From the NCBI GenBank assembly GCA_973895155.1, contig OZ316892.1:28234307-28298306 (forward strand): a stretch of DNA of 64,000 nucleotides, written 5' to 3'. The DNA is from Marsupella aquatica (taxonomy: Eukaryota > Plantae > Marchantiophyta). Positions 1-64,000 of this stretch are shown piece by piece (position 1 is the first letter of the stretch; every line of letters starts with the position of its first letter). The notes below the pieces were generated by a model. That model was not told the origin of the DNA. It made no database searches and saw only the letters and a program-made list of their open reading frames with translations. Position numbers and translations under genes: made by a program.

Positions 1-255
1 CAGAATGTTCATTCCTCACCCTCACCCTCAGGACTATTAGTATGATCAATCATATGGCTTGGACCTATATATTCTTCACGAGAGGTCCAAAGGATGTAGA
101 TATAGGACAGCAATCCCTGTGACGATGACGATAATAGCTAGGGAATCCTAATTTTGCCGGCTTGCGTATATCTTTTGGACTGATATGGTCTGGGTCCGAA
201 ATGGGCAGCATTGGGCCTCAATTTAATTCTGCTTTGAATTCGTGAGGACGTGCAG

Positions 256-718
256 CCTCCTGAGGAGATGCTGGGACAAGAATCCGGTCCTGAGGCCGAC
301 GTTTGCGGAGATCATAAAGGAGCTGGAGTGTATGCGGGCTGAGCTGATGAAGTTTCGCTGGAAGCCGAGGCCGATGCTAACGGACGCTGTCAGCAACATC
401 TCCGGGAAATGGAAGAACTTTCAGCACAAAATGCAGCACGCTAGAATCGAGCAGTCGGGATCTGACCGCCCGTCTGACCGCCTGCCTCGCATAGATGAAG
501 GAAAGCCTGATAGTAGGAGAGCGACTACAAAACAGTCTCGTAGAGGCGGATCTGCCCCGGGATCTGCATATGGTGGAGAGTCGCGCAGAGGCGGTGGATC
601 ATTGAGTCGGAGGGAAGATTTGTACCCGTGGTTCTCAGCTGATGAGGGCAGTGTCTCCGCCTTCGATACATCCGAGGACAGCAGCTTGTCGACTAGCATC
701 CACGGTCCTCCCGCATAG
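256..718 (+). CDS. Terminal exon of a Ser/Thr/Tyr (Raf-like/ILK-like) protein kinase; the rest of the gene is upstream of the window
   Basis: Kinase subdomain XI-like LLRRCWDKNPVLRPTFAEIIKELE follows a GTGCAG acceptor ending at 255; low-complexity tail and TAG at 716-718. Confidence 0.8.
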
Positions 719-1329
719 CAGCAGCTGACAAAGTCTTACTACCAACAGCGCATTTCAGAGGCGAGATCGGCCTCGATCAGTTCTCCTATTGAGATTGAAG
801 GTCGAGACAATGCGCACAACTTGTGCACATTTCTCGAGGTTGAAAGGTCGAAATTAGTTCCCAAACACGACAACACCCGTCTGCAGCTGCTCCAAACCGG
901 TGTCTTTCCTTTTGGGGGTGGGTCTCCACATGAGAATGGCTCAGTTTGGGTGTGGGTCTCAGATGAGACTGGCTCACATTTTGGGGAGTGGGTCTCAGAT
1001 GAGAATAGTGGCGCAGTTTACAACTGGATCTCACAGAAGAATGGGTCAGATTGGGAGTGGGTTTAGGGTTCAGATGTGAGAATGGCTCTAAGTTGATGTG
1101 GAGGGTAGAGGGTTGATGTTCCTTGTATACAGAAGTATATAGTTCAAGCTAGTTTCTATGGATCGCAAACGTGGATATGTGGAGTAGGCTATAATACCAT
1201 GCTGTCATACTTTTGAAGCCTCCATATAATGTACCTATACAATATTCGCAGTGTCAGGGCCGCGTCTACTACAGTCGCTGCTTGAACAAAATTAACCTGA
1301 GAATATGTGCCACACAGAAATTAGAGGGA

Positions 1330-2680
1330 AAGCTCTAGGACACACTTCTTGATACATGCGATTCTTTACTGGTGACAGTTTCGTCATCTCATTCATGATA
1401 TGTTCAACGTAACCTAGACTCACTGATCGAGCTAGTTCTTCCAGGGCAATCTTGCATCGTATGCCTGATTCAATTACTCTCGTATACCAATATCAAATTT
1501 TATAGTGGTGACAGTTTCATCATCTCAGGTATGCTCCTTTGTTCAACTTTACAACCTATGTACAGGATTAAAGCAAGTTCGTCCCGAGCAATCTTGTATT
1601 GTACCCTCATTCAATTACACTACTAAACCAAGCCAAATTCCGTAGTGGTGACAGTTTCGTCATCTCACTCTTGCTTCTATGTTCACCTCAGCCTATGTAC
1701 AGGACTAAAGCAAGTTCTTCCCGGGCAATCTTATATTGTACATGGCTCATTGAATTACACTCATAAAGCTATTCCAACTTCCGTAAGGGTGACAGTTTCG
1801 TCATCTCACTCATGCTCCTATGTTCAACTCGACCTATATACAGGACTAAGGCAAGTCCTTCCCAGAGCAATCTTGTATTGTACATGCCTCAATGAACTAC
1901 ACTCCCATAGCTATTCCAAATTCCATAGTGGTGACAGTTTCGTCAACCCACTCTTGCTTCTATGTTCAACTCACCATATACAGGACTAAAGCAAGTTCTT
2001 CCCGGGCAATCTTAGTATCGTCCATGCCTCATTGAATTACACTCCTGTAGCTATTCCAAATTCCATGGTGGTGACAGTTTCGTCATCTCATTCATGTAAT
2101 CAACTCGACCTATATACAGGACTAAGGCAAGCCCTTCCCGAGCAATCTTGTATTGTACATGCCTCATTGAATTACAGTCATATAGCTATTCCAATTCCAT
2201 ACTGATGACAGTTTCGTCATCTCATTCATGCTCCTATGTTCAACTCAACCTATATGCATGACTAAAGCAAGTTCTTCCCGAGCAATCTTGTATTGTACAT
2301 GCCTCATTGAATTACACTCCTATAGCTATTCCAAATTCCATAGCGGTGACAGTTTCGTCATCTCAATCATGCTCCTATGTAACTCAACCTATATACAGGA
2401 CTAAGGCAAGTCCTTCCCGAGCAATCTTGTGTTGTACATGCCTCATTGAATTACACTCCTATAGCCTTTCCAAATTCCATAGTGGTGACAGTTTCGTCAT
2501 CTCATTCATGCTCCTATGTTCAACTCAACCTATATACATGACTAAAGCAAGTTCTTCCCGAGCAAGCTTGTATAGTCCATGCCTCATTGAATTACACTCC
2601 TATAGCTATGCCAAATCCCATACTGGGAACTCACTGATCAAGGTACTAACGCAAGTTCTTCTCGGGCAAGCTTGTGTTGT
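1330..2680. repeat. Tandem array of about 9 ~140-bp units, derived from the 3' end of the adjacent S41 gene
   Basis: GGTGACAGTTTCGTCATCTC-like motif recurs at ~1371, 1507, 1647, 1788, 1930, 2070, 2205, 2345 and 2484. Confidence 0.95.
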
Positions 2681-2738
2681 TTGCCTTGTTAACCTCTACC
2701 ATAGTTTTATCTACCAAATCTCATACACTACTAGGAAC

Positions 2739-4118
2739 TTACTGAGCCTGTACTAAAGCAAGTCCTTCCCGGGCAAGCTTGTATGCCTCATCAAACGCAG
2801 CTTCAGCAGAGGTTGGAACATCAGGCACAACTCTTACTCCGTCCCAATCGAACTTCGTGATCGGATTGATAGGCCTCTTGCCCGGAAAGATAACCAGAAA
2901 ACTTTCGTCTAAATCGAATGCTCTCATAGGCTGTGCTTCAGTAGTCGTGGGCTCGCCAATGATCTTCGCTCGCTGGAGACTCTGTAGATTGTAAGCGAGC
3001 TCTTCGGCGCCACATACCGTCTGCTCACTCGTGAGCACGTAAATTGGCTTCTTGCCCCCATACCTTTTTCCTTTCACGGAAGGCTGTGTCCAATACTCTT
3101 CCACGGATCCTCCATCTTCAGGAGAGACTAAATCCTTCAGGTGGACGGGCTCCTCATCGAAGAAGTAGCTTGCTATCAGCGACATGGTCTTCGGAGCGCT
3201 TAAGTGGTGCTCACGCAGATCGACCAGGAGTGCTTCCGCATCTGCAATTTCGGTCATTCTGCTCGCGATGGCATCACGAACCTCCTCGTCGTCTGAAGGT
3301 ATGAACTCGCGGATCGTGAGGCAGGCGACGTTCTCGTCAAGGTGTTGGGTCTCCTCAAAGCCGTAATTTCTTTGTCGAAACATCGCAAGTGCGTTCTCTT
3401 TTTCCATTTCAGCCCTAAAATTTGGGTCAAAGCGAAGCATAAAATGAAGGTCGTCGCTTACTTCTTGTAGGTCTTTCGTCACCGCCTCAGCAAAATCAGG
3501 AGCCAGAGAGATCCTGTCATAGTCTCCATGAGCAGCATTCCTTTTGAGTGCCTCGATCATCCGTTGCCCGACGTCAGCATAGATAAAATGATCCTGAAGC
3601 TCCCGCACGATCCCCTCGATGAGCAAGCCGCGTCGATAAGGATCGAGATAGCGAGCAGCTATGGCTTTAGCTCTTTCAACTGGAGATAGGAACTCATCTG
3701 GCGTCGGTATCGCGCGAATCTGGAATGCGTCAACCCGGTTAGGATCAGCGTTGTCCAATTCTATCACAAATAAAGCGAATTGGGGGGAGTTCCGCTCTTG
3801 CAGAACAGCCGTGAGCCGATTCGCTTGGGAATCAGAGCTGATGCCTTTCAGATGGAAACCTCCAGTCTGTCTCCTAAATGCCATCTCATCATTGACGTTT
3901 GCTATATCATTAGAAGGGCCTTGGGATGAGAAGTTATGTTTCTCGTGATGCGCCACAATCTCAGTCCGACTTCCAATGTTGAATACTTCAAGCCACTCAG
4001 CGAAGACCCTGCCCACCGGAGTATCTGGAATCGATACTTGATCCATCTCCTTCGCAGAGATAAGCATGAAGTACGCCGTGAGACTGAAGGCCAGAACGGC
4101 GATGAAAATGCGTGCCAT
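2739..4118 (-). CDS. Intronless, probably secreted S41-family (IRBP-like/C-terminal processing) peptidase homolog of bacterial type
   Basis: Signal-peptide-like MARIFIAVLAFSLTAYFMLISA from the ATG at 4118; motifs DLQEVSDDLHF, LLVDLRE and KPIYVLTSEQTVCGAEELAYNLQSLQRAKIIGEPT; C-terminal WDGVRVVPDV. Confidence 0.85.
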   Translation of the reverse strand: MARIFIAVLAFSLTAYFMLISAKEMDQVSIPDTPVGRVFAEWLEVFNIGSRTEIVAHHEKHNFSSQGPSNDIANVNDEMAFRRQTGGFHLKGISSDSQANRLTAVLQERNSPQFALFVIELDNADPNRVDAFQIRAIPTPDEFLSPVERAKAIAARYLDPYRRGLLIEGIVRELQDHFIYADVGQRMIEALKRNAAHGDYDRISLAPDFAEAVTKDLQEVSDDLHFMLRFDPNFRAEMEKENALAMFRQRNYGFEETQHLDENVACLTIREFIPSDDEEVRDAIASRMTEIADAEALLVDLREHHLSAPKTMSLIASYFFDEEPVHLKDLVSPEDGGSVEEYWTQPSVKGKRYGGKKPIYVLTSEQTVCGAEELAYNLQSLQRAKIIGEPTTTEAQPMRAFDLDESFLVIFPGKRPINPITKFDWDGVRVVPDVPTSAEAAFDEAYKLAREGLALVQAQ

Positions 4119-5289
4119 TTCCAAGTGAAAAACTCGTACCAGACTGTGAGGCGATGTGACGATGTTGAGTGTTAAAATCTCGTGTTGAAGAACGGCCAAC
4201 AGGGACGCTGTCGAGTCGCATAAGCCAAGCTCACAAGATCAGCATGGAATTCGCTGGCTATTTTGTGCTTCACCTGATCGATGTCGTGGAGGAGAAGGCT
4301 AAGGTACGTGACGAAGAAGAGGAAATTGTGAGAAGCGTCATCGAAGTGAGGACTAAATTGTAGATATGTCGGGGTTTCAATGTCGGATCTAAGTTGTGAA
4401 AATGTAAACCCCAAATTCGTCCAGCTTCCTGTTGGTACTGTGAGCTCTAGAATCCGGATTATGAAGAGCCCTTCGCTGCAAAAGCTTTAAGTAAGCTGAA
4501 TTGGGTAGATGCCCAATCAGCATGAAAATAATTTTCATCCTTATCCCACGGTTGAAATTTGGTCAATGTGATTCATAACATAAAGTACGCTGGTTCGAGT
4601 CATCATTTGTGGGAAAGAAAGTAGTGATTGAGATTAAACAGAGACCAATGGAATTGTTGCCCTTTCAGAAAGTAGTGACTTGCACGTAAAGTCTGAACAA
4701 TAAAAAAAACTAAGTGTGGGATTGTTCAGCCTTGAACAAGCAACCTCAGGACTTTTGCCGATGCCAATGGCACGGCCGGGCATACCTCATGGAACACGAG
4801 TCAAGTACGTTGACAAATTCAGCAGCCCAGTGGCAATCCGTTCAGGAGAATCGACACCAGGTCTCATATGAAGTCTTTCGGTAAAACTGATCGCCTCCTC
4901 GGCCACCATAGTTATCCCAATGCTAGACTCAAGCTGAAGTGGCCATTAATCCTGGGTGGTAACAGTGCCTTACGCTGATCATACAGTTCTTGTCTTGGGT
5001 CACGAAATTCAAAGGACGATGCAAAGCTGCTTTCCATCATCAAGCTGAATCATACACACTCATCAAGCTGAATCATATACAGTATCAATATCAAATGAAG
5101 GGCAGGGCAGGGATGAAATGGGCAGCTCAGTTCAGGGCGAGCTTCCAAGCTCTTTCGCTTTCAGTGCCTTGGGTCAGAACAGGATGAGCAGAACCATTAT
5201 TTATAATAGAAGTAGAGTGGGAATCGGATCAGATCTCGTTTTCTGAATTCGATCGTCAGCTTACGCTAAGGAATCTGAGGCCTCTGCAC

Positions 5290-7460
5290 ACACGACGGCA
5301 ATCATGGACCAGCTGCACGCATGCACTTAATTCTTGACAGACACTATAACAATCATCTAGGGTCAGCTGCTCACTTGCTTTTTCTTTACTGCAGCTGCAC
5401 AAATGCACGTAAATCCTGTGTGTGAGTAGAAGAGGTTAATTTGGTGTCCTGAAAAGTTGAGCAGGTAACCTCTTTCCGGGCACGAGTTACTTAAGCTAAT
5501 GCAAGGTAAGGCTGGGGTTATAGGTTGTAACCTGCTCCCAGAATATTCAAAGAAGCTTCCCGGCTACTGCCGGTCAGTTTCTTTTCATATTCCGATCGCA
5601 GGGTTATAGCCTTGTAACCCTGCGCCCAGACCTGCATTACCCTATACTTAATTCTTTGACTGTTTTAGCACTTTTTCAGATGTGTTTTTGTCCATAAGCT
5701 CCACAGATGCACCTAATTTTTTACAGATCACACCACAACATGATGGATCAGGTGCTCCCCCGGTTTGAATTTGCCCATCAAACTGGCCAATTTTCCCAGT
5801 AAACACGTCAACCCGTCAACCCAGTTGCCTGGTCTCTTGGAGTTGGGGTCGGTCTGGCTATGAGGGTCGGTCTGGGCTGGCCTGGGCCGGGTGTTTTGGT
5901 GGTTCGGTAGGGGTTTGGGATGGGTTTGGGAGGCCGGGGAGGGGTTTGGGAGGCCGGGTCTGGGCTGAGTTCGAGAGGAGTTCGGGAGGCCAGGGAGGAA
6001 TTCGGGAGGAGTTTGGGAGGGGTTCGGGAAGCTGAGTCCAGCCCGGGTTTGGGTGGGGTCCGGGCGGGTCGGGAGTCCGGGGGAGTCCAGGGGAATATTG
6101 GGAATATATGTCAAACTGGCCGTTTTGGGGTCGTCATTTGACGGTTTTACGTGCTCGGCAAGCCATCAACTTGCCCGTCAGGTTAAACCTAGGGTGCTCC
6201 GCTGCACTATGCCACTACAGTTATGCACTTAATTTTTACTGCTAAATTACTATTCAGACTCACTTTTCAGATGTATTTTTGCACAGAGGCTCCACGCATG
6301 CACTTAATTTTTGAGAGGCACTACAACAACCCTGGATCAGCTGCACTTAATTTTTGAGAGACATTACAACGACCATGGATCAGCTGCACACTATTTTTGA
6401 GTGCTACTTTTCAGAGGCACTTTTCAGAGGAGCATTTTAGATGTATTTTTGCACAGAGGCACTACGACGACCATGGATCAGCTGCACTTAATTTTTGAGA
6501 GACAACACAACAACCATGGATCCGCTGCACTTCATATTTTAGTTCTACTTTTCAGAGGCACTTTTCAGAGGCGCATTTTAGATGTATTTTTGCACAGAGG
6601 ATCCACTCACGCACTTAATTTTTGAGAGGCACTACAACGACCATGGATCAGCTGCACTTAAATTTTTAGAGACAACTCAACAACCATGAATCAGCTGCCC
6701 TTCATATTTTAGTTCTACTTTTCAGAGGCACTTTTCAGGGGCATTTTAAATATATTTCTGCACAGAGGCTCCACGCACGCACTTAATTTTTTAGAGGCAC
6801 TACAATGACCATGGATCAACTGCACTTAATTTTTTAGAGACAACTCAACAACCATGAATCAGCTGCCCTTCATATTTTAGTTCTACTTTTCAGAGGCACT
6901 TTTCAGGGGCGCATTTTAAATATATTTTTGCACAGAGGCTCCACGCACGCACTTAATTTTTTAGAGGCACTACAACGACCATGGATCAACTGCACTTAAT
7001 TTTTGAGAGACAACACAACAACCATGGATCAGCTGCACTGTATTTTAGAGTGCTACTTTTCAGAGGCACTTTTCAGAGGCGCATTTTAGATGTATTTTTG
7101 CACAGAGGCTCCTTGCGCGCACTTAATTTTAGAGCCACTACAACAACCATGGATCAGCTGCACTTAATTTTTGAGTGCTACTTTTCAGAGGCACTTTTCA
7201 GAGGAGCATTTTAGACGCATGCACTTAATTTTTGACAGACACCACAACAACCAAGGATCAGCTGCTCAATTACTTTCAGGCTCATGTATTATTTGTTTAC
7301 TGAAGCTGCACAAATGCACTCACTATATGCACTTGATTTTATACTGCTGCATTACTTTTCAGACGCACAATTCAGATGTAGTTTTGTACAGAAGCTCCAC
7401 GCTTGCACTTAATTTTCGACAGACAAGACAGCAATCAAGCACGATATGCATTTAATTTCT
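5290..7460. repeat. Complex minisatellite/satellite, core 6270-7270, higher-order unit ~170 bp
   Basis: Recurrent CCATGGATCAGCTGCACTTAATTTTTGAGA and CTTTTCAGAGGCACTTTTCAGAGG blocks. Confidence 0.9.
5759..6192. mobile_element. Putative non-autonomous insertion (hAT-like geometry) inside the satellite
   Basis: GC-rich block bounded by the 8-bp direct repeat GGTGCTCC (5751-5758 and 6193-6200); weak terminal inverted similarity; repeated CCCRTCAA-like subterminal motifs. Confidence 0.45.
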
Positions 7461-7461
7461 G

Positions 7462-7810
7462 ACTTCCCCTTATCCCCTTATGCCCAAATCCACGTGGCCT
7501 CGCCGGGAGTGTTATTTTCAATAAATAATTATCTAGTTTCTAAATTGCTTTAGGAGACTCGATCCATTATATGTTTTTCCTAATTTTTTAATATGAACAG
7601 AACCACCTTTGAAGTTTTCTTTATTTTTGTATGAATCTGTTGTATGCATTGAGTTTCTTACTTCCCCTATCCCCTCATGGCCAAATCCACGTGGCATGGT
7701 CGAGAGTATCATTTTTCAGAGATAATTATTTAGTTTCTAATTTTCTTTAGGAGACAGTATTCTTTGTTTGACCTAATTTTTAATACAAACGGAACTCCCT
7801 TGAAAATTTC
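7462..7810. repeat. Diverged direct duplication, ~197-bp period
   Basis: ACTTCCCC(T)TATCCCC...CCAAATCCACGTGGC...TAGTTTCTAA...TTTAGGAGAC occurs at ~7462 and ~7659. Confidence 0.75.
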
Positions 7811-8584
7811 CTCAGTTTTGTTATGAGTTTGATATTTTAGTCTACGAGGTTGCTAGACTACCCTTTCCTACCCCATCCCATAGAACCACTGACCCAATTT
7901 GCGAACCACTAAAGATCACACTTTAGATTCACTAAGAGTATATAACTTTACTCAGATTTCTGTGAGCCCAGCCTCCTCAGGTCAACCCTAAGCAACTCGT
8001 ACAGAAAGTACTTATTGTAGTATGTACACCTTACCTCATTGAGTCATTGGGCTACAATCTTAATGATCCATACTTGATAGGATCGTCCTACTTGATAGTG
8101 GTAGTACCTCTCTACTTTATAGTGATAGTACCATCCCTGCTGTCATTCCCTAACAACCAACTGCCCCCTCTCTTTTTATTTGTCTGTATCTTTATGTTCA
8201 ATGTTCACTGTCCATAACCATTTCTGTGCATTTTTTCTTCATTATCCCTCTCTGAAACATTTAATATTCTCCAATACTATAAGATTACTAGTTTTTTATT
8301 GTTCTAATAAACAAAGTAGTGATTAAGGAGAACAGGTCTGCTATATCATTATGGTGAATAAAGTGGAACACTTTAGATACTAGCCTGAGTGCAAGCTCTT
8401 TGAAGTTAAAACAGGTGAGGACTCGAGGACTGTCAAGCCTGTTGGTTGTTCACCTATTCGTGTGCAAGTGGTTTCTAGCGGCCATTTTCCACTGGCAACC
8501 CCGACTTCAGTATGTTATGCCCCCAGGGTCACAGCCGGCCTAATGGCTTTGTTCTAGACCATAGGCCCTGATGAGAAGCTTTTG

Positions 8585-8909
8585 TTTTTGCCTTGAAAAC
8601 CGAAAGCAGGCCCATCAAACAGAGGATAGACGTCCTGCTTTGGAGCATGCAGTTCTATGTAGGGCAGCCACAAGGGGACAATACCCAAGGATCCGACAGG
8701 GACCCAGACCAGGAGGGAGAGAGGATTAAACCAGAACCCAAAGTGGGCAACCAGGGCTGAGGAGATAATCAATACTCCCACCACTACACCCCACCCACAC
8801 ACACACACACACATACCTTCCACACCCCTTATGTGTGGAGGGAGGATTGAACCTGGGACCTCTCAGTTCTAGGCTCATCCTCTGGCCAACTGACCAAAGC
8901 CAGTTGGTT
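8585..8909 (-). mobile_element. tRNA-derived SINE with a 17-bp TSD
   Basis: TSD CTGATGAGAAGCTTTTG at 8568-8584 and 8910-8926. The minus-strand head has Pol III box A-like TGGTCAGTTGG and box B-like GGTTCAATCC; internal (GT)n; short A-rich tail. Confidence 0.85.
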
Positions 8910-10608
8910 CTGATGAGAAGCTTTTGATAATGATTTTTGTTATATAGATAGATTCTAAATACTTAAAGCATATCAATGAGGTCTGGCAGGCAAGGACGCA
9001 GGTCCAGGCTAGGTCCTGATGGACTCTCATTTTTCTCTAAGTCCAGCTCTTGTATCATCTAGGAAATTAAGAAGGTGGGGTGTGTGAACAACTTCTTCCA
9101 TGGATATATCCCCCAATATATGAGATAACCCTGCAGAAAAAGTTCACTCCAAAGTTGCCATGGAATGCTTTTTGCCCTATGGGCCCCTCTGAGAGTAAGC
9201 GCCCTATCTACATGTGTACACCACCAAAATCATATCATTACTAAAAACTTAAATAACTATTACAAACCTAAAATTATATACCTTGTTATATATAATGCAA
9301 ATGTAAAAAATAAAGCCTGGATAGACCAAGGGGTTTTGCTGTAAAAAACCCCTGGATTTTCAAGCTGGGATGGATTGACTCAGAACATAAAATCTACTCA
9401 GATAGCACTTTTACAGTTTGGACTCAAATGTGACCTGCAAACAGGCTCCTGACCATTTGCAGCTGGTTTCCAATAGTTTACGCGGTTGTAAGTCGCAGCC
9501 AACACACAAACTACTTAGGTCATTCTTCCCAAGGGGGAGAGTCCTTTCCCAAAGTGGTATGTCCATTGTTCCTGCCTAAGTACTGAGGGAGTTCTTCACA
9601 AAGTGAAGAATCAGTTGGCAGTTAGTTTATAATATTTTCTCATCTTTGCAGGAATTGGAAATATTGCAAATGAAAGTTTGGTAAATTTTCAGGCAATAGA
9701 TGAGGCATAAGAGAACCTGCTGGAAACTTTGAGTTTATTAAACAAAGATTCAAAAGATGTCCAAATAAATGCACAAGTCTGCCAAAACCAACATTTCACA
9801 GTTGATCAAGACACCTGGAGAAGTACATGGGGTGTTTCTCTCAAACATGAAGCGTCCTTTCAAGATAGCTGGACACTGTAAATATTGGGTGTAAAGCGCG
9901 GTGTAAAGTGAAGGAGCATGTGTCACAGTCCATGAGGATGGGCAAAACAAACCCCTCGGTCCATCCGGGCTTAACTTTCGATCTGCAAAGATCACTTAAT
10001 AATATAATCCCTAGTTATCACTATATTCATTAAAACTGAAATTATAAAGGATATAGGGAAATTTGGCGATTTAAAAACATAGTTTTAGGCATGAATATTG
10101 TAAATTTGGAAGATGAAAAATGAAAATTCAAGCATCATTAAATGTAAATTTGGGGACAAAAAAATGAAATTTTGGGAAAGTAAAATATTAAATTGGATGA
10201 TATTAAAAAACATTTGGGTGATAAAAGTGTTCATTTGGTTGGAAAATAGATAGAATCTAGTAATAACATATAAGCTTGGATAGCATCTATATTCAAAACA
10301 TTTAGCTTGAGTAAGATATCTAACTAAGCACCAATACAATGGAATGACTATAGTGTCTAGACAAAGTTAACTAGGATGATATCCAACCTACTAGAAGGAA
10401 TGAAATGGCATCAATTTCTAGAATTAAAATATACTAAGACAAATAAAATAATAATTATAAGAAAGTCCATTCAATAGCTTTGAGAGATCATAGAGTATTA
10501 ATTTGATTGTCTTGTTCTCTCACTTTAGACCAACGCATGGAAATCAACTCGACCCTCTTAATCACAAGTCATTTGAGTGGAGACTTGTAACCTACGAGTT
10601 CTATCAAT

Positions 10609-13600
10609 CTACTCATCAATTATACCTTCCATGTAAATTTTCAGAGTTTTCAAAACATTCTTAGGAATTGTCAAACCTCTATCCATAATATTTTGTTCTT
10701 TAGCACTTGACTTAAACCCATACATTGCAGAATTTGCAAACTGCCAACTTTGAGTAACATTGTCAAACCCAGGATCCAGGATCCAAGTCTTAGTGGTTTG
10801 AAAGCAACGTTCATATCGAACATCATCCTTTGCATCATGCTTACCATGTTTAGGCCTCCACCATTGTACTTGGAACATAGGAGCATTCCTAAGAGGAATG
10901 CTCTCAACAAACGTTGAAGAAGACCCTTCAATATGTTGCAAATCTGTTGAGGGAACCTCATGGTTTGGATCCACACCACCCAAAGCTCGAACCAACCAGA
11001 AACGCCCTTTGCCATTTTCCTGTTCCCATTCATCCTCTGGACGTAAAAATACAAAGTGACCTTCTTGAATATCTTGTAGAGGAATCCAACGTGCAGGTTC
11101 TCGCTCTTGTCGTGCACCAACAAAGGGTGCAGCTTGATCTTCCATCTCTTCCATGTACTCATTTTGAAAGTCCATCATCTCTGGATTTTGAGAAGGTTCA
11201 CTTGACGGCTGAGATGTCCCCAAAATCATCTTGTAACCTATGCCATGGTTAGTCTTTGGCCAAAAATCAGTTGTCAATGGCAAATATCTTTCCCCCTCCC
11301 CTTCTATTGTAAGTTCCTCGGACAGTGCTTGCACAAGATTCTCCCAATATTTGACCAAAGGAAATCTCTCTTTATATGCTGCAGAGGTCTCATCCTTACA
11401 ACTTTTCTTCAAGAAATCAATATAGCGATTAAGGAATGGGATGATTTCTCCAGCCTTCTTTTGTACATCCCCAGATATAGGTTTTGCAAATGGTTGGCCT
11501 TCCGGTAAAATGAGCGCATTTGTGATGGGATCAGTTCTCCAAATGGACCTCCCCATTGCCGGAAGCCAAGGTTGCTTGACATGTGCTTTATATTGATACA
11601 CTGGCACATTATCCCTCATGGAGAAAAGAAATGCCACTGGTTTTGAGTGACCTTCTATCTCTTTCACCTGGAAAGTTTTCAAATACTCCTTGTAAGATGC
11701 AATCTCTTGAATCAATCGTGGTACAGGATGAATGCTTTCACACTCCCAAACCTCAGCCATCAACCCCAAGAGGGTAACAACCTCTTTGTATCTGACCTGT
11801 TTGGATACTTGAGAAAATAATGCATCCACGTCTTCATGGGTGTGGCCAACCATGAGGAATGACATTTGCACAGTTTCAAACACCCCCTGCTAACAAGCTC
11901 AGTGCAAAATGCCATCACATATTGATTTTTGTTATCTTTCCCTGAATTGTCCATCTGCAACGTTAGGTGCCTTGGTAAGGGCTTGAAAGAGCCCCTAGTA
12001 GTCTCAGGATCATCCTTAGAACCAACATCCACTGTGCTTGATTTTTTAGTCTCCTGACCATCTTCAATGCCTTGAAATTGAACAATTGAAACATTTTTGG
12101 GTTCCAAGTAACCGGCCAGAAATGCTTCAAAGTCTAGAAGGGACTGAAATATTGGCCTAGTTGCATTCCAATTCAATCCCTCAAGAAGGTCTCCAGTTTT
12201 GTCTCCTGTGTAATCTTCCAAATCTCGGAGGCATTTGGCCAAAGATGTCACGGTAAAGTCTGCATCTCCAGGCCAAAGTCCAGTCAAACTGAAATGTGCA
12301 TACACTCCAGGATCTCTTCCATGGGTTAACATCCCAGTAAGAGCAATAGGCAAAGGCTGACCACTACCAGAGAGGGATTTTGGAGTGGGGACCAACCTGG
12401 GGATCCAAGTCTTGGCTTGATCCATCTTATCGTGAATAATGCAAAGATAGTTTTGAGGATCCTTCTTTGCAAGAACCCTATGAGCATAGTAAACATATCT
12501 TCTTGACATTTGTTCACAAAGATGTCGCGCTCTTTTCTCTTCAATCTCTGCACGCTCTTTTTTTCTCTTCTCCCGCATCAATTGATCTTTGAACTCAATG
12601 CAAAATGTGCACTTGGCAAATGCACTTCCCTTGTGAAAGTCAAAATTATCAAATGAGTTTTTCCAGATGTTGTACATAGTAACTTCAGTAACCTTAGCAA
12701 ACCCATCTAATTCCATCTTGGTAAACACCTCTTGGAAAATCTCCTTCTTAGTAAAACAAGATGGGAGCCGATATTCAATAGTGTCAGTGCCGTTGGACCC
12801 ACCATAGGGAAGATGTGGCATTGGTTCCCCATTTTGGATTAAAATGGACTCCAACAAGGCGCGAGCGTGCAAAGTGCTTGATCGTGTCTTCCGTTGTCCC
12901 TGATTTCCATGGAAACCAATTGTGCAACCAGCTTCGTATTGATTTTTGTAGTCATAGTACTTTGTTGTACTGAACCCATGCATTTTAATAAATGCATCTT
13001 TACAAACCACACATCCCTTTAGAACAAAAAATCCCTTTCTCTTGACTTGCTCCTCTCTACACCCAAAGAGACTAAAGATGTGACTTGTTTTGTTGTCACT
13101 TGACATTCCATGGTATTCCCTCCTCATTGCCTCTAAGTCCTCCCTGGGCATGTTCAAGCAACACTTCAGCTTGCAACAACCTTCTCTTTGGATGGAATCA
13201 ATGGACTCCTCGTTAATTTTCAAAAGTGTCCTCGACTCCAAATGCCTTTTCTTCCTCTCCTCAAGATCAACTTTTGTCCTCCTAATGAAATTGTATGGTC
13301 TTTTTGTAGGTTTACCATCACCATCCGAATCCGGATCGCCCTTAGTTCGACCCGACTCCATCCACTTCTCTGAAACTTCCTCAAGGATATCCCCAAGAAA
13401 CCTTTGAGGCGAAATCAATAGAAGGGATTTGATTTCCCACCTCACCAAGCCAGGGGTACCAACACGGATATTTGGAAATAATCCGGGTTCATTGATATTC
13501 ACAACAGCAACACCAACATGATCTGCACCAAGAAGTTCATCGTCAACGGCACCTGTTTCAAATGGGACCGTGATAACACCTGTTGCAACCTTTCGACAAC

Positions 13601-14323
13601 GAGAAGCGTCATACAAATCAACCTCCTCCGCCATCCAGTTGGAACGTAGTGTAAAATCTTTTAATGGAAGATCATTGAAAATATTTGAACTACCAAACAC
13701 GCCAAAATCTCGAAGAGTGCCCTTTCTAGAAACATGCGCAACATCCCAGATAACCCAGGTATGCAAGGCCTCTGCTATTGTATCAGCTCCAGGGTGCGAG
13801 TATGGCAATTTTTGATTTCCCTTAACAATATCAGATATTCTTATACTGATGCGACCAACCCCGAGTGTTTCAGTATGACAAATATCCATCGGATTTGTCT
13901 TGAAAACAACTCCATTTGCAACCAACTGATCAAAATGAACATCTGAACTTCATCTCCTTCCTTGAACACGTCCTCTTCAACCCTTGCATCAATTTTGGAT
14001 TTATCATTTCCAGCATCTCCAGCCAAAGAGAAATCATCGACATTGATTCTTCGGCGCTGAGTTGATGACCTCAAGTATGCCAATGCACAATCCCAAATCA
14101 CGCAGGAGTCAATTGCCTCAGCCAATGTAGAAAATTTGGGCAAAGGAAATGGAAGTTGACGCGATCCATCAAAACACTTTTCGATCAATACCCCAATTCG
14201 ATTGTCCCCTAGACAAATGTTCTGTATAGTATCCTGGGGGTCAACCTTTTGAACTATCCCAATTGCCGTTTCAAATCCATCGATCACCAATGACACTTCA
14301 TCCCCTTGTGTAAAATTGATCAT
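10609..14323 (-). pseudogene. DDD-type transposase (Sola-like/DUF7869-type), ~1,240 aa after repairing two 1-nt frameshifts
   Basis: Joins ORFs 13841-14323, 11760-13925 and 10609-11883. Motifs VCKDAFIKMHG, CTFC, IHDKMDQ, LQMDNSGKDNKN and FLMVGHTHEDVDALFS; three N-terminal VAxG...LP.P...A....V.W-type repeats. Confidence 0.8.
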
Positions 14324-14450
14324 GATAGCAGACTATCTGTATTCAAATAAAGTTAGAAATTGTTAAGTTCCCCATGTTACAATCATGTTTCAAAATCTGG
14401 ACTCTCCTCCAAAAAATATTGTAAAATCACTCAAAACCCTAAATACATTC

Positions 14451-14900
14451 AAGTCGGGTCGGAATTATTTCGACCCTCCTCCAACATTATGTCTTGAAAT
14501 GATTGAATTGACTAAACATTTACAAGTCGGGTCGGAATTATTTCGACCCTCCTCCAACAATATGTCTTGAAATGATTGAATTGACTAAACATTTACAAGT
14601 TGGGTCGGAATTATTTTGACCCTCCTCCAACAATATGTCTTAAAATGATTGAATTGACTAAACATTTACAAGTCGGGTCGGAATTATTTTGACCCTCCTC
14701 CAACAATATGTCTTAAAATGATTTAATTGACTAAACATTGATAAGTTGGGTCGGAATTATTTCGACCCTACTCCAACTATTAAGTTGAAATTATGTCAAA
14801 ACTATTTGTGAAACTATCTTGCTTATGCTTTTATATACCAGTTTAAAATGCTAGTTAAGATGACATAGTCAGGTCGGCACGAAATAATTCTGACCCACTT
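14451..14900. repeat. 73-bp tandem array carrying the palindrome GGGTCGGAA-TTA-TTTCGACCC, upstream of the transposase
   Basis: Units start at 14451, 14524, 14597, 14670 and 14743 (partial); a degenerate inverted copy lies at ~14872-14900. Confidence 0.92.
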
Positions 14901-16136
14901 CTAGAAACTATGTTAGTAATCACATAAAGGGGTACAGTAAGTTCTACACATGCTAGACTGTGGATAAAGGTCTAGAATGAGTAAAATATATGATCTAGAA
15001 CCTAATGTGTAAATCTTAATCTAGGTTTGGCTTAAAGGTATTGAATTAGATGTAGTTGAGCTAGTACTTCTAAGATAAATAAATAAAATCACTAACCTGC
15101 TCCGCAATATATCTCTGTCCACCCTTGTACAAGCTAAATGGGTACCTTGGATGCCAGCATTGTAACTCTTAGCACCATAGTGCTCACCAGTGCCCTTACT
15201 AAACCTTGCATTCAACCATGCGGACCTAAACAAGGCACTCGGACAGAGGAGAGTCAGTGATCGTACCAATCACTGCCTAAATGACAATGAACCAAAAAAT
15301 AGATTGTGGGAGGTCTATACTCAGTTTGAGAGGCAAAAAGCCCACATATTACCCAGCACACGAGTGGACACCAACAGATCGGGCACGGGTGGATGAGGCA
15401 CGCACCCAGCACACAAGTAGACATCGGATAGGGTGTCAGCCAATCACTCACGAGTGATAGGTGAGTTGCGAGCACACACCGCTGACAGCTCGGAAGTTTA
15501 AAATTGGTAGGTGAGTCGCGAGTGGTCGTGAGTGGTCACACCATCGGTGACTCACGATCACATGCACCGAGGAGGGTCTCCATCATTGGCGCGCATTGAT
15601 GCCTCCGTACCCTCTCGGATCCTTGCCTCCTCGGACTCCTCGCTCGCAGGGGGTATAGGAAGGCAGGCCTTGCGCTTGAGGCCTCATTTCCTTGCCTCCC
15701 TCTTGCCTCCTCTCTCGTCTCCTCACTCCTTGCCTCCCTCTTGCCTCGCTCTAGGGCTTTTGTTTTTGCCTCGCTCTTGGGATTTGTTTTCCGCCTCGCT
15801 CTAAGGCTTTTATTTCCGCCTTGCTCCCTTCCCTTTTGGGTCGCTCCCTCGATCATTGTTTGCCTGTTAGTGCCCTCTTGCAGCCTGTGGCATTCTCCAT
15901 TGCTGCCACGTGTCATCTTAAATCTCACTCGCCCCTTACAATGTCTACTTCCTCCAGTTCTGAAGCTTCCACCACCTCCGCTAGTTCTCAAGAGTCATTG
16001 AACTTCAATTATAACTCTCTGTATGAATATGACCCTGAAGACCCGGATGTCCAAAAATTGGTTAACAATGCGTTGGAGGCGTCAAAGAAAGCCCAGTTAA
16101 CTTTTCCACGTAAGGCACCACCAGCTTCAACTTCTT

Positions 16137-16803
16137 GCCTCGCCCTTAGGGCGAGACAACTTTACTTTAATTTGGATTTCAAACTTCTTATTAGGAAAAT
16201 TTCTATATTCCTTTGCAGTCGCCTCGCCCCAAGGTCGAGGCGACGTCTACTTTATTCTAGATTTCTTGTTGCTCCGAAGGCGTATTGGACCTTGTATCTT
16301 ACATTAATAAAGGATCTTTAGCTATATTCTATTTTTTGCCTCGCTCTTGGGGCGAGGCGATGTCGTCTGCATTCCTCAAATGTAGTCTGCATTCCCAGAA
16401 GTTGCCTCGCCCTTGGGGCGAGGTGATGTTATCTGCATTCCTAAATGTTGTCTGCATTCCCAGAAGTTGCCTCGCCCTTGGGGCGAGGCGATGTCCTCTA
16501 CATTCCTAAATGTTGTTGGCTTTCCCAGAAGTTGCCTCGCCCTTGGGGCGAGGCGATGTCCTCTGCATTCCTAAATGTTGTCTGCTTTCCAGAAGTTGCC
16601 TCGCCCTTGGGGCGAGGCGATGTTGTCTGCATTCCTAAATGTTTTTTGCTTTCCTAGAAGTTGCCTCGCCCTTGGGGCGAGGCGATGTCGTCTGCATTCC
16701 TAAATAATGTTTGATTTCTTGGATGAGGTGGCAGGGCTAATTGCACTAGGAGCAAAGAAGATTTTGCAATCTTCTATTTGTCGCCTCGCCCCAAGGGCGA
16801 GGC
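16137..16803. repeat. Intron-1 array of the palindrome GCCTCGCCC-NNN-GGGCGAGGC (9 copies; core period ~65 bp)
   Basis: Copies at 16137, 16221, 16338, 16404, 16469, 16534, 16598, 16663 and 16783. Confidence 0.95.
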
Positions 16804-18473
16804 ACCTTGAAAGTTTTCCACATGTCAATGTTAAAAATATGATGCTGACCATTTTGTTTTCAATGTTTCTTACCAGGAAAAAATCTTGAGAAGCTGGAGT
16901 TAAATATTATGGACGAGGATATCAAGGACTTTGTTTTCCCTGACCAAGATACTCCAGGATTTAGATGGGCACTAGAAGTTGGGGTGTCGGCGGAAGGCAG
17001 TCTCTTGATTTGTTTCAAGGGCCTCACAAGTCAATTGAATGACCGCAAGACAATTGTTACTCTAGGTCCAGTCGTCCTTGTGAACACGGACAACAACCGC
17101 AATGCAACGATTATTGTTGAGTCCAATGAGAAATCTCAGTGGATGAGACTTCTAGTGCCAATAAAACTCTACTCGACTTTACTGAATGTTGAGTGGATGG
17201 CTCGATTGGAGATAAGCGTAGCTGATATGGGATTCTTCTTAGATGGAGTAACAATTGATCAGATGTTTGAGAAGACGCGTTCTCAAATAAGTGGAGTTGA
17301 CCTAGTGTTTGGATTTCTCTACGTAAAGAAGCACATGCATGACAATGCGGACAGTGTGGACCCTCCGTCTACTTGGATAGTTCAAAGGATGATTGATAAG
17401 GCACATTTTTCATACGAGCAAGCAATCGACAAGAGTTTCATTTTTTGTCTAGAGTTTCAAGAGGCCGCGTGCCGGACGTGGATTTCAGAGATGAAGAAAA
17501 AAGAAGCAAAGCATAAGGCAAAGGAGAGAAAGAAGACAGTGGAAAGAAGTGCGCAATCAAAGACAGAGAAGAAACGAAAGCTTCAAGAGCCGGTTGTTCA
17601 ACAAGAGAAACAATCTGGGAGTTCACGCCGTAAGAAGATGGCTAAAAAAAATGAAGATGATGAGGGCCCCCAAAAAAAGCAGACAAAGAAGGCAAAGGTT
17701 GCGAAATCAAAACCAATGTCAGGGTCGACTTCAAACTTTGTCTTGCATCCAGAGGATGATATGTGTCCGACAGAAGGACCCAAAGAAGATGATGTGCTCA
17801 AAGGCCAAGAGGTTTTGCGTAATATTGAGCAGTATTATACTTTTGGCATCCGCGAAGTTTTTGATATTCCTGTAAAAAGTATTAATCCGCCATCGGCCGT
17901 TTTTGTATATCGAATGTTCAATCTTTCGCATGCAATGGAGATATCAAAGTCTATGATGAAAAACCCTGGACAGGAACCACAAGTTGCTGATTTGATTCCG
18001 TATCGCGAGAGCACTAAACAGTTGCTTCATTATGACAACACACCTCAGGATAGGAAAGAGTTTTTGATTGGTGTGAAGAAGCATGAGATCCAATTCCTTG
18101 CCATCAGTGGCCAGCATTCTGCAAGAGCTGCCCAATGGATCCAAGGGTGGGCCGAGACTAACGCCAAGCTGACAGATCTTGCCAACAAACTAAAGTATAG
18201 GAAAGCAAGGATCCTATCTGACCTCACTCCGAAGACAATTTTGGTTGAGCATTCAAGTTTATCGAATGTTGTCAATGATACTATGCAATTTAAGTCTTGT
18301 TTTTTAGAGACTATTGTTCATGCACGAAGGCAGTTTGAGGAGTGCGGGAAACCGCCGCGTCCAGGGATTGGGACCAATCAAAATACAGACAGGGAAAATT
18401 ATCAGGTACATGTTGGAGCAACGCAAACTATTCTTGATCCGCTTTGTTTAAAGATTGTCAATGGTAGAGGTTT

Positions 18474-18653
18474 GCCTCGCCCCAAGGGCGAGGCTGCCTT
18501 TTCTTGTTTTCCTTGGTTAGAAGATTAAAGCAAATGTTTGCCTCGCCCTTAGGGCGAGGCAACCTAGACTAGTCTCTCTAAGAATAATTCCCTAGTTCCG
18601 TTTCAGTCAATTGCGGTTAGATGTAGAGGTTCGCCACGCCCTTGGGGCGAGGC
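18474..18653. repeat. Intron-2 copies of the same GCCTCGCCC palindrome (3 copies)
   Basis: Copies at 18474, 18540 and 18633. Confidence 0.9.
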
Positions 18654-21600
18654 GGCTTAGCCTGTTTCAAACATAGGTATAAATTTTCTAACATATGCAT
18701 TGTACCCTGAAACTAATGTCAAGTCCATTGGATATGCAGGATTGGTTTGCCCTGGCAAAGGTTACAATGGGGAAGTCAAGCCTAAAGAGCATTTATTGGT
18801 TACTTTTTGCCGAAGATGAGCTCTTTGAATTATGACGGAACGTGTGTGCAAAATGGTTGAGTGGGAAGCTCCAAGACGGGGCTGGTGGGTATGGAGGGCC
18901 AAGACCCCCAAAATTGATCACTCCCGGTACCTTTCGATGCTTTGAAGGAGAGATTAGTAGCAAACAGATAATTGAGATCTTGAAGGATGTTGAAGAGGAG
19001 CGTGTCTTGCTGAAGAAGGATATCACCAACAAATCAGAGCTTGTCGCAATGGGAGACTTGGCCCTTACAATCAAGATAATGTCCAAATTGAGAACAGTCA
19101 TTATTGGCTATTTCGTGGAAAAGTATCGTGAGAAGTTTCCTGTTGGCACATCTTGGGAGTCTCTGGTGATATTGTTGCCTTCCTTGAAATCTGAGCTTGA
19201 GATGACAAACTTGAGGAGAGCAGCGGGTGAGGTTTACCTCAACAATTCATTGAAGAAGAATGTGGTCAATGAGAGTTTCCCACAAAGTCTGATGGTCAGA
19301 CTAGATGGGTTGTATTGTAAAGAATTTGGTGGGATTGGTCGTTCTCGCACAGAGCCTTTCTTGACATTTTTTAGTGAGAATTTGATGAAGATGACCGTGC
19401 CGGAAATGCTACAAGAGCCTTCGCCTTTGTGTCCTCTTGCCATTGTTGACTTCAGTAGGCTCCGACAACATGTTTGGACCGATGCTGAAATTATTGCATT
19501 ACTGCAATACATTGTGGATCTTCCAAGAAATCCAACAATTGTTGTTGTCATGACTGTGCATCCGGGGCCACTTGCTGCAAACATTTTGAGTGCCCTTAGG
19601 AAATTGCAACATGAAAAGGGAATGGACATCCACGTCGACTACGGGAGCTATCGACGGAGTGATACACCAGTTCCAGAGGGCTTACTTTTCAGTTGTGGTA
19701 TGGAGGAGATCATCTTTGCAGGAATCACCACTGAGGAGAAATTTGATTGGAAGCAAGTGTTCAGGCCTGGATTTAATTGCCAATTTTCTTACAATTCGGC
19801 GATCGACCCTGATTTCCAAGTGGAAGACAAGACGGAGAAGCGAGATAAGAATAAGAGTAAGACAAGTAAGGAGACAGAGACTGAGTCAACTTCGGCATTT
19901 CACATTGGAGATTTCTTACGAAAGGCTCCCATGTTTGAGATGGTGGGAAGTAGAGGTGGCTTTGTGAATATTCACGCTAAGCCAAAATGTATGCTGCAGA
20001 GTATTATTGAATTTTTTTCGGCTGAAGGGGAGACTATACTTGACTTTTTCTCGGGAGGACAGGTTATGAAGGTGTCATTGTTGTGTTTCAGAGAATGCTT
20101 TGCGTATTCAGACACTAAGGATGAATATGATTTCACTTAGGCATATGGAAGGGTTCTCTACGAGAAAGTTCCTTCCATAATGAGTGACCGGATGGGCGGT
20201 TCCAAATTTGGTAGAGCCCGCAATGGGGTTTTCGCGCATGTTGGTGCCAAAGAAGGCGTAGACCAGGGCGAAGATGATATTGAGGAAGGAGAATTGGGTC
20301 ACGACACAGACGACAGGGTCACCCGAAATTTGGATGAACGTGGAACACAAGTGGTAGGTATTCCCTACTTTGGTGTGGGGTTGGCTGATGTTGTGGGTCG
20401 ACCTGAGGGCGACCCACCAAGAAATCCCTTTGCCGGTGTAGAGAATTGGATGCACCAATCGGACCCAGATCTTACATCGTCCACATCGGACGCACATTGG
20501 AAGGCAACCGTAGATGGTCTAGGCAATATTGACGCAGTAGAATTGGGAGAAATGTCAGACATTGCGCTTGCAAAGGAGGATGATCGTCAAGTACCTGAGA
20601 CCGCTGCAAATGAAGAAGAGAAGGCAGGTGCTTCAAATCCTCCCCTGTCTCCTCTATATTGCTCATCAGAGACTAAATTGGTTTTTACAAGTGCTTCTAC
20701 AGGAAGCCCCGTAGTATTATCATTTTCACAAAATTCTGGATCCGAGATCGGCAGGACTGGATATATGAAAACAGTCCGTCCTGCAACTCATTTTATATGG
20801 AGAAATGGACCAAAGGTTGGAATGATAGAATCACTAGACGATGCTCCAAAGATAATGGCAAAATCAGATTACAAAAAACTGAACTTGAGACTGAGCCCAG
20901 TTTTTGCACCCCCATCCTTTGAAGAGCAACTTCCCAGTGGTATCAATTCCGAGATACAGAGTGTTCTAGGTGATCAAACAATAGATGAATTTGGGCATTT
21001 TAGCATTGGAAATTATTAGCCCATTCTTTGGTTCTTGGTATTTTAATGACAATCTAAGCTTTATCTTTGTAATAATATACTTTTTTACAGACCAAAGTTC
21101 CGTCGTAGAATCTCCTTCCTCAAAGGATTTTGTTGGCATTCCCTCGGAAAGCGTTGCTGTGGAGGAAGGGTTTGACCCAGGTATACTTTGGATCTAAAAA
21201 ATGGCAATTGAATGTAATTAATGTTTTTCTAGGAGGGTCGCCCCAGGGTTGTTCCTCTCTACTTCAAATGCTATAACAAAGTTTGTTTGATTTCAAATTT
21301 TGAGAGTTTTCCTCCGTAGTAATTGTTTAAACTTTGAGTCGCATTGACTAAGGGCTTATGTTAATGTTTCCAGAATTCACTCCAATACTACACTCTGCGA
21401 TCCGGCGAAAGCTCTTGGTTCTTGACCTTAACAAGATTTGTTGGGATTGCATTAAGACCAGAAGCTCAGGACCATGGCGAAATCAGACAAGTTTACGTGG
21501 TGTGCACTGGGGGAGACGTGGAGGGTTTAATTTCATGTATGTGGAGCGCCCATACCTCCACGAATTTCTATATGCAGCTTTCATGGTTTTTGACGTCGCA

Positions 21601-23502
21601 ATTTGGACCTGTGCAAGGAGGCCAAAAACAATGGACTTAATGGAGTTGATTTTCACTAAGGAGGAGCAACAGAAGTTCAAGTTTGTCTTTACTCAAGAAG
21701 ATACCTTTGATAGTTGCATCCAAAGGCCAGATATAACAGATGGGAAGGCCAATTTACTTCTGAAGAATTTGCAAACCATTTGGGACCGTTTTCCAGAAAA
21801 ATATGATGCTTCTAATATAGTTCTTATTGATGATTCTCCATTGAAGGCATTTTTGAATTATGACGTGAATGGATTGTGTCCAAATCCATTTACTCACACA
21901 GCTTCAAATGACACTTTTTTGCCCGAGATATTATGGCCGTATCTTTGCAAATTGAGAAAGGCTTACTGCGTTCAACATTATATCACTGTCAACAATCCAA
22001 AGTGGTCTGTTTTCAATTTATTAACAAGCAAGGGGATCATGCTGCCATCTATGCTCTTTTGGAACAGAAGTGGGGAGATTGTCGTTGTATCCATAGGGAG
22101 TTTGGAACCATCTTGGATGTGACTCCTGAAGAGATTCCTTGGGACGGAAAGAACGAGGTGCAGCATTACCCACCACTGGAGACGTGGACCACGGATGAGA
22201 TCAAAGAAACTGCAAACGTAATAGTTGGAGACAACTATTCTGGTCCTCATACACAAAATAGAAGGCATTTTATTTGGAAAGTTCTCAGAACTAGGGATCT
22301 CACCAATAAGTTTAAGAACCACCATGCGAGAGATACTTGCAACCGTGACATCCGCTATGATAAATCAGGAAGCAGACTTTCTTGTTCAAATGAGTTTTGT
22401 CTTGATCATTAGGAGATAGGGTTGCTCTAGTGCCTACCCTGAATTGTACATTCATATTATGTCTTGAAAGGATATGTTTTGAACATGTAGGATAAAGTAA
22501 ATAATTAGGATATATGCTTAGTGTGAGGCTCTCTCACTGGACTGGACAATTTAATAATTATATAGTGGGTCAATCTCATTTTGACCCTTGATTTATGACC
22601 ATCTATATTTTTTAATTTATAGATGGTCTGAGTGGTATTGGCCTCTGATTTTTGGACTAAATTAAATTACTCTAATTTTTAAATTAATTAGAATATATGA
22701 TTTAAGTTATTATTAAACATTTGGGTGAAAAAAAACAAAATTTTGGGCATTCAAAAGTGTATATTTGGGCTGAAAAAAATTAGCTTTTGGGAATGCTTTA
22801 ATAGAAATTTGGCCTGAACAAAAATAACTTTAGGGTTCATCTTATGGACTTTTAAAAGTACAGTTTTAATGAATATAGTGATAGTTTAGAAAAAATGACT
22901 TAGTATAATGATTAACCTAGAACCAAACAAAGTAAGCTTGCTTATTCATGTTCCTTCCTTTGATTACATACGGTGCGCAAGGGTTGTTCACATCCTATTA
23001 TTAGCAGGTAAGAGTTGGCAAAAAGCAATTCAAAGACTTCAGGATTGTTCCCTTTCTATGGGGTTTCACAGATTTCCCCATAGTTTAAAAAAACAATGAG
23101 GCTCACAATGCAAACAAGGTTTGAACCAGGGACATCTCTTGCGCGCCCCACTCTCACACTCTACTGCCAGCCCATGGCAAGCTGGATGAGAATACCGGTC
23201 GAGATATTGGTATTTTCCATGTATTTAGCTTCATTTTGCAGGCATCAAACCTGTATCAACCGGCTGATGGCAACCACCACTTGCACAACAGACAACATTT
23301 AATGCCATTTGCGTGACTTACAGAAGGAAATTTTATTCCACCTTGAAACAGATGCTAGTAAGCTACATCCATTGGCATTTGATCTTGGATCTCGTGTGCA
23401 CGTTATTGTAAGTTGCACACATGGAAATAAACCCAAGTTTTCTTTTATCCAGACACATTTATCTGCCATTAGGTCTTCCTAAATTCAGGAGGACTGTCAG
23501 CT

Positions 23503-23865
23503 TGTTAGGATTTACTCTTAGGTCTAGAGTTGCGACTGTACCATAGTTAAGGCTAACCTTAGTCGCAGACTTGGTTAGGTTAGTCATGCTGTGCACACTC
23601 TATAACCAAGCGGTGTTTGCTTGGAAAGTGGGAACTCAGGCTCATTGTTACGGAGCTAGTTATTGTTACGGAGCTAGTTGAGAGATAGAGAGAACTTGCG
23701 CTGTGGATGCTGGGTATGGCTGGTCGGCCTAGAGTGCAGTAAAGCTCATGTGTGTTCCCGTGGACGTAGCCTCATGTGGAGGTGAACCATGTATCTCCCT
23801 GTGTCGACTCTTGTGCGTTGGATGGTTCATGGGCTTGTCGTTGCGATTGTCATCTATGCTCAACA
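23503..23865 (+). mobile_element. Solo LTR (TG...CA), same family as 41547-41889
   Basis: TGTTAGG...TATGCTCAACA ends; colinear with the second copy; degenerate 5-bp flanks CAGCT/TAACT. Confidence 0.8.
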
Positions 23866-24539
23866 TAACTTTAGCAATTAACTCCATCATCAAAATAATG
23901 TTTGGCACACTTAGTCCAAAAAATCATATTTTTATTTTTTAATACAGTTATCTTCCTATGTTTTTAAGGAGGACTATCAGATCAGACAATGAACCCCATC
24001 CCAAAAGAGGGCCCACTTTCTCCACAACCACTGCTCGGGCCACTGCTGAAATAGCTCAAAAAATAGTCTCCCACAAAGTTCTTGTCAAGCTTGATCCCCT
24101 CTCCCTGGACAAGGCTCAGCCTGGGCACTATCACAAATATTTGAATAAGGTAACTCGGGTAATCCCATTCACCTCCTATTATAACTCTCATACTCAGATA
24201 ATCTGTGATTCTAAATGAGTTGTAGACCAGGACCATAGACCAATGCTGCTGCACAAGATAAAGTTGTCAGATAAATGTGATACGAAAATGAGACATGAAG
24301 TTTGGAGGATTGTACATTTACAAAGAGTTATTCAAGAATCCAATTTCATTCGCTTCTAGTCCTGTGTCCACTTACAAAGTTATTCAAGAATCCAATTTCA
24401 CTCACTTCTAGTCCTTCCAAGCATTAAATCAGATATAAAGGACGGGTCCACAACTAATCTAAATTCTAAATGTACAACCTGAATAACAACACACGTGAAA
24501 TAATGTCCTATTGATGAGAGGAGAGTGGGAAGGAAGGCC

Positions 24540-27000
24540 ATGTTTTCTGAACAAACCAGAATAAAACTGAATACACCTCTTGACATGATATATGGTAGTG
24601 AGACACGATCTGAACGGTATAGATCGGGTTGGAGTTGTACGTACAATATCTTTAAACCACTTAAAGTAACATCTCCTTGATTTTGACAAATGTGACAATG
24701 GGGTCTAGGGCCTGCTAGGTTTTTGAACAAACGAGAATAAAACTGAGTACACCTATTGACATGATAGATAGACGTGATAAACAACCTGAACTAAGGGTGT
24801 ATAAGGGCCTTGACCTCAAAGGTATATCAGGGGTTTAGAGCTGTACATACAGTCCTTAAACCTTATCATGTTACATCTCCTTGATTTTTGAAATGTGACA
24901 ATGAGGTTTGGGGCGGACTCAGTTTTTTGAACAAATGAGAATAAAATTGAGTACCCTTGGTACGGCGTCTCAAAGCTTCAATCAAATCTGATGGACCTGA
25001 ACTTAGTAGTTAAGGTTACTGACAGAAAAGTTATGGACTACGAACTTTGTAGTCCTTAACTTTTTACAATAAAGATTGGTCATATGTCATCATTATGTAA
25101 GTCACTGTAGAGGTTAGTGAGAAAAAAATCAAAAAGCTTTTACATAACCGTGTGAAAAGTTACGGCCATTTGTTTATGACCAAAAGTTTTCATTGCAACT
25201 TTGAAGCTTTGAGATGCCCTATCAGCATGATACAAGACAAAAACTCAAGCATGTTCCAGGATGAACATGCTATATCGGGTACACTACCTGAAGGGTATGA
25301 TATAAGAGGTTTGTTAAAGGTATATAATGGGTTTGAGTTGTATGTACTACAGCATATAAAGTAACATCTCCTTTATTTTGACAAATGTGAGGTTTGGGGC
25401 TGCCAGGTGTTTTGAACGAAAGCGAATAAAAATGTAGACATGATACTAGCTAGCCTGATTACCCCATTCCTTTAACATACATAGAGATGAGAAGAGGAGC
25501 AAGAAACCTTTTCAAAAAATTAATCCCCCTTATTTCCTGTTTGTCTTTTCCCCATCCCTGTCTGCACCCTCACTTTCGATCAGTTATGCCCTCACTTAGA
25601 TTTCCAGTCCACAGGCTTCTCTCTAGACAGTAGACTCACGCTCAATTTCAGTTATGATCTCACTCAGAGTTACCGTCTGGTGTCTTCTCTCTGGACATTA
25701 GGCCCACCCTCATTTTCAGTTATGCCCTCACTTTCAGTTATGCTCTAGAGTTACTCTAGACTTTCAGTTAGTTATGCTCTAGAGTTATTCTAGACTTTCA
25801 GTTATGCCCTAGAGGCTTCACTCTAGACAGTACACCCAAGAAGTACCTTTGGATTAGGCTTTATTGGTTAGACATGGTCAGGATAAAAGACCTACAGGGT
25901 ACATGAGGGGTTTGACCTCAAAGATAGATAAGGCGTTTGAGCTGTATATACAGTCTTTAAACCATATAAAGTAACGTCTCCTTAATTTTGACAAATGTGA
26001 CAAAGAGGTTTGGGCCTGCCAGGTTTTTTGAACAAACGAGAAGATAACTTTATTGTACCTAGCCTGAGGGGTATGAGGGGTTTGAGTTGTATATACGGTC
26101 TTTAAACTGTATAAATAAGATCTCCTTGACTCAACAAATGTGACATGCAAAGAGATTTGGGGTCTGCCAGATTTTTTGAGCAAACCAGAATAAAACTATA
26201 TTGTACCCGAAGGGTATAATATGTGGGGTTTGACTAGTATATACACTCTTTAAACCAACTAAAGTAAGATCTCCTTGATTTTGACAAATGTGACTATGAG
26301 GCTTGGGGCCAGCCACGTTTTTGGACCAAACGAGAATAAAACCTTATCATACCTGAAGGGTATTATGTGAGGGTTTGAGTTGTACACACAGTGTTTATAC
26401 CATACAAAGTAAGATCTCCTTGATTTTAACAAATGTCATAAAGAAGATAGGGGCCCGCCAAATTTTTTGAACAAACGAGAATAAAACTCTTTTATCCTTG
26501 AAGGGTATAATACGAGGGGTCTGAGTTGTATATACAGACTATAAACCATATAAAGTAACATCTCCTTGATTTCTGACAAAGTGACAGAGTATAACAAACG
26601 AGAATAAAAGTATATTATACCCTTGAATATCTATAATATGAGGGGTTTGAGCTGTATGTACAGTCTTTAAACCATATAGAGTAACATCTCCTCGATTCTG
26701 ACAAAGTGACAGAGAGGGACAAAACGAGAATAACACTATATCATACCCTTTGGGTACATATAATATGAGCGGTTTGAGCTGTATATACAGTCTTTAAACC
26801 ATATAAAGTAACATCTCCTTGATTCTGACAAACTGACAAAGAGGAACAAACGAGACTGAAACTATATTATTACCCTGTGGGTACAATTATACAATATGAT
26901 GGGTTTGAGCTGTATGACTGTATATACAATCCTTAAAACCAAATGAAGTAGCATATCCTTGATTTTGAGAAATGTGACAAAGGGTTTTTGGGGCCTGGCG
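24540..27000. repeat. Degenerate ~120-bp tandem satellite, interrupted by insertions
   Basis: Recurrent TTTGAGCTGTATATACAGTCTTTAAACCATATAAAGTAACATCTCCTTGATTTTGACAAATGTGAC...AAACGAGAATAAAAC. Confidence 0.9.
24963..25219. mobile_element. MITE-like insert with TA flanks (Tc1/mariner-type geometry)
   Basis: GGCGTCTCAAAGCTTCAA / TTGAAGCTTTGAGATGCC inverted ends (1 mismatch); TA at 24961-24962 and 25220-25221. Confidence 0.6.
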
Positions 27001-27714
27001 GGCCCTCACTAAACTGGAACTTTAGTTAGGTTTGGGTCCTGTTATGTTTGGTGCCTGTCAGGAGCCCATCATTAAACCCAATGAGGAGGATGGTTGTTCA
27101 TGCATGCAAGGCTGCAGCGAAGCACTGACTGCCAAGCTGCTGCTGCTGATTAAAACCCCAATTGACGAAACTTGTTGACTGTATTGTACACTATTCACAT
27201 GACGGAAGCATTGATTGAGTTCCCAGATCACACCTTGCTCGCCTTCTTCGCAGCTGCCATCGGTGCCATACCTGCCGGAAACGAATGATCGATCGACCCA
27301 AGATCATAATTATGCCATCGCCGTCCTTCACACAACTTACAAGTATGCGTTACTCAGTACATACATCATGCATAACAATCCGCCCACAGTCGAGTACATT
27401 TGACTTGAGAAGCGCTGCTTTGGAGCGATGGTTTTGACTAAACTGTTGGGGAGTTTCTCATAAGTCAGGCCCGCTCCTCCCAAATTGCAGGAATTTGAGG
27501 ATTCTGCTTGAGTTTTAATGGCGGTCAGCCGCTGTCTTGTCTGCCAAGCGGGCCACTGAACTGTCCCTGACTTGGGTTTTTGAATCCCGATCCCTTCAAC
27601 GGTGCTCCAGCTTTTAATTTGAACCTGTCCGTTCTTCTTAGACTTGGAGCGGAGGTAATCGTCATTCAGCTGGAACGTACATTGAATTCTGTTGAGCTGA
27701 AGTGAATTGCAGTG

Positions 27715-30700
27715 ATGGAGCAGCTACGAGAGCTCCACAGAGCTTGGGGAGAGGCACCGTCAGTCGGAATCCAGATCAAGTCGCAACTAATGATGCAGCG
27801 GGTGTTCAGCGTACCTTCGCTGGGATTAGTGGCGGCACTTTTCCTGATTTCGTGGGTATGGATGCACCGGTATCACCAGCGACAGTGCATCGGGCCGAAG
27901 ACGTGGCCCATATTTGGAAACTTTTTGGAACAAGCGGCGAACTTCGATCAGCTCCATGACTGGCTGCTTTATTACTTCCACCGGGGATGTCTCACATTCC
28001 ACGTACAGAAATTCGGGATCAGGAACACTTTCACAGCTGATCCGAACAACGTGGAGCATATATTGAAAAACAACTTCGCCAACTACCCAAAGGTACGCAA
28101 ATTCACGTCAGCTACAAAGGTGGACAGTTCTTAGGCATGCTAGCTTGCTTTTCAGGAATTGTTTCAGTTTCGTCTAAATCGAGGAACGAAGCGGGGAACG
28201 AAGTTCACTGGTGTCGAGCGTTCAGTTCCCCTTACTGAAGAAAGGATCTACTTCTAAAGCGATCGATTGGGATGAAGGAGGCATGCTGACCGGCAATCCT
28301 GAGTCGAGGTGTCGAAACCAGATAGCAAGCTCAACTTGTCTTTTCTCAAATTTCCCATTCCGAAGCAGCTCATCCGTGTTAACAACTTCACTCTTCGAAC
28401 GAATCTTGATTATCTATTGTTCATGTTGCAATAAATCAATATTATAACATCGTTTCAAAGAATGCCTTTGGAGGAGTCCACCACGCAAACTGTCAACTGT
28501 CGAGCTCCGCATACCTGGAATCCTTCGATCAAGCATCAAATGCACAAAAGGGACTCTACAGCACTGATCATTACGATCGTCGTTGCCTTCGCTGGCTGCT
28601 GTAGGCTCGATCTAGCAAGCAGAGAACTTTCATACAGACTGGTCTAGCATAGCGCCACATGCGGCTTGCATGTGGTGTCGAGAAGGTTGGACGTACAGCT
28701 GAATTCTAGAATTGTCCTAAGCACATTTCTTCAGTCTGTTTCTTGGGATCAACAGAAGGAAGTTCCGGCACTACAGAGAAATTTCGCGTTTGCTGCTGCT
28801 TTCTGGCGTCTCGGTTAGATATACAACGAAAGATTAGCTGTGTGACATAACGTACACTATCATCTGTACTCTGCCCGTTCGATCTCATTTCAGTGATAAG
28901 AATATATTCAAATGGACCAGCACTTGGACAATTATGCGTGTTCTCCTGCGATTAGTTTCTCGCAGAGGAAATTCAAAAACCTTGCTTTCATTCAATCCCA
29001 AACTTAGCTCAGCCTCACATCAATGTTCGCAAGAAGGCGATTTAGCTAGCTGTGTGATGACTACAATGCCGCTAAGTTTTAAAAGTTAAGGGGAGACCTG
29101 GTTGGTTGATCATGATACACAGGGGGCGAGAATGATAGATCAGTTCACAGACTTGATGGGGGATGGAATCTTCAACGTTGATGGGGATATGTGGAAACAT
29201 CAGCGCAAGGTGGCATCAGTAGAGTTCTCGTCGTCAAAGCTTCGTGATTACAGCGTCCATACTTATCGAGAACAAGCACTTAAGCTAGTGCAGGTCCTCG
29301 CAATTGCTTCCTCGCGTGGGCAGCCTGTCGATATGCAGGTAAATACTGCACCAAATCGCGTGTTCTTGAATTGTTTCTGCTCAATTATCAATTGATATGC
29401 ATAAATAACTCAGACAGATCATCCTTGTTCAGTAAATGACTCTCTCTCTTTCTCTTGTTCCTTTGCTGTGTGGCTTTTCGCTCATGGAACTTTTGTGCAG
29501 AGCATAGTCTCCACGGATCTTCAATGCCTTCATTCATTCAGTCACTCATTAATCATCATGTTTATGCAGAATTATTTCATGCGACTCACATTAGACTCGA
29601 TCTGCAAATTAGGGTTTGGAGTAGACATCGGTTCCTTGACACCTGAGCTTCCAGCTCTGCCTTTCGCCACCGCCTTCGACCGCGCTAACGTTCTGATTGT
29701 GAGGCGGTTCGTCGACTTGTTTTGGAAGATCAAGAAAACCCTGAATATCGGCTCTGAAGCGCAGCTAAGAAGTTACCTTAATGTGATGGACACTTTCCTC
29801 TACAACATGATTGACAACCGCAGACGAGAGCTGCAAAACGATCAAAAAAAGGAGGTGCTGCATACTTCTGTTGTTCACTATCTTGGGAAATTTAGCTCCA
29901 TTCATCCCGTTTCAAGAAATTCAACTCATTGTATTGCTGGTTCCCTTCAGGAAGGTTGGTGAGGAGTAACGTTGTTATAGTTTGCGCGAATCACAAGTTA
30001 GCAAGTCTCGATCCACAGCATTAGAAGAAAACAGAAAAAAATACTAAAGAAGTGAAGACCCGTGAGCAAATTAAGCATACAGATATTGGCATCGATACAA
30101 CAGTGACAATTCTGTCTGCTTCCAGTGATGGGAAAAGGAATACCGTATTGAAGCTGTTCATTCTACTAATTCACTCTGTCCTGTACAATGGGCTTCGTAA
30201 GTTATACGAAGTTTGAGCAATGGTGTGGAATTTCACAGTAGAACTCCTCTTCGTTATGTACAGTGATCTACCCTCTAAATCCTTTCCATGATTGTGTCAA
30301 GACAGGACTCATAGATCATGCAAATGCGGTCAATGTGCAGGGAAGGGTCGACATTCTGTCGCGTTTCATGTCGTTCACCGACGGGGAGGAAGCGTACAGC
30401 TATACGACCTTACGTGATGTTCTCATCAACTTTATCATCGCTGGCAGGGACACGACGGCCCTCACTCTCTCCTGGCTCTTCTACGAGCTATGCAAGAGCC
30501 CTCATGTGGTGGAAAATATACTCTCTGAGCTGAAAATTGTTTTGGAAGAACAGCAAACAGAGGAGGACGTCACTGATTTCTATTCTCCGGGATTTGGCGC
30601 CAAAGTCGTTGCGTTCTCAGAACGGCTCACTTACCAAAATTTAGGCAAGATGCAGTACCTTCATGCCGCCGTAACTGAGGCTCTCCGTCTCTACCCAGCA

Positions 30701-32724
30701 GTGCCCCTAGTGAGTGCTCACTTTCACTCTGCTGCATTCACTCTTCCTTATAAACTTCTGTTTTGTACTCAGAATATGTCTACTGTTTACTTCCTTCCGA
30801 GGACGGTGATCAGGTGGTCTACTCAGAAACTTGGCGCAGAAAAGTGTGCAAGTACTGACATAACTATTATTGGGAGTGAGACATCTTAGGATTGTATCAC
30901 GCGACTGTCCACTGCTGTGAAGATGCTGTTGAGGGAAGACCTGGCTGCTCGTATTCAAAGTTTTTTGGGTGTCCTTTTGAGCAGCTGGACCTTTTGAGGG
31001 CAATGAAAGTTTGGTGTTGTACAGTTATTAATGAGATTAAATAGTCACTCTACTGACAGTCGCAAGCATATGTGACAGCGTGGGAAGGCTCTTCCTTATA
31101 ATAACCAAGAAATTAATGATCATACGCAGTTAAATACACCTCATGGTCGACCAACGAAGGTCTACATTCCCATCTCCATCAGAAGGATCTAATTGAATTA
31201 ATTTCGAGTGCGCAATGCCATCTGTGTTCCATGAATCACAACTTTGCCTGATCAGTGCAACAAAAACTAATACGAAGGAGCTGTACGCAATTTATGTCAA
31301 CTACACGCTTTGTATGAACGCAGGAGACAAAAGAGGCAGCAGGAGATGACACCTTGCCTGATGGCACACAAATTAGGAAAGGACAGTTGGTTAGCTTCAG
31401 TCCTTATTCAATGGGGAGGCTGAAATCCATTTGGGGTCCGGATGCAATGGAGTTCAAGCCCGAGCGGTGGCTCAAGAACGGCGTCTTTCAGACCCAATCT
31501 CCCTTCAAGATGACCGCATTCCAGGTTTGCACCTCTTCTTTTGGAAGCATCTCTCCTTCATCACACCAATCTTGCCTGTCTCCTCCTGCAATAGTAGGAC
31601 CTTACAAGAGTACGTTGAACTGCAATTTTACGACGAGTCAACAGTCCACAGCCTAAATAACACTTCTATCTAAGCTGATACTACAGTACTTGCTGAAGAT
31701 GCGGACATCCAACCTTACTTATGTCACTACTACCAAAGACTTTCTCTGCTGAGACACACTATGTGTACACCATCCTTTCGTGTTCGGTTTGAAGGACCCG
31801 TATATTGTACTTTAACGAATAAGCATGTGTACATTCTTCCCGGCTTGCTGATAACCTTTAGCTCATCCATGGAACATTTTATTTCATTCGTGTCTATGCT
31901 GAAGAATTAAAAACAATGCGCTTGACAGTGTCTCTGCCTAATACATCTTTTGCAAGGAATGTATGCAAGGCTGTGCATTGCTAGTGATCTACTTCATCCA
32001 GGCTCTTGCCCAGTTCTCAGCCCCTGTTTTTCAGACTTGAGAATATAGCTTCCTTAGATTCCTGTCACGAGACTTGCCTGGCCTCTCCAGTACAGATAAA
32101 CCCTACTTCACGAGGTACCTCATTTGATCAGACACACTACCCTTGCCTTTGAGCTGTTACCTTAGTACGGTATACTACTAGGATCGATCTTCCAAGGGAC
32201 CTGAGCGAGCAGCTAGCTGGATTGCAAACTCATCGTAGAGGGGAGTGGAAAATAATACATTAAGCATCTCCCGTGCTGGGAACAACCTGCCACATTGCTC
32301 ACCATGAGCTGAAGCAGAAAGCACAGAAACAATAAAACCAATCGTGAGTAATCATGCTGTGATTTACAAGAATGTATATCCTAGAAACCATTGTGTGACC
32401 TCTGGTCCCCCAAAATACCTTACTTGACCTTACCGTGGTCCGATTGAATCTCATTGACCATCTCCTCTGTCGCCTGTGCTGTGCTGTGGTGCATGTTTGT
32501 ACCGACTACTAAATCCACTGTGATCGATCATCATGAATCAGGCCGGCCCGAGGATATGTCTGGGGAAGGACTCGGCGTACCTGCAGATGAAAATGACCAC
32601 GGCCATTCTCCTGCGGTTCTTCAAATTCGACCTGGTGCCCGGCGACGCACCACCTCGCTACGCTGTGATGCTCGTTCTCTATATAGCCAACGGCATCCGA
32701 CTCAGAGTCTCCCGGGGATCATGA
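27715..32724 (+). CDS. Cytochrome P450, CYP86 clan, CYP704-like fatty-acid omega-hydroxylase (6 exons)
   Basis: Exons 27715-28092, 29123-29338, 29570-29854, 30341-30709, 31324-31524 and 32542-32724; AGRDTT, EALRLYPAVP, FKPERWL and heme motif FQAGPRICLG. Confidence 0.93.
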
Positions 32725-33146
32725 AAGGAACGAAACTGATCTCCATTTCCAATCCCTAGTTAGCAGCACTAAATATTATAAGCTGGAGATCTCTTTTCAA
32801 ATAATACAGAGATGCCCAGCATGACGAATATGATATATACGGGAGGCTCTCAATCACTGGATGGCTGTTGGGCATGGCCCGATGGGTGACGGGCAATTTA
32901 ACTAGAGCAGTGAGATGAAGAAAGAGTCCCCTCTGATTAATGAATAAAGTAGAATTCAGATAGAGCTCCAGTTTAGAGGTAATTTCCTGTATTGAATAAG
33001 AAAGCTTGAATGTCTTGAATAAAGTCGTGAAGATTCTGTTTCACTGTTCGTACTTAGTTGTGAACAGTTCAGTCGACTAGAATGGGAGAAACTTTGTCAG
33101 ATTGAATGAAGTACTGTGGATCCTGTGTATGTTAATGTGGTTGTGA

Positions 33147-33281
33147 CTAGTAATAGCCCGCCACAATCTCAGAAACTTCTGGTTGGAACTGTGAAGTTTC
33201 TGAGATTGTGGGAGGGTAGCTGTTTGGCATTGGAATAGTCTCAACCATTTGGAATTCCAAATGCTAGACAGCTAGCCTCCC
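33147..33281. other. Two abutting hairpins between convergent genes
   Basis: Perfect 19-bp stem CCACAATCTCAGAAACTTC/GAAGTTTCTGAGATTGTGG (33161-33211) and an imperfect ~27-bp stem at 33210-33281. Confidence 0.8.
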
Positions 33282-33503
33282 TCCATAGAGTATAACAGAA
33301 TGGGGGTGCCCAAATACGTATCCTGTGCATCTCATAATTCAGGAAACCTTTTCGGAAGAACATGTATGTGGGTAATATCTAAAAAATGTATGTATAATGA
33401 ACGATCCACTTTTGCTCAAAGTGTTTTGACAGAATAGTTCAGGAAAGTACTACTACCGAGGTAGAGAAACCTATTCATACTACTAACTCAGATTTATCTG
33501 GAG

Positions 33504-36500
33504 CTAAATATTCCAATCTGCCAAATTGTCATGATGATCTTCGTCATACGTAAGGTTCGAAGTGTCGGCTTTTGCAGGGCAATGATGGGCCCCGTTAGTC
33601 ACAGTATTAGAGCAGAAACACTCAGGCCATGGGTTGGTGAAGAAAGACTCCGGGTGGACTCGGAAATGTGGACCACCTGAAGACTTTCTGCTCATCACCT
33701 TTCTCACCGATGCTTCCAAATCTGATATCCGGAGAATTCCATGTTCAAAGTCAGTGAAAAGTGGGACAAGGGCCTTCCGATCGGGCAGCAACGTTGTTCG
33801 AAAACCATAGTAAAGCCTCTGTCCGATCAAGTTGTTCGCAAACTCACTTGGACCGTCGTAGGCTGGAACAAATATGTCAGATAATAGACAAACTATGTAA
33901 TCAATGGCTGGCCCAAGCAACCCACGATCTTCCTCATTTACTAGCGCCAACTTTTCACGCATTGCAACTGTTGCACGTGTTTCAAGAAGTGGAAACATAG
34001 CCCGAAGAGGATCCAAAAAACTCTCGCCACCAATATCGATGTTCCCAGCAGCCAGATATATGAGAGTTGCGTTGTCAAATCCCAATGCACGAAGAAATAA
34101 ACCAACCTGCCAGCACAGAATGCACTGTTAGTGTTACTAACAGTCGGTTGATTACCAGTTCGGTTGTAAATGTATCACCATGACCCTGTTCCAGCTTCCA
34201 CAAAGCTATAAAATTCCTGGACCGTGGACTGTTTGTAAGATAATATGTCGGAAGGTAGGTGTTGTAGCAGCGGACAAATAGGATAGAACGATCTCGGGAT
34301 GAGCGACCCAGTGCATACCTCTTTTGGAGTCAAAGGGCAGTCGCCAGTGGATTGTCTTTCGCTAGACCCAAGGTATTTATCAGCGTAGCTTTCCTTCTCG
34401 GGAAACTTCTTAAGGACGTCCAGATCTGTTGTGTCGTTGACGCCCTGGCATCTACAGTTATAATACATCCAAATTACATCAAAATATAACACAATCCTAG
34501 CAAGTAACAAATTCTCCATAGAAAGTCTTACTTATAAAAGGGCCTCATACAAAAACTTCCATCTATGGAAAACCAACCCTAAAATGGAACTTTGGCGAAA
34601 ACAATAGGAGAACATTAACGTCGTGACCAATTTGTGCCATATATGTCTAAAACCATGACAAGTACGTATTTGAGATTTCAGACGTTACGAAGAATATGCC
34701 TACAACCCACTCAGACATTCACTTACAATTATATTTTCAGATATTTTTTACAATTAGAAAGCTAAATCATTACAAAGTGGCCTGTCCACACTTCGACGAT
34801 TGAAACTTCAGGTTATAACACAGCAAGGACATATCCTGAATTCTATCAAGTCCTTGAAAAAACTCACCCTGCAAATGCTAGCATGTCCGTGTCAAAGCGA
34901 ATCTGAATTGACATGTAAGCACCTTCCGAGCGAAGCTGTTCTACGACCAGATTGCTCAAGTTCCTGACATAGTGAATGAACCTCAGAGCATGATAGTTTA
35001 CTCGACAACGAAGCCGCTGGTATTCCTGGTTGTCAAGATCTACCTCAAGGTGATGAGAGAATGGAGTGAGATAAACAGCTCCATGATCCTTCATCTTTTC
35101 AAGGGCGGTAGTTTCGTACCATTTGACAGAGACATTAAGAGGGGGCTGCAGCTGCAACATGTCCGATAAGATCAATGGAATAAGTGTAAATACATTTGCA
35201 ACATTTACTTGCAACTAATGCTAAATTTCAATTCCAAATACCAAACAAAATATAAATGTGATTCTGCCAATTTCATCGTCACTAACAGTACATCATGACC
35301 GCTACCGAAACTGCCTCGCTAAAGCTTTGCTGCTTGTCAATCTTCTGTATGGTTGGCAGCAGAGAAACCCACAAGAGCGTGTATATAAGACATTACAGTC
35401 TACCTGAAAGGGTTTCAGTCTGCCTCTTTTCTGCCCTTGGCCCCACATAGTTGGCAAACTCTGGACAACTCTTACATCATTCTTTAAAGTAGTGATGAAA
35501 TGGTCAACATCATAGATACCTGGAAAACCACTGGAAGAACCACATCCATCACTGCATATTGCTAGCAGAGTCGGCATTGTATTTCAGTGGACTCATCAAG
35601 TTTCCAGACCCCAATCAGAAATACTCTATAGACTCGGTCAAGGTTTATGTTTCTATCATTGATGTCCATTAGTCATTCTTCTGATATTAATGTGTTAACG
35701 CATATTACTAACATGCCCACTGCAAGGTAGGTTACAAGAGGAATGGAGCGACAACTCAAGTCAATAATGATCTATGAAACTCCAACCCAAACTCGAGTGA
35801 AAGAAAATCCTGAACTATACGAGATTGTGGAGTTAAAATTTACTTCTCGATCAAAAAGTGCCATGAAGTATTCTTTATACTTTTGGGAGTCTTTTGCCTT
35901 TGTCTGATGTTTCTAGGGTTGACGAAAAATGGAAATGGGTAATGTTCCTAATTAAGGAATGCATGTATCAAAGAAGAAAAGAAGACAAGCAAGCTCACCT
36001 CTCGTCATGCCAAAACGAATTGTCAAGTTGTGGCAACACTAATGTGGCATTCATGATCCGTGCAGCAAGTACTGCATTGCAAATCTGCCACGTCAACAAG
36101 TCAGCTGGTTCACCCTTTGAAAAATTGTAAAGCTTAGAACAGTGATTCAATCAATGTCTAAATGATCTAATAACTTGAAGAATGTCAATGCACAACCCCA
36201 CCGCCAAAGCCTTTCATGTGATACTGAGCAGACTACTCCAATCCATGAATAGATCAGCAAATGATACAGTCAACTTCTCGAAGAGAGACGACACACTTTT
36301 TATGCTATCTACTTTAGCTCATAACATGCCTATGTCACTCTAGTGACATTACTTAAAAAGTTAATGAACCACATGGGCGCCCATTATTCTGATACTGCGG
36401 AAGGCAAACAAACTCACCGCAATGCGCTGCTGAGTGAAACCCCCATTGCAGCGGACCACCAAGTATCCGTTACTCTTTCGAGGTGGGACTGCACACGTCA

Positions 36501-37299
36501 CAAAAAACCATAAGCTTATAGCCGAATGTCATCCCGGTGGTTTCACAATTTCTGAACCAGTAGAGAGAAAGTCTAACAGCGGGACAGAGGTCATAATTTG
36601 ACGTGTTTAGATAGGTCTGAAAACTTGTTGATACATCTACCCACATCCCAATGCTTCCATTGATGAGAAACACCATTTGTTTCTCTTGATTCCAGTAAAG
36701 TCTTGTAGATGCCCATTATTTCAATGAAAGACACATAGAAAGGTACATCCTAGTGACCAGCGCTTACGCCAATCTGAAGATCGTTGCACACAGGATGCCC
36801 GCCAGCCCAAAGTAGGAGCAGTGCTCCAAAACTTATGTTCCTCATTCTACATTCACAACCACCTGCTGTAAGTGAGACCACTGGGTCACAGGATCTTGCA
36901 AGCAATAGGCAGCAAATTATCAGACTAGTAGAGCATAAGGACAGAGATTAGGCTTTGGACAGGATTATCGTGACAAAGGGCTTCCCACGATATAGAAAGA
37001 CGTGAGGCGACAAAATGACGAGGGATTCAGAGAATCAGCGAAGTGTGTCGGGAACCAAACATATGCACTTCAAGAACCAAGAAAAGGCCATGAACCTGCG
37101 ATAGAAGAAACCGAGGTCGCTCTTTCATTCGGTGAAAATAAGAAATCAGACTGATGAGCAAGATCACAACAGGTAACCATCGCTTTCCCAATATGGTCCT
37201 CATTCCTGACCACCAATTTTTCCATGGTCGAAGACCTGAACGTCCTCGAAAGTCATGGATAGCCCTGTCGAAGTTGTGAAAACGTCCAGCCCTGCACAA
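33504..37299 (-). CDS. Plant O-fucosyltransferase family protein (PF10250-type), about 8 exons; start codon uncertain
   Basis: Exon peptides GYLVVRCNGG, ICNAVLAARIMNATLVLP, SGFPGIYDVDHF, YQRLRCRVNYHALRF, CPLTPKEV, IDYIVCLLSDIFVP and FFTNPWPECFC. Confidence 0.88.
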
Positions 37300-40200
37300 A
37301 CACTGAAGAGTTCAGCTGCTGGAATACAAAACCCCACACATGATGTCCCACACACAACCCTGTGATCTTGATCCATCTATGGCATCTTTCTAATTGGGGG
37401 CCATACAGCCGTTTGTGAAGCGAAAGTGAATTCTCGACATCTTGTTGTAGTATTACATCTCAAGGAATGGAATCGCCCATCAACCCCAAAACCAGGAGTG
37501 AACATCCCAACGCCACCAGACTCAAAAGGGAAGAGAAAGAAAGAAAACTAACATCAGAAAGAGGAACACCGGAAGAGCAGAGCACAACGAAGTAAATATC
37601 ATAAATATAAACGAGGAAACCCAACTCTGCAGAATGTGGAAAGCCAGAAACATCAACCACAAGCTCAAATGAAACCAGATCACGGCTAAAACTTACTTAA
37701 AATTACGCATTGTATTCGCCGTACCTCATCAGACAGAATATGGGCTACTACGACTATCCAAGTGGGGAATCACACAAGATAGGTGTAGCAGTACTGAGGG
37801 ACTAGCAGAGCGTACGCAAATAGAAATTTCTTGACAGCTGACTGACCCACCAAATTTCTGCGTGAAAAAACAAGATTCTCTCCTCTCTGAAAGCCAATCA
37901 AGAACTTTCCGGAATGGACTCTGTAAACACTACAGTTCCTACGGATCTCTTCTTCTTCCACTTTGACCAACGAGCAAGGCTCTAGAGTGAACTCTCCCAA
38001 CACGACCCCGCATTAGAGATCATAGCCTTTACATTGAGGTCGTGCCACAGCAACCACCATCATCTTTGCTTCTCAATCAGTAACAACCACCATCGCCAGA
38101 ACATGGGCTCCTCTCCTGTTGCTGCTGCTGAGGATGGTAATGAATTGCAAGTGGCATTCTTTCTCCAGAGTTGGGGCACCGAGTGAAGCTTTCTTCTTCG
38201 TCCTGGTGGTCAGGATTGAAATGGGTTGCATGACTTTGGCTCCCATTTGGATCCTTTCGACCCCTGTTGGACAAGACTCCTTCGCCAGGCAGAGTCGTTC
38301 ATAAGTTAAATCCCACACATTACCTTTATTCAGTCAAACTCGTGACATTCCCACACTTTTCGTAAGAGTCTGATCCCATGCTCTTCTATGAGCTTCTCTG
38401 GTTATATTTTGTTATCTTACTAATAAAGCACAATGCAAATTACTTTTGAGGCCTATGATATAGGGTGGAGCTTCTAGGCAATAATTCTCAATAAAGACAA
38501 AAGAAAAAAGTGAGGTAAACCAAAAACAGGAATAGGGGAAAATGAATGAGAAATAGTATACAAACATCTTTTTTTGCAGGATTCTTTATTGTCTTCATCT
38601 CTACTTTATTTCAAGGACTTAGGCGGCGAGAATAGAATTAGGGGTGGGGGTGAAAAATGGGGATGGGGGTGGAGTAGTGCTGGGAGTAGTGTGCCGCATT
38701 TGAAAATGGGGCCGTCTGTGAAGAGATTTGGTGGAGGCCACATGTGAAGAGAGTCAATAGATTAGGGAGGCCGCCTATGAAGAGGTTAGCTGCTGTCATC
38801 AAGGGTCAAGGGCTATCGTGAAATGGATAGCTCTTTTCCAATTATTTGAAGAAACTTTGGTCAGCTACTCTCATCGAGGATCAACACTTTTTAATCCTCA
38901 TCACTATGAATGTTCAAAGAATCAAAGAACGGGTAGTCAGGCTAGCCTGAACACCACACACATCTGGTTCATCACTATAAATTTGATCAAATCAAAGTGT
39001 ACCCTTACCTACTCCCTGGAGTGCCATAATTTATCTTTGGAACAATTTATTTTATCATTTAGACTATACTTGTGAGTAGGGACAGACATTGGAGTCTGGG
39101 TAAACTATGAGGAGCCCTTCCTATGCATCCTCATCAGTATTCAACCTAGTATAATGTATTCTGCACCCTAAACCCTAAACTCCCAGGCCCGCTTCCACGC
39201 TGACATAAAATGCTTTAGACTTTTCTTGGATTTTTTGAACAGCAGATTGAGCAAAGCTTTTGCAAGTTAAGTGGGTTGTTTTGCAAGACCTTCACAAACT
39301 CTGTTATGGCCTTTTTTATGTGCTTTTTGCAAAGCTCATGCAAAGCAATCCACTTTGCAACCTGCTCTGCAATGAAATCAATTTGTTTTTGAAAGTGTGA
39401 AGGTATGAGCTTGACAACTTTAATTTTTTAATAAAAAATTGCTGTGCTATTGGCTTTTTGGTATTAGTGTGTAGCTTTGCTTTAATTGACTTATATTTTC
39501 GTGGTAAAATGTCACCATGGCTTCCTAATATATCTTGGTGGTGGGTATTTTGTTGTTGTGACTTAGTTAGGAGAAGAGTTACCCGAGGAAGATAACTCTG
39601 AAGGAGATTGCAATAGGGGTGAAGCATGGGGCAACATCCAAATTGGCTTGGGTGACGCATAGTTGACTACTGTAAGTTTTTCCTACCCTTCCTTTTCCCC
39701 ACCCATTACAGTAGACCTCTCATGCTGGCTCTTGTGGTTGATTCCCTCTTACCTAATAAAGCACCATTATTTGAAAGTTAGGATAAGGCCTATGGCTAGA
39801 GTGAAGCCTCTGGGGGCATAGCTACTGCTGGGGTAGAATTGATAACCAGCAATAGTGGTAGTTGATCACCATATATATAGTTACAAACACAGCTAGAGCA
39901 TTCGGGCAAGCATCCCAACAAGCATTCAGGTTACCTTCGTTTCCCAAACACAATGCCCGGGCACTGTGTTTGAAAATGTAAATTTTTTGGTCCCAATTTT
40001 GTCAACTCAAACACTGTCAATTTAACACAACCTCGGGCACTATGTTTGAATGAGGCTTCGTGTTCAAATAAGAAATTGCATGTGTTTCAGTTTGAGTATT
40101 ATGGCTTTTGTAAAATTAAGGTGACGTCTAGATCATGTAAACTACCCTAGTTCACTCATTGTCCAATTTTATATGGAATTTCTACATGATGAATCATACC

Positions 40201-41339
40201 TGACCTGCTCATATATTCCGTTGTCATTATTTAATTTCTAATTTTTTTGCATGTTTCTTTCATCCTTGTACATGAAAGTGTATGTTGACCCCCTTGTACA
40301 TTTAACTATTTTATTCCTGATTGATGACCCACTTAACTGTTTTCAGTTTTTTCGTTTCACGGTTTGAAAGTTGCACAAGAGGACCACACACATCCCCCTC
40401 AACAAAAAGGAAGACAGCTATTGGGATAGCTTCACCAGGTTTCAACCTTTTCATCTATGATGCACTCCACGCCACCAAGTTACTCTGACTTTGGATCTGG
40501 GTACTAGTAGTAGACAAAGTACTCTGCTTAAAATTTGCTCTTCTCACTCTAGTTCACAAAAATCAGACCAAAAGTAGGAATCAATCATCAATGGTCAACA
40601 TTCAGAGCTGAACAACCAACAAGCTTTCTTTTGCCAAGGTGCCTAGGGATAGACAGATCAATCTTGTCTCTACAAACTCAAGACAGAGTTAGGTCACAGT
40701 TATTTTCCTCGTGGGGTCCTCATATATTTTCTTCCTACCCATCACTCAGAAATAAGTGTATCATTTTTTAATTGGGATGAGTAGAAGACTATTAAATTTT
40801 GTTAGGGTACATTTATTTAGGGCATTTAAGAATTCATTTTCTGGAATAATATGAATTAAAGAAACGGCTTCAAATTTGGGAATATCTTAGAATGTTCTAA
40901 TAAGTTAGCTCTAGAAATAGTTTTAAGTTTTGTTCTCCTGGCTTACTTGTAGGCTCACTTGTAGGGTGTCTATTACCTACAAGTATCATTTTGGTAGTCC
41001 TGGCTCAAGATTTTCAGAAATTCCTTCAATTCAAGTTTGTACTTACTTTACTAGTCAGTGGACCTCAATCGATGGAAGCTATACAAACTGAGCTTGACTC
41101 AGTAGATTATGAAATAATTGAATTGCACAGGTAAGGCCAGAAGTAGGGGCTCCCCATCAAATAGACACCAGACAATGCATGAGATTGGGTGCATTTCTAC
41201 TCTGACTATTCTCATAATCTTGTAAGTAACCACTAGGGAGTCTCGAACATGAAAAAAAACACCTCACTGGTGGCTTGCAATGCGCTGCGCACTGAAACTG
41301 GGTACACCCGGGCCGAGATCTTTTCGGGCAGTCAGATTT

Positions 41340-41990
41340 GAGGGGGGTTGCAGCACTCTGTGTGAATGGCAACCTGAGTTGAAGACTCCTTTGAAATCAG
41401 GTCCATTGTCCCGCCTCCTGGGTGTGACTGGTTGGGCTTTGAGGGGGGTCACAACACTCTGTGTGAATGGCAACCTGAGTTGATGACTACTTTGAAATCT
41501 GGTCCATTGTCATGACTCCTGGGCCTGACTGGTTGGGCATTGAGGGTGTTAGGTATTTACTCAAGGTCTAGGGTTACGACATGTAACCGTAGTTAGGCTA
41601 ACCATAGTCGGAGACATGGTTAGGTTAACTAGGATGCACACTATATGCCAAACGGTGTTTGCTTGGATAAGTGGAACTTAGGCTGATTATTATGGAGCCA
41701 CTTGAGAGATGAGGAGAGCTTACACTGTGGAGACTTGGTATAGCCGACGGGCTTAGAGTTCAGTAAAGCTCTCTTGTGTGTTCCCGCGGACGTAGCCTCG
41801 AGGAGGTGAACCACATATCTCTTGTGTCGACTACTTGCGCGTTGGATGTATCATGTGCTTACCGTTACGAGTGTCGTCTATGCTCAACAGAGGGGGGTCA
41901 TGACACTCTCTGTGAATGGCAACCTGAGTTGATGACTACTTTAAAATTGGGTCCGTTGTCACGACTCCTGGGCGTGACTGGTAGGGCCTC
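41340..41990. repeat. ~101-bp tandem repeat (3 units); the third unit is split by a solo LTR
   Basis: GAGGGGGG..CACTCTGTGTGAATGGCAACCTGAGTTGA at ~41340, ~41441 and 41542/41890. Confidence 0.85.
41547..41889 (+). mobile_element. Solo LTR with a perfect 5-bp TSD
   Basis: TGTTAGG...GCTCAACA; GAGGG at 41542-41546 and 41890-41894. Confidence 0.9.
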
Positions 41991-44900
41991 ACATTTGGTG
42001 CCCAACTAGTCCATCCTGCTGCCCCGGCCCGCAACACTCCCAGACATGGTCCCACGTGAAAATGATGGTATTTGAGACACCCTAATATATTGTCATCACC
42101 TTGTGCCAAGGAATTTACAAGACACATGTCTGGAATGGTGAATGTTTAATAGGTGGCATGCATCTTGTGGGAGGGAGATTCCAAACAAGTCCTGTTTGTA
42201 TTCTCAGGCAGACTACAGATTCCTTGGAAGCGCGCTGGCAGTGCCTTTTTGGCTGATAAAGCCTCAACCCTGTTCAGGCAGTGGGCAAGCAAAAGGAATC
42301 CCCAATTTTTCTGAAGGTTGCTTGTGCCATTGTGTCTATTCTAGGCCTGGCCCACCTTATGCCCAGGTAATTAAAGGAAAAAGTTATTCTGCTGGCTTTT
42401 CTTTCTTAACTTATGTCTGGTAGTTTTGAGAAATGTCCAAGGACAGCTGGCGGTACAGCCTAATTAGTGCAAGGAAATATATACCATACTGTCACCAGGA
42501 GACCCAATAAAGGGGGGAACTAAAACCAAACGCCTAAAGCCTTACTGAGAGGCAAATTGAAAAACTTGGGGAAAGTCTGGGGTAAACACTAGAGGAAGGT
42601 CTCAAAGAGGAATTTGGTTAGGTGAAATAAACCCCACTACTGCACCCCTACAAAGAGCAATGAAAGGTGAAATTAACTTTTCCACCATGGCAAGGAAGTG
42701 GAGCTTGAATGGACACAAAGTAATGTGTTTGACTTGATACCAAGTGGACACACAAAACCCTAGTGACAATTTAATCCCATTTTAAATTCATTCACAGAAC
42801 ATTTCTTACACTACATTCAGAAGATGACATGTAGAAGGTTTTCAATGGATTCCCAAATGCATTCCTCCCATCCAAAACCCATTGAGATAGCAGCCTCTCT
42901 TTTCATTCAAATTGAGAAGTTGGATTTCCCTTGCTTGCCATGTGTAACATGTATATAACCTCTTACACTTCCATATCGTGACACTGTAAGTTTCCAGGAG
43001 AATCATGACACTGGAAGCCCGACTGGAAGTTCCTGTGTCCATACATTTAAGTAGTAATAGTCGAGGTAGTGTCAATTGTTTGTGTCTATCCAAGCTTCCA
43101 ATTGCGACACTCATCTTTTTGGGGGAATGCAATGCTTTACTCACAAGGGAAGAAAAGTTCAATACCACACCAGAAAGCCAGGCAAACTCACAACTGGGCA
43201 ACCGCCAAGACAAACCACAACCAGACTCATCTAGAGTGTTGATCTAGGGGAACCACAACTTATAACAGGGTATGTGGCCCCAATTCATAACTCCAGAAGG
43301 ACTCTTACATGGGCTAGTACAGTGGTACCAAACAAACCAATATACTAGCATCAAACCAAGGCACCACAATTGCAACTCTCTCAAACCTGCCAGATTCTTT
43401 TTTTAAATACAATTATATTTTCAAAAATATTCTATCATACAAAGAGCTTGTTGGCATCCCAACTCTCACACATATAGCATGTTCGTTCTAAGACAGAGCT
43501 ATTTTAACTTATTGACAATAATGTCAATTGTATCCTATGTAAATATCAAATAGCAATTATAGCATAGTATTCAAATGCATTAAAACAGGGAATCAAATAA
43601 ATAAATAGAATAAAAATGCACACCTTTAAAGTGAAGAAACTATCGTACTTTTTAGGTGAAAAACAAATACATAACTTATAAGTCAATGTACCTTAGAGGT
43701 ATAGTATTTTGTGGTAGACAAAAAAGTATGTTAGCTTTATACTCTAGCTTAAGTTTGTACTCTACTTTTAGGCCCTATTGAAGGCCCTATTGAAAGATTC
43801 ACTATTTAGGTGACACCTGTTAGCCTCTAAACCATAAGGGTCGGAAAGTTTTTCACCAATGGACATATAACCTACAGCGCATCTCTGGTTTTAGTGCTGG
43901 CTGCATCCAGGTGAGTCTGACATCTCGTGCCATAGAGGATGAATGGCAGAAAAAAAATCTCATCAAATACATGATAAGTTATCACAATAAAACATATCAA
44001 ATCAAATGAAATCATAAACTTGAAATAATTAAAGGGGTTAGATAATTTGTTAAATTCATACCAATACAAAGTGAAATGATACACTAGGCCAGATTTAAAA
44101 GAAAATTCAGAACTCATATTTCTAATAAGACAAAATAAGGTAGAAGGTGTTTGTCATATAGCAATGTCGGAAAAAACACACATACAGCATGTTGGGTCCA
44201 AACTTTCACACAAAGAGCATGTGGGAGAGCATGTTTGCGTACAATGATCCAAGCCTAAATTTTGGATGGAGATCCCAAGATCCCATCTGAGATTGTCATT
44301 AGGAGGGTATGCATTCTCAGCTACTAGCTCTTCAGGTATTAGCTTTGTCCATGCATACTAAATTTCAATTGTTTTATTGAGTGGCCACATATATTACCCT
44401 GATCCCATTAAATGTCCATTCAAATAATTGCCCATTTCACATAAAAGCTTACAATCATATAAAAGTTTTGCTATGCTATTGTGTAACTTTAATTATTGTA
44501 AGTAGCTATAGAGAGAGCAATCTATCCTACCATCAACACCTACTAAATGTCCCTAAAAAGTAACCAGTCTATGTAGGTCAGCAGGTGGAAGAGTATGGAT
44601 GCTGTGAACAAACAAAGACAAGGAAAAGTTTGTCAATTTGTTACCCAGGTCTCCTAGGTACAACAATCTAAATTAAGTGCAAAGGGCCCCATGCTTGACG
44701 GCTGCTCACAAGCGAGTTGGCCCTGAGTGTGTCTATCAGACCAAGTTAAGCAAGTGTCCTACTTAGACCTTCCCCTAAAAGATGTTGCAGACATTCTTAC
44801 CCTGGCTTTACAGATTTGGGGAAAAGGGTGTAAATGATGAACAACTGTTGAAATTGCAGAGTTCCTTGCCAACTGACCCAGTGAGAGAAGTTTGCCCACA

Positions 44901-45616
44901 ACCTCATACAGATCCAGGATTCTGTCTTCATTTGAGTATGCAACTGAAATCAATGGAGGAAAACAGGGTTCTGTTTGGATTGTACCAGTGAGTGCTTCCA
45001 ATGCTCTTTTTATAAGCTTGAATGACCGCTACGGTAGTGCTCAGGATAGGTACACAAGTGCCAAAGCTTTTCAGCTCTTCTCTGTTTCGAAGATGGCATC
45101 TGTAGGGAAGATGGCATCTGTAGGTTGACACATTCTACAATTAAAGTAGCGTTTTCGAGCCCAGGACATCTGTCCGTTGCAGAGGCTTGAATTACGGAAG
45201 CCACTGTAGTTAGAGCTATATTTTCAATGTACTACAGATTGAATGTTCACATCTAGATGCAACTTTTTGCCTCAGACCGACGAAGAGGCAGAAGCTTGAA
45301 TTGTGACGCAACTGTGGCGTAAAGGCTAACAATGTTCTCCTGAACACATTGGCGCCAGGTGTCTGATAAGCGGAATTTCCCCCAAAGCCCGGCAACGTCT
45401 TGAGCTAGCTGGATCTCATCGCTATGCATATTTTATGATAGGTCCTGGCTGCTTATAAAGCCCAGCTGTGGTCTCAGTTACTCACAGTACGAACGAATTC
45501 TTCCAATTAGCCATCTGTTGAGTTCCATAACCATTCTTGCTATCCATCTCGAGCTGGTCCACTTTTTTGTCTTCGTATTGTTCGTGAAGCACCCGATAGT
45601 TCGATCGATTGCAGAC

Positions 45617-46271
45617 ATGGCTTCGGAAGTAACCCCCCAGCAGCTCGCGGAGGAGACTCCCACCGAGGTTTCACCACCTTCTGAGCCGGAAACCACCGAA
45701 GCTGCACCACCAGCAGAGCCCGAGACCACCACCGGGGTCGACGAAGCTCCACCCAAGGTTTCGACCAAGGAGAAGATCACTGGCAAGATCCATCAGGTGC
45801 ACTTACTACTTACACTCTAGCCAGCCGGCAGATTTCCTTTGCTTCCATGTGTATTGACTTCCTCAATTGTGACTTTTCACTAGTTCATGGAATCTCCAAT
45901 CATACATTCTCGTTGACGTGTGACGTCCGCTGATGTTCAATCTATTGAATGTTACCCATATGTCGGACACGATGAGCTGAAGCCTGATCAAACATGTAGT
46001 CATGAGAAGTTTTGGTTTGATTCTATATCATTTATAGACTACTTGCGATTGTGATATGAATCAGTTGTCCTGAATCTAGATACCAAATCTACATTATTTC
46101 ACAAACGTACCCAGGAATTGACAGACTTCTGTTGCATTCATGATTTCAATTTACAAACCTCTCAAAGTAAAAATTGACAGAAATCTGTTGTATGATGTTC
46201 TTCCATAACAGACTGGGGACAAGATCAAGGGAAGTGTCGCCGGCCTCAAGGAGAAAGTGAGCTCCAAGTAA
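45617..46271 (+). CDS. Small 79-aa hydrophilic LEA/dehydrin-like protein (2 exons)
   Basis: Exons 45617-45796 and 46212-46271 (phase 0); acidic PET-rich N-terminus and K-segment-like KEKITGKIHQTGDKIKGSVAGLKEKVSSK; TATAAA at ~45455. Confidence 0.75.
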
Positions 46272-47230
46272 ATCCTCAAATGGCAGAGGACTCGCGTTGT
46301 ATCCCTCTTCGCGATTGGCGGGCTGTATCTCATTTGGATGCAGTTATTCATTTTGTACCATAATTTATCACAAAATATTCGGCCGAGCAGCACCCTCAAG
46401 TGCATGTATAGAACCTGAATAGTCAGGAATGGCCATCAAGCATACGAAAATTTCCCTGCCTGCATCTGGATTTACGAAACCATTGACATAGCTGCAACAG
46501 TTCTATGTTTTAAGTCAAAGCTCCATTTCGAAATAGCTGTCAGTTATGGGTGGCACCTTGCTTGTTCAGTTGGAGGACAAGTTGAGGGCTATGAGTAAGT
46601 AACCATTATCGTGATCTGTATGCCCAATTATAATGAAGCTCATGTATACTCGAGACACTTACTCTCAGCATGTACTTGTTTTGTTACAGTCCACGATTAA
46701 TTTACAGAGTTGAATAATGACTTGCATGTACATCCTTCTTGAGGTGCATCTAATTGTCATCTTGAGCAGTAATCTTGGGTATTCTGCGCACCTTGTTGTG
46801 AAAACAGTTGGCACCGAGCACACGATTCATCGTAGAGAAGCAATTCCCTTGAGAGCTAGATTCAGCACAATGGGCATGAATTTGAAATTCTGAATCTGAG
46901 TGAATGATGCACACTAACAATTAAGATCGCTCCAGTGCTGCCACTGTATGCACGAGAATACAACTAAACTAAGATCTGTACATCTAACATGAAGCTCACT
47001 CGGATCGATCGTGTATCATAAGAGATTCATCTAACATGAAGTTCATACCTGTCGTATCACCAGTGCTCATTCCCGCCTAGCAGAAAGATGTCCCTGGCTC
47101 CTATGTACTATACAGTTCAACTAGAAATTATGAAAGCCGTTCCATCTTACGAGGAAAATGAATACTAGTGCAGCGACAAGGTCTAGAGGTATATAAGTAA
47201 GTCTGGCCTGACCCGACTATTGAAATTGAA

Positions 47231-48523
47231 TCAATATCGCACCAACTTCCATTGTAAGGCATCAAGCATAGGAAGCTCGGCATGGATCAAGCTTTTGGGC
47301 GTGATTCTGGCCGTGATTGCCATATCTGAAGCCTTAGGAATTTTATGCATCGTGTCGACTATCTTAGCCGCCACCCAGAAGGCGGTCGCCATCAACACCC
47401 TCACCCGGAGCCGATCATGAGCCTCGGGCTGCAATCTTAGTGGCCATCTGGACCTCTCAAACATCCGAAATGCTCGCCAGAAGATGTGCGACGCAATAGT
47501 CGGGCAAGCCGGATTGTCTAGGTCGAGACGGAAATGCCATTGCTGCAATTTGAGAAGCGTTCTATCCATCGCATCCTTTGGGCTACTCACTGGCACTAGG
47601 GCGGGCGACATCGACCATCGCAAGCAACGGCGACGTGCAGCGCTCACTGTACATCGCGCTACCTGAATCATATGCATAATCTGGTCGAAATCATCTCGCA
47701 CAGATGGTAGTGCAGCAGGTGCATTCTGTGTAAAATCTTGCTGAATCCCTACCTCTAGCCGCAAACGCTTTGGGCTCACTCTAGGCGACCGATAATCTTC
47801 GAGCTCCTTCGCATTGCCTGGCACGTCACTCAAAGTTGGTTTCCTGATGCACTGGAGGGGCGTTCGCTGACACGAGGATGAACTTGCGACAGAGAGCACC
47901 GGCGTACGTGGAAGCTGCAGCCCATCATTTTGCCCAAAGGCATCGACATAAATTCGCCTTCCGCACACGGTTCTTTCAATTGAAGTGGAGAGCATGTCTT
48001 TCAAAACGCCTCCAGCTGGTCCAGAAGCCGTTCGAACCAATGCTGCAAACGTTGAAGTCACCTCATCCTCGCTTTCGAAGTGCTCGGGCATTGAATTCTG
48101 AACTGCTCGCAACGAGGATTCATCAGTCCGAATCATGACCGTGACATTTCTTGATTTGGGCAGTACTGTGGCTGTGAAGCCGTGATCTCCGTCGGACTTG
48201 TATTCCCAGCTATCGAAATCGGTCTTGTCATAGTCAGAAACGTTGAGAGCTTGTCCCGCACCGAATGGGATCATCTCAAACAGTAGACCTTCTGACTTGG
48301 GAGGAGGCTGGTATGTAGGTCCAAGATTGTCGAAAAACGACGGGAAGAAGGGGATCGTTTCGCTTCTGTTAGCATTCAATCCAGGCGTGAGGTCGGTGTC
48401 GGCATCGCCACAAACGAGCCTTGCTCCGTTCAGCTTCCTCTCTTCATCGAGTGACTCGGTGTCGTACTTAATAGGGACTTGTGAGGACGCAGCTGACTGA
48501 GGCATCCCTGCAGGGTCGTTCAT
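47231..48523 (-). CDS. Intronless atypical cyclin-like protein with a C-terminal cyclin-box fragment
   Basis: 430-aa ORF ending LMATAFWVAAKIVD...LIHAELPMLDALQWKL, resembling cyclin N-domain helices 3-5. Confidence 0.65.
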   Translation of the reverse strand: MNDPAGMPQSAASSQVPIKYDTESLDEERKLNGARLVCGDADTDLTPGLNANRSETIPFFPSFFDNLGPTYQPPPKSEGLLFEMIPFGAGQALNVSDYDKTDFDSWEYKSDGDHGFTATVLPKSRNVTVMIRTDESSLRAVQNSMPEHFESEDEVTSTFAALVRTASGPAGGVLKDMLSTSIERTVCGRRIYVDAFGQNDGLQLPRTPVLSVASSSSCQRTPLQCIRKPTLSDVPGNAKELEDYRSPRVSPKRLRLEVGIQQDFTQNAPAALPSVRDDFDQIMHMIQVARCTVSAARRRCLRWSMSPALVPVSSPKDAMDRTLLKLQQWHFRLDLDNPACPTIASHIFWRAFRMFERSRWPLRLQPEAHDRLRVRVLMATAFWVAAKIVDTMHKIPKASDMAITARITPKSLIHAELPMLDALQWKLVRY

Positions 48524-48589
48524 CCTTCGATTCCCAGTTCTCCACGGATCGATATACTAGACGCCTGAGCACTGTGCACCACTACTGAG

Positions 48590-49155
48590 CTGAGATGATC
48601 GATCGACTCAGCTATTCTGTGACCGCAAAGCTTGTAGGAGGATGGTCCATCGACTGTTTGTCCTTTCGACTGTCTTCTGGACTCAGAGACTTCAATGCAC
48701 TGAAACAAACTAAAATATAATCATTCGCAGTGAGTGGAACAACTTGACGCAATGATCGATCGATCTAGAATCGATTGATTCAGCTATTCTTTAAGCGCAA
48801 AGCTTGTAGGAGGATAGTCCATCGGCTGTATTCTGGACTCACAGACTTCAACTGACTGAAATAAACTAAAATCTAATCATACGCAGTGAGTGGAACATCT
48901 TGACGCGACAATCAATCGATCGAGCATCGATTGATTCAGCTATTCTTTGACCGCAATCGATTGTATTCTGGACTCACAGCCTTCAACCCACTGAAAAAAT
49001 AAAAAATCTAATCATCCACACCGAGTGGAACAGCGTAACGTGATGATCGATCGATCTAGCATCGATTGATTCAGCTATTCTTTGACCGCAAAAGCTTGTA
49101 GGAGTGTGGTCGATCGACTCTCAGTCCTCTCGATTGTGTTCTGGACGATCGATCT
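48590..49155. repeat. GATC-rich tandem repeat (about 4 units, ~130-160 bp) at the 5' side of the cyclin-like gene
   Basis: GATCGATCGA...GATTCAGCTATTCT...CTGGACTCA(C/G)AG...GAGTGGAACA recurs. Confidence 0.85.
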
Positions 49156-49424
49156 CTGAGATGGGAACAATAATGATTCAAGAGCGACACAGTCTCCCGA
49201 GATAACCATGCTCGCACCGAGAGACGTTTCTTTCAGCGGGCGAATCTAGCTACTGCGGACCCAAATTGGGAGCTGATAGTAAAATTAGAAATTCATATTG
49301 AAGCCGGATTCGAATTCTAGCGATTCAAGTCGTTGAATCTAGCAATTCGAGTCGTTTCGATGATGAATTTCGACGTTCAAGCCGACCTCCATTTCAAAAT
49401 TCACTTGCCTCAACCGGCAACGCC

Positions 49425-50420
49425 CATGAGCTATACACAAGATTTTGGACGAGGTTTCCTTTCGAAACTTACTACAGTAGAGTTTTCCCTAGAGTGACAG
49501 AAGGCTCCGGTTAAGGGTGAGTTAATTAAGGTTTTGACCCAAGATCAATTGATGGCTCCGTTTGCAAATGAGAACAAAAATAAAATCAATATGATATTAG
49601 ACATAAGGGTCAGGCTAAAAAATTTGTTGACCGAGGTTGGTTCGAGCAAGGGAATAATGACCCAGGCTGTGTGTCCTATGCACCATCGAGAAAAGGTTCA
49701 ATACAAGCGGTTTCAAGCTGTACTCTGCTTCAATCTCAGGGTTAACGCAAGCTGCCCCCCAATCATCGCATGGACCTCACGAACCCATGAATAAAATGTA
49801 ATATAAAATGAATGTTTACTGGTTTTTCATTCTGCTGATTCTCGGGCTGTTGCCTGAGATAATCCATGTGTGTCCGGCTCGTATTTTGCCCCCAGCAAAC
49901 TGCTTTGGTTGAAAAACTGATTATGCTTTTTAACCTTTTGCAAGACTTGTTTTTTCCCATTATTATTTGCCACATTTTGTCCCAAATGGAATGGTTACAA
50001 ATGCCCGTAGTTAGTTGTAACAGAATTCATGAACATATTTTGGACGAGGGTTCCTTTTGAAACTTACTATTGTAGAGTTTTCCCTAGAGTGATAGAAGGC
50101 TCCGGTTCAGGGTGAGTTAAGGTTCTGACCCAACATCAATTCCTGGAACATGAGTACACAAGATTTTGGATGAGGGTTCCTTTTGAAACTTACTATAGTA
50201 GAATATTCCCTAGAGTGCTAGAAGGCTCCGGTTCAGGGTGAGTTAAGGTTCTGACCCAAGATCAATTCCTGGGACATGAGCTACACAAGATATTGGACGA
50301 GGTTCCTTTCAAGACTTACCATAGTAGAGTTTTCCCTAGATTGATTGAAGGCTCTGGTTCAGGGTGAGTTAAGGTTCTGACCCAACATCAATTCCCAGGA
50401 CATGAGCTACACAAGATTCT
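49425..50420. repeat. ~125-bp repeat; 3-4 tandem copies at 50030-50420 plus one at ~49425
   Basis: CATGAG..ACACAAGATTTTGGACGAGG..CCTTTTGAAACTTACTA..GTAGAGTTTTCCCTAGAGTG..AGAAGGCTCCGGTT recurs. Confidence 0.85.
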
Positions 50421-51323
50421 GGACTCAAGGTGTTTGGGCTTAACTCACCACATCTTTCTGAGTTTCACTTTCTACATTTTACATGTAACTCTGTTCAGCC
50501 ACTTATTGGTTACTTTGTCATGCACCACCAAATTGGCACAGAAAGTGACGATGTCTAGCATTGCCATCTTTAATTAAGAATTGACAGAGCTATGATTTTC
50601 CAAAGATTACCCCATCACTAGGTAATTTGAAAGTTAAGCCCCGATGGGTAGAGGAGTTTGTTTTGTCATCCCTATGGTCTTTGACATATGCTCCTTCACT
50701 TTACACCCAAACCCACAGTGTAGGTCTTCTTTGGAAGGACACTTCACTTTTGAGAAGGACTTCCTGAGTAGTTTTTCTAGGTGTCCCGGCCAACAGTAAA
50801 ATCCTGGTTTTGTGTATTTGTGTGCAATTATTTGGACAACTTTTGTACCTCAATTTAAACTAAAAATTTCCTTGCATGTTCTCTGATGTCCAATCTATTA
50901 TCTAACAAAATCTATTATCTAACAAAGTTTCAGATTCCTAGTGCAAAAATGGGCAAATATTGTAGCTACGAGCCAATGGATGCTTCATTTTTGTGAAGGA
51001 TGTCCCCAGTAGTTTAGGCAGGAGCACCAACTTATCATTATGAGGAAAGACATTTCATTTTTGTGAAGGACCCTATGAGTAGCTTGTGCGTGAGACATGA
51101 CTTACCACCACATAAACAAATGAAAACCAGCTACAAATGGCAAGGAGCCCAATTACAGGTCACATTTTAGTCACAATTGTAAAGAGTGTTATCTGAGTTT
51201 TTTTAATTTTCTGAGCCAGTCCATCTCAGCTTTGAAAATCTATTGGGGCTTCACACCAAAAGCTTGGGTCCATCCAGGCTTTGCTGTCTAGTCATTTTGA
51301 TCACTTTTGGGGGCTTCACAGTT

Positions 51324-51650
51324 TAGTCAGTTTGAGCACTTTGGGGCGAAAATTAAAAAAGGGATAAAAAGAGTACTAGTCTGAACTCTTCATTCCCGAA
51401 CTGCGAGTATAAATCACCAATTCGTATCACAGGAGCAAACGCCCGGAAGATGAATCCTATCCAAGAAATCCCCTCATTTCCCAGGTTTGTGCCTCCTGTC
51501 TAGTCATTTTGAGCACTTTGGGGCGAAAATTAAAAAAGGGCTAAAAAGAGTACTAGTCTGAACTCGTACTCCCGAACTGCGAGTATAGATCACCAATTCG
51601 TATCATAGGAGCAGATGCCCGGATGATGCATCCTATCCTAGAGATCCCCT
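51324..51650. repeat. Direct duplication, ~177-bp period, upstream of the IST1-like gene
   Basis: TTTGAGCACTTTGGGGCGAAAATTAAAAAAGGG..GAGTACTAGTCTGAACTC occurs twice. Confidence 0.85.
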
Positions 51651-52449
51651 TGTCTCCGTCGTCTCCGAACAGAAACGAGAGCGGAAATGAAGGAATCTGT
51701 TCGTTTGAAAAACTGTGGAGTGGAGTTCCGAAATCCGGACAGAGATGTCGCTAAAAAGACGTTGAAAAAGAAAGAGAGCCCAACGCCAACGAAGAAAGCA
51801 AAGCCACGGTCGATTTTTCTCCTAGCTCGACTGCATTCCCCAGCTCTGCTCTGTGTCGCATTTGATTGCGTTTCGTTGGGTTGTGTTGCATCGGATTGGG
51901 TTCGCTGGGTTGGAATGAAAGGAAGACACTAATTCCGAATTAAGGGAGGCAGTAATCTGAAGACTGTACTGTCTCTGCATTGCATTGGGTTGCGTTGCAT
52001 TGGACTACAAATCCAATTGCGTTGCGTTGGATTGTGTCGCAGAGTTGATGAAGAGAGAAACCAACGAAGAAAGGAAGGAAGCTCTTCTAAAGACTCCGAC
52101 GATATCCTCATAGCTCACATTGCACTGTCCTGCTCTGCTCTGCATTGCGTTGAGTTGCATTGGATTGAGTTGCATTGGACTGCGTTGCATTGGATTGAGT
52201 TGCAGGTGCAGACCATCAAGCTGCTTCGCGAGAGAGGGAGGGAGGCCGGGCTCTTGTTTCCAGCTGAGACGGTTTAGAAGAAGAAGAGGCATTCAGACTT
52301 TAGGTGGAGGCAGCTGAGAGTCTGCGAAGGCGATTGAAGGAGGTCGCGTTGCAGAGCATACAGCTGGGAGGCAGGTGCTCATTTCAAACTCAGACGGTGG
52401 CGAAGACGACTGAGAAGAAGAGGAAGGGAAGTTACAGACGAACAGCTCA

Positions 52450-55400
52450 ATGTTTGGAATTGGCAAATTCAAGACAGCAAAATGGTGAGCGCAGCAGAAT
52501 TGCTTTTCTTCCCAGCTCTTGTTTCCCATCCTGGTCATTCAGGCGGCTGACCGTTTGCTCCTTTCTGAATGAAAAACGTGGCTAGCGCAGTTGTCTAGGA
52601 CCTTTGGGTTAGGATGGCTGTTGAAAATTTATTGTGCCGACCTTTTCTCTGGCATCGGAGTTTGCCTATGGAGTTGTTGGGCCGGAGGGGTCTCCGTTTG
52701 TCTTTGTAGAAGAAAGCATTCCGGGCTGTTCAATGCACTGCCTTTGCCGGGTAGTTGGCCTGATGACGTTGCAAGTCGGTGGAGTTACATTCTCAGGCAA
52801 CTGTATGTCGTTATTTGTCTAGTGAATTTCTGGCGGGCTTCCAAAGATCCTCACAGAGTCCTGTGCCTTTCTGGGAAATGAAGACACTCTAGACCGTCAT
52901 TAAGGAAATGGGTTTATGGGATGTAATTAATTTCCTGGTAGGTTATGACAAAGACAGAAAATATGGAATCAAGAAGTTCACCTCCAGAGAAAAAAGGAAT
53001 GACTCGTGCACTGGTCTTGGGCAACGAAGGCCTAATTTGAATGTGATTGACGAGCAGCAAGACTCTTCTGAGATTGGCCATGGCGAGGATAAAGCTGTTG
53101 AGAAACAAACGGGACGTGGTGGTCAATCAAATGCGGAAAGACATTGCACAGCTTCTGTCTACCGGCCAGGACCCCAGCGCTCGCATCCGTGTACGTCCCT
53201 TAACACCAATCCAGCCTTTAAAGTTCAGTTTTTTATTCAGCTACCGTGGTGCGTGGAGAACTTTCTCGCCATTAGGACAATTTCCTCAAGACAGACAGAG
53301 TAAAAGTCTCTCTTATTCTTACACTTAGCTGGTTACCATTTTCTTACCCCTAACCAAAGGTAGTTGTTTCTTGCCTTGTTGTCCCTTGCTCCAATTTGGG
53401 TTTACATGTAATAACGCAATCCAATTGTCCATCTTTCTAAGAGTGACTTACCGAGGCTCTTCAACTACAATTTCTGGGCTGAGGATGTCTCTTTTGCCTT
53501 AGACTACTTCAAAGTGCAACTTACCGCCATTGTTTCACTTTGCATTTGCAATTCTGGCGCTCGTTCTTCTATTGTACCTTCTTACATGTTTAATTTATGC
53601 TGATTTCGCTTGAGCTCCGAGAATTTCTCACAGGTAGAGCACATTGCCAGAGAGCAAAATATCATGTCTGCGTATGACATGATCGAACTGTTTTGTGAGC
53701 TCATTATAGTGCGACTTCCTATCATTGAGTCAAACAAGTGAGTAAAATCTCTGCATATGCAGGAAAACTTCTGTTATATCGCAGTTAATATGGATTATAA
53801 ATGTGGATGACTTCCCCAGCTACCGAGTCCACTATCCGTATGATCATCTTACCATAAATTGAATTTTCACTTCAAACCGCAGCTCCTGCAGTTTGCCTTT
53901 GAACAGTGAAGCTGTGCATTTATCTCTACTAGTACCTGGGCTCTTATCCGAATCTTGCTGTTTCTTAATGTACGGATAGAGTGTGCCCCATGGACTTAAA
54001 AGAAGCTATCTCGACAATCATCTTTGCGTCACCAAGGTGTTCGGACTTGCCCGAGTTGCTTCAAATTAGAAGTGTTTTCTCTAGCAAATACGGAAAGGAG
54101 TTTGTGGCAGCTGCACTAGAACTACGCCCTGAGTGTGGTGTTAATCGGCGGGTATGTAGTTCTTACCTCTAAATCTGTGCTATTGTGATACTGTTTACAT
54201 TCAGAATTTGGCTGACTCGATTGTCAAATAGAGAATCCGGAATATTTGATGCAGCAGCCGTTGATAAGAAATTTTGCAGCTGTTACAACGGTGTAAAAGA
54301 AATCGTGGAAATTGACATTGTTTGTAGTTGTGTGCGTGAATGGCAGGTCGTTGAGAAGTTGTCTGTTAGAGCACCATCAGGGGAGACGAAATTGAAGCTT
54401 CTGATGGAGATAGCTACAGAGCACCATGTGAACTGGGATCACCAGGCCACATTAGAAGAGCTTCTCAAAAAGCCGGAAGACTTGCTTGTAAGTTTGCTAG
54501 GGCATTATAATGATATTCATTATCCGGTCCTGAACATATTGAGTCCTCGATTTGTCGTCTACAGAAACTCGTTTGCAGGAGATATCCCGACAGCAGGCTT
54601 CAATCATGGTTCGTTTTAGAACATTATTATTACCACAGACCAGAGCGATAATGAATCATTCCAGAGTTCACTGGCTAAACGGGCATGGAACACAGTAAAT
54701 TATCAAGATAAAAGACCTGGCCATTGGATTTTGTCTGTAAGGTGAAGAAAATGAATCAAAAGGTATTCTAAAAACCTTGCCACATAGAAAGGGGAAATTG
54801 GACAAAGAGTGGTGTCAGTGGCAGAATCAACGAAAGAAGAAAATGAATTTTGATGGAGAAATGAAACAGATCTCTTCTTAATCGTCCAAACAAGACTGCT
54901 GTGATACCGAACTGAATTGATTTGAAGTCTATAGATTTCCAAAGGGACCAAGACGAGAGACAGTATTGGTGACAAAGTTCATGAATCCCAAATGGAAGCA
55001 GATAAATGACGGACTTCGTTTCAGTGCTGGATTCTCTAGGATTAAGAGTCTGGAGAGCTGATGTGGGATTGCTTTGTTTTTTGCATCAACAGGATGGACC
55101 CAAGAAGTTTTTTGGAGCAAGCATTCCAGAACCTCTACCTTCTCCACCAAAACCAGACCAGGCGCAGTCCTCTGTTTCTGATTCCCGAAGGGCCGCAGTC
55201 CCTCCTCCTGTTCGTTCAGCCCCTTCAGCAGTTCGGCGACCCGCTCAACTATCATCCTCACCACCACCCCAAAAGCTCGGATGTCCTTCCAAAGCAAGCC
55301 GCAACGATACACCAAAATTCGACTCATCTCCAGTCAATTCGCCACGACGCCACGACCACCACGTCAGAGCCAGACAGACCACTCAAGAAGCTGCTACTCC

Positions 55401-55737
55401 TTACGATAACGTTGCTGCAGCAGCCCAAGCAGCTGCTCAGTCAGCTGACCGTGCAGTGGCAGCAGCTCGATTAGCTGCCCAGCTCGCAAAAACGCAACCC
55501 TTCAACAAAAGACAACAGCCACCTCCGTCTAGAACTGTGAGTCAGGGGAGTAGACGACACCAATCGTCTTCATCATCAGACGATGAGGATGATGATGATG
55601 ATTCAAGATCAAGCAGCAGGAGTACCCGTGAGTCCATGAGACGCCAACAACAACAACAACAGGGAAGAGGTGCCGGCAATGTTTATGTGACAAGCGACTC
55701 CTACTACCGCAATAGTAGCAGCACTGTCCACCGCTGA
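52450..55737 (+). CDS. IST1-like protein (regulator of Vps4 activity, ESCRT-III associated), 6 exons
   Basis: Exons ~52450-52484, 53058-53190, 53634-53737, 53980-54151, 54347-54487 and 55093-55737; KCKTLLRLAMARIKLLRNK, ARIRVEH, LKEAISTIIFASPRCSDLPEL and KYGKEF. Confidence 0.88.
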
Positions 55738-57852
55738 TGGGTTGGATCATCACAAGGGACATAGTGTGAATCTTATGAAGCATAGATTGGTTTTCATATT
55801 TCCTTTTCATACTTGCAATTCTGCACACTTGTAAAGTATTTCGAGGGCTGGTGTCTCTGACGTGGAGTAGACTTTTTGATTTCTTGTTTGAGTGTACTGA
55901 TCCGGTTCATTGAGAGCTTGAACACTGAACCGCTAATTAGTAGGATTGGACTTGGTGGAGCTGGTGGGGCTTCACTGTGTAGAATGTTTTGATCTGAACG
56001 ATTGGTGGACGTTCAGATCAGAATTCTTATTTCCTGCATTCATGTAATATATATCTCTCTGGAGGTTGGTCTCCCCAGGTGGAGGGGAGTTAATTAGTGT
56101 CCACACAGTCAATGCAACGCACTGTATTGTAAGCTCTCCATGTTATCTTTTGTCTACAGTTCGCATTCAGCACAGCATGGACATTTGACACTGAAAAGGT
56201 ATGGACATGCTGAGCTGATCCACTCCAGTTGTCTGCAATTTGCATGTAGGAAAGAAATTATTATTTGCCTCGAAGAGGATTCGGACCTCCATTCACCACT
56301 TATACACCGTACCAGTGGGACAATACAGCTTCTTGGAAATCCAAACACTTGCATCTGAAGTAAGCGATAGGAAAGATGGATAGCATCTTCAGCTGGGAGG
56401 CGGATGCATGAACATTGTTTTTTCTCAGGAGTTCACAACCTCCAGTGCCAAAACTGTGCCTGAGGATTTCTGTCCTCCCTTCAAAATATTCTCCACATGG
56501 GCAGTCAAGGCCAAGGGACATGGTTTCTAATGGCTGCAGCTACTTGTTGTCAAGGTTTACATCATGCATAATAGCATCTGACTGGACCACCAGAAAAGAC
56601 CGACACAGCAATCCGTCTCGATCGATTTTCTGCGGTTCCAGCGGCAATACTGATTTAAATTTCGACCAAATACAGGCTTGCCAAACAAAGCTAAGTTTCT
56701 CCAAAGCTAGTAGGGACGTTTGATGTAGACAACCTTGAGCCACGTACCGAGGGTATTACCATCATCGCTGGACTATTTTCGGATCGATCGAAGGCAATCT
56801 CCAAATTTAATGCCCGGATTGTGTATAACATATCCCACCAATAAACTAAATAGAAGAGAATGATCGAGATCGACAATTTTTTGTTTCCTGTTCTGTTTGG
56901 CGTCTGTTGTGACCTTCTGGCGTCTGGCCAATCTCATTCTCATCTAAGATAATTACCTTACTGGAGAGACAAAACAAGCTACATAAACATTGAAACACTC
57001 AGACATGAGTCTAAACAATCGAGAAGATCATCAAGACGAAAGAGATCATACAAAAGTAAAGTACATCATGATAGCATCTGAATGGACGATCACTTGAACA
57101 AACTTGGCACAACGTACGACCGGTCTTATTTCTGTGGTTCCAAAGGCGACAGACACTAAGCACTTTAACCAAAGAAGCGAACAATAAACTTGCAGCATGG
57201 TTGAGGAGCTATATACTAGACCGGCATCATACCAGACATGCCCAACCTAGGAATTCATGATGGTCCATCGAGAGGTCTTAACAGCACTGGACAGAGGTTG
57301 ACTGTGGTAGTGCCTTCCGAGAAATAAAGAATGATAAATTAACAGCTGAGGCAGCTTGGGATCAAAGTGTGCTTCGAAGTACGTTTGCAATGTTTAATCA
57401 CGGGCCGAAATATTCAATCCAATCTAGTTTAATTCATGGATCTAGGATGACGGTCGGACGACAGGTTTGTCTTAATTAAGACTCCATTTCCACTAGCTCC
57501 TCCAGTCTGTAGGTAAAGTTCACCCGAACATCCATAATTAATACTGTGGATAGAAACGTATGCCCTCCACTATAAACGTGTCTAGATCTTCGCTCTGCTC
57601 AGAGAGTTGAGTTCCAACTCGTCTGTAGGGCTTGACTCCGATGGAATAGAATTCCTGACCCAGCATACTTCTCGGAGGAAGTTGCGCGATGATGTTTAGA
57701 ACTAGTGCCAAATTACAAACCATCCTTTTACGCGATCTCAGTTCGAATTCTCGGAATATCTTGTTTCAAAGATTCTAATTACAGAATGGGCTCAAAACCA
57801 TTCTTCCTACTATGAAAGCATCGACACGTAATGCAGGACTCGTAACCTGGAA

Positions 57853-60250
57853 CTAAGGTGCAACTAAACTTCCATAATAAAGTGAAAACGAGGATACGTT
57901 CATAGATCTAAACCGTTCTAAGCATTCTCTCTCCACAGCAAGATCGATTCCCGAATTATCACTATTGAGAAGTTTTTCGCAAAACAAGAATGTCATGGAG
58001 TATAACTCCTGCCCCAACAAATCTCCTGGATGAACTTTCTCGATTATACCCAGCAGTTTTACCGCAGAATAAAGAGTCCGGTGCACGGTCAGTGGCACCC
58101 CAGATCGAGTTTTTATTATTGGAACATCTTGATTTAAACTCCTTATATACTGAAAGGGATCAAAACCTCCGATAAAAAGTCTAACATCGCAGAGCGAAAA
58201 CATTGCTAGGAAACCATGAATGAAAGATGCCTCGATCCAGCCTTTCCGCAGCATGTCTTTCTTCGACATATGACCCTCCTGACGCTTAGAAGCCCGCTCG
58301 GTACTTTCGGTGTGCGGACGAGGCTGAAGAAGATCCAATTCTGATCGTACGTAAGCGGTGACTGAAATTGCCAAGTCCGCCAGAGCGTTAAGTAGCCTGT
58401 TGTAATTTCTAGTGACTGTACACCCGGTCGTCCGCTCGGTCTGCAGCTGTACTCTCAGTTGTATGATTTGCATCTGAATTTCGTTGTAGGGAGTTCCAAG
58501 CGATCGCTCGAATGTGCATCGACAACACTCACACCTGAAATCTCCGGAACATACAACAATTCATTAATTGCTCTACGACAGCGCGCCATTCACTACTCCC
58601 CTACTCGCTCTACGTGTGCAAATCGTCCACGTTGGGTAGTCATACCTGAAGCCGAACGTTTGACAGTGCTCGTCACGGACAGCAAGAGGCGTAAATATGT
58701 CGAAGTAGGGAACAGTGAGCTCTTCTCCAGCTGCAATGTCCTTGGCAGCGCGAATGAACATCGCCTGCCCTACTCGCACTCGATGGCAGTTGGGCGCACA
58801 TGAGTGTTTGATGCGGGACACTAGGAACCATAATCCCCACCACTCGAGAGTTTCCATCTGCCGCGGTTCGTCGTCGGTTAAGCACGTCATTGTGCCGCAG
58901 ATTGCATCCTTGGCAACAATGTCGCCAGCAGTGTCCTTCAGGAGCAGGGCCAGGACATCAGGTTTCCTTCCGTGTGAAGAACTCGCCTCAGATTTCAAGT
59001 CACGCCATGGCAAGGATTTGCTCATGCGGTCGTTGGCAACACGTGAAGTAGGGTTCGTAACCTGAAACAACACTCGGAAGAATAATTAGCTCGAAAAGTG
59101 TCGAACCACTTGTCTGTAATTGGTTCCTCGACATTCGTACGCGCAGCGAGATCGAGACCAGCAGGTCAACTATAACAAAAGTGAATTTGCGGAGCCCTGT
59201 CGACGACATAATTAATTACGGTAACAGGGATTGTGAGTATTACGTACAGATTCGAGGTCGGCTCCATCGCTCAGAAGATCTACAAACTTGTTGGTCAGGT
59301 CCTCTTGTACTCTCGGAGGAATTCGAGGACGTAGCGGCGGGCGATCTTCCTTCGAAGCACGGACGAATAAATCTTCTCGCTCGGAAGGGTGTGCGAGGCA
59401 GGAAGCGACTTCCTTGTCGACAATTAGAAGATCACCGGGCGCGGCAGGATATTTCAAGAGTATCCCGGAACCTGCCTTCTCCATCGACTCCTGGACGCGG
59501 AAGCAACGATGAACCTCTTTGAACTCGTACCTCGATGTTGCCTCCAATTCACCAGATGCATAGAATGTCACGAGACAGGCCTCGTTCTCAGCTAATATGT
59601 CGGCAACTATATCACTAGTCACATTCGACCCCACACTCGACATCACTGATCGATAAGGATTCCGAACGTCCGAGAGAGGATCTAAGTGCACAATAGTTTT
59701 CTGAGAATTGACGGGCCGACTCAGAACTAAGCTGCTCACAATCTCTCACGGCCAACTCAAGAGATACTGATCGACGACTTACGACGGGTAGGACGCTAGT
59801 GCTGTTCAAAGCGGAAAACAGCACTAGCTCCTCCCTGCTGTTCAGTCACAATGTGCGCTTGCAGAGCTGAGCCCGCCCCATGAACATTTCAGTTTCAAAA
59901 GTCACGCCCTCCACATTGCGTCCCCCGTGTATGTTAAATAAGAGATTTCCGCCCTGTGTTGAATGATACTCATCGAAGTGGTTGCTCTCTATCCTGCTAA
60001 GAATCTTCGACGAGTAGTTACCGATACTAACATTCTCTCTGAGCATGATGATCGATCACTTTTTCTTTTAATGATCAAGGGTGCAACGGACAGCGTCGAA
60101 ATCATGCGTCGATCGACTAATGCCAACGATGCTTCAACGTATTTCATAAATTCAACCGCAACGCCAATATCGCAACGTTACTGCCTTGAGTTGACGAAGC
60201 TTACTGTACGTTGAGTCTCGAACCCAAATCCTGCTGTATCTTCATTCCAT
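57853..60250 (-). pseudogene. Frameshifted intronless SET-domain (TPR-SET-like) methyltransferase gene; 5' limit approximate
   Basis: SRIKHSCAPNC..MFIRAAKDIAAGEELTVPYFD SET motifs and PGDLLIVDK N-SET; the reading frame is split over at least 4 ORFs. Confidence 0.65.
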
Positions 60251-63129
60251 TGCCTAGCCTTCAGATTTCCCAGCTGCAGCTGCTGCTTGGATTGAACAGC
60301 GGACTCTATCTGAATTTGTACTGAGAAAGAGGGGGCAAGCAGTAGCTCAGGTTAGGCTAATTATGAAGAGTCACAAGAGCAATACAATTGGCAGACCTGA
60401 GCACAAGTTGATGACATGCTGGTGATGTGATGTGAGTGTGTTCTTCAAAGCGCAAACGTCCCTCGAAACGCCCCCTACCTATATCCACTGCGCGTTATCG
60501 ACTCTTTGAGCTTACATTAGCGTTGAATGACCATGCAAGCGCAGCGAGAAGCGCATAAGCCTTGAGGATCATTACAACCGTGACAGAGCTCAGCGAAAAT
60601 TTGATCAAGACGGGAGTCAAGGAAGCACAAAAGTTTACACCTCGGCTAGCTCTTGAAACAACCATGGTGCTGTCGGGCGGGCTCTCGGGACCTCACGCAC
60701 CATATACTTCTTGCCAGGAAATAATTCCGTTTGGCACCGGCTTCGGCTGTCTTTTGTTTCCCACCCGTTTTCTAATCCCACGAATGCCCCACATTTCAAC
60801 CTGTCCGAAGCCCTCCAATCTTGTTCGACTGCACCTCCCCTAGCAGGAACTGTGAAGTGTTGTTGAATCCAATTGCTGGCTGCGTTCCCAGACACTGTCT
60901 CCTCTGAGTTGCTCCTGGTTTTTGGGCCACTCCCTTTTCTTCACCGCCGTCCAAAGTTTTGTCTAGTGTGTAGTGTCGTTGCGGTGACTTTCCTTAATTT
61001 GACCTCCAATCCTGCCCAAGGTTTCGAAATACCACTAAATCGGAAGATGAACTCTACGAATTAAGGTGATCAGATTTCTTTACCTAGCCCGAGACCTTAA
61101 CGAGACAGTAACACCAATGACTACGATAGTTCTCCTCGACGGGCTTCCTGTACTTCTTGTACTGGCTTCCGTGTCCAAGCTAGCTGTTGCTCAACAAAGG
61201 ATTCTACGTGATATACAAATTGGAGCTCGAGGGCAATCCTAGCCACGATAACGTAGCCTTGGCGAAAAGGCAGCAACCCACAGTTTATCAACCGCCTCAT
61301 GAATCCTGGAACCTGCCGTGAGTCCCAGTAGCATGGTGGACTTGCTCGATTTTGATTGTGTCGACTGTGATTATCTATCTAGCCACCTGAGTTTGCGAGA
61401 TCATTGGCTACCTCTTGGCATATGTGCAGATGCGGATTACAATGCAACAGGTACTCGGGTGCAAGTAGAACAGTGGATAGAAGGTGCTGCAAATCACAAC
61501 AACGTCCAGATTGAATCTGACTGAAGTGTTGTGGGTTACGACAACGCTGAAGCGGCGTAGACATTTTCTTAGCTGTGTACAAGACCCTGACTCAAAAAGA
61601 CGGCGGAGTGAATTTATATTTTCCAGGAGAATTCTGACAGTCTCCTGAGAGCGCAGAGCCCAGGAAGTCATTGCTCAGGAAAAATTAGAAACTATGGACA
61701 ATTGTTAGTTTGGACTGGTACTGAGATCCACCAAGATTTCCTTCTGGTTCATCATAAGTCTTGTCAATTGCATGATAACAGCTTGATCTGCTCCATCACA
61801 GATATGTCGACTTATGAATCGGGTGAATAATCGTCGTCATGTATGTCTAAGTTTTGTTCCTGTCATTAAGCCCCTAATACCTTGACCCAGTACTACGACG
61901 ACTATTCCGTTCTGGCAATTCTAAGTACTTCAATATGATTAGTTAAAATTTAATTGCCATGCAAGTAAAGCTGTGAATGATTTCACCGAATGTTGAAAAA
62001 CATTTCCGCACACAATTGATATCCGTAGCTATGGGTAGGTACTAAAATCGTTGCTTTGTACCAAATGGTCTACTACCACAGAAGTTGGGCCTCCAACTAT
62101 GTACATCGACTTTTTTCAGGTTTAACTCTCTGTACAGGCCTACAAAGAAATTCGGCTTTCCTTCACTCTTAATTGTCTTCGGAAAATCCAGAGACTGCAT
62201 TTGTCATTCTCATAGCACCCAGACAAAGTGGCATCAGCACAATCCAAATTCTAGCCGAGAGATGAACGTGGGCAGTGTTCAAAACAATCAAGATGCAGGA
62301 CATGCATCTACAGTCAAAAGACATGAACGAATCTCTTTAGTTGGTCGTCAGACTGGAGAACTAAACTCTTTCCTACTCATGCTCCCATCGTGCATACCAT
62401 ACGGGCAACGATTTAGCTCTTGCTCAGGAATTCTAATCCCTAGGTGACAGATACCAGCCAACGCTGGTTGCTTGCTATGATTTCGGGAATGCATCAGTAG
62501 AACTCTCGTGGGAGACTATTGTTGTTGTGAAACTGTTGAACAAAATGCTTCTGCTAATCATCCTCTGATCCTGATGTTGCCACCTATTTAGCTTTTGCTA
62601 AGCAATTGTAATTTAAGGTTTCGGACAGCTGATGACCAGTAGACAGATTTCATCCAGCTGAGAAATGTCAGATCCCATCTAAGCGATAGATGTCTTCCAC
62701 GATGAATTCTCTTCCTACTCAATCCTAGTATCCGTAACTTATTACTAGCTCTTACTCCAGAATTGTAAAGCGAAGTTGTACGCTGATGCCCAAGTGAACT
62801 ATTTCATCAACGTGATTACCGATTCCATGTAGGTTACAGATTTCATCGATGGGCTAGTCCGAGGTATGACACTTTGTTATTGTCGACTATATTTGGTGCA
62901 GTGGGTTTGACTCATTCTCTTTAAGGAGTCGTAGTGCACCATCTTAAGTTATGATGTACTCTGCATCAGAACCAGCCCGCTGCCAACACATCGAGCTATA
63001 TGGATTGTAATGAGGGCCGTGAATTTGAAGCTTAGCTTTTCCGTCACACAACTACGGTAAACCGTTGCCATTTCGTCTCTTAACGCATGAGGTAGTGGCG
63101 CTACAGTAGATCTCGTGCAGTGAGTCCAG

Positions 63130-64000
63130 TCACAGGCGAGAAGCTGTTGAATCCAACGTGACTAGAACTTTCCCAATAACTTTGCGATCCATCACTGCTT
63201 CAAATGCAAGATTTGCCTACACAAACATTACAAATTCAACGACACAACATCAGCAACCGCTGTCTTGTTTAGAGCAATTTACGAATGAAAATCAAATAAC
63301 AAAACTCCTGAAGTTGCCCACCTGTGACAGAGGGTACTTGTGAGATATATGGGTGTCGAGTTTCCCCTCAGCTAGCCATCTGAGCAGCTGCTTGAAAGAA
63401 TCCTCCATCACTTGAGGTTGGTGCACTAGATAGCTTCCCCAATATAGTCCATGGACTGTCCAGTTCTGCCACAACAAAAGAAGTTAGGCTGAATGACAAT
63501 AGTTAACGGTTGCCTCGATCCTCCACTGTCACTGCACATATTTCAATCGATGGAGACGAAAACCTTTACACAGCCAAACTTGATACAAAATCAGAATAAA
63601 TTAATTCTTCGTTCAAATTGTTTGAAGCTTCACAGCATGACCTTCCATTAAGTACATTATAGATGCAGATTCGCACATGTGGAGTACAACGTCACGTGTA
63701 CTAAGCTTAAAATTAATCTGAGCACTGCTGGAAATACCCTACTAATCGCAAAAATGGCCCGTAAAAGATTAGATACCTTCACAAGAGTTATATTAGCCGG
63801 AATATTGGGAATCTCTCCACTTGCAAAACCGATGACAAGTATTTGTGCACCCCATTTCAGCAACTTCAAGCTCTCCTTGTGCTGTTTCCCACCCACCGGA
63901 TCGTAAAGGACGTCTACCCCTTTCAGATTCCTTGACTTGAGGAATTCCTGAACTGGTTTAATAATTCCATTTTCACTAGGGTCCAGAACAAAATCTGCCC
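63130..64000 (-). CDS. 3' part of a quinone oxidoreductase-like (MDR/zeta-crystallin family) gene ending in PTS1 SRL
   Basis: Exons 63777-64000+, 63322-63465 and 63130-63216; GVDVLYDPVGG, VIGFASGEIP, NWTVHGLYWGSY and RKVIGKVLV..SRL*. Confidence 0.9.

Follow-up and report, generated by a model that had tools for sequence, protein, structure and literature searches.

The locus raised the question of whether a 12.9-kb element bounded by terminal inverted repeats (TIRs) in the liverwort Marsupella aquatica is a self-contained transposon, and what the second gene that it carries does for it. The element lies at 10017..22882 of the window, which is the whole 64-kb stretch of DNA that was analysed.

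Ends, transposase and copy number of the element

The ends and the transposase gene comprised the following features.

10013..10016, no strand: left 4-bp target site duplication (TSD), AGTT
10017..10038, plus strand: left TIR, 22 bp, terminus ATCAC
10104..10232, plus strand: four subterminal short repeats of the ATTTGGG type
10609..14323, minus strand: DUF7869 (Sola-like) transposase of ~1240 aa, from Pfam and motifs
14340..15098, minus strand: predicted 5'-UTR intron of the transposase gene, from GT and AG sites and an ATG at 14323
22719..22827, plus strand: four subterminal ATTTGG repeats, oriented as at the left end
22861..22882, minus strand: right TIR, 22 bp
22883..22886, no strand: right copy of AGTT

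The perfect TIRs and the AGTT on both sides described in the earlier note were recovered, as 22 of 22 bases were complementary, with 91% agreement when the pair was extended over 33 nt. The chance expectation for such a TIR pair in 64 kb was ~0.001, and that for AGTT on both flanks was ~0.006 for this single insertion. Judged from this one site, AGTT fits the A..T of AWWT/AWDT, the target preference that has been quoted for Sola1 of insects, and departs from its W at position 2. The termini of relatives read AACAC or AACAT, against ATCAC here, and at the related locus L044, where a TSD was absent, a terminus of this type was inverted at both ends; the outer two bases therefore belong to the TIR. 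The TIR sequence gave no match in the searched prokaryote genomes.

The DUF7869 matches on the minus strand (E 2.5e-22 and 7.8e-15) were spread over three frames by two frameshifts, near 13940 and 11890, and the transposase N-terminus contained repeated Transposase_23-like (TnpA-like) domains. The protein carried CxxC (12614), HDKMD (12434), QMDN (11957) and GHTHEDVD (11847) motifs. The HDKMD, QxDN and GHxHxDxD motifs, which we take to be the Sola DDD triad, were shared by P0114, a full-length relative of 1300 aa, and by most long ORFs of related loci. These motifs and the Pfam matches upheld the earlier assignment to a Sola-like DDD transposase, and the element is likely a Sola1-type cut-and-paste DNA transposon. 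The transposase had no match in the searched viral contigs, and no mention of DUF7869 was found in the literature searched.

Contigs of four public runs covered the transposase and the passenger gene near-identically, and in the cleanest run both genes stood at ~20-40 times the flank depth. Six long contigs spanning both genes in run X1 differed by less than 1% and had depths of 421-517, against 12.6 and 19.4 for two flank contigs, with depth giving no exact copy number. Depth increased at both element ends in all four runs. The window copy contained two passenger stops, at 18833 and 20138, and three frameshifts, the third near 22033 in the NIF exon; at both stops, nearly all depth in every run carried a different reading. 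Because the near-identical, high-depth contigs mostly read through both stops, the family appears to be young and multicopy, with the window copy as a damaged member. The presence of both genes on these contigs supported the view that the passenger travels with the transposase in a self-contained, multicopy Sola-like TIR transposon.

The left flank has an inverted paralog (9312-9979 versus 50629-51282, 70%), which was considered as an empty site and rejected, because its similarity stops 37 bp before the element. Separately, one contig of run X3 starts at 22882 and continues into the right flank, as might be expected of an empty site that has a single AGTT.

The passenger gene and its domains

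The passenger gene is divergent from the transposase gene and was resolved into the following parts.

15941..16109, plus strand: exon 1, a Ser-rich start, spliced in phase
16877..18405, plus strand: exon 2, with a beta-rich N-terminal domain, a Lys-rich linker and a ParB/Srx-like domain
About 17800-18400, plus strand: ParB/Srx-like domain, from its fold (ISGQHS at 18100)
18740..20993, plus strand: exon 3, with a helical linker, a beta-class amino-methyltransferase-like domain and an acidic tail
21091..21180, plus strand: predicted small exon, in phase between the methylase and NIF exons
21374..22412, plus strand: NIF/FCP1-like (HAD) phosphatase exon, from Pfam and a UBLCP1 match

Exons 1-3 join in phase at GT-AG sites, and the predicted protein reaches up to ~1700 aa. 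At the join of the methylase and NIF exons, the donor at the in-phase position was non-canonical in the window copy. Therefore, of the claim that the element holds exactly two divergent genes, the divergent transposase and passenger were borne out, and membership of the NIF exons in the same gene is likely, not proven. A protein joining methylase and NIF occurred in none of 123 fetched proteins, nor, as weaker evidence, among proteins of 1163-3320 aa. A pattern search for the passenger gave no match in the searched metagenome contigs or prokaryote genomes.

The exon 2 model had a pLDDT of 84.7, and its N-terminal beta-rich domain gave no fold match. The best 10 PDB rows of a Foldseek search with the ParB/Srx-like domain were Noc, PadC and ParB (best E 2.1e-3), and comparison with phage ParB gave an E of 8.5e-5; with no Pfam or NCBIfam ParB match, the domain was recognised by fold only. 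Exon 2 had 95 relatives. The arginine of the ParB CTPase GxxR motif was replaced, with G-x-H-S/T in 41 of 47 near-complete domains and G-x-H-R in none; the other six comprised five domains without a motif match and one with a spurious match. No HTH for parS binding was identified in the passenger. Across 57 passenger sequences, DUF3723 had no match and DndB matched weakly in two (best E 0.04).

In exon 3, an N6_N4_Mtase match fell below the Pfam cut-off (E 0.0018). The region has a beta-class amino-methyltransferase fold with a permuted Rossmann order, in which motif IV (strand LAIVDFSR at 19436, placed from the topology of a model with a mean pLDDT of 58) precedes motif I (TILDFFSGG at 20033). 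In amino-methylases, PP[YF] lines the pocket that receives the flipped base. The catalytic [DNS]PP[YFW] was absent from the window protein and from all nine relatives checked, two of them incomplete, and motif I was kept in seven of the nine. The NIF match lay above the Pfam cut-off (E 1.8e-16), with a UBLCP1 match at E 6e-9; NIF motif I reads DLN in the damaged window copy, the second Asp of DxDxT being missing. The ParB-methyltransferase-phosphatase cargo of the earlier note was thus retained as ParB-like and methylase-like parts recognised by fold and a NIF-like part recognised by Pfam, with the methylase PP[YF] motif and the ParB motif arginine missing.

Palindrome arrays, related loci and the role of the passenger

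The palindromes were located as follows.

14456..14768: array B, in the predicted transposase 5'-UTR intron, five copies of GGGTCGGAA-TTA-TTTYGACCC at a 73-bp period
16137..16803: array A, first passenger intron, nine copies of GCCTCGCCC-NNN-GGGCGAGGC with a core period of 65 bp
18474..18653: array A, second passenger intron, three copies
22567..22587, no strand: single B-like palindrome in the 3' region

All 12 sites of array A and all five of array B lay within predicted introns, so that each gene has an array of its own, as had been claimed. The arrays had a common geometry, G..TCG-N9-CGA..C, which matched 15 times in the 12.9-kb element and once in the other 51 kb, and each palindrome contained CG sites.

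A first scan of 80 loci with related transposases gave no passenger. A stop-tolerant scan then found passenger relics upstream of 7 of 56 other non-redundant loci, on the opposite strand in six of the seven, with none downstream and none in reversed decoys; the seven are not independent, because they share DNA similarity, and one (L073) matches the NIF profile by construction. The passenger was absent from the other 49, including 18 of the 24 loci with at least 6 kb upstream. A methylase core was found in none of the passenger-positive loci, palindrome arrays were seen in none of the NIF-bearing loci, and a GQH motif in L039 was discarded for its wrong order. L044, which measures 7.1 kb from one TIR to the other, has a palindrome array, and no passenger was detectable in it; arrays can therefore exist without the cargo. 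A Riccia gene model fuses a ParB-like piece with a DUF7869 piece.

On balance, we favour by a little the reading that the window holds a damaged copy of a multicopy Sola1-kind transposon whose ParB-methylase-NIF-like passenger is a self-recognition factor acting on intronic palindromes and not a classical methylase. The transposase would cut at the ATCAC ends, leaving the 4-bp duplication. The passenger would dimerise through its ParB-like domain and occupy the TCG-N9-CGA sites, which have two-fold symmetry and would lie just downstream of both promoters. Once bound, it may, like VANC in VANDAL elements, counter 5mC silencing by the host and allow both divergent genes to stay transcribed. The SAM-binding methylase fold would serve as a reader or as a DNA-binding module, and the NIF module might form a link to chromatin or RNA polymerase II.

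The nearest alternative, which we hold to be possible but doubtful, is that the arrays bind the TnpA-like repeats of the transposase N-terminus for autoregulation or activation, the passenger doing something else, such as aiding targeting or spreading non-specifically on DNA. Family-specific arrays upstream of DUF7869 transposases in L003, L037, L044, L061, L069 and L072, all without a detectable passenger, agree with it, as do the Transposase_23 matches and a published statement that transposases can activate their own elements. However, of these six only L044 is complete from one end to the other, the rest being cut upstream, and the passenger introns hold 12 of the 17 array copies in the window, at a great distance from the ends, where transposases act. 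A non-canonical but active N4C/N6A methylase marking the element's own CG-holding palindromes, as proposed for the Ectocarpus element Sola1-1_Ec32 (PMC12477816), appears unlikely. Its beta-class fold, the motif X/I region (KP...D[FIL]FSGG) and motif IV Asp conserved across liverwort orders, and the bacterial-type 4mC writer described in liverworts speak for activity. The absence of PP[YF] from all 10 sequences speaks against it, and CpG observed/expected was 0.56 in the element, not above the 0.61 and 0.66 of the flanks, giving no sign of protection. Of the epigenetic or self-recognition module in the earlier note, an active writer was therefore weakened, by the lost motif and by the array of cargo-free L044.

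Two further readings concern the element itself. A CACTA/EnSpm element with captured genes, ending in CACTA...TAGTG with a 2-bp AT duplication, is very improbable: CACTA at 10019, TAGTG at 22876-22880, AT on both sides, the Transposase_23 domains and the subterminal repeats would suit it, but the conserved terminus of relatives, at both ends in L044, lies two bases further out, AGTT is left unexplained, and the catalytic domain is DUF7869, with no Pfam match to Transposase_21 (TnpD). That the window copy alone caught a host gene, or another, separate element, by chance is less credible still and already largely refuted. The 49 loci lacking a passenger would agree with it; against it stand the even depth across both genes in the run contigs, the dispersed, multicopy relatives in Riccia and Calypogeia, and the same divergent layout in L039/L042 and Ectocarpus.

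Known systems and meaning for the family

The earlier note had not recognised this architecture as a described plant transposon family. The architecture is not new, because Sola1-1_Ec32, a Sola-1 element of a brown alga, already pairs a Sola transposase with an opposite-strand ParB and N4/N6-methyltransferase gene (PMC12477816), though its host is an alga. Passages of that paper give it AACCG ends, a 4-bp TSD biased to end in A and a best match to a moss Sola1, and briefly propose self-methylation by the accessory protein (PMC12477816). Compared by description only, both are large Sola-type elements with a 4-bp TSD, AAC ends (ATC here) and an opposite-strand gene of the same kind; Sola1-1_Ec32 measures 21.5 kb, its TIRs are imperfect and 282 bp long, and its accessory protein has 1104 aa. 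The element here measures 12.9 kb, with TIRs of 22 bp and a passenger of at most ~1700 aa. Those passages do not mention a NIF domain, arrays of palindromes or a loss of motifs. Distinct here are the land-plant host, the NIF/FCP1-like module, the loss of PP[YF] and of the ParB arginine in every relative examined, and two arrays of the same geometry. The Ectocarpus paper was the sole result of a literature search for a land-plant description, and closer matches may exist in Repbase, Bao 2009, Yuan and Wessler 2011, Iyer 2011 and Petroll 2025.

Physcomitrella Sola1, known here by description only, resembles the element in its seed-free plant host and 4-bp TSD, and AGTT departs from the AWWT/AWDT of insect Sola1. 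Its transposase is reportedly of the DDD type, and we know of no passenger for it. This moss Sola1 is named in a table of PMC9033089. ParB-methylase accessory proteins carried by transposons of green and red algae, for which the Ectocarpus paper cites Iyer 2011 and Petroll 2025, share the domain pair and transposon location, the red algal carriers being described as giant EnSpm elements (PMC12477816). VANDAL VANC, described as an anti-silencing system with tandem target repeats (PMC5735166), served as a working analogy, as an accessory protein borne by a transposon with tandem, family-specific repeats in non-coding parts; its carrier is Mutator-like and its protein unrelated, whereas the repeats here are palindromic and candidate sites only. 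Bacterial ParB/Noc-parS shares the ParB fold and palindromic site arrays, but the passenger lacks the motif arginine and an identified HTH. M.RsrI, M.MboIIa and M.PvuII share the beta-class methylase fold, and Marchantia DN4MT1 (MpDN4MT1), the bacterial-type 4mC writer, keeps TSPPY with no ParB mentioned in the available passages; unlike these, the passenger has no PP[YF]. DIRS1-borne methylases have been described as likely inactive.

More tentatively, seed-free plants may harbour a recently active Sola lineage with bacterial-derived, ParB/parS-like self-recognition, in which a ParB-pseudomethylase-CTD-phosphatase loads onto intronic palindromes specific to the family and protects the element against silencing. 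Beside VANC, this would be a second and unrelated mechanism of anti-silencing, the outline of which would recur in transposons of other superfamilies in algae and possibly in fungi. If this is true, a protein able to recognise a 21-bp palindrome and to hold chromatin open would be a tool candidate. Self-binding or self-marking of transposons by ParB-methylases is in print only as the brief algal proposal, and the family-wide loss of catalytic motifs suggests that self-methylation may be wrong in detail. The family in the window provides a young, multicopy land-plant case with two arrays of one geometry as candidate targets; with these sites, and with liverwort relatives near the Marchantia genetic system, the algal proposal becomes directly testable.

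Ends, transposase and surroundings of the element

The element is real and well formed. Perfect 22-base inverted repeats formed both termini (10017-22882) with AGTT adjoining each on the outside, as the earlier note had claimed; about 0.001 such repeat pairs would be expected in 64 kb, and the chance of a 4-bp match is about 0.006. Ends of CACTA with an AT duplication were possible from the element alone but were ruled out by the ends of relatives. Among metagenome loci with a related DUF7869 transposase, AACAC, an AACAC-like sequence or AACAT stood at four ends of L037, L044 and L058, and similarity broke directly beyond them. The two outermost bases were inverted at both L044 ends, indicating that the outer bases are part of the terminal inverted repeat (TIR); the lack of a target site duplication at these ends counts against a 4-bp duplication, or reflects a merged assembly. 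A short duplication at 9900-9934 was present in all four sequencing runs compared and absent from the window. Two divergent genes were annotated:

10609-14323, minus strand: transposase gene, about 1240 codons, DUF7869 match, two frameshifts in the window copy
15941-16109, plus strand: passenger exon 1, spliced in phase with exon 2
16877-18405, plus strand: passenger exon 2, spliced in phase with exons 1 and 3
18740-20993, plus strand: passenger exon 3 (methylase exon), spliced in phase with exon 2

The transposase carried CxxC, HDKMD, QMDN and GHTHEDVD, motifs shared with an intact 1300-aa relative and with long ORFs from other loci; repeated domains at its N-terminus gave weak to clear Transposase_23 matches. 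The closest named relatives were from the liverwort Calypogeia fissa (52% identity), and the host is likely a liverwort too. Cut-and-paste movement by this transposase is near certain. We take HDKMD, QMDN and GHTHEDVD to be motifs of Sola, to which these motifs, the 4-bp duplication and an Ectocarpus precedent would assign the element.

An intronless 499-aa ORF elsewhere in the window (2739-4238, minus strand; peptidase S41, IRBP-like; CpG o/e 1.0) sits between a pair of tandem arrays and has the appearance of a gene gained by transfer or capture; another (441 aa; 47231-48556, minus strand) had a cyclin N-like match at its C-terminus. Non-palindromic tandem arrays of 126-170 bp period (1370-2626, 6299-7460, 24600-26990, 48600-49100, 49400-50424) likely derive from other mobile elements. 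Dispersed repeats lay on both sides of the element (9312-9979 with 50629-51282; 23503-23865 with 41547-41889), read depth was very high at 23236-23700, and P450 (29405-30889), O-fucosyltransferase (33504-34127) and SET-domain (58573-59085) exons were present.

Passenger gene and its linkage to the transposase

The proposed ParB-methyltransferase-phosphatase cargo was supported in the form of ParB-like, methylase-like and NIF-like parts, but joining NIF to the methylase requires a splice donor 3' of the methylase exon that is non-canonical in the window copy; a 90-nt exon and then the NIF exon, both in phase, were predicted downstream of exon 3. The top ten PDB matches of the exon-2 model (pLDDT 84.7) were all Noc, PadC or ParB (best E 2.1e-3), and phage ParB matched at E 8.5e-5. 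For exon 3, the model had a mean pLDDT of 58, with higher values in its core, and matched beta-class amino-methylases (best E 4.5e-5); a profile search found M.RsrI, and the NIF match cleared the Pfam cut-off. A confidently modelled N-terminal beta-rich domain (16909-17550), a candidate specificity domain, gave no match in a fold search.

The passenger family comprised 95 clusters at E <=0.001, with named relatives in Calypogeia, Riccia sorocarpa and the lycophyte Diphasiastrum; R. sorocarpa had eight dispersed passenger-like gene models among 30 proteins looked up. One gene model carried both ParB-like and methylase-like parts in the related proteins P0074 and P0100, and NIF was found in none of 123 fetched proteins.

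Linkage of cargo and transposase was examined in 80 loci, drawn from 255 metagenome stretches bearing a related transposase; 56 of the loci were non-redundant, and 24 of those extended 6 kb or more upstream. A first-pass scan of the transposase loci detected no passenger. A stop-tolerant scan found NIF relics in six loci, and in L039/L042 a ParB-end (E 0.012) with a collinear linker (E 2e-8). Passenger relics lay upstream of the transposase in all seven loci, six on the opposite strand, and were absent from 170 kb downstream of transposases and from reversed decoys. Five of 15 relic ORFs matched Pfam NIF at E <=0.1, one over the cut-off. These loci were low in GC, decayed and mutually similar in DNA, and represent no more than one or two families. 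In Riccia, a gene model fused a DUF7869 piece to a ParB-like piece. In L073/L074 (3150-6300), tandem decayed NIF-like domains lay upstream of the transposase, inverted in orientation relative to L033. The claimed linkage drew support from these relics and from high depth of both genes in run X1, against the empty first pass.

Copies were judged from contigs of four runs (two organisms, two studies) among eight matching part of the window (six studies, five organism labels). In each of the four, read depth climbed at both element ends. Depth in X1 was 421-517 for six long contigs that cover the two genes and differ by <1%, against 12.6 and 19.4 for two contigs of the flanks. The contrast suggests tens of near-identical two-gene copies, although depth gives no exact count and no contig crosses the whole element. 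In 4/4 runs nearly all depth carried a different reading at both passenger stop codons of the window copy; at its NIF frameshift, all depth did so in two runs and part of the depth in the others. Of 717 difference rows, 40 were covered by this comparison, and the transposase frameshift near 11890 lies outside them. A contig of run X3 joined the right end (22882) to a passenger-intron palindrome (18470), which suggests one copy inserted in another next to an array.

Palindrome arrays and possible passenger function

The palindrome arrays were confirmed, one near each of the two promoters and both in predicted introns: array B (14456-14768) and array A (16137-16803, 18474-18653). Units of both were 21 bp with 9-bp arms and shared G..TCG-N9-CGA..C; two hybrid copies fell within coding sequence, and the shared pattern matched 15 times in the element and once in the remaining 51 kb. 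Other tandem arrays in the window had no such palindromes. Other palindromes were repeated at least three times in 7 of 80 loci, grouped upstream of the transposase in six, and L044, complete at 7.1 kb, had an array and no detectable passenger. Arrays therefore characterize the transposase clade and are no proof of a ParB-site pairing. L044 (1782-8904), L069 (4722-5420) and L061 (50-693) held related DUF7869 elements that had long TIRs and, in each case, a perfect palindrome array distinct to the element.

Motif changes affected all three passenger modules, each of which appears to be a conserved fold whose active site is altered. [DNS]PP[YFW] was absent from the window passenger and all nine relatives (two incomplete); the motif IV strand, placed by topology, terminated in D-F-S-R. 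Methylase motif I was retained in 7/9 relatives. Of 47 ParB-like domains, 41 had the ParB motif as G-x-H-S/T and none as G-x-H-R, and the NIF motif of the window copy was DLN. An active methylase is an unlikely reading of the passenger. Methylases borne by DIRS1 elements are described as likely inactive in the accessible text of PMC4738411, and phage ParB partners of DNA-modifying enzymes as able to function without NTP residues in that of PMC13229309.

Somewhat favored is a passenger that would bind the palindromes as a dimer and, so bound, hold the gene pair active. The model is VANC, the anti-silencing protein of VANDAL transposons, which acts on its tandem target repeats (PMC5735166, accessible text). 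Binding by the transposase instead is a lesser possibility, ranking above an active methylase; transposases can activate their own elements, according to the available portion of 10.64898/2026.08.24.746577. These three readings overlap in part. We lean toward palindrome binding by the passenger.

The novelty suggested for the architecture did not hold, as the kind has been sketched in print for algae (Ectocarpus Sola1-1_Ec32, with a ParB-methyltransferase gene; PMC12477816). No land-plant description of such an element was found in the literature searched, and the accessible text of a 2026 preprint on adenine methylases in retrotransposons leaves ParB unmentioned. New relative to the algal sketch are the land-plant host, the NIF module, the motif loss and the defined arrays, which together make the element open to direct test.
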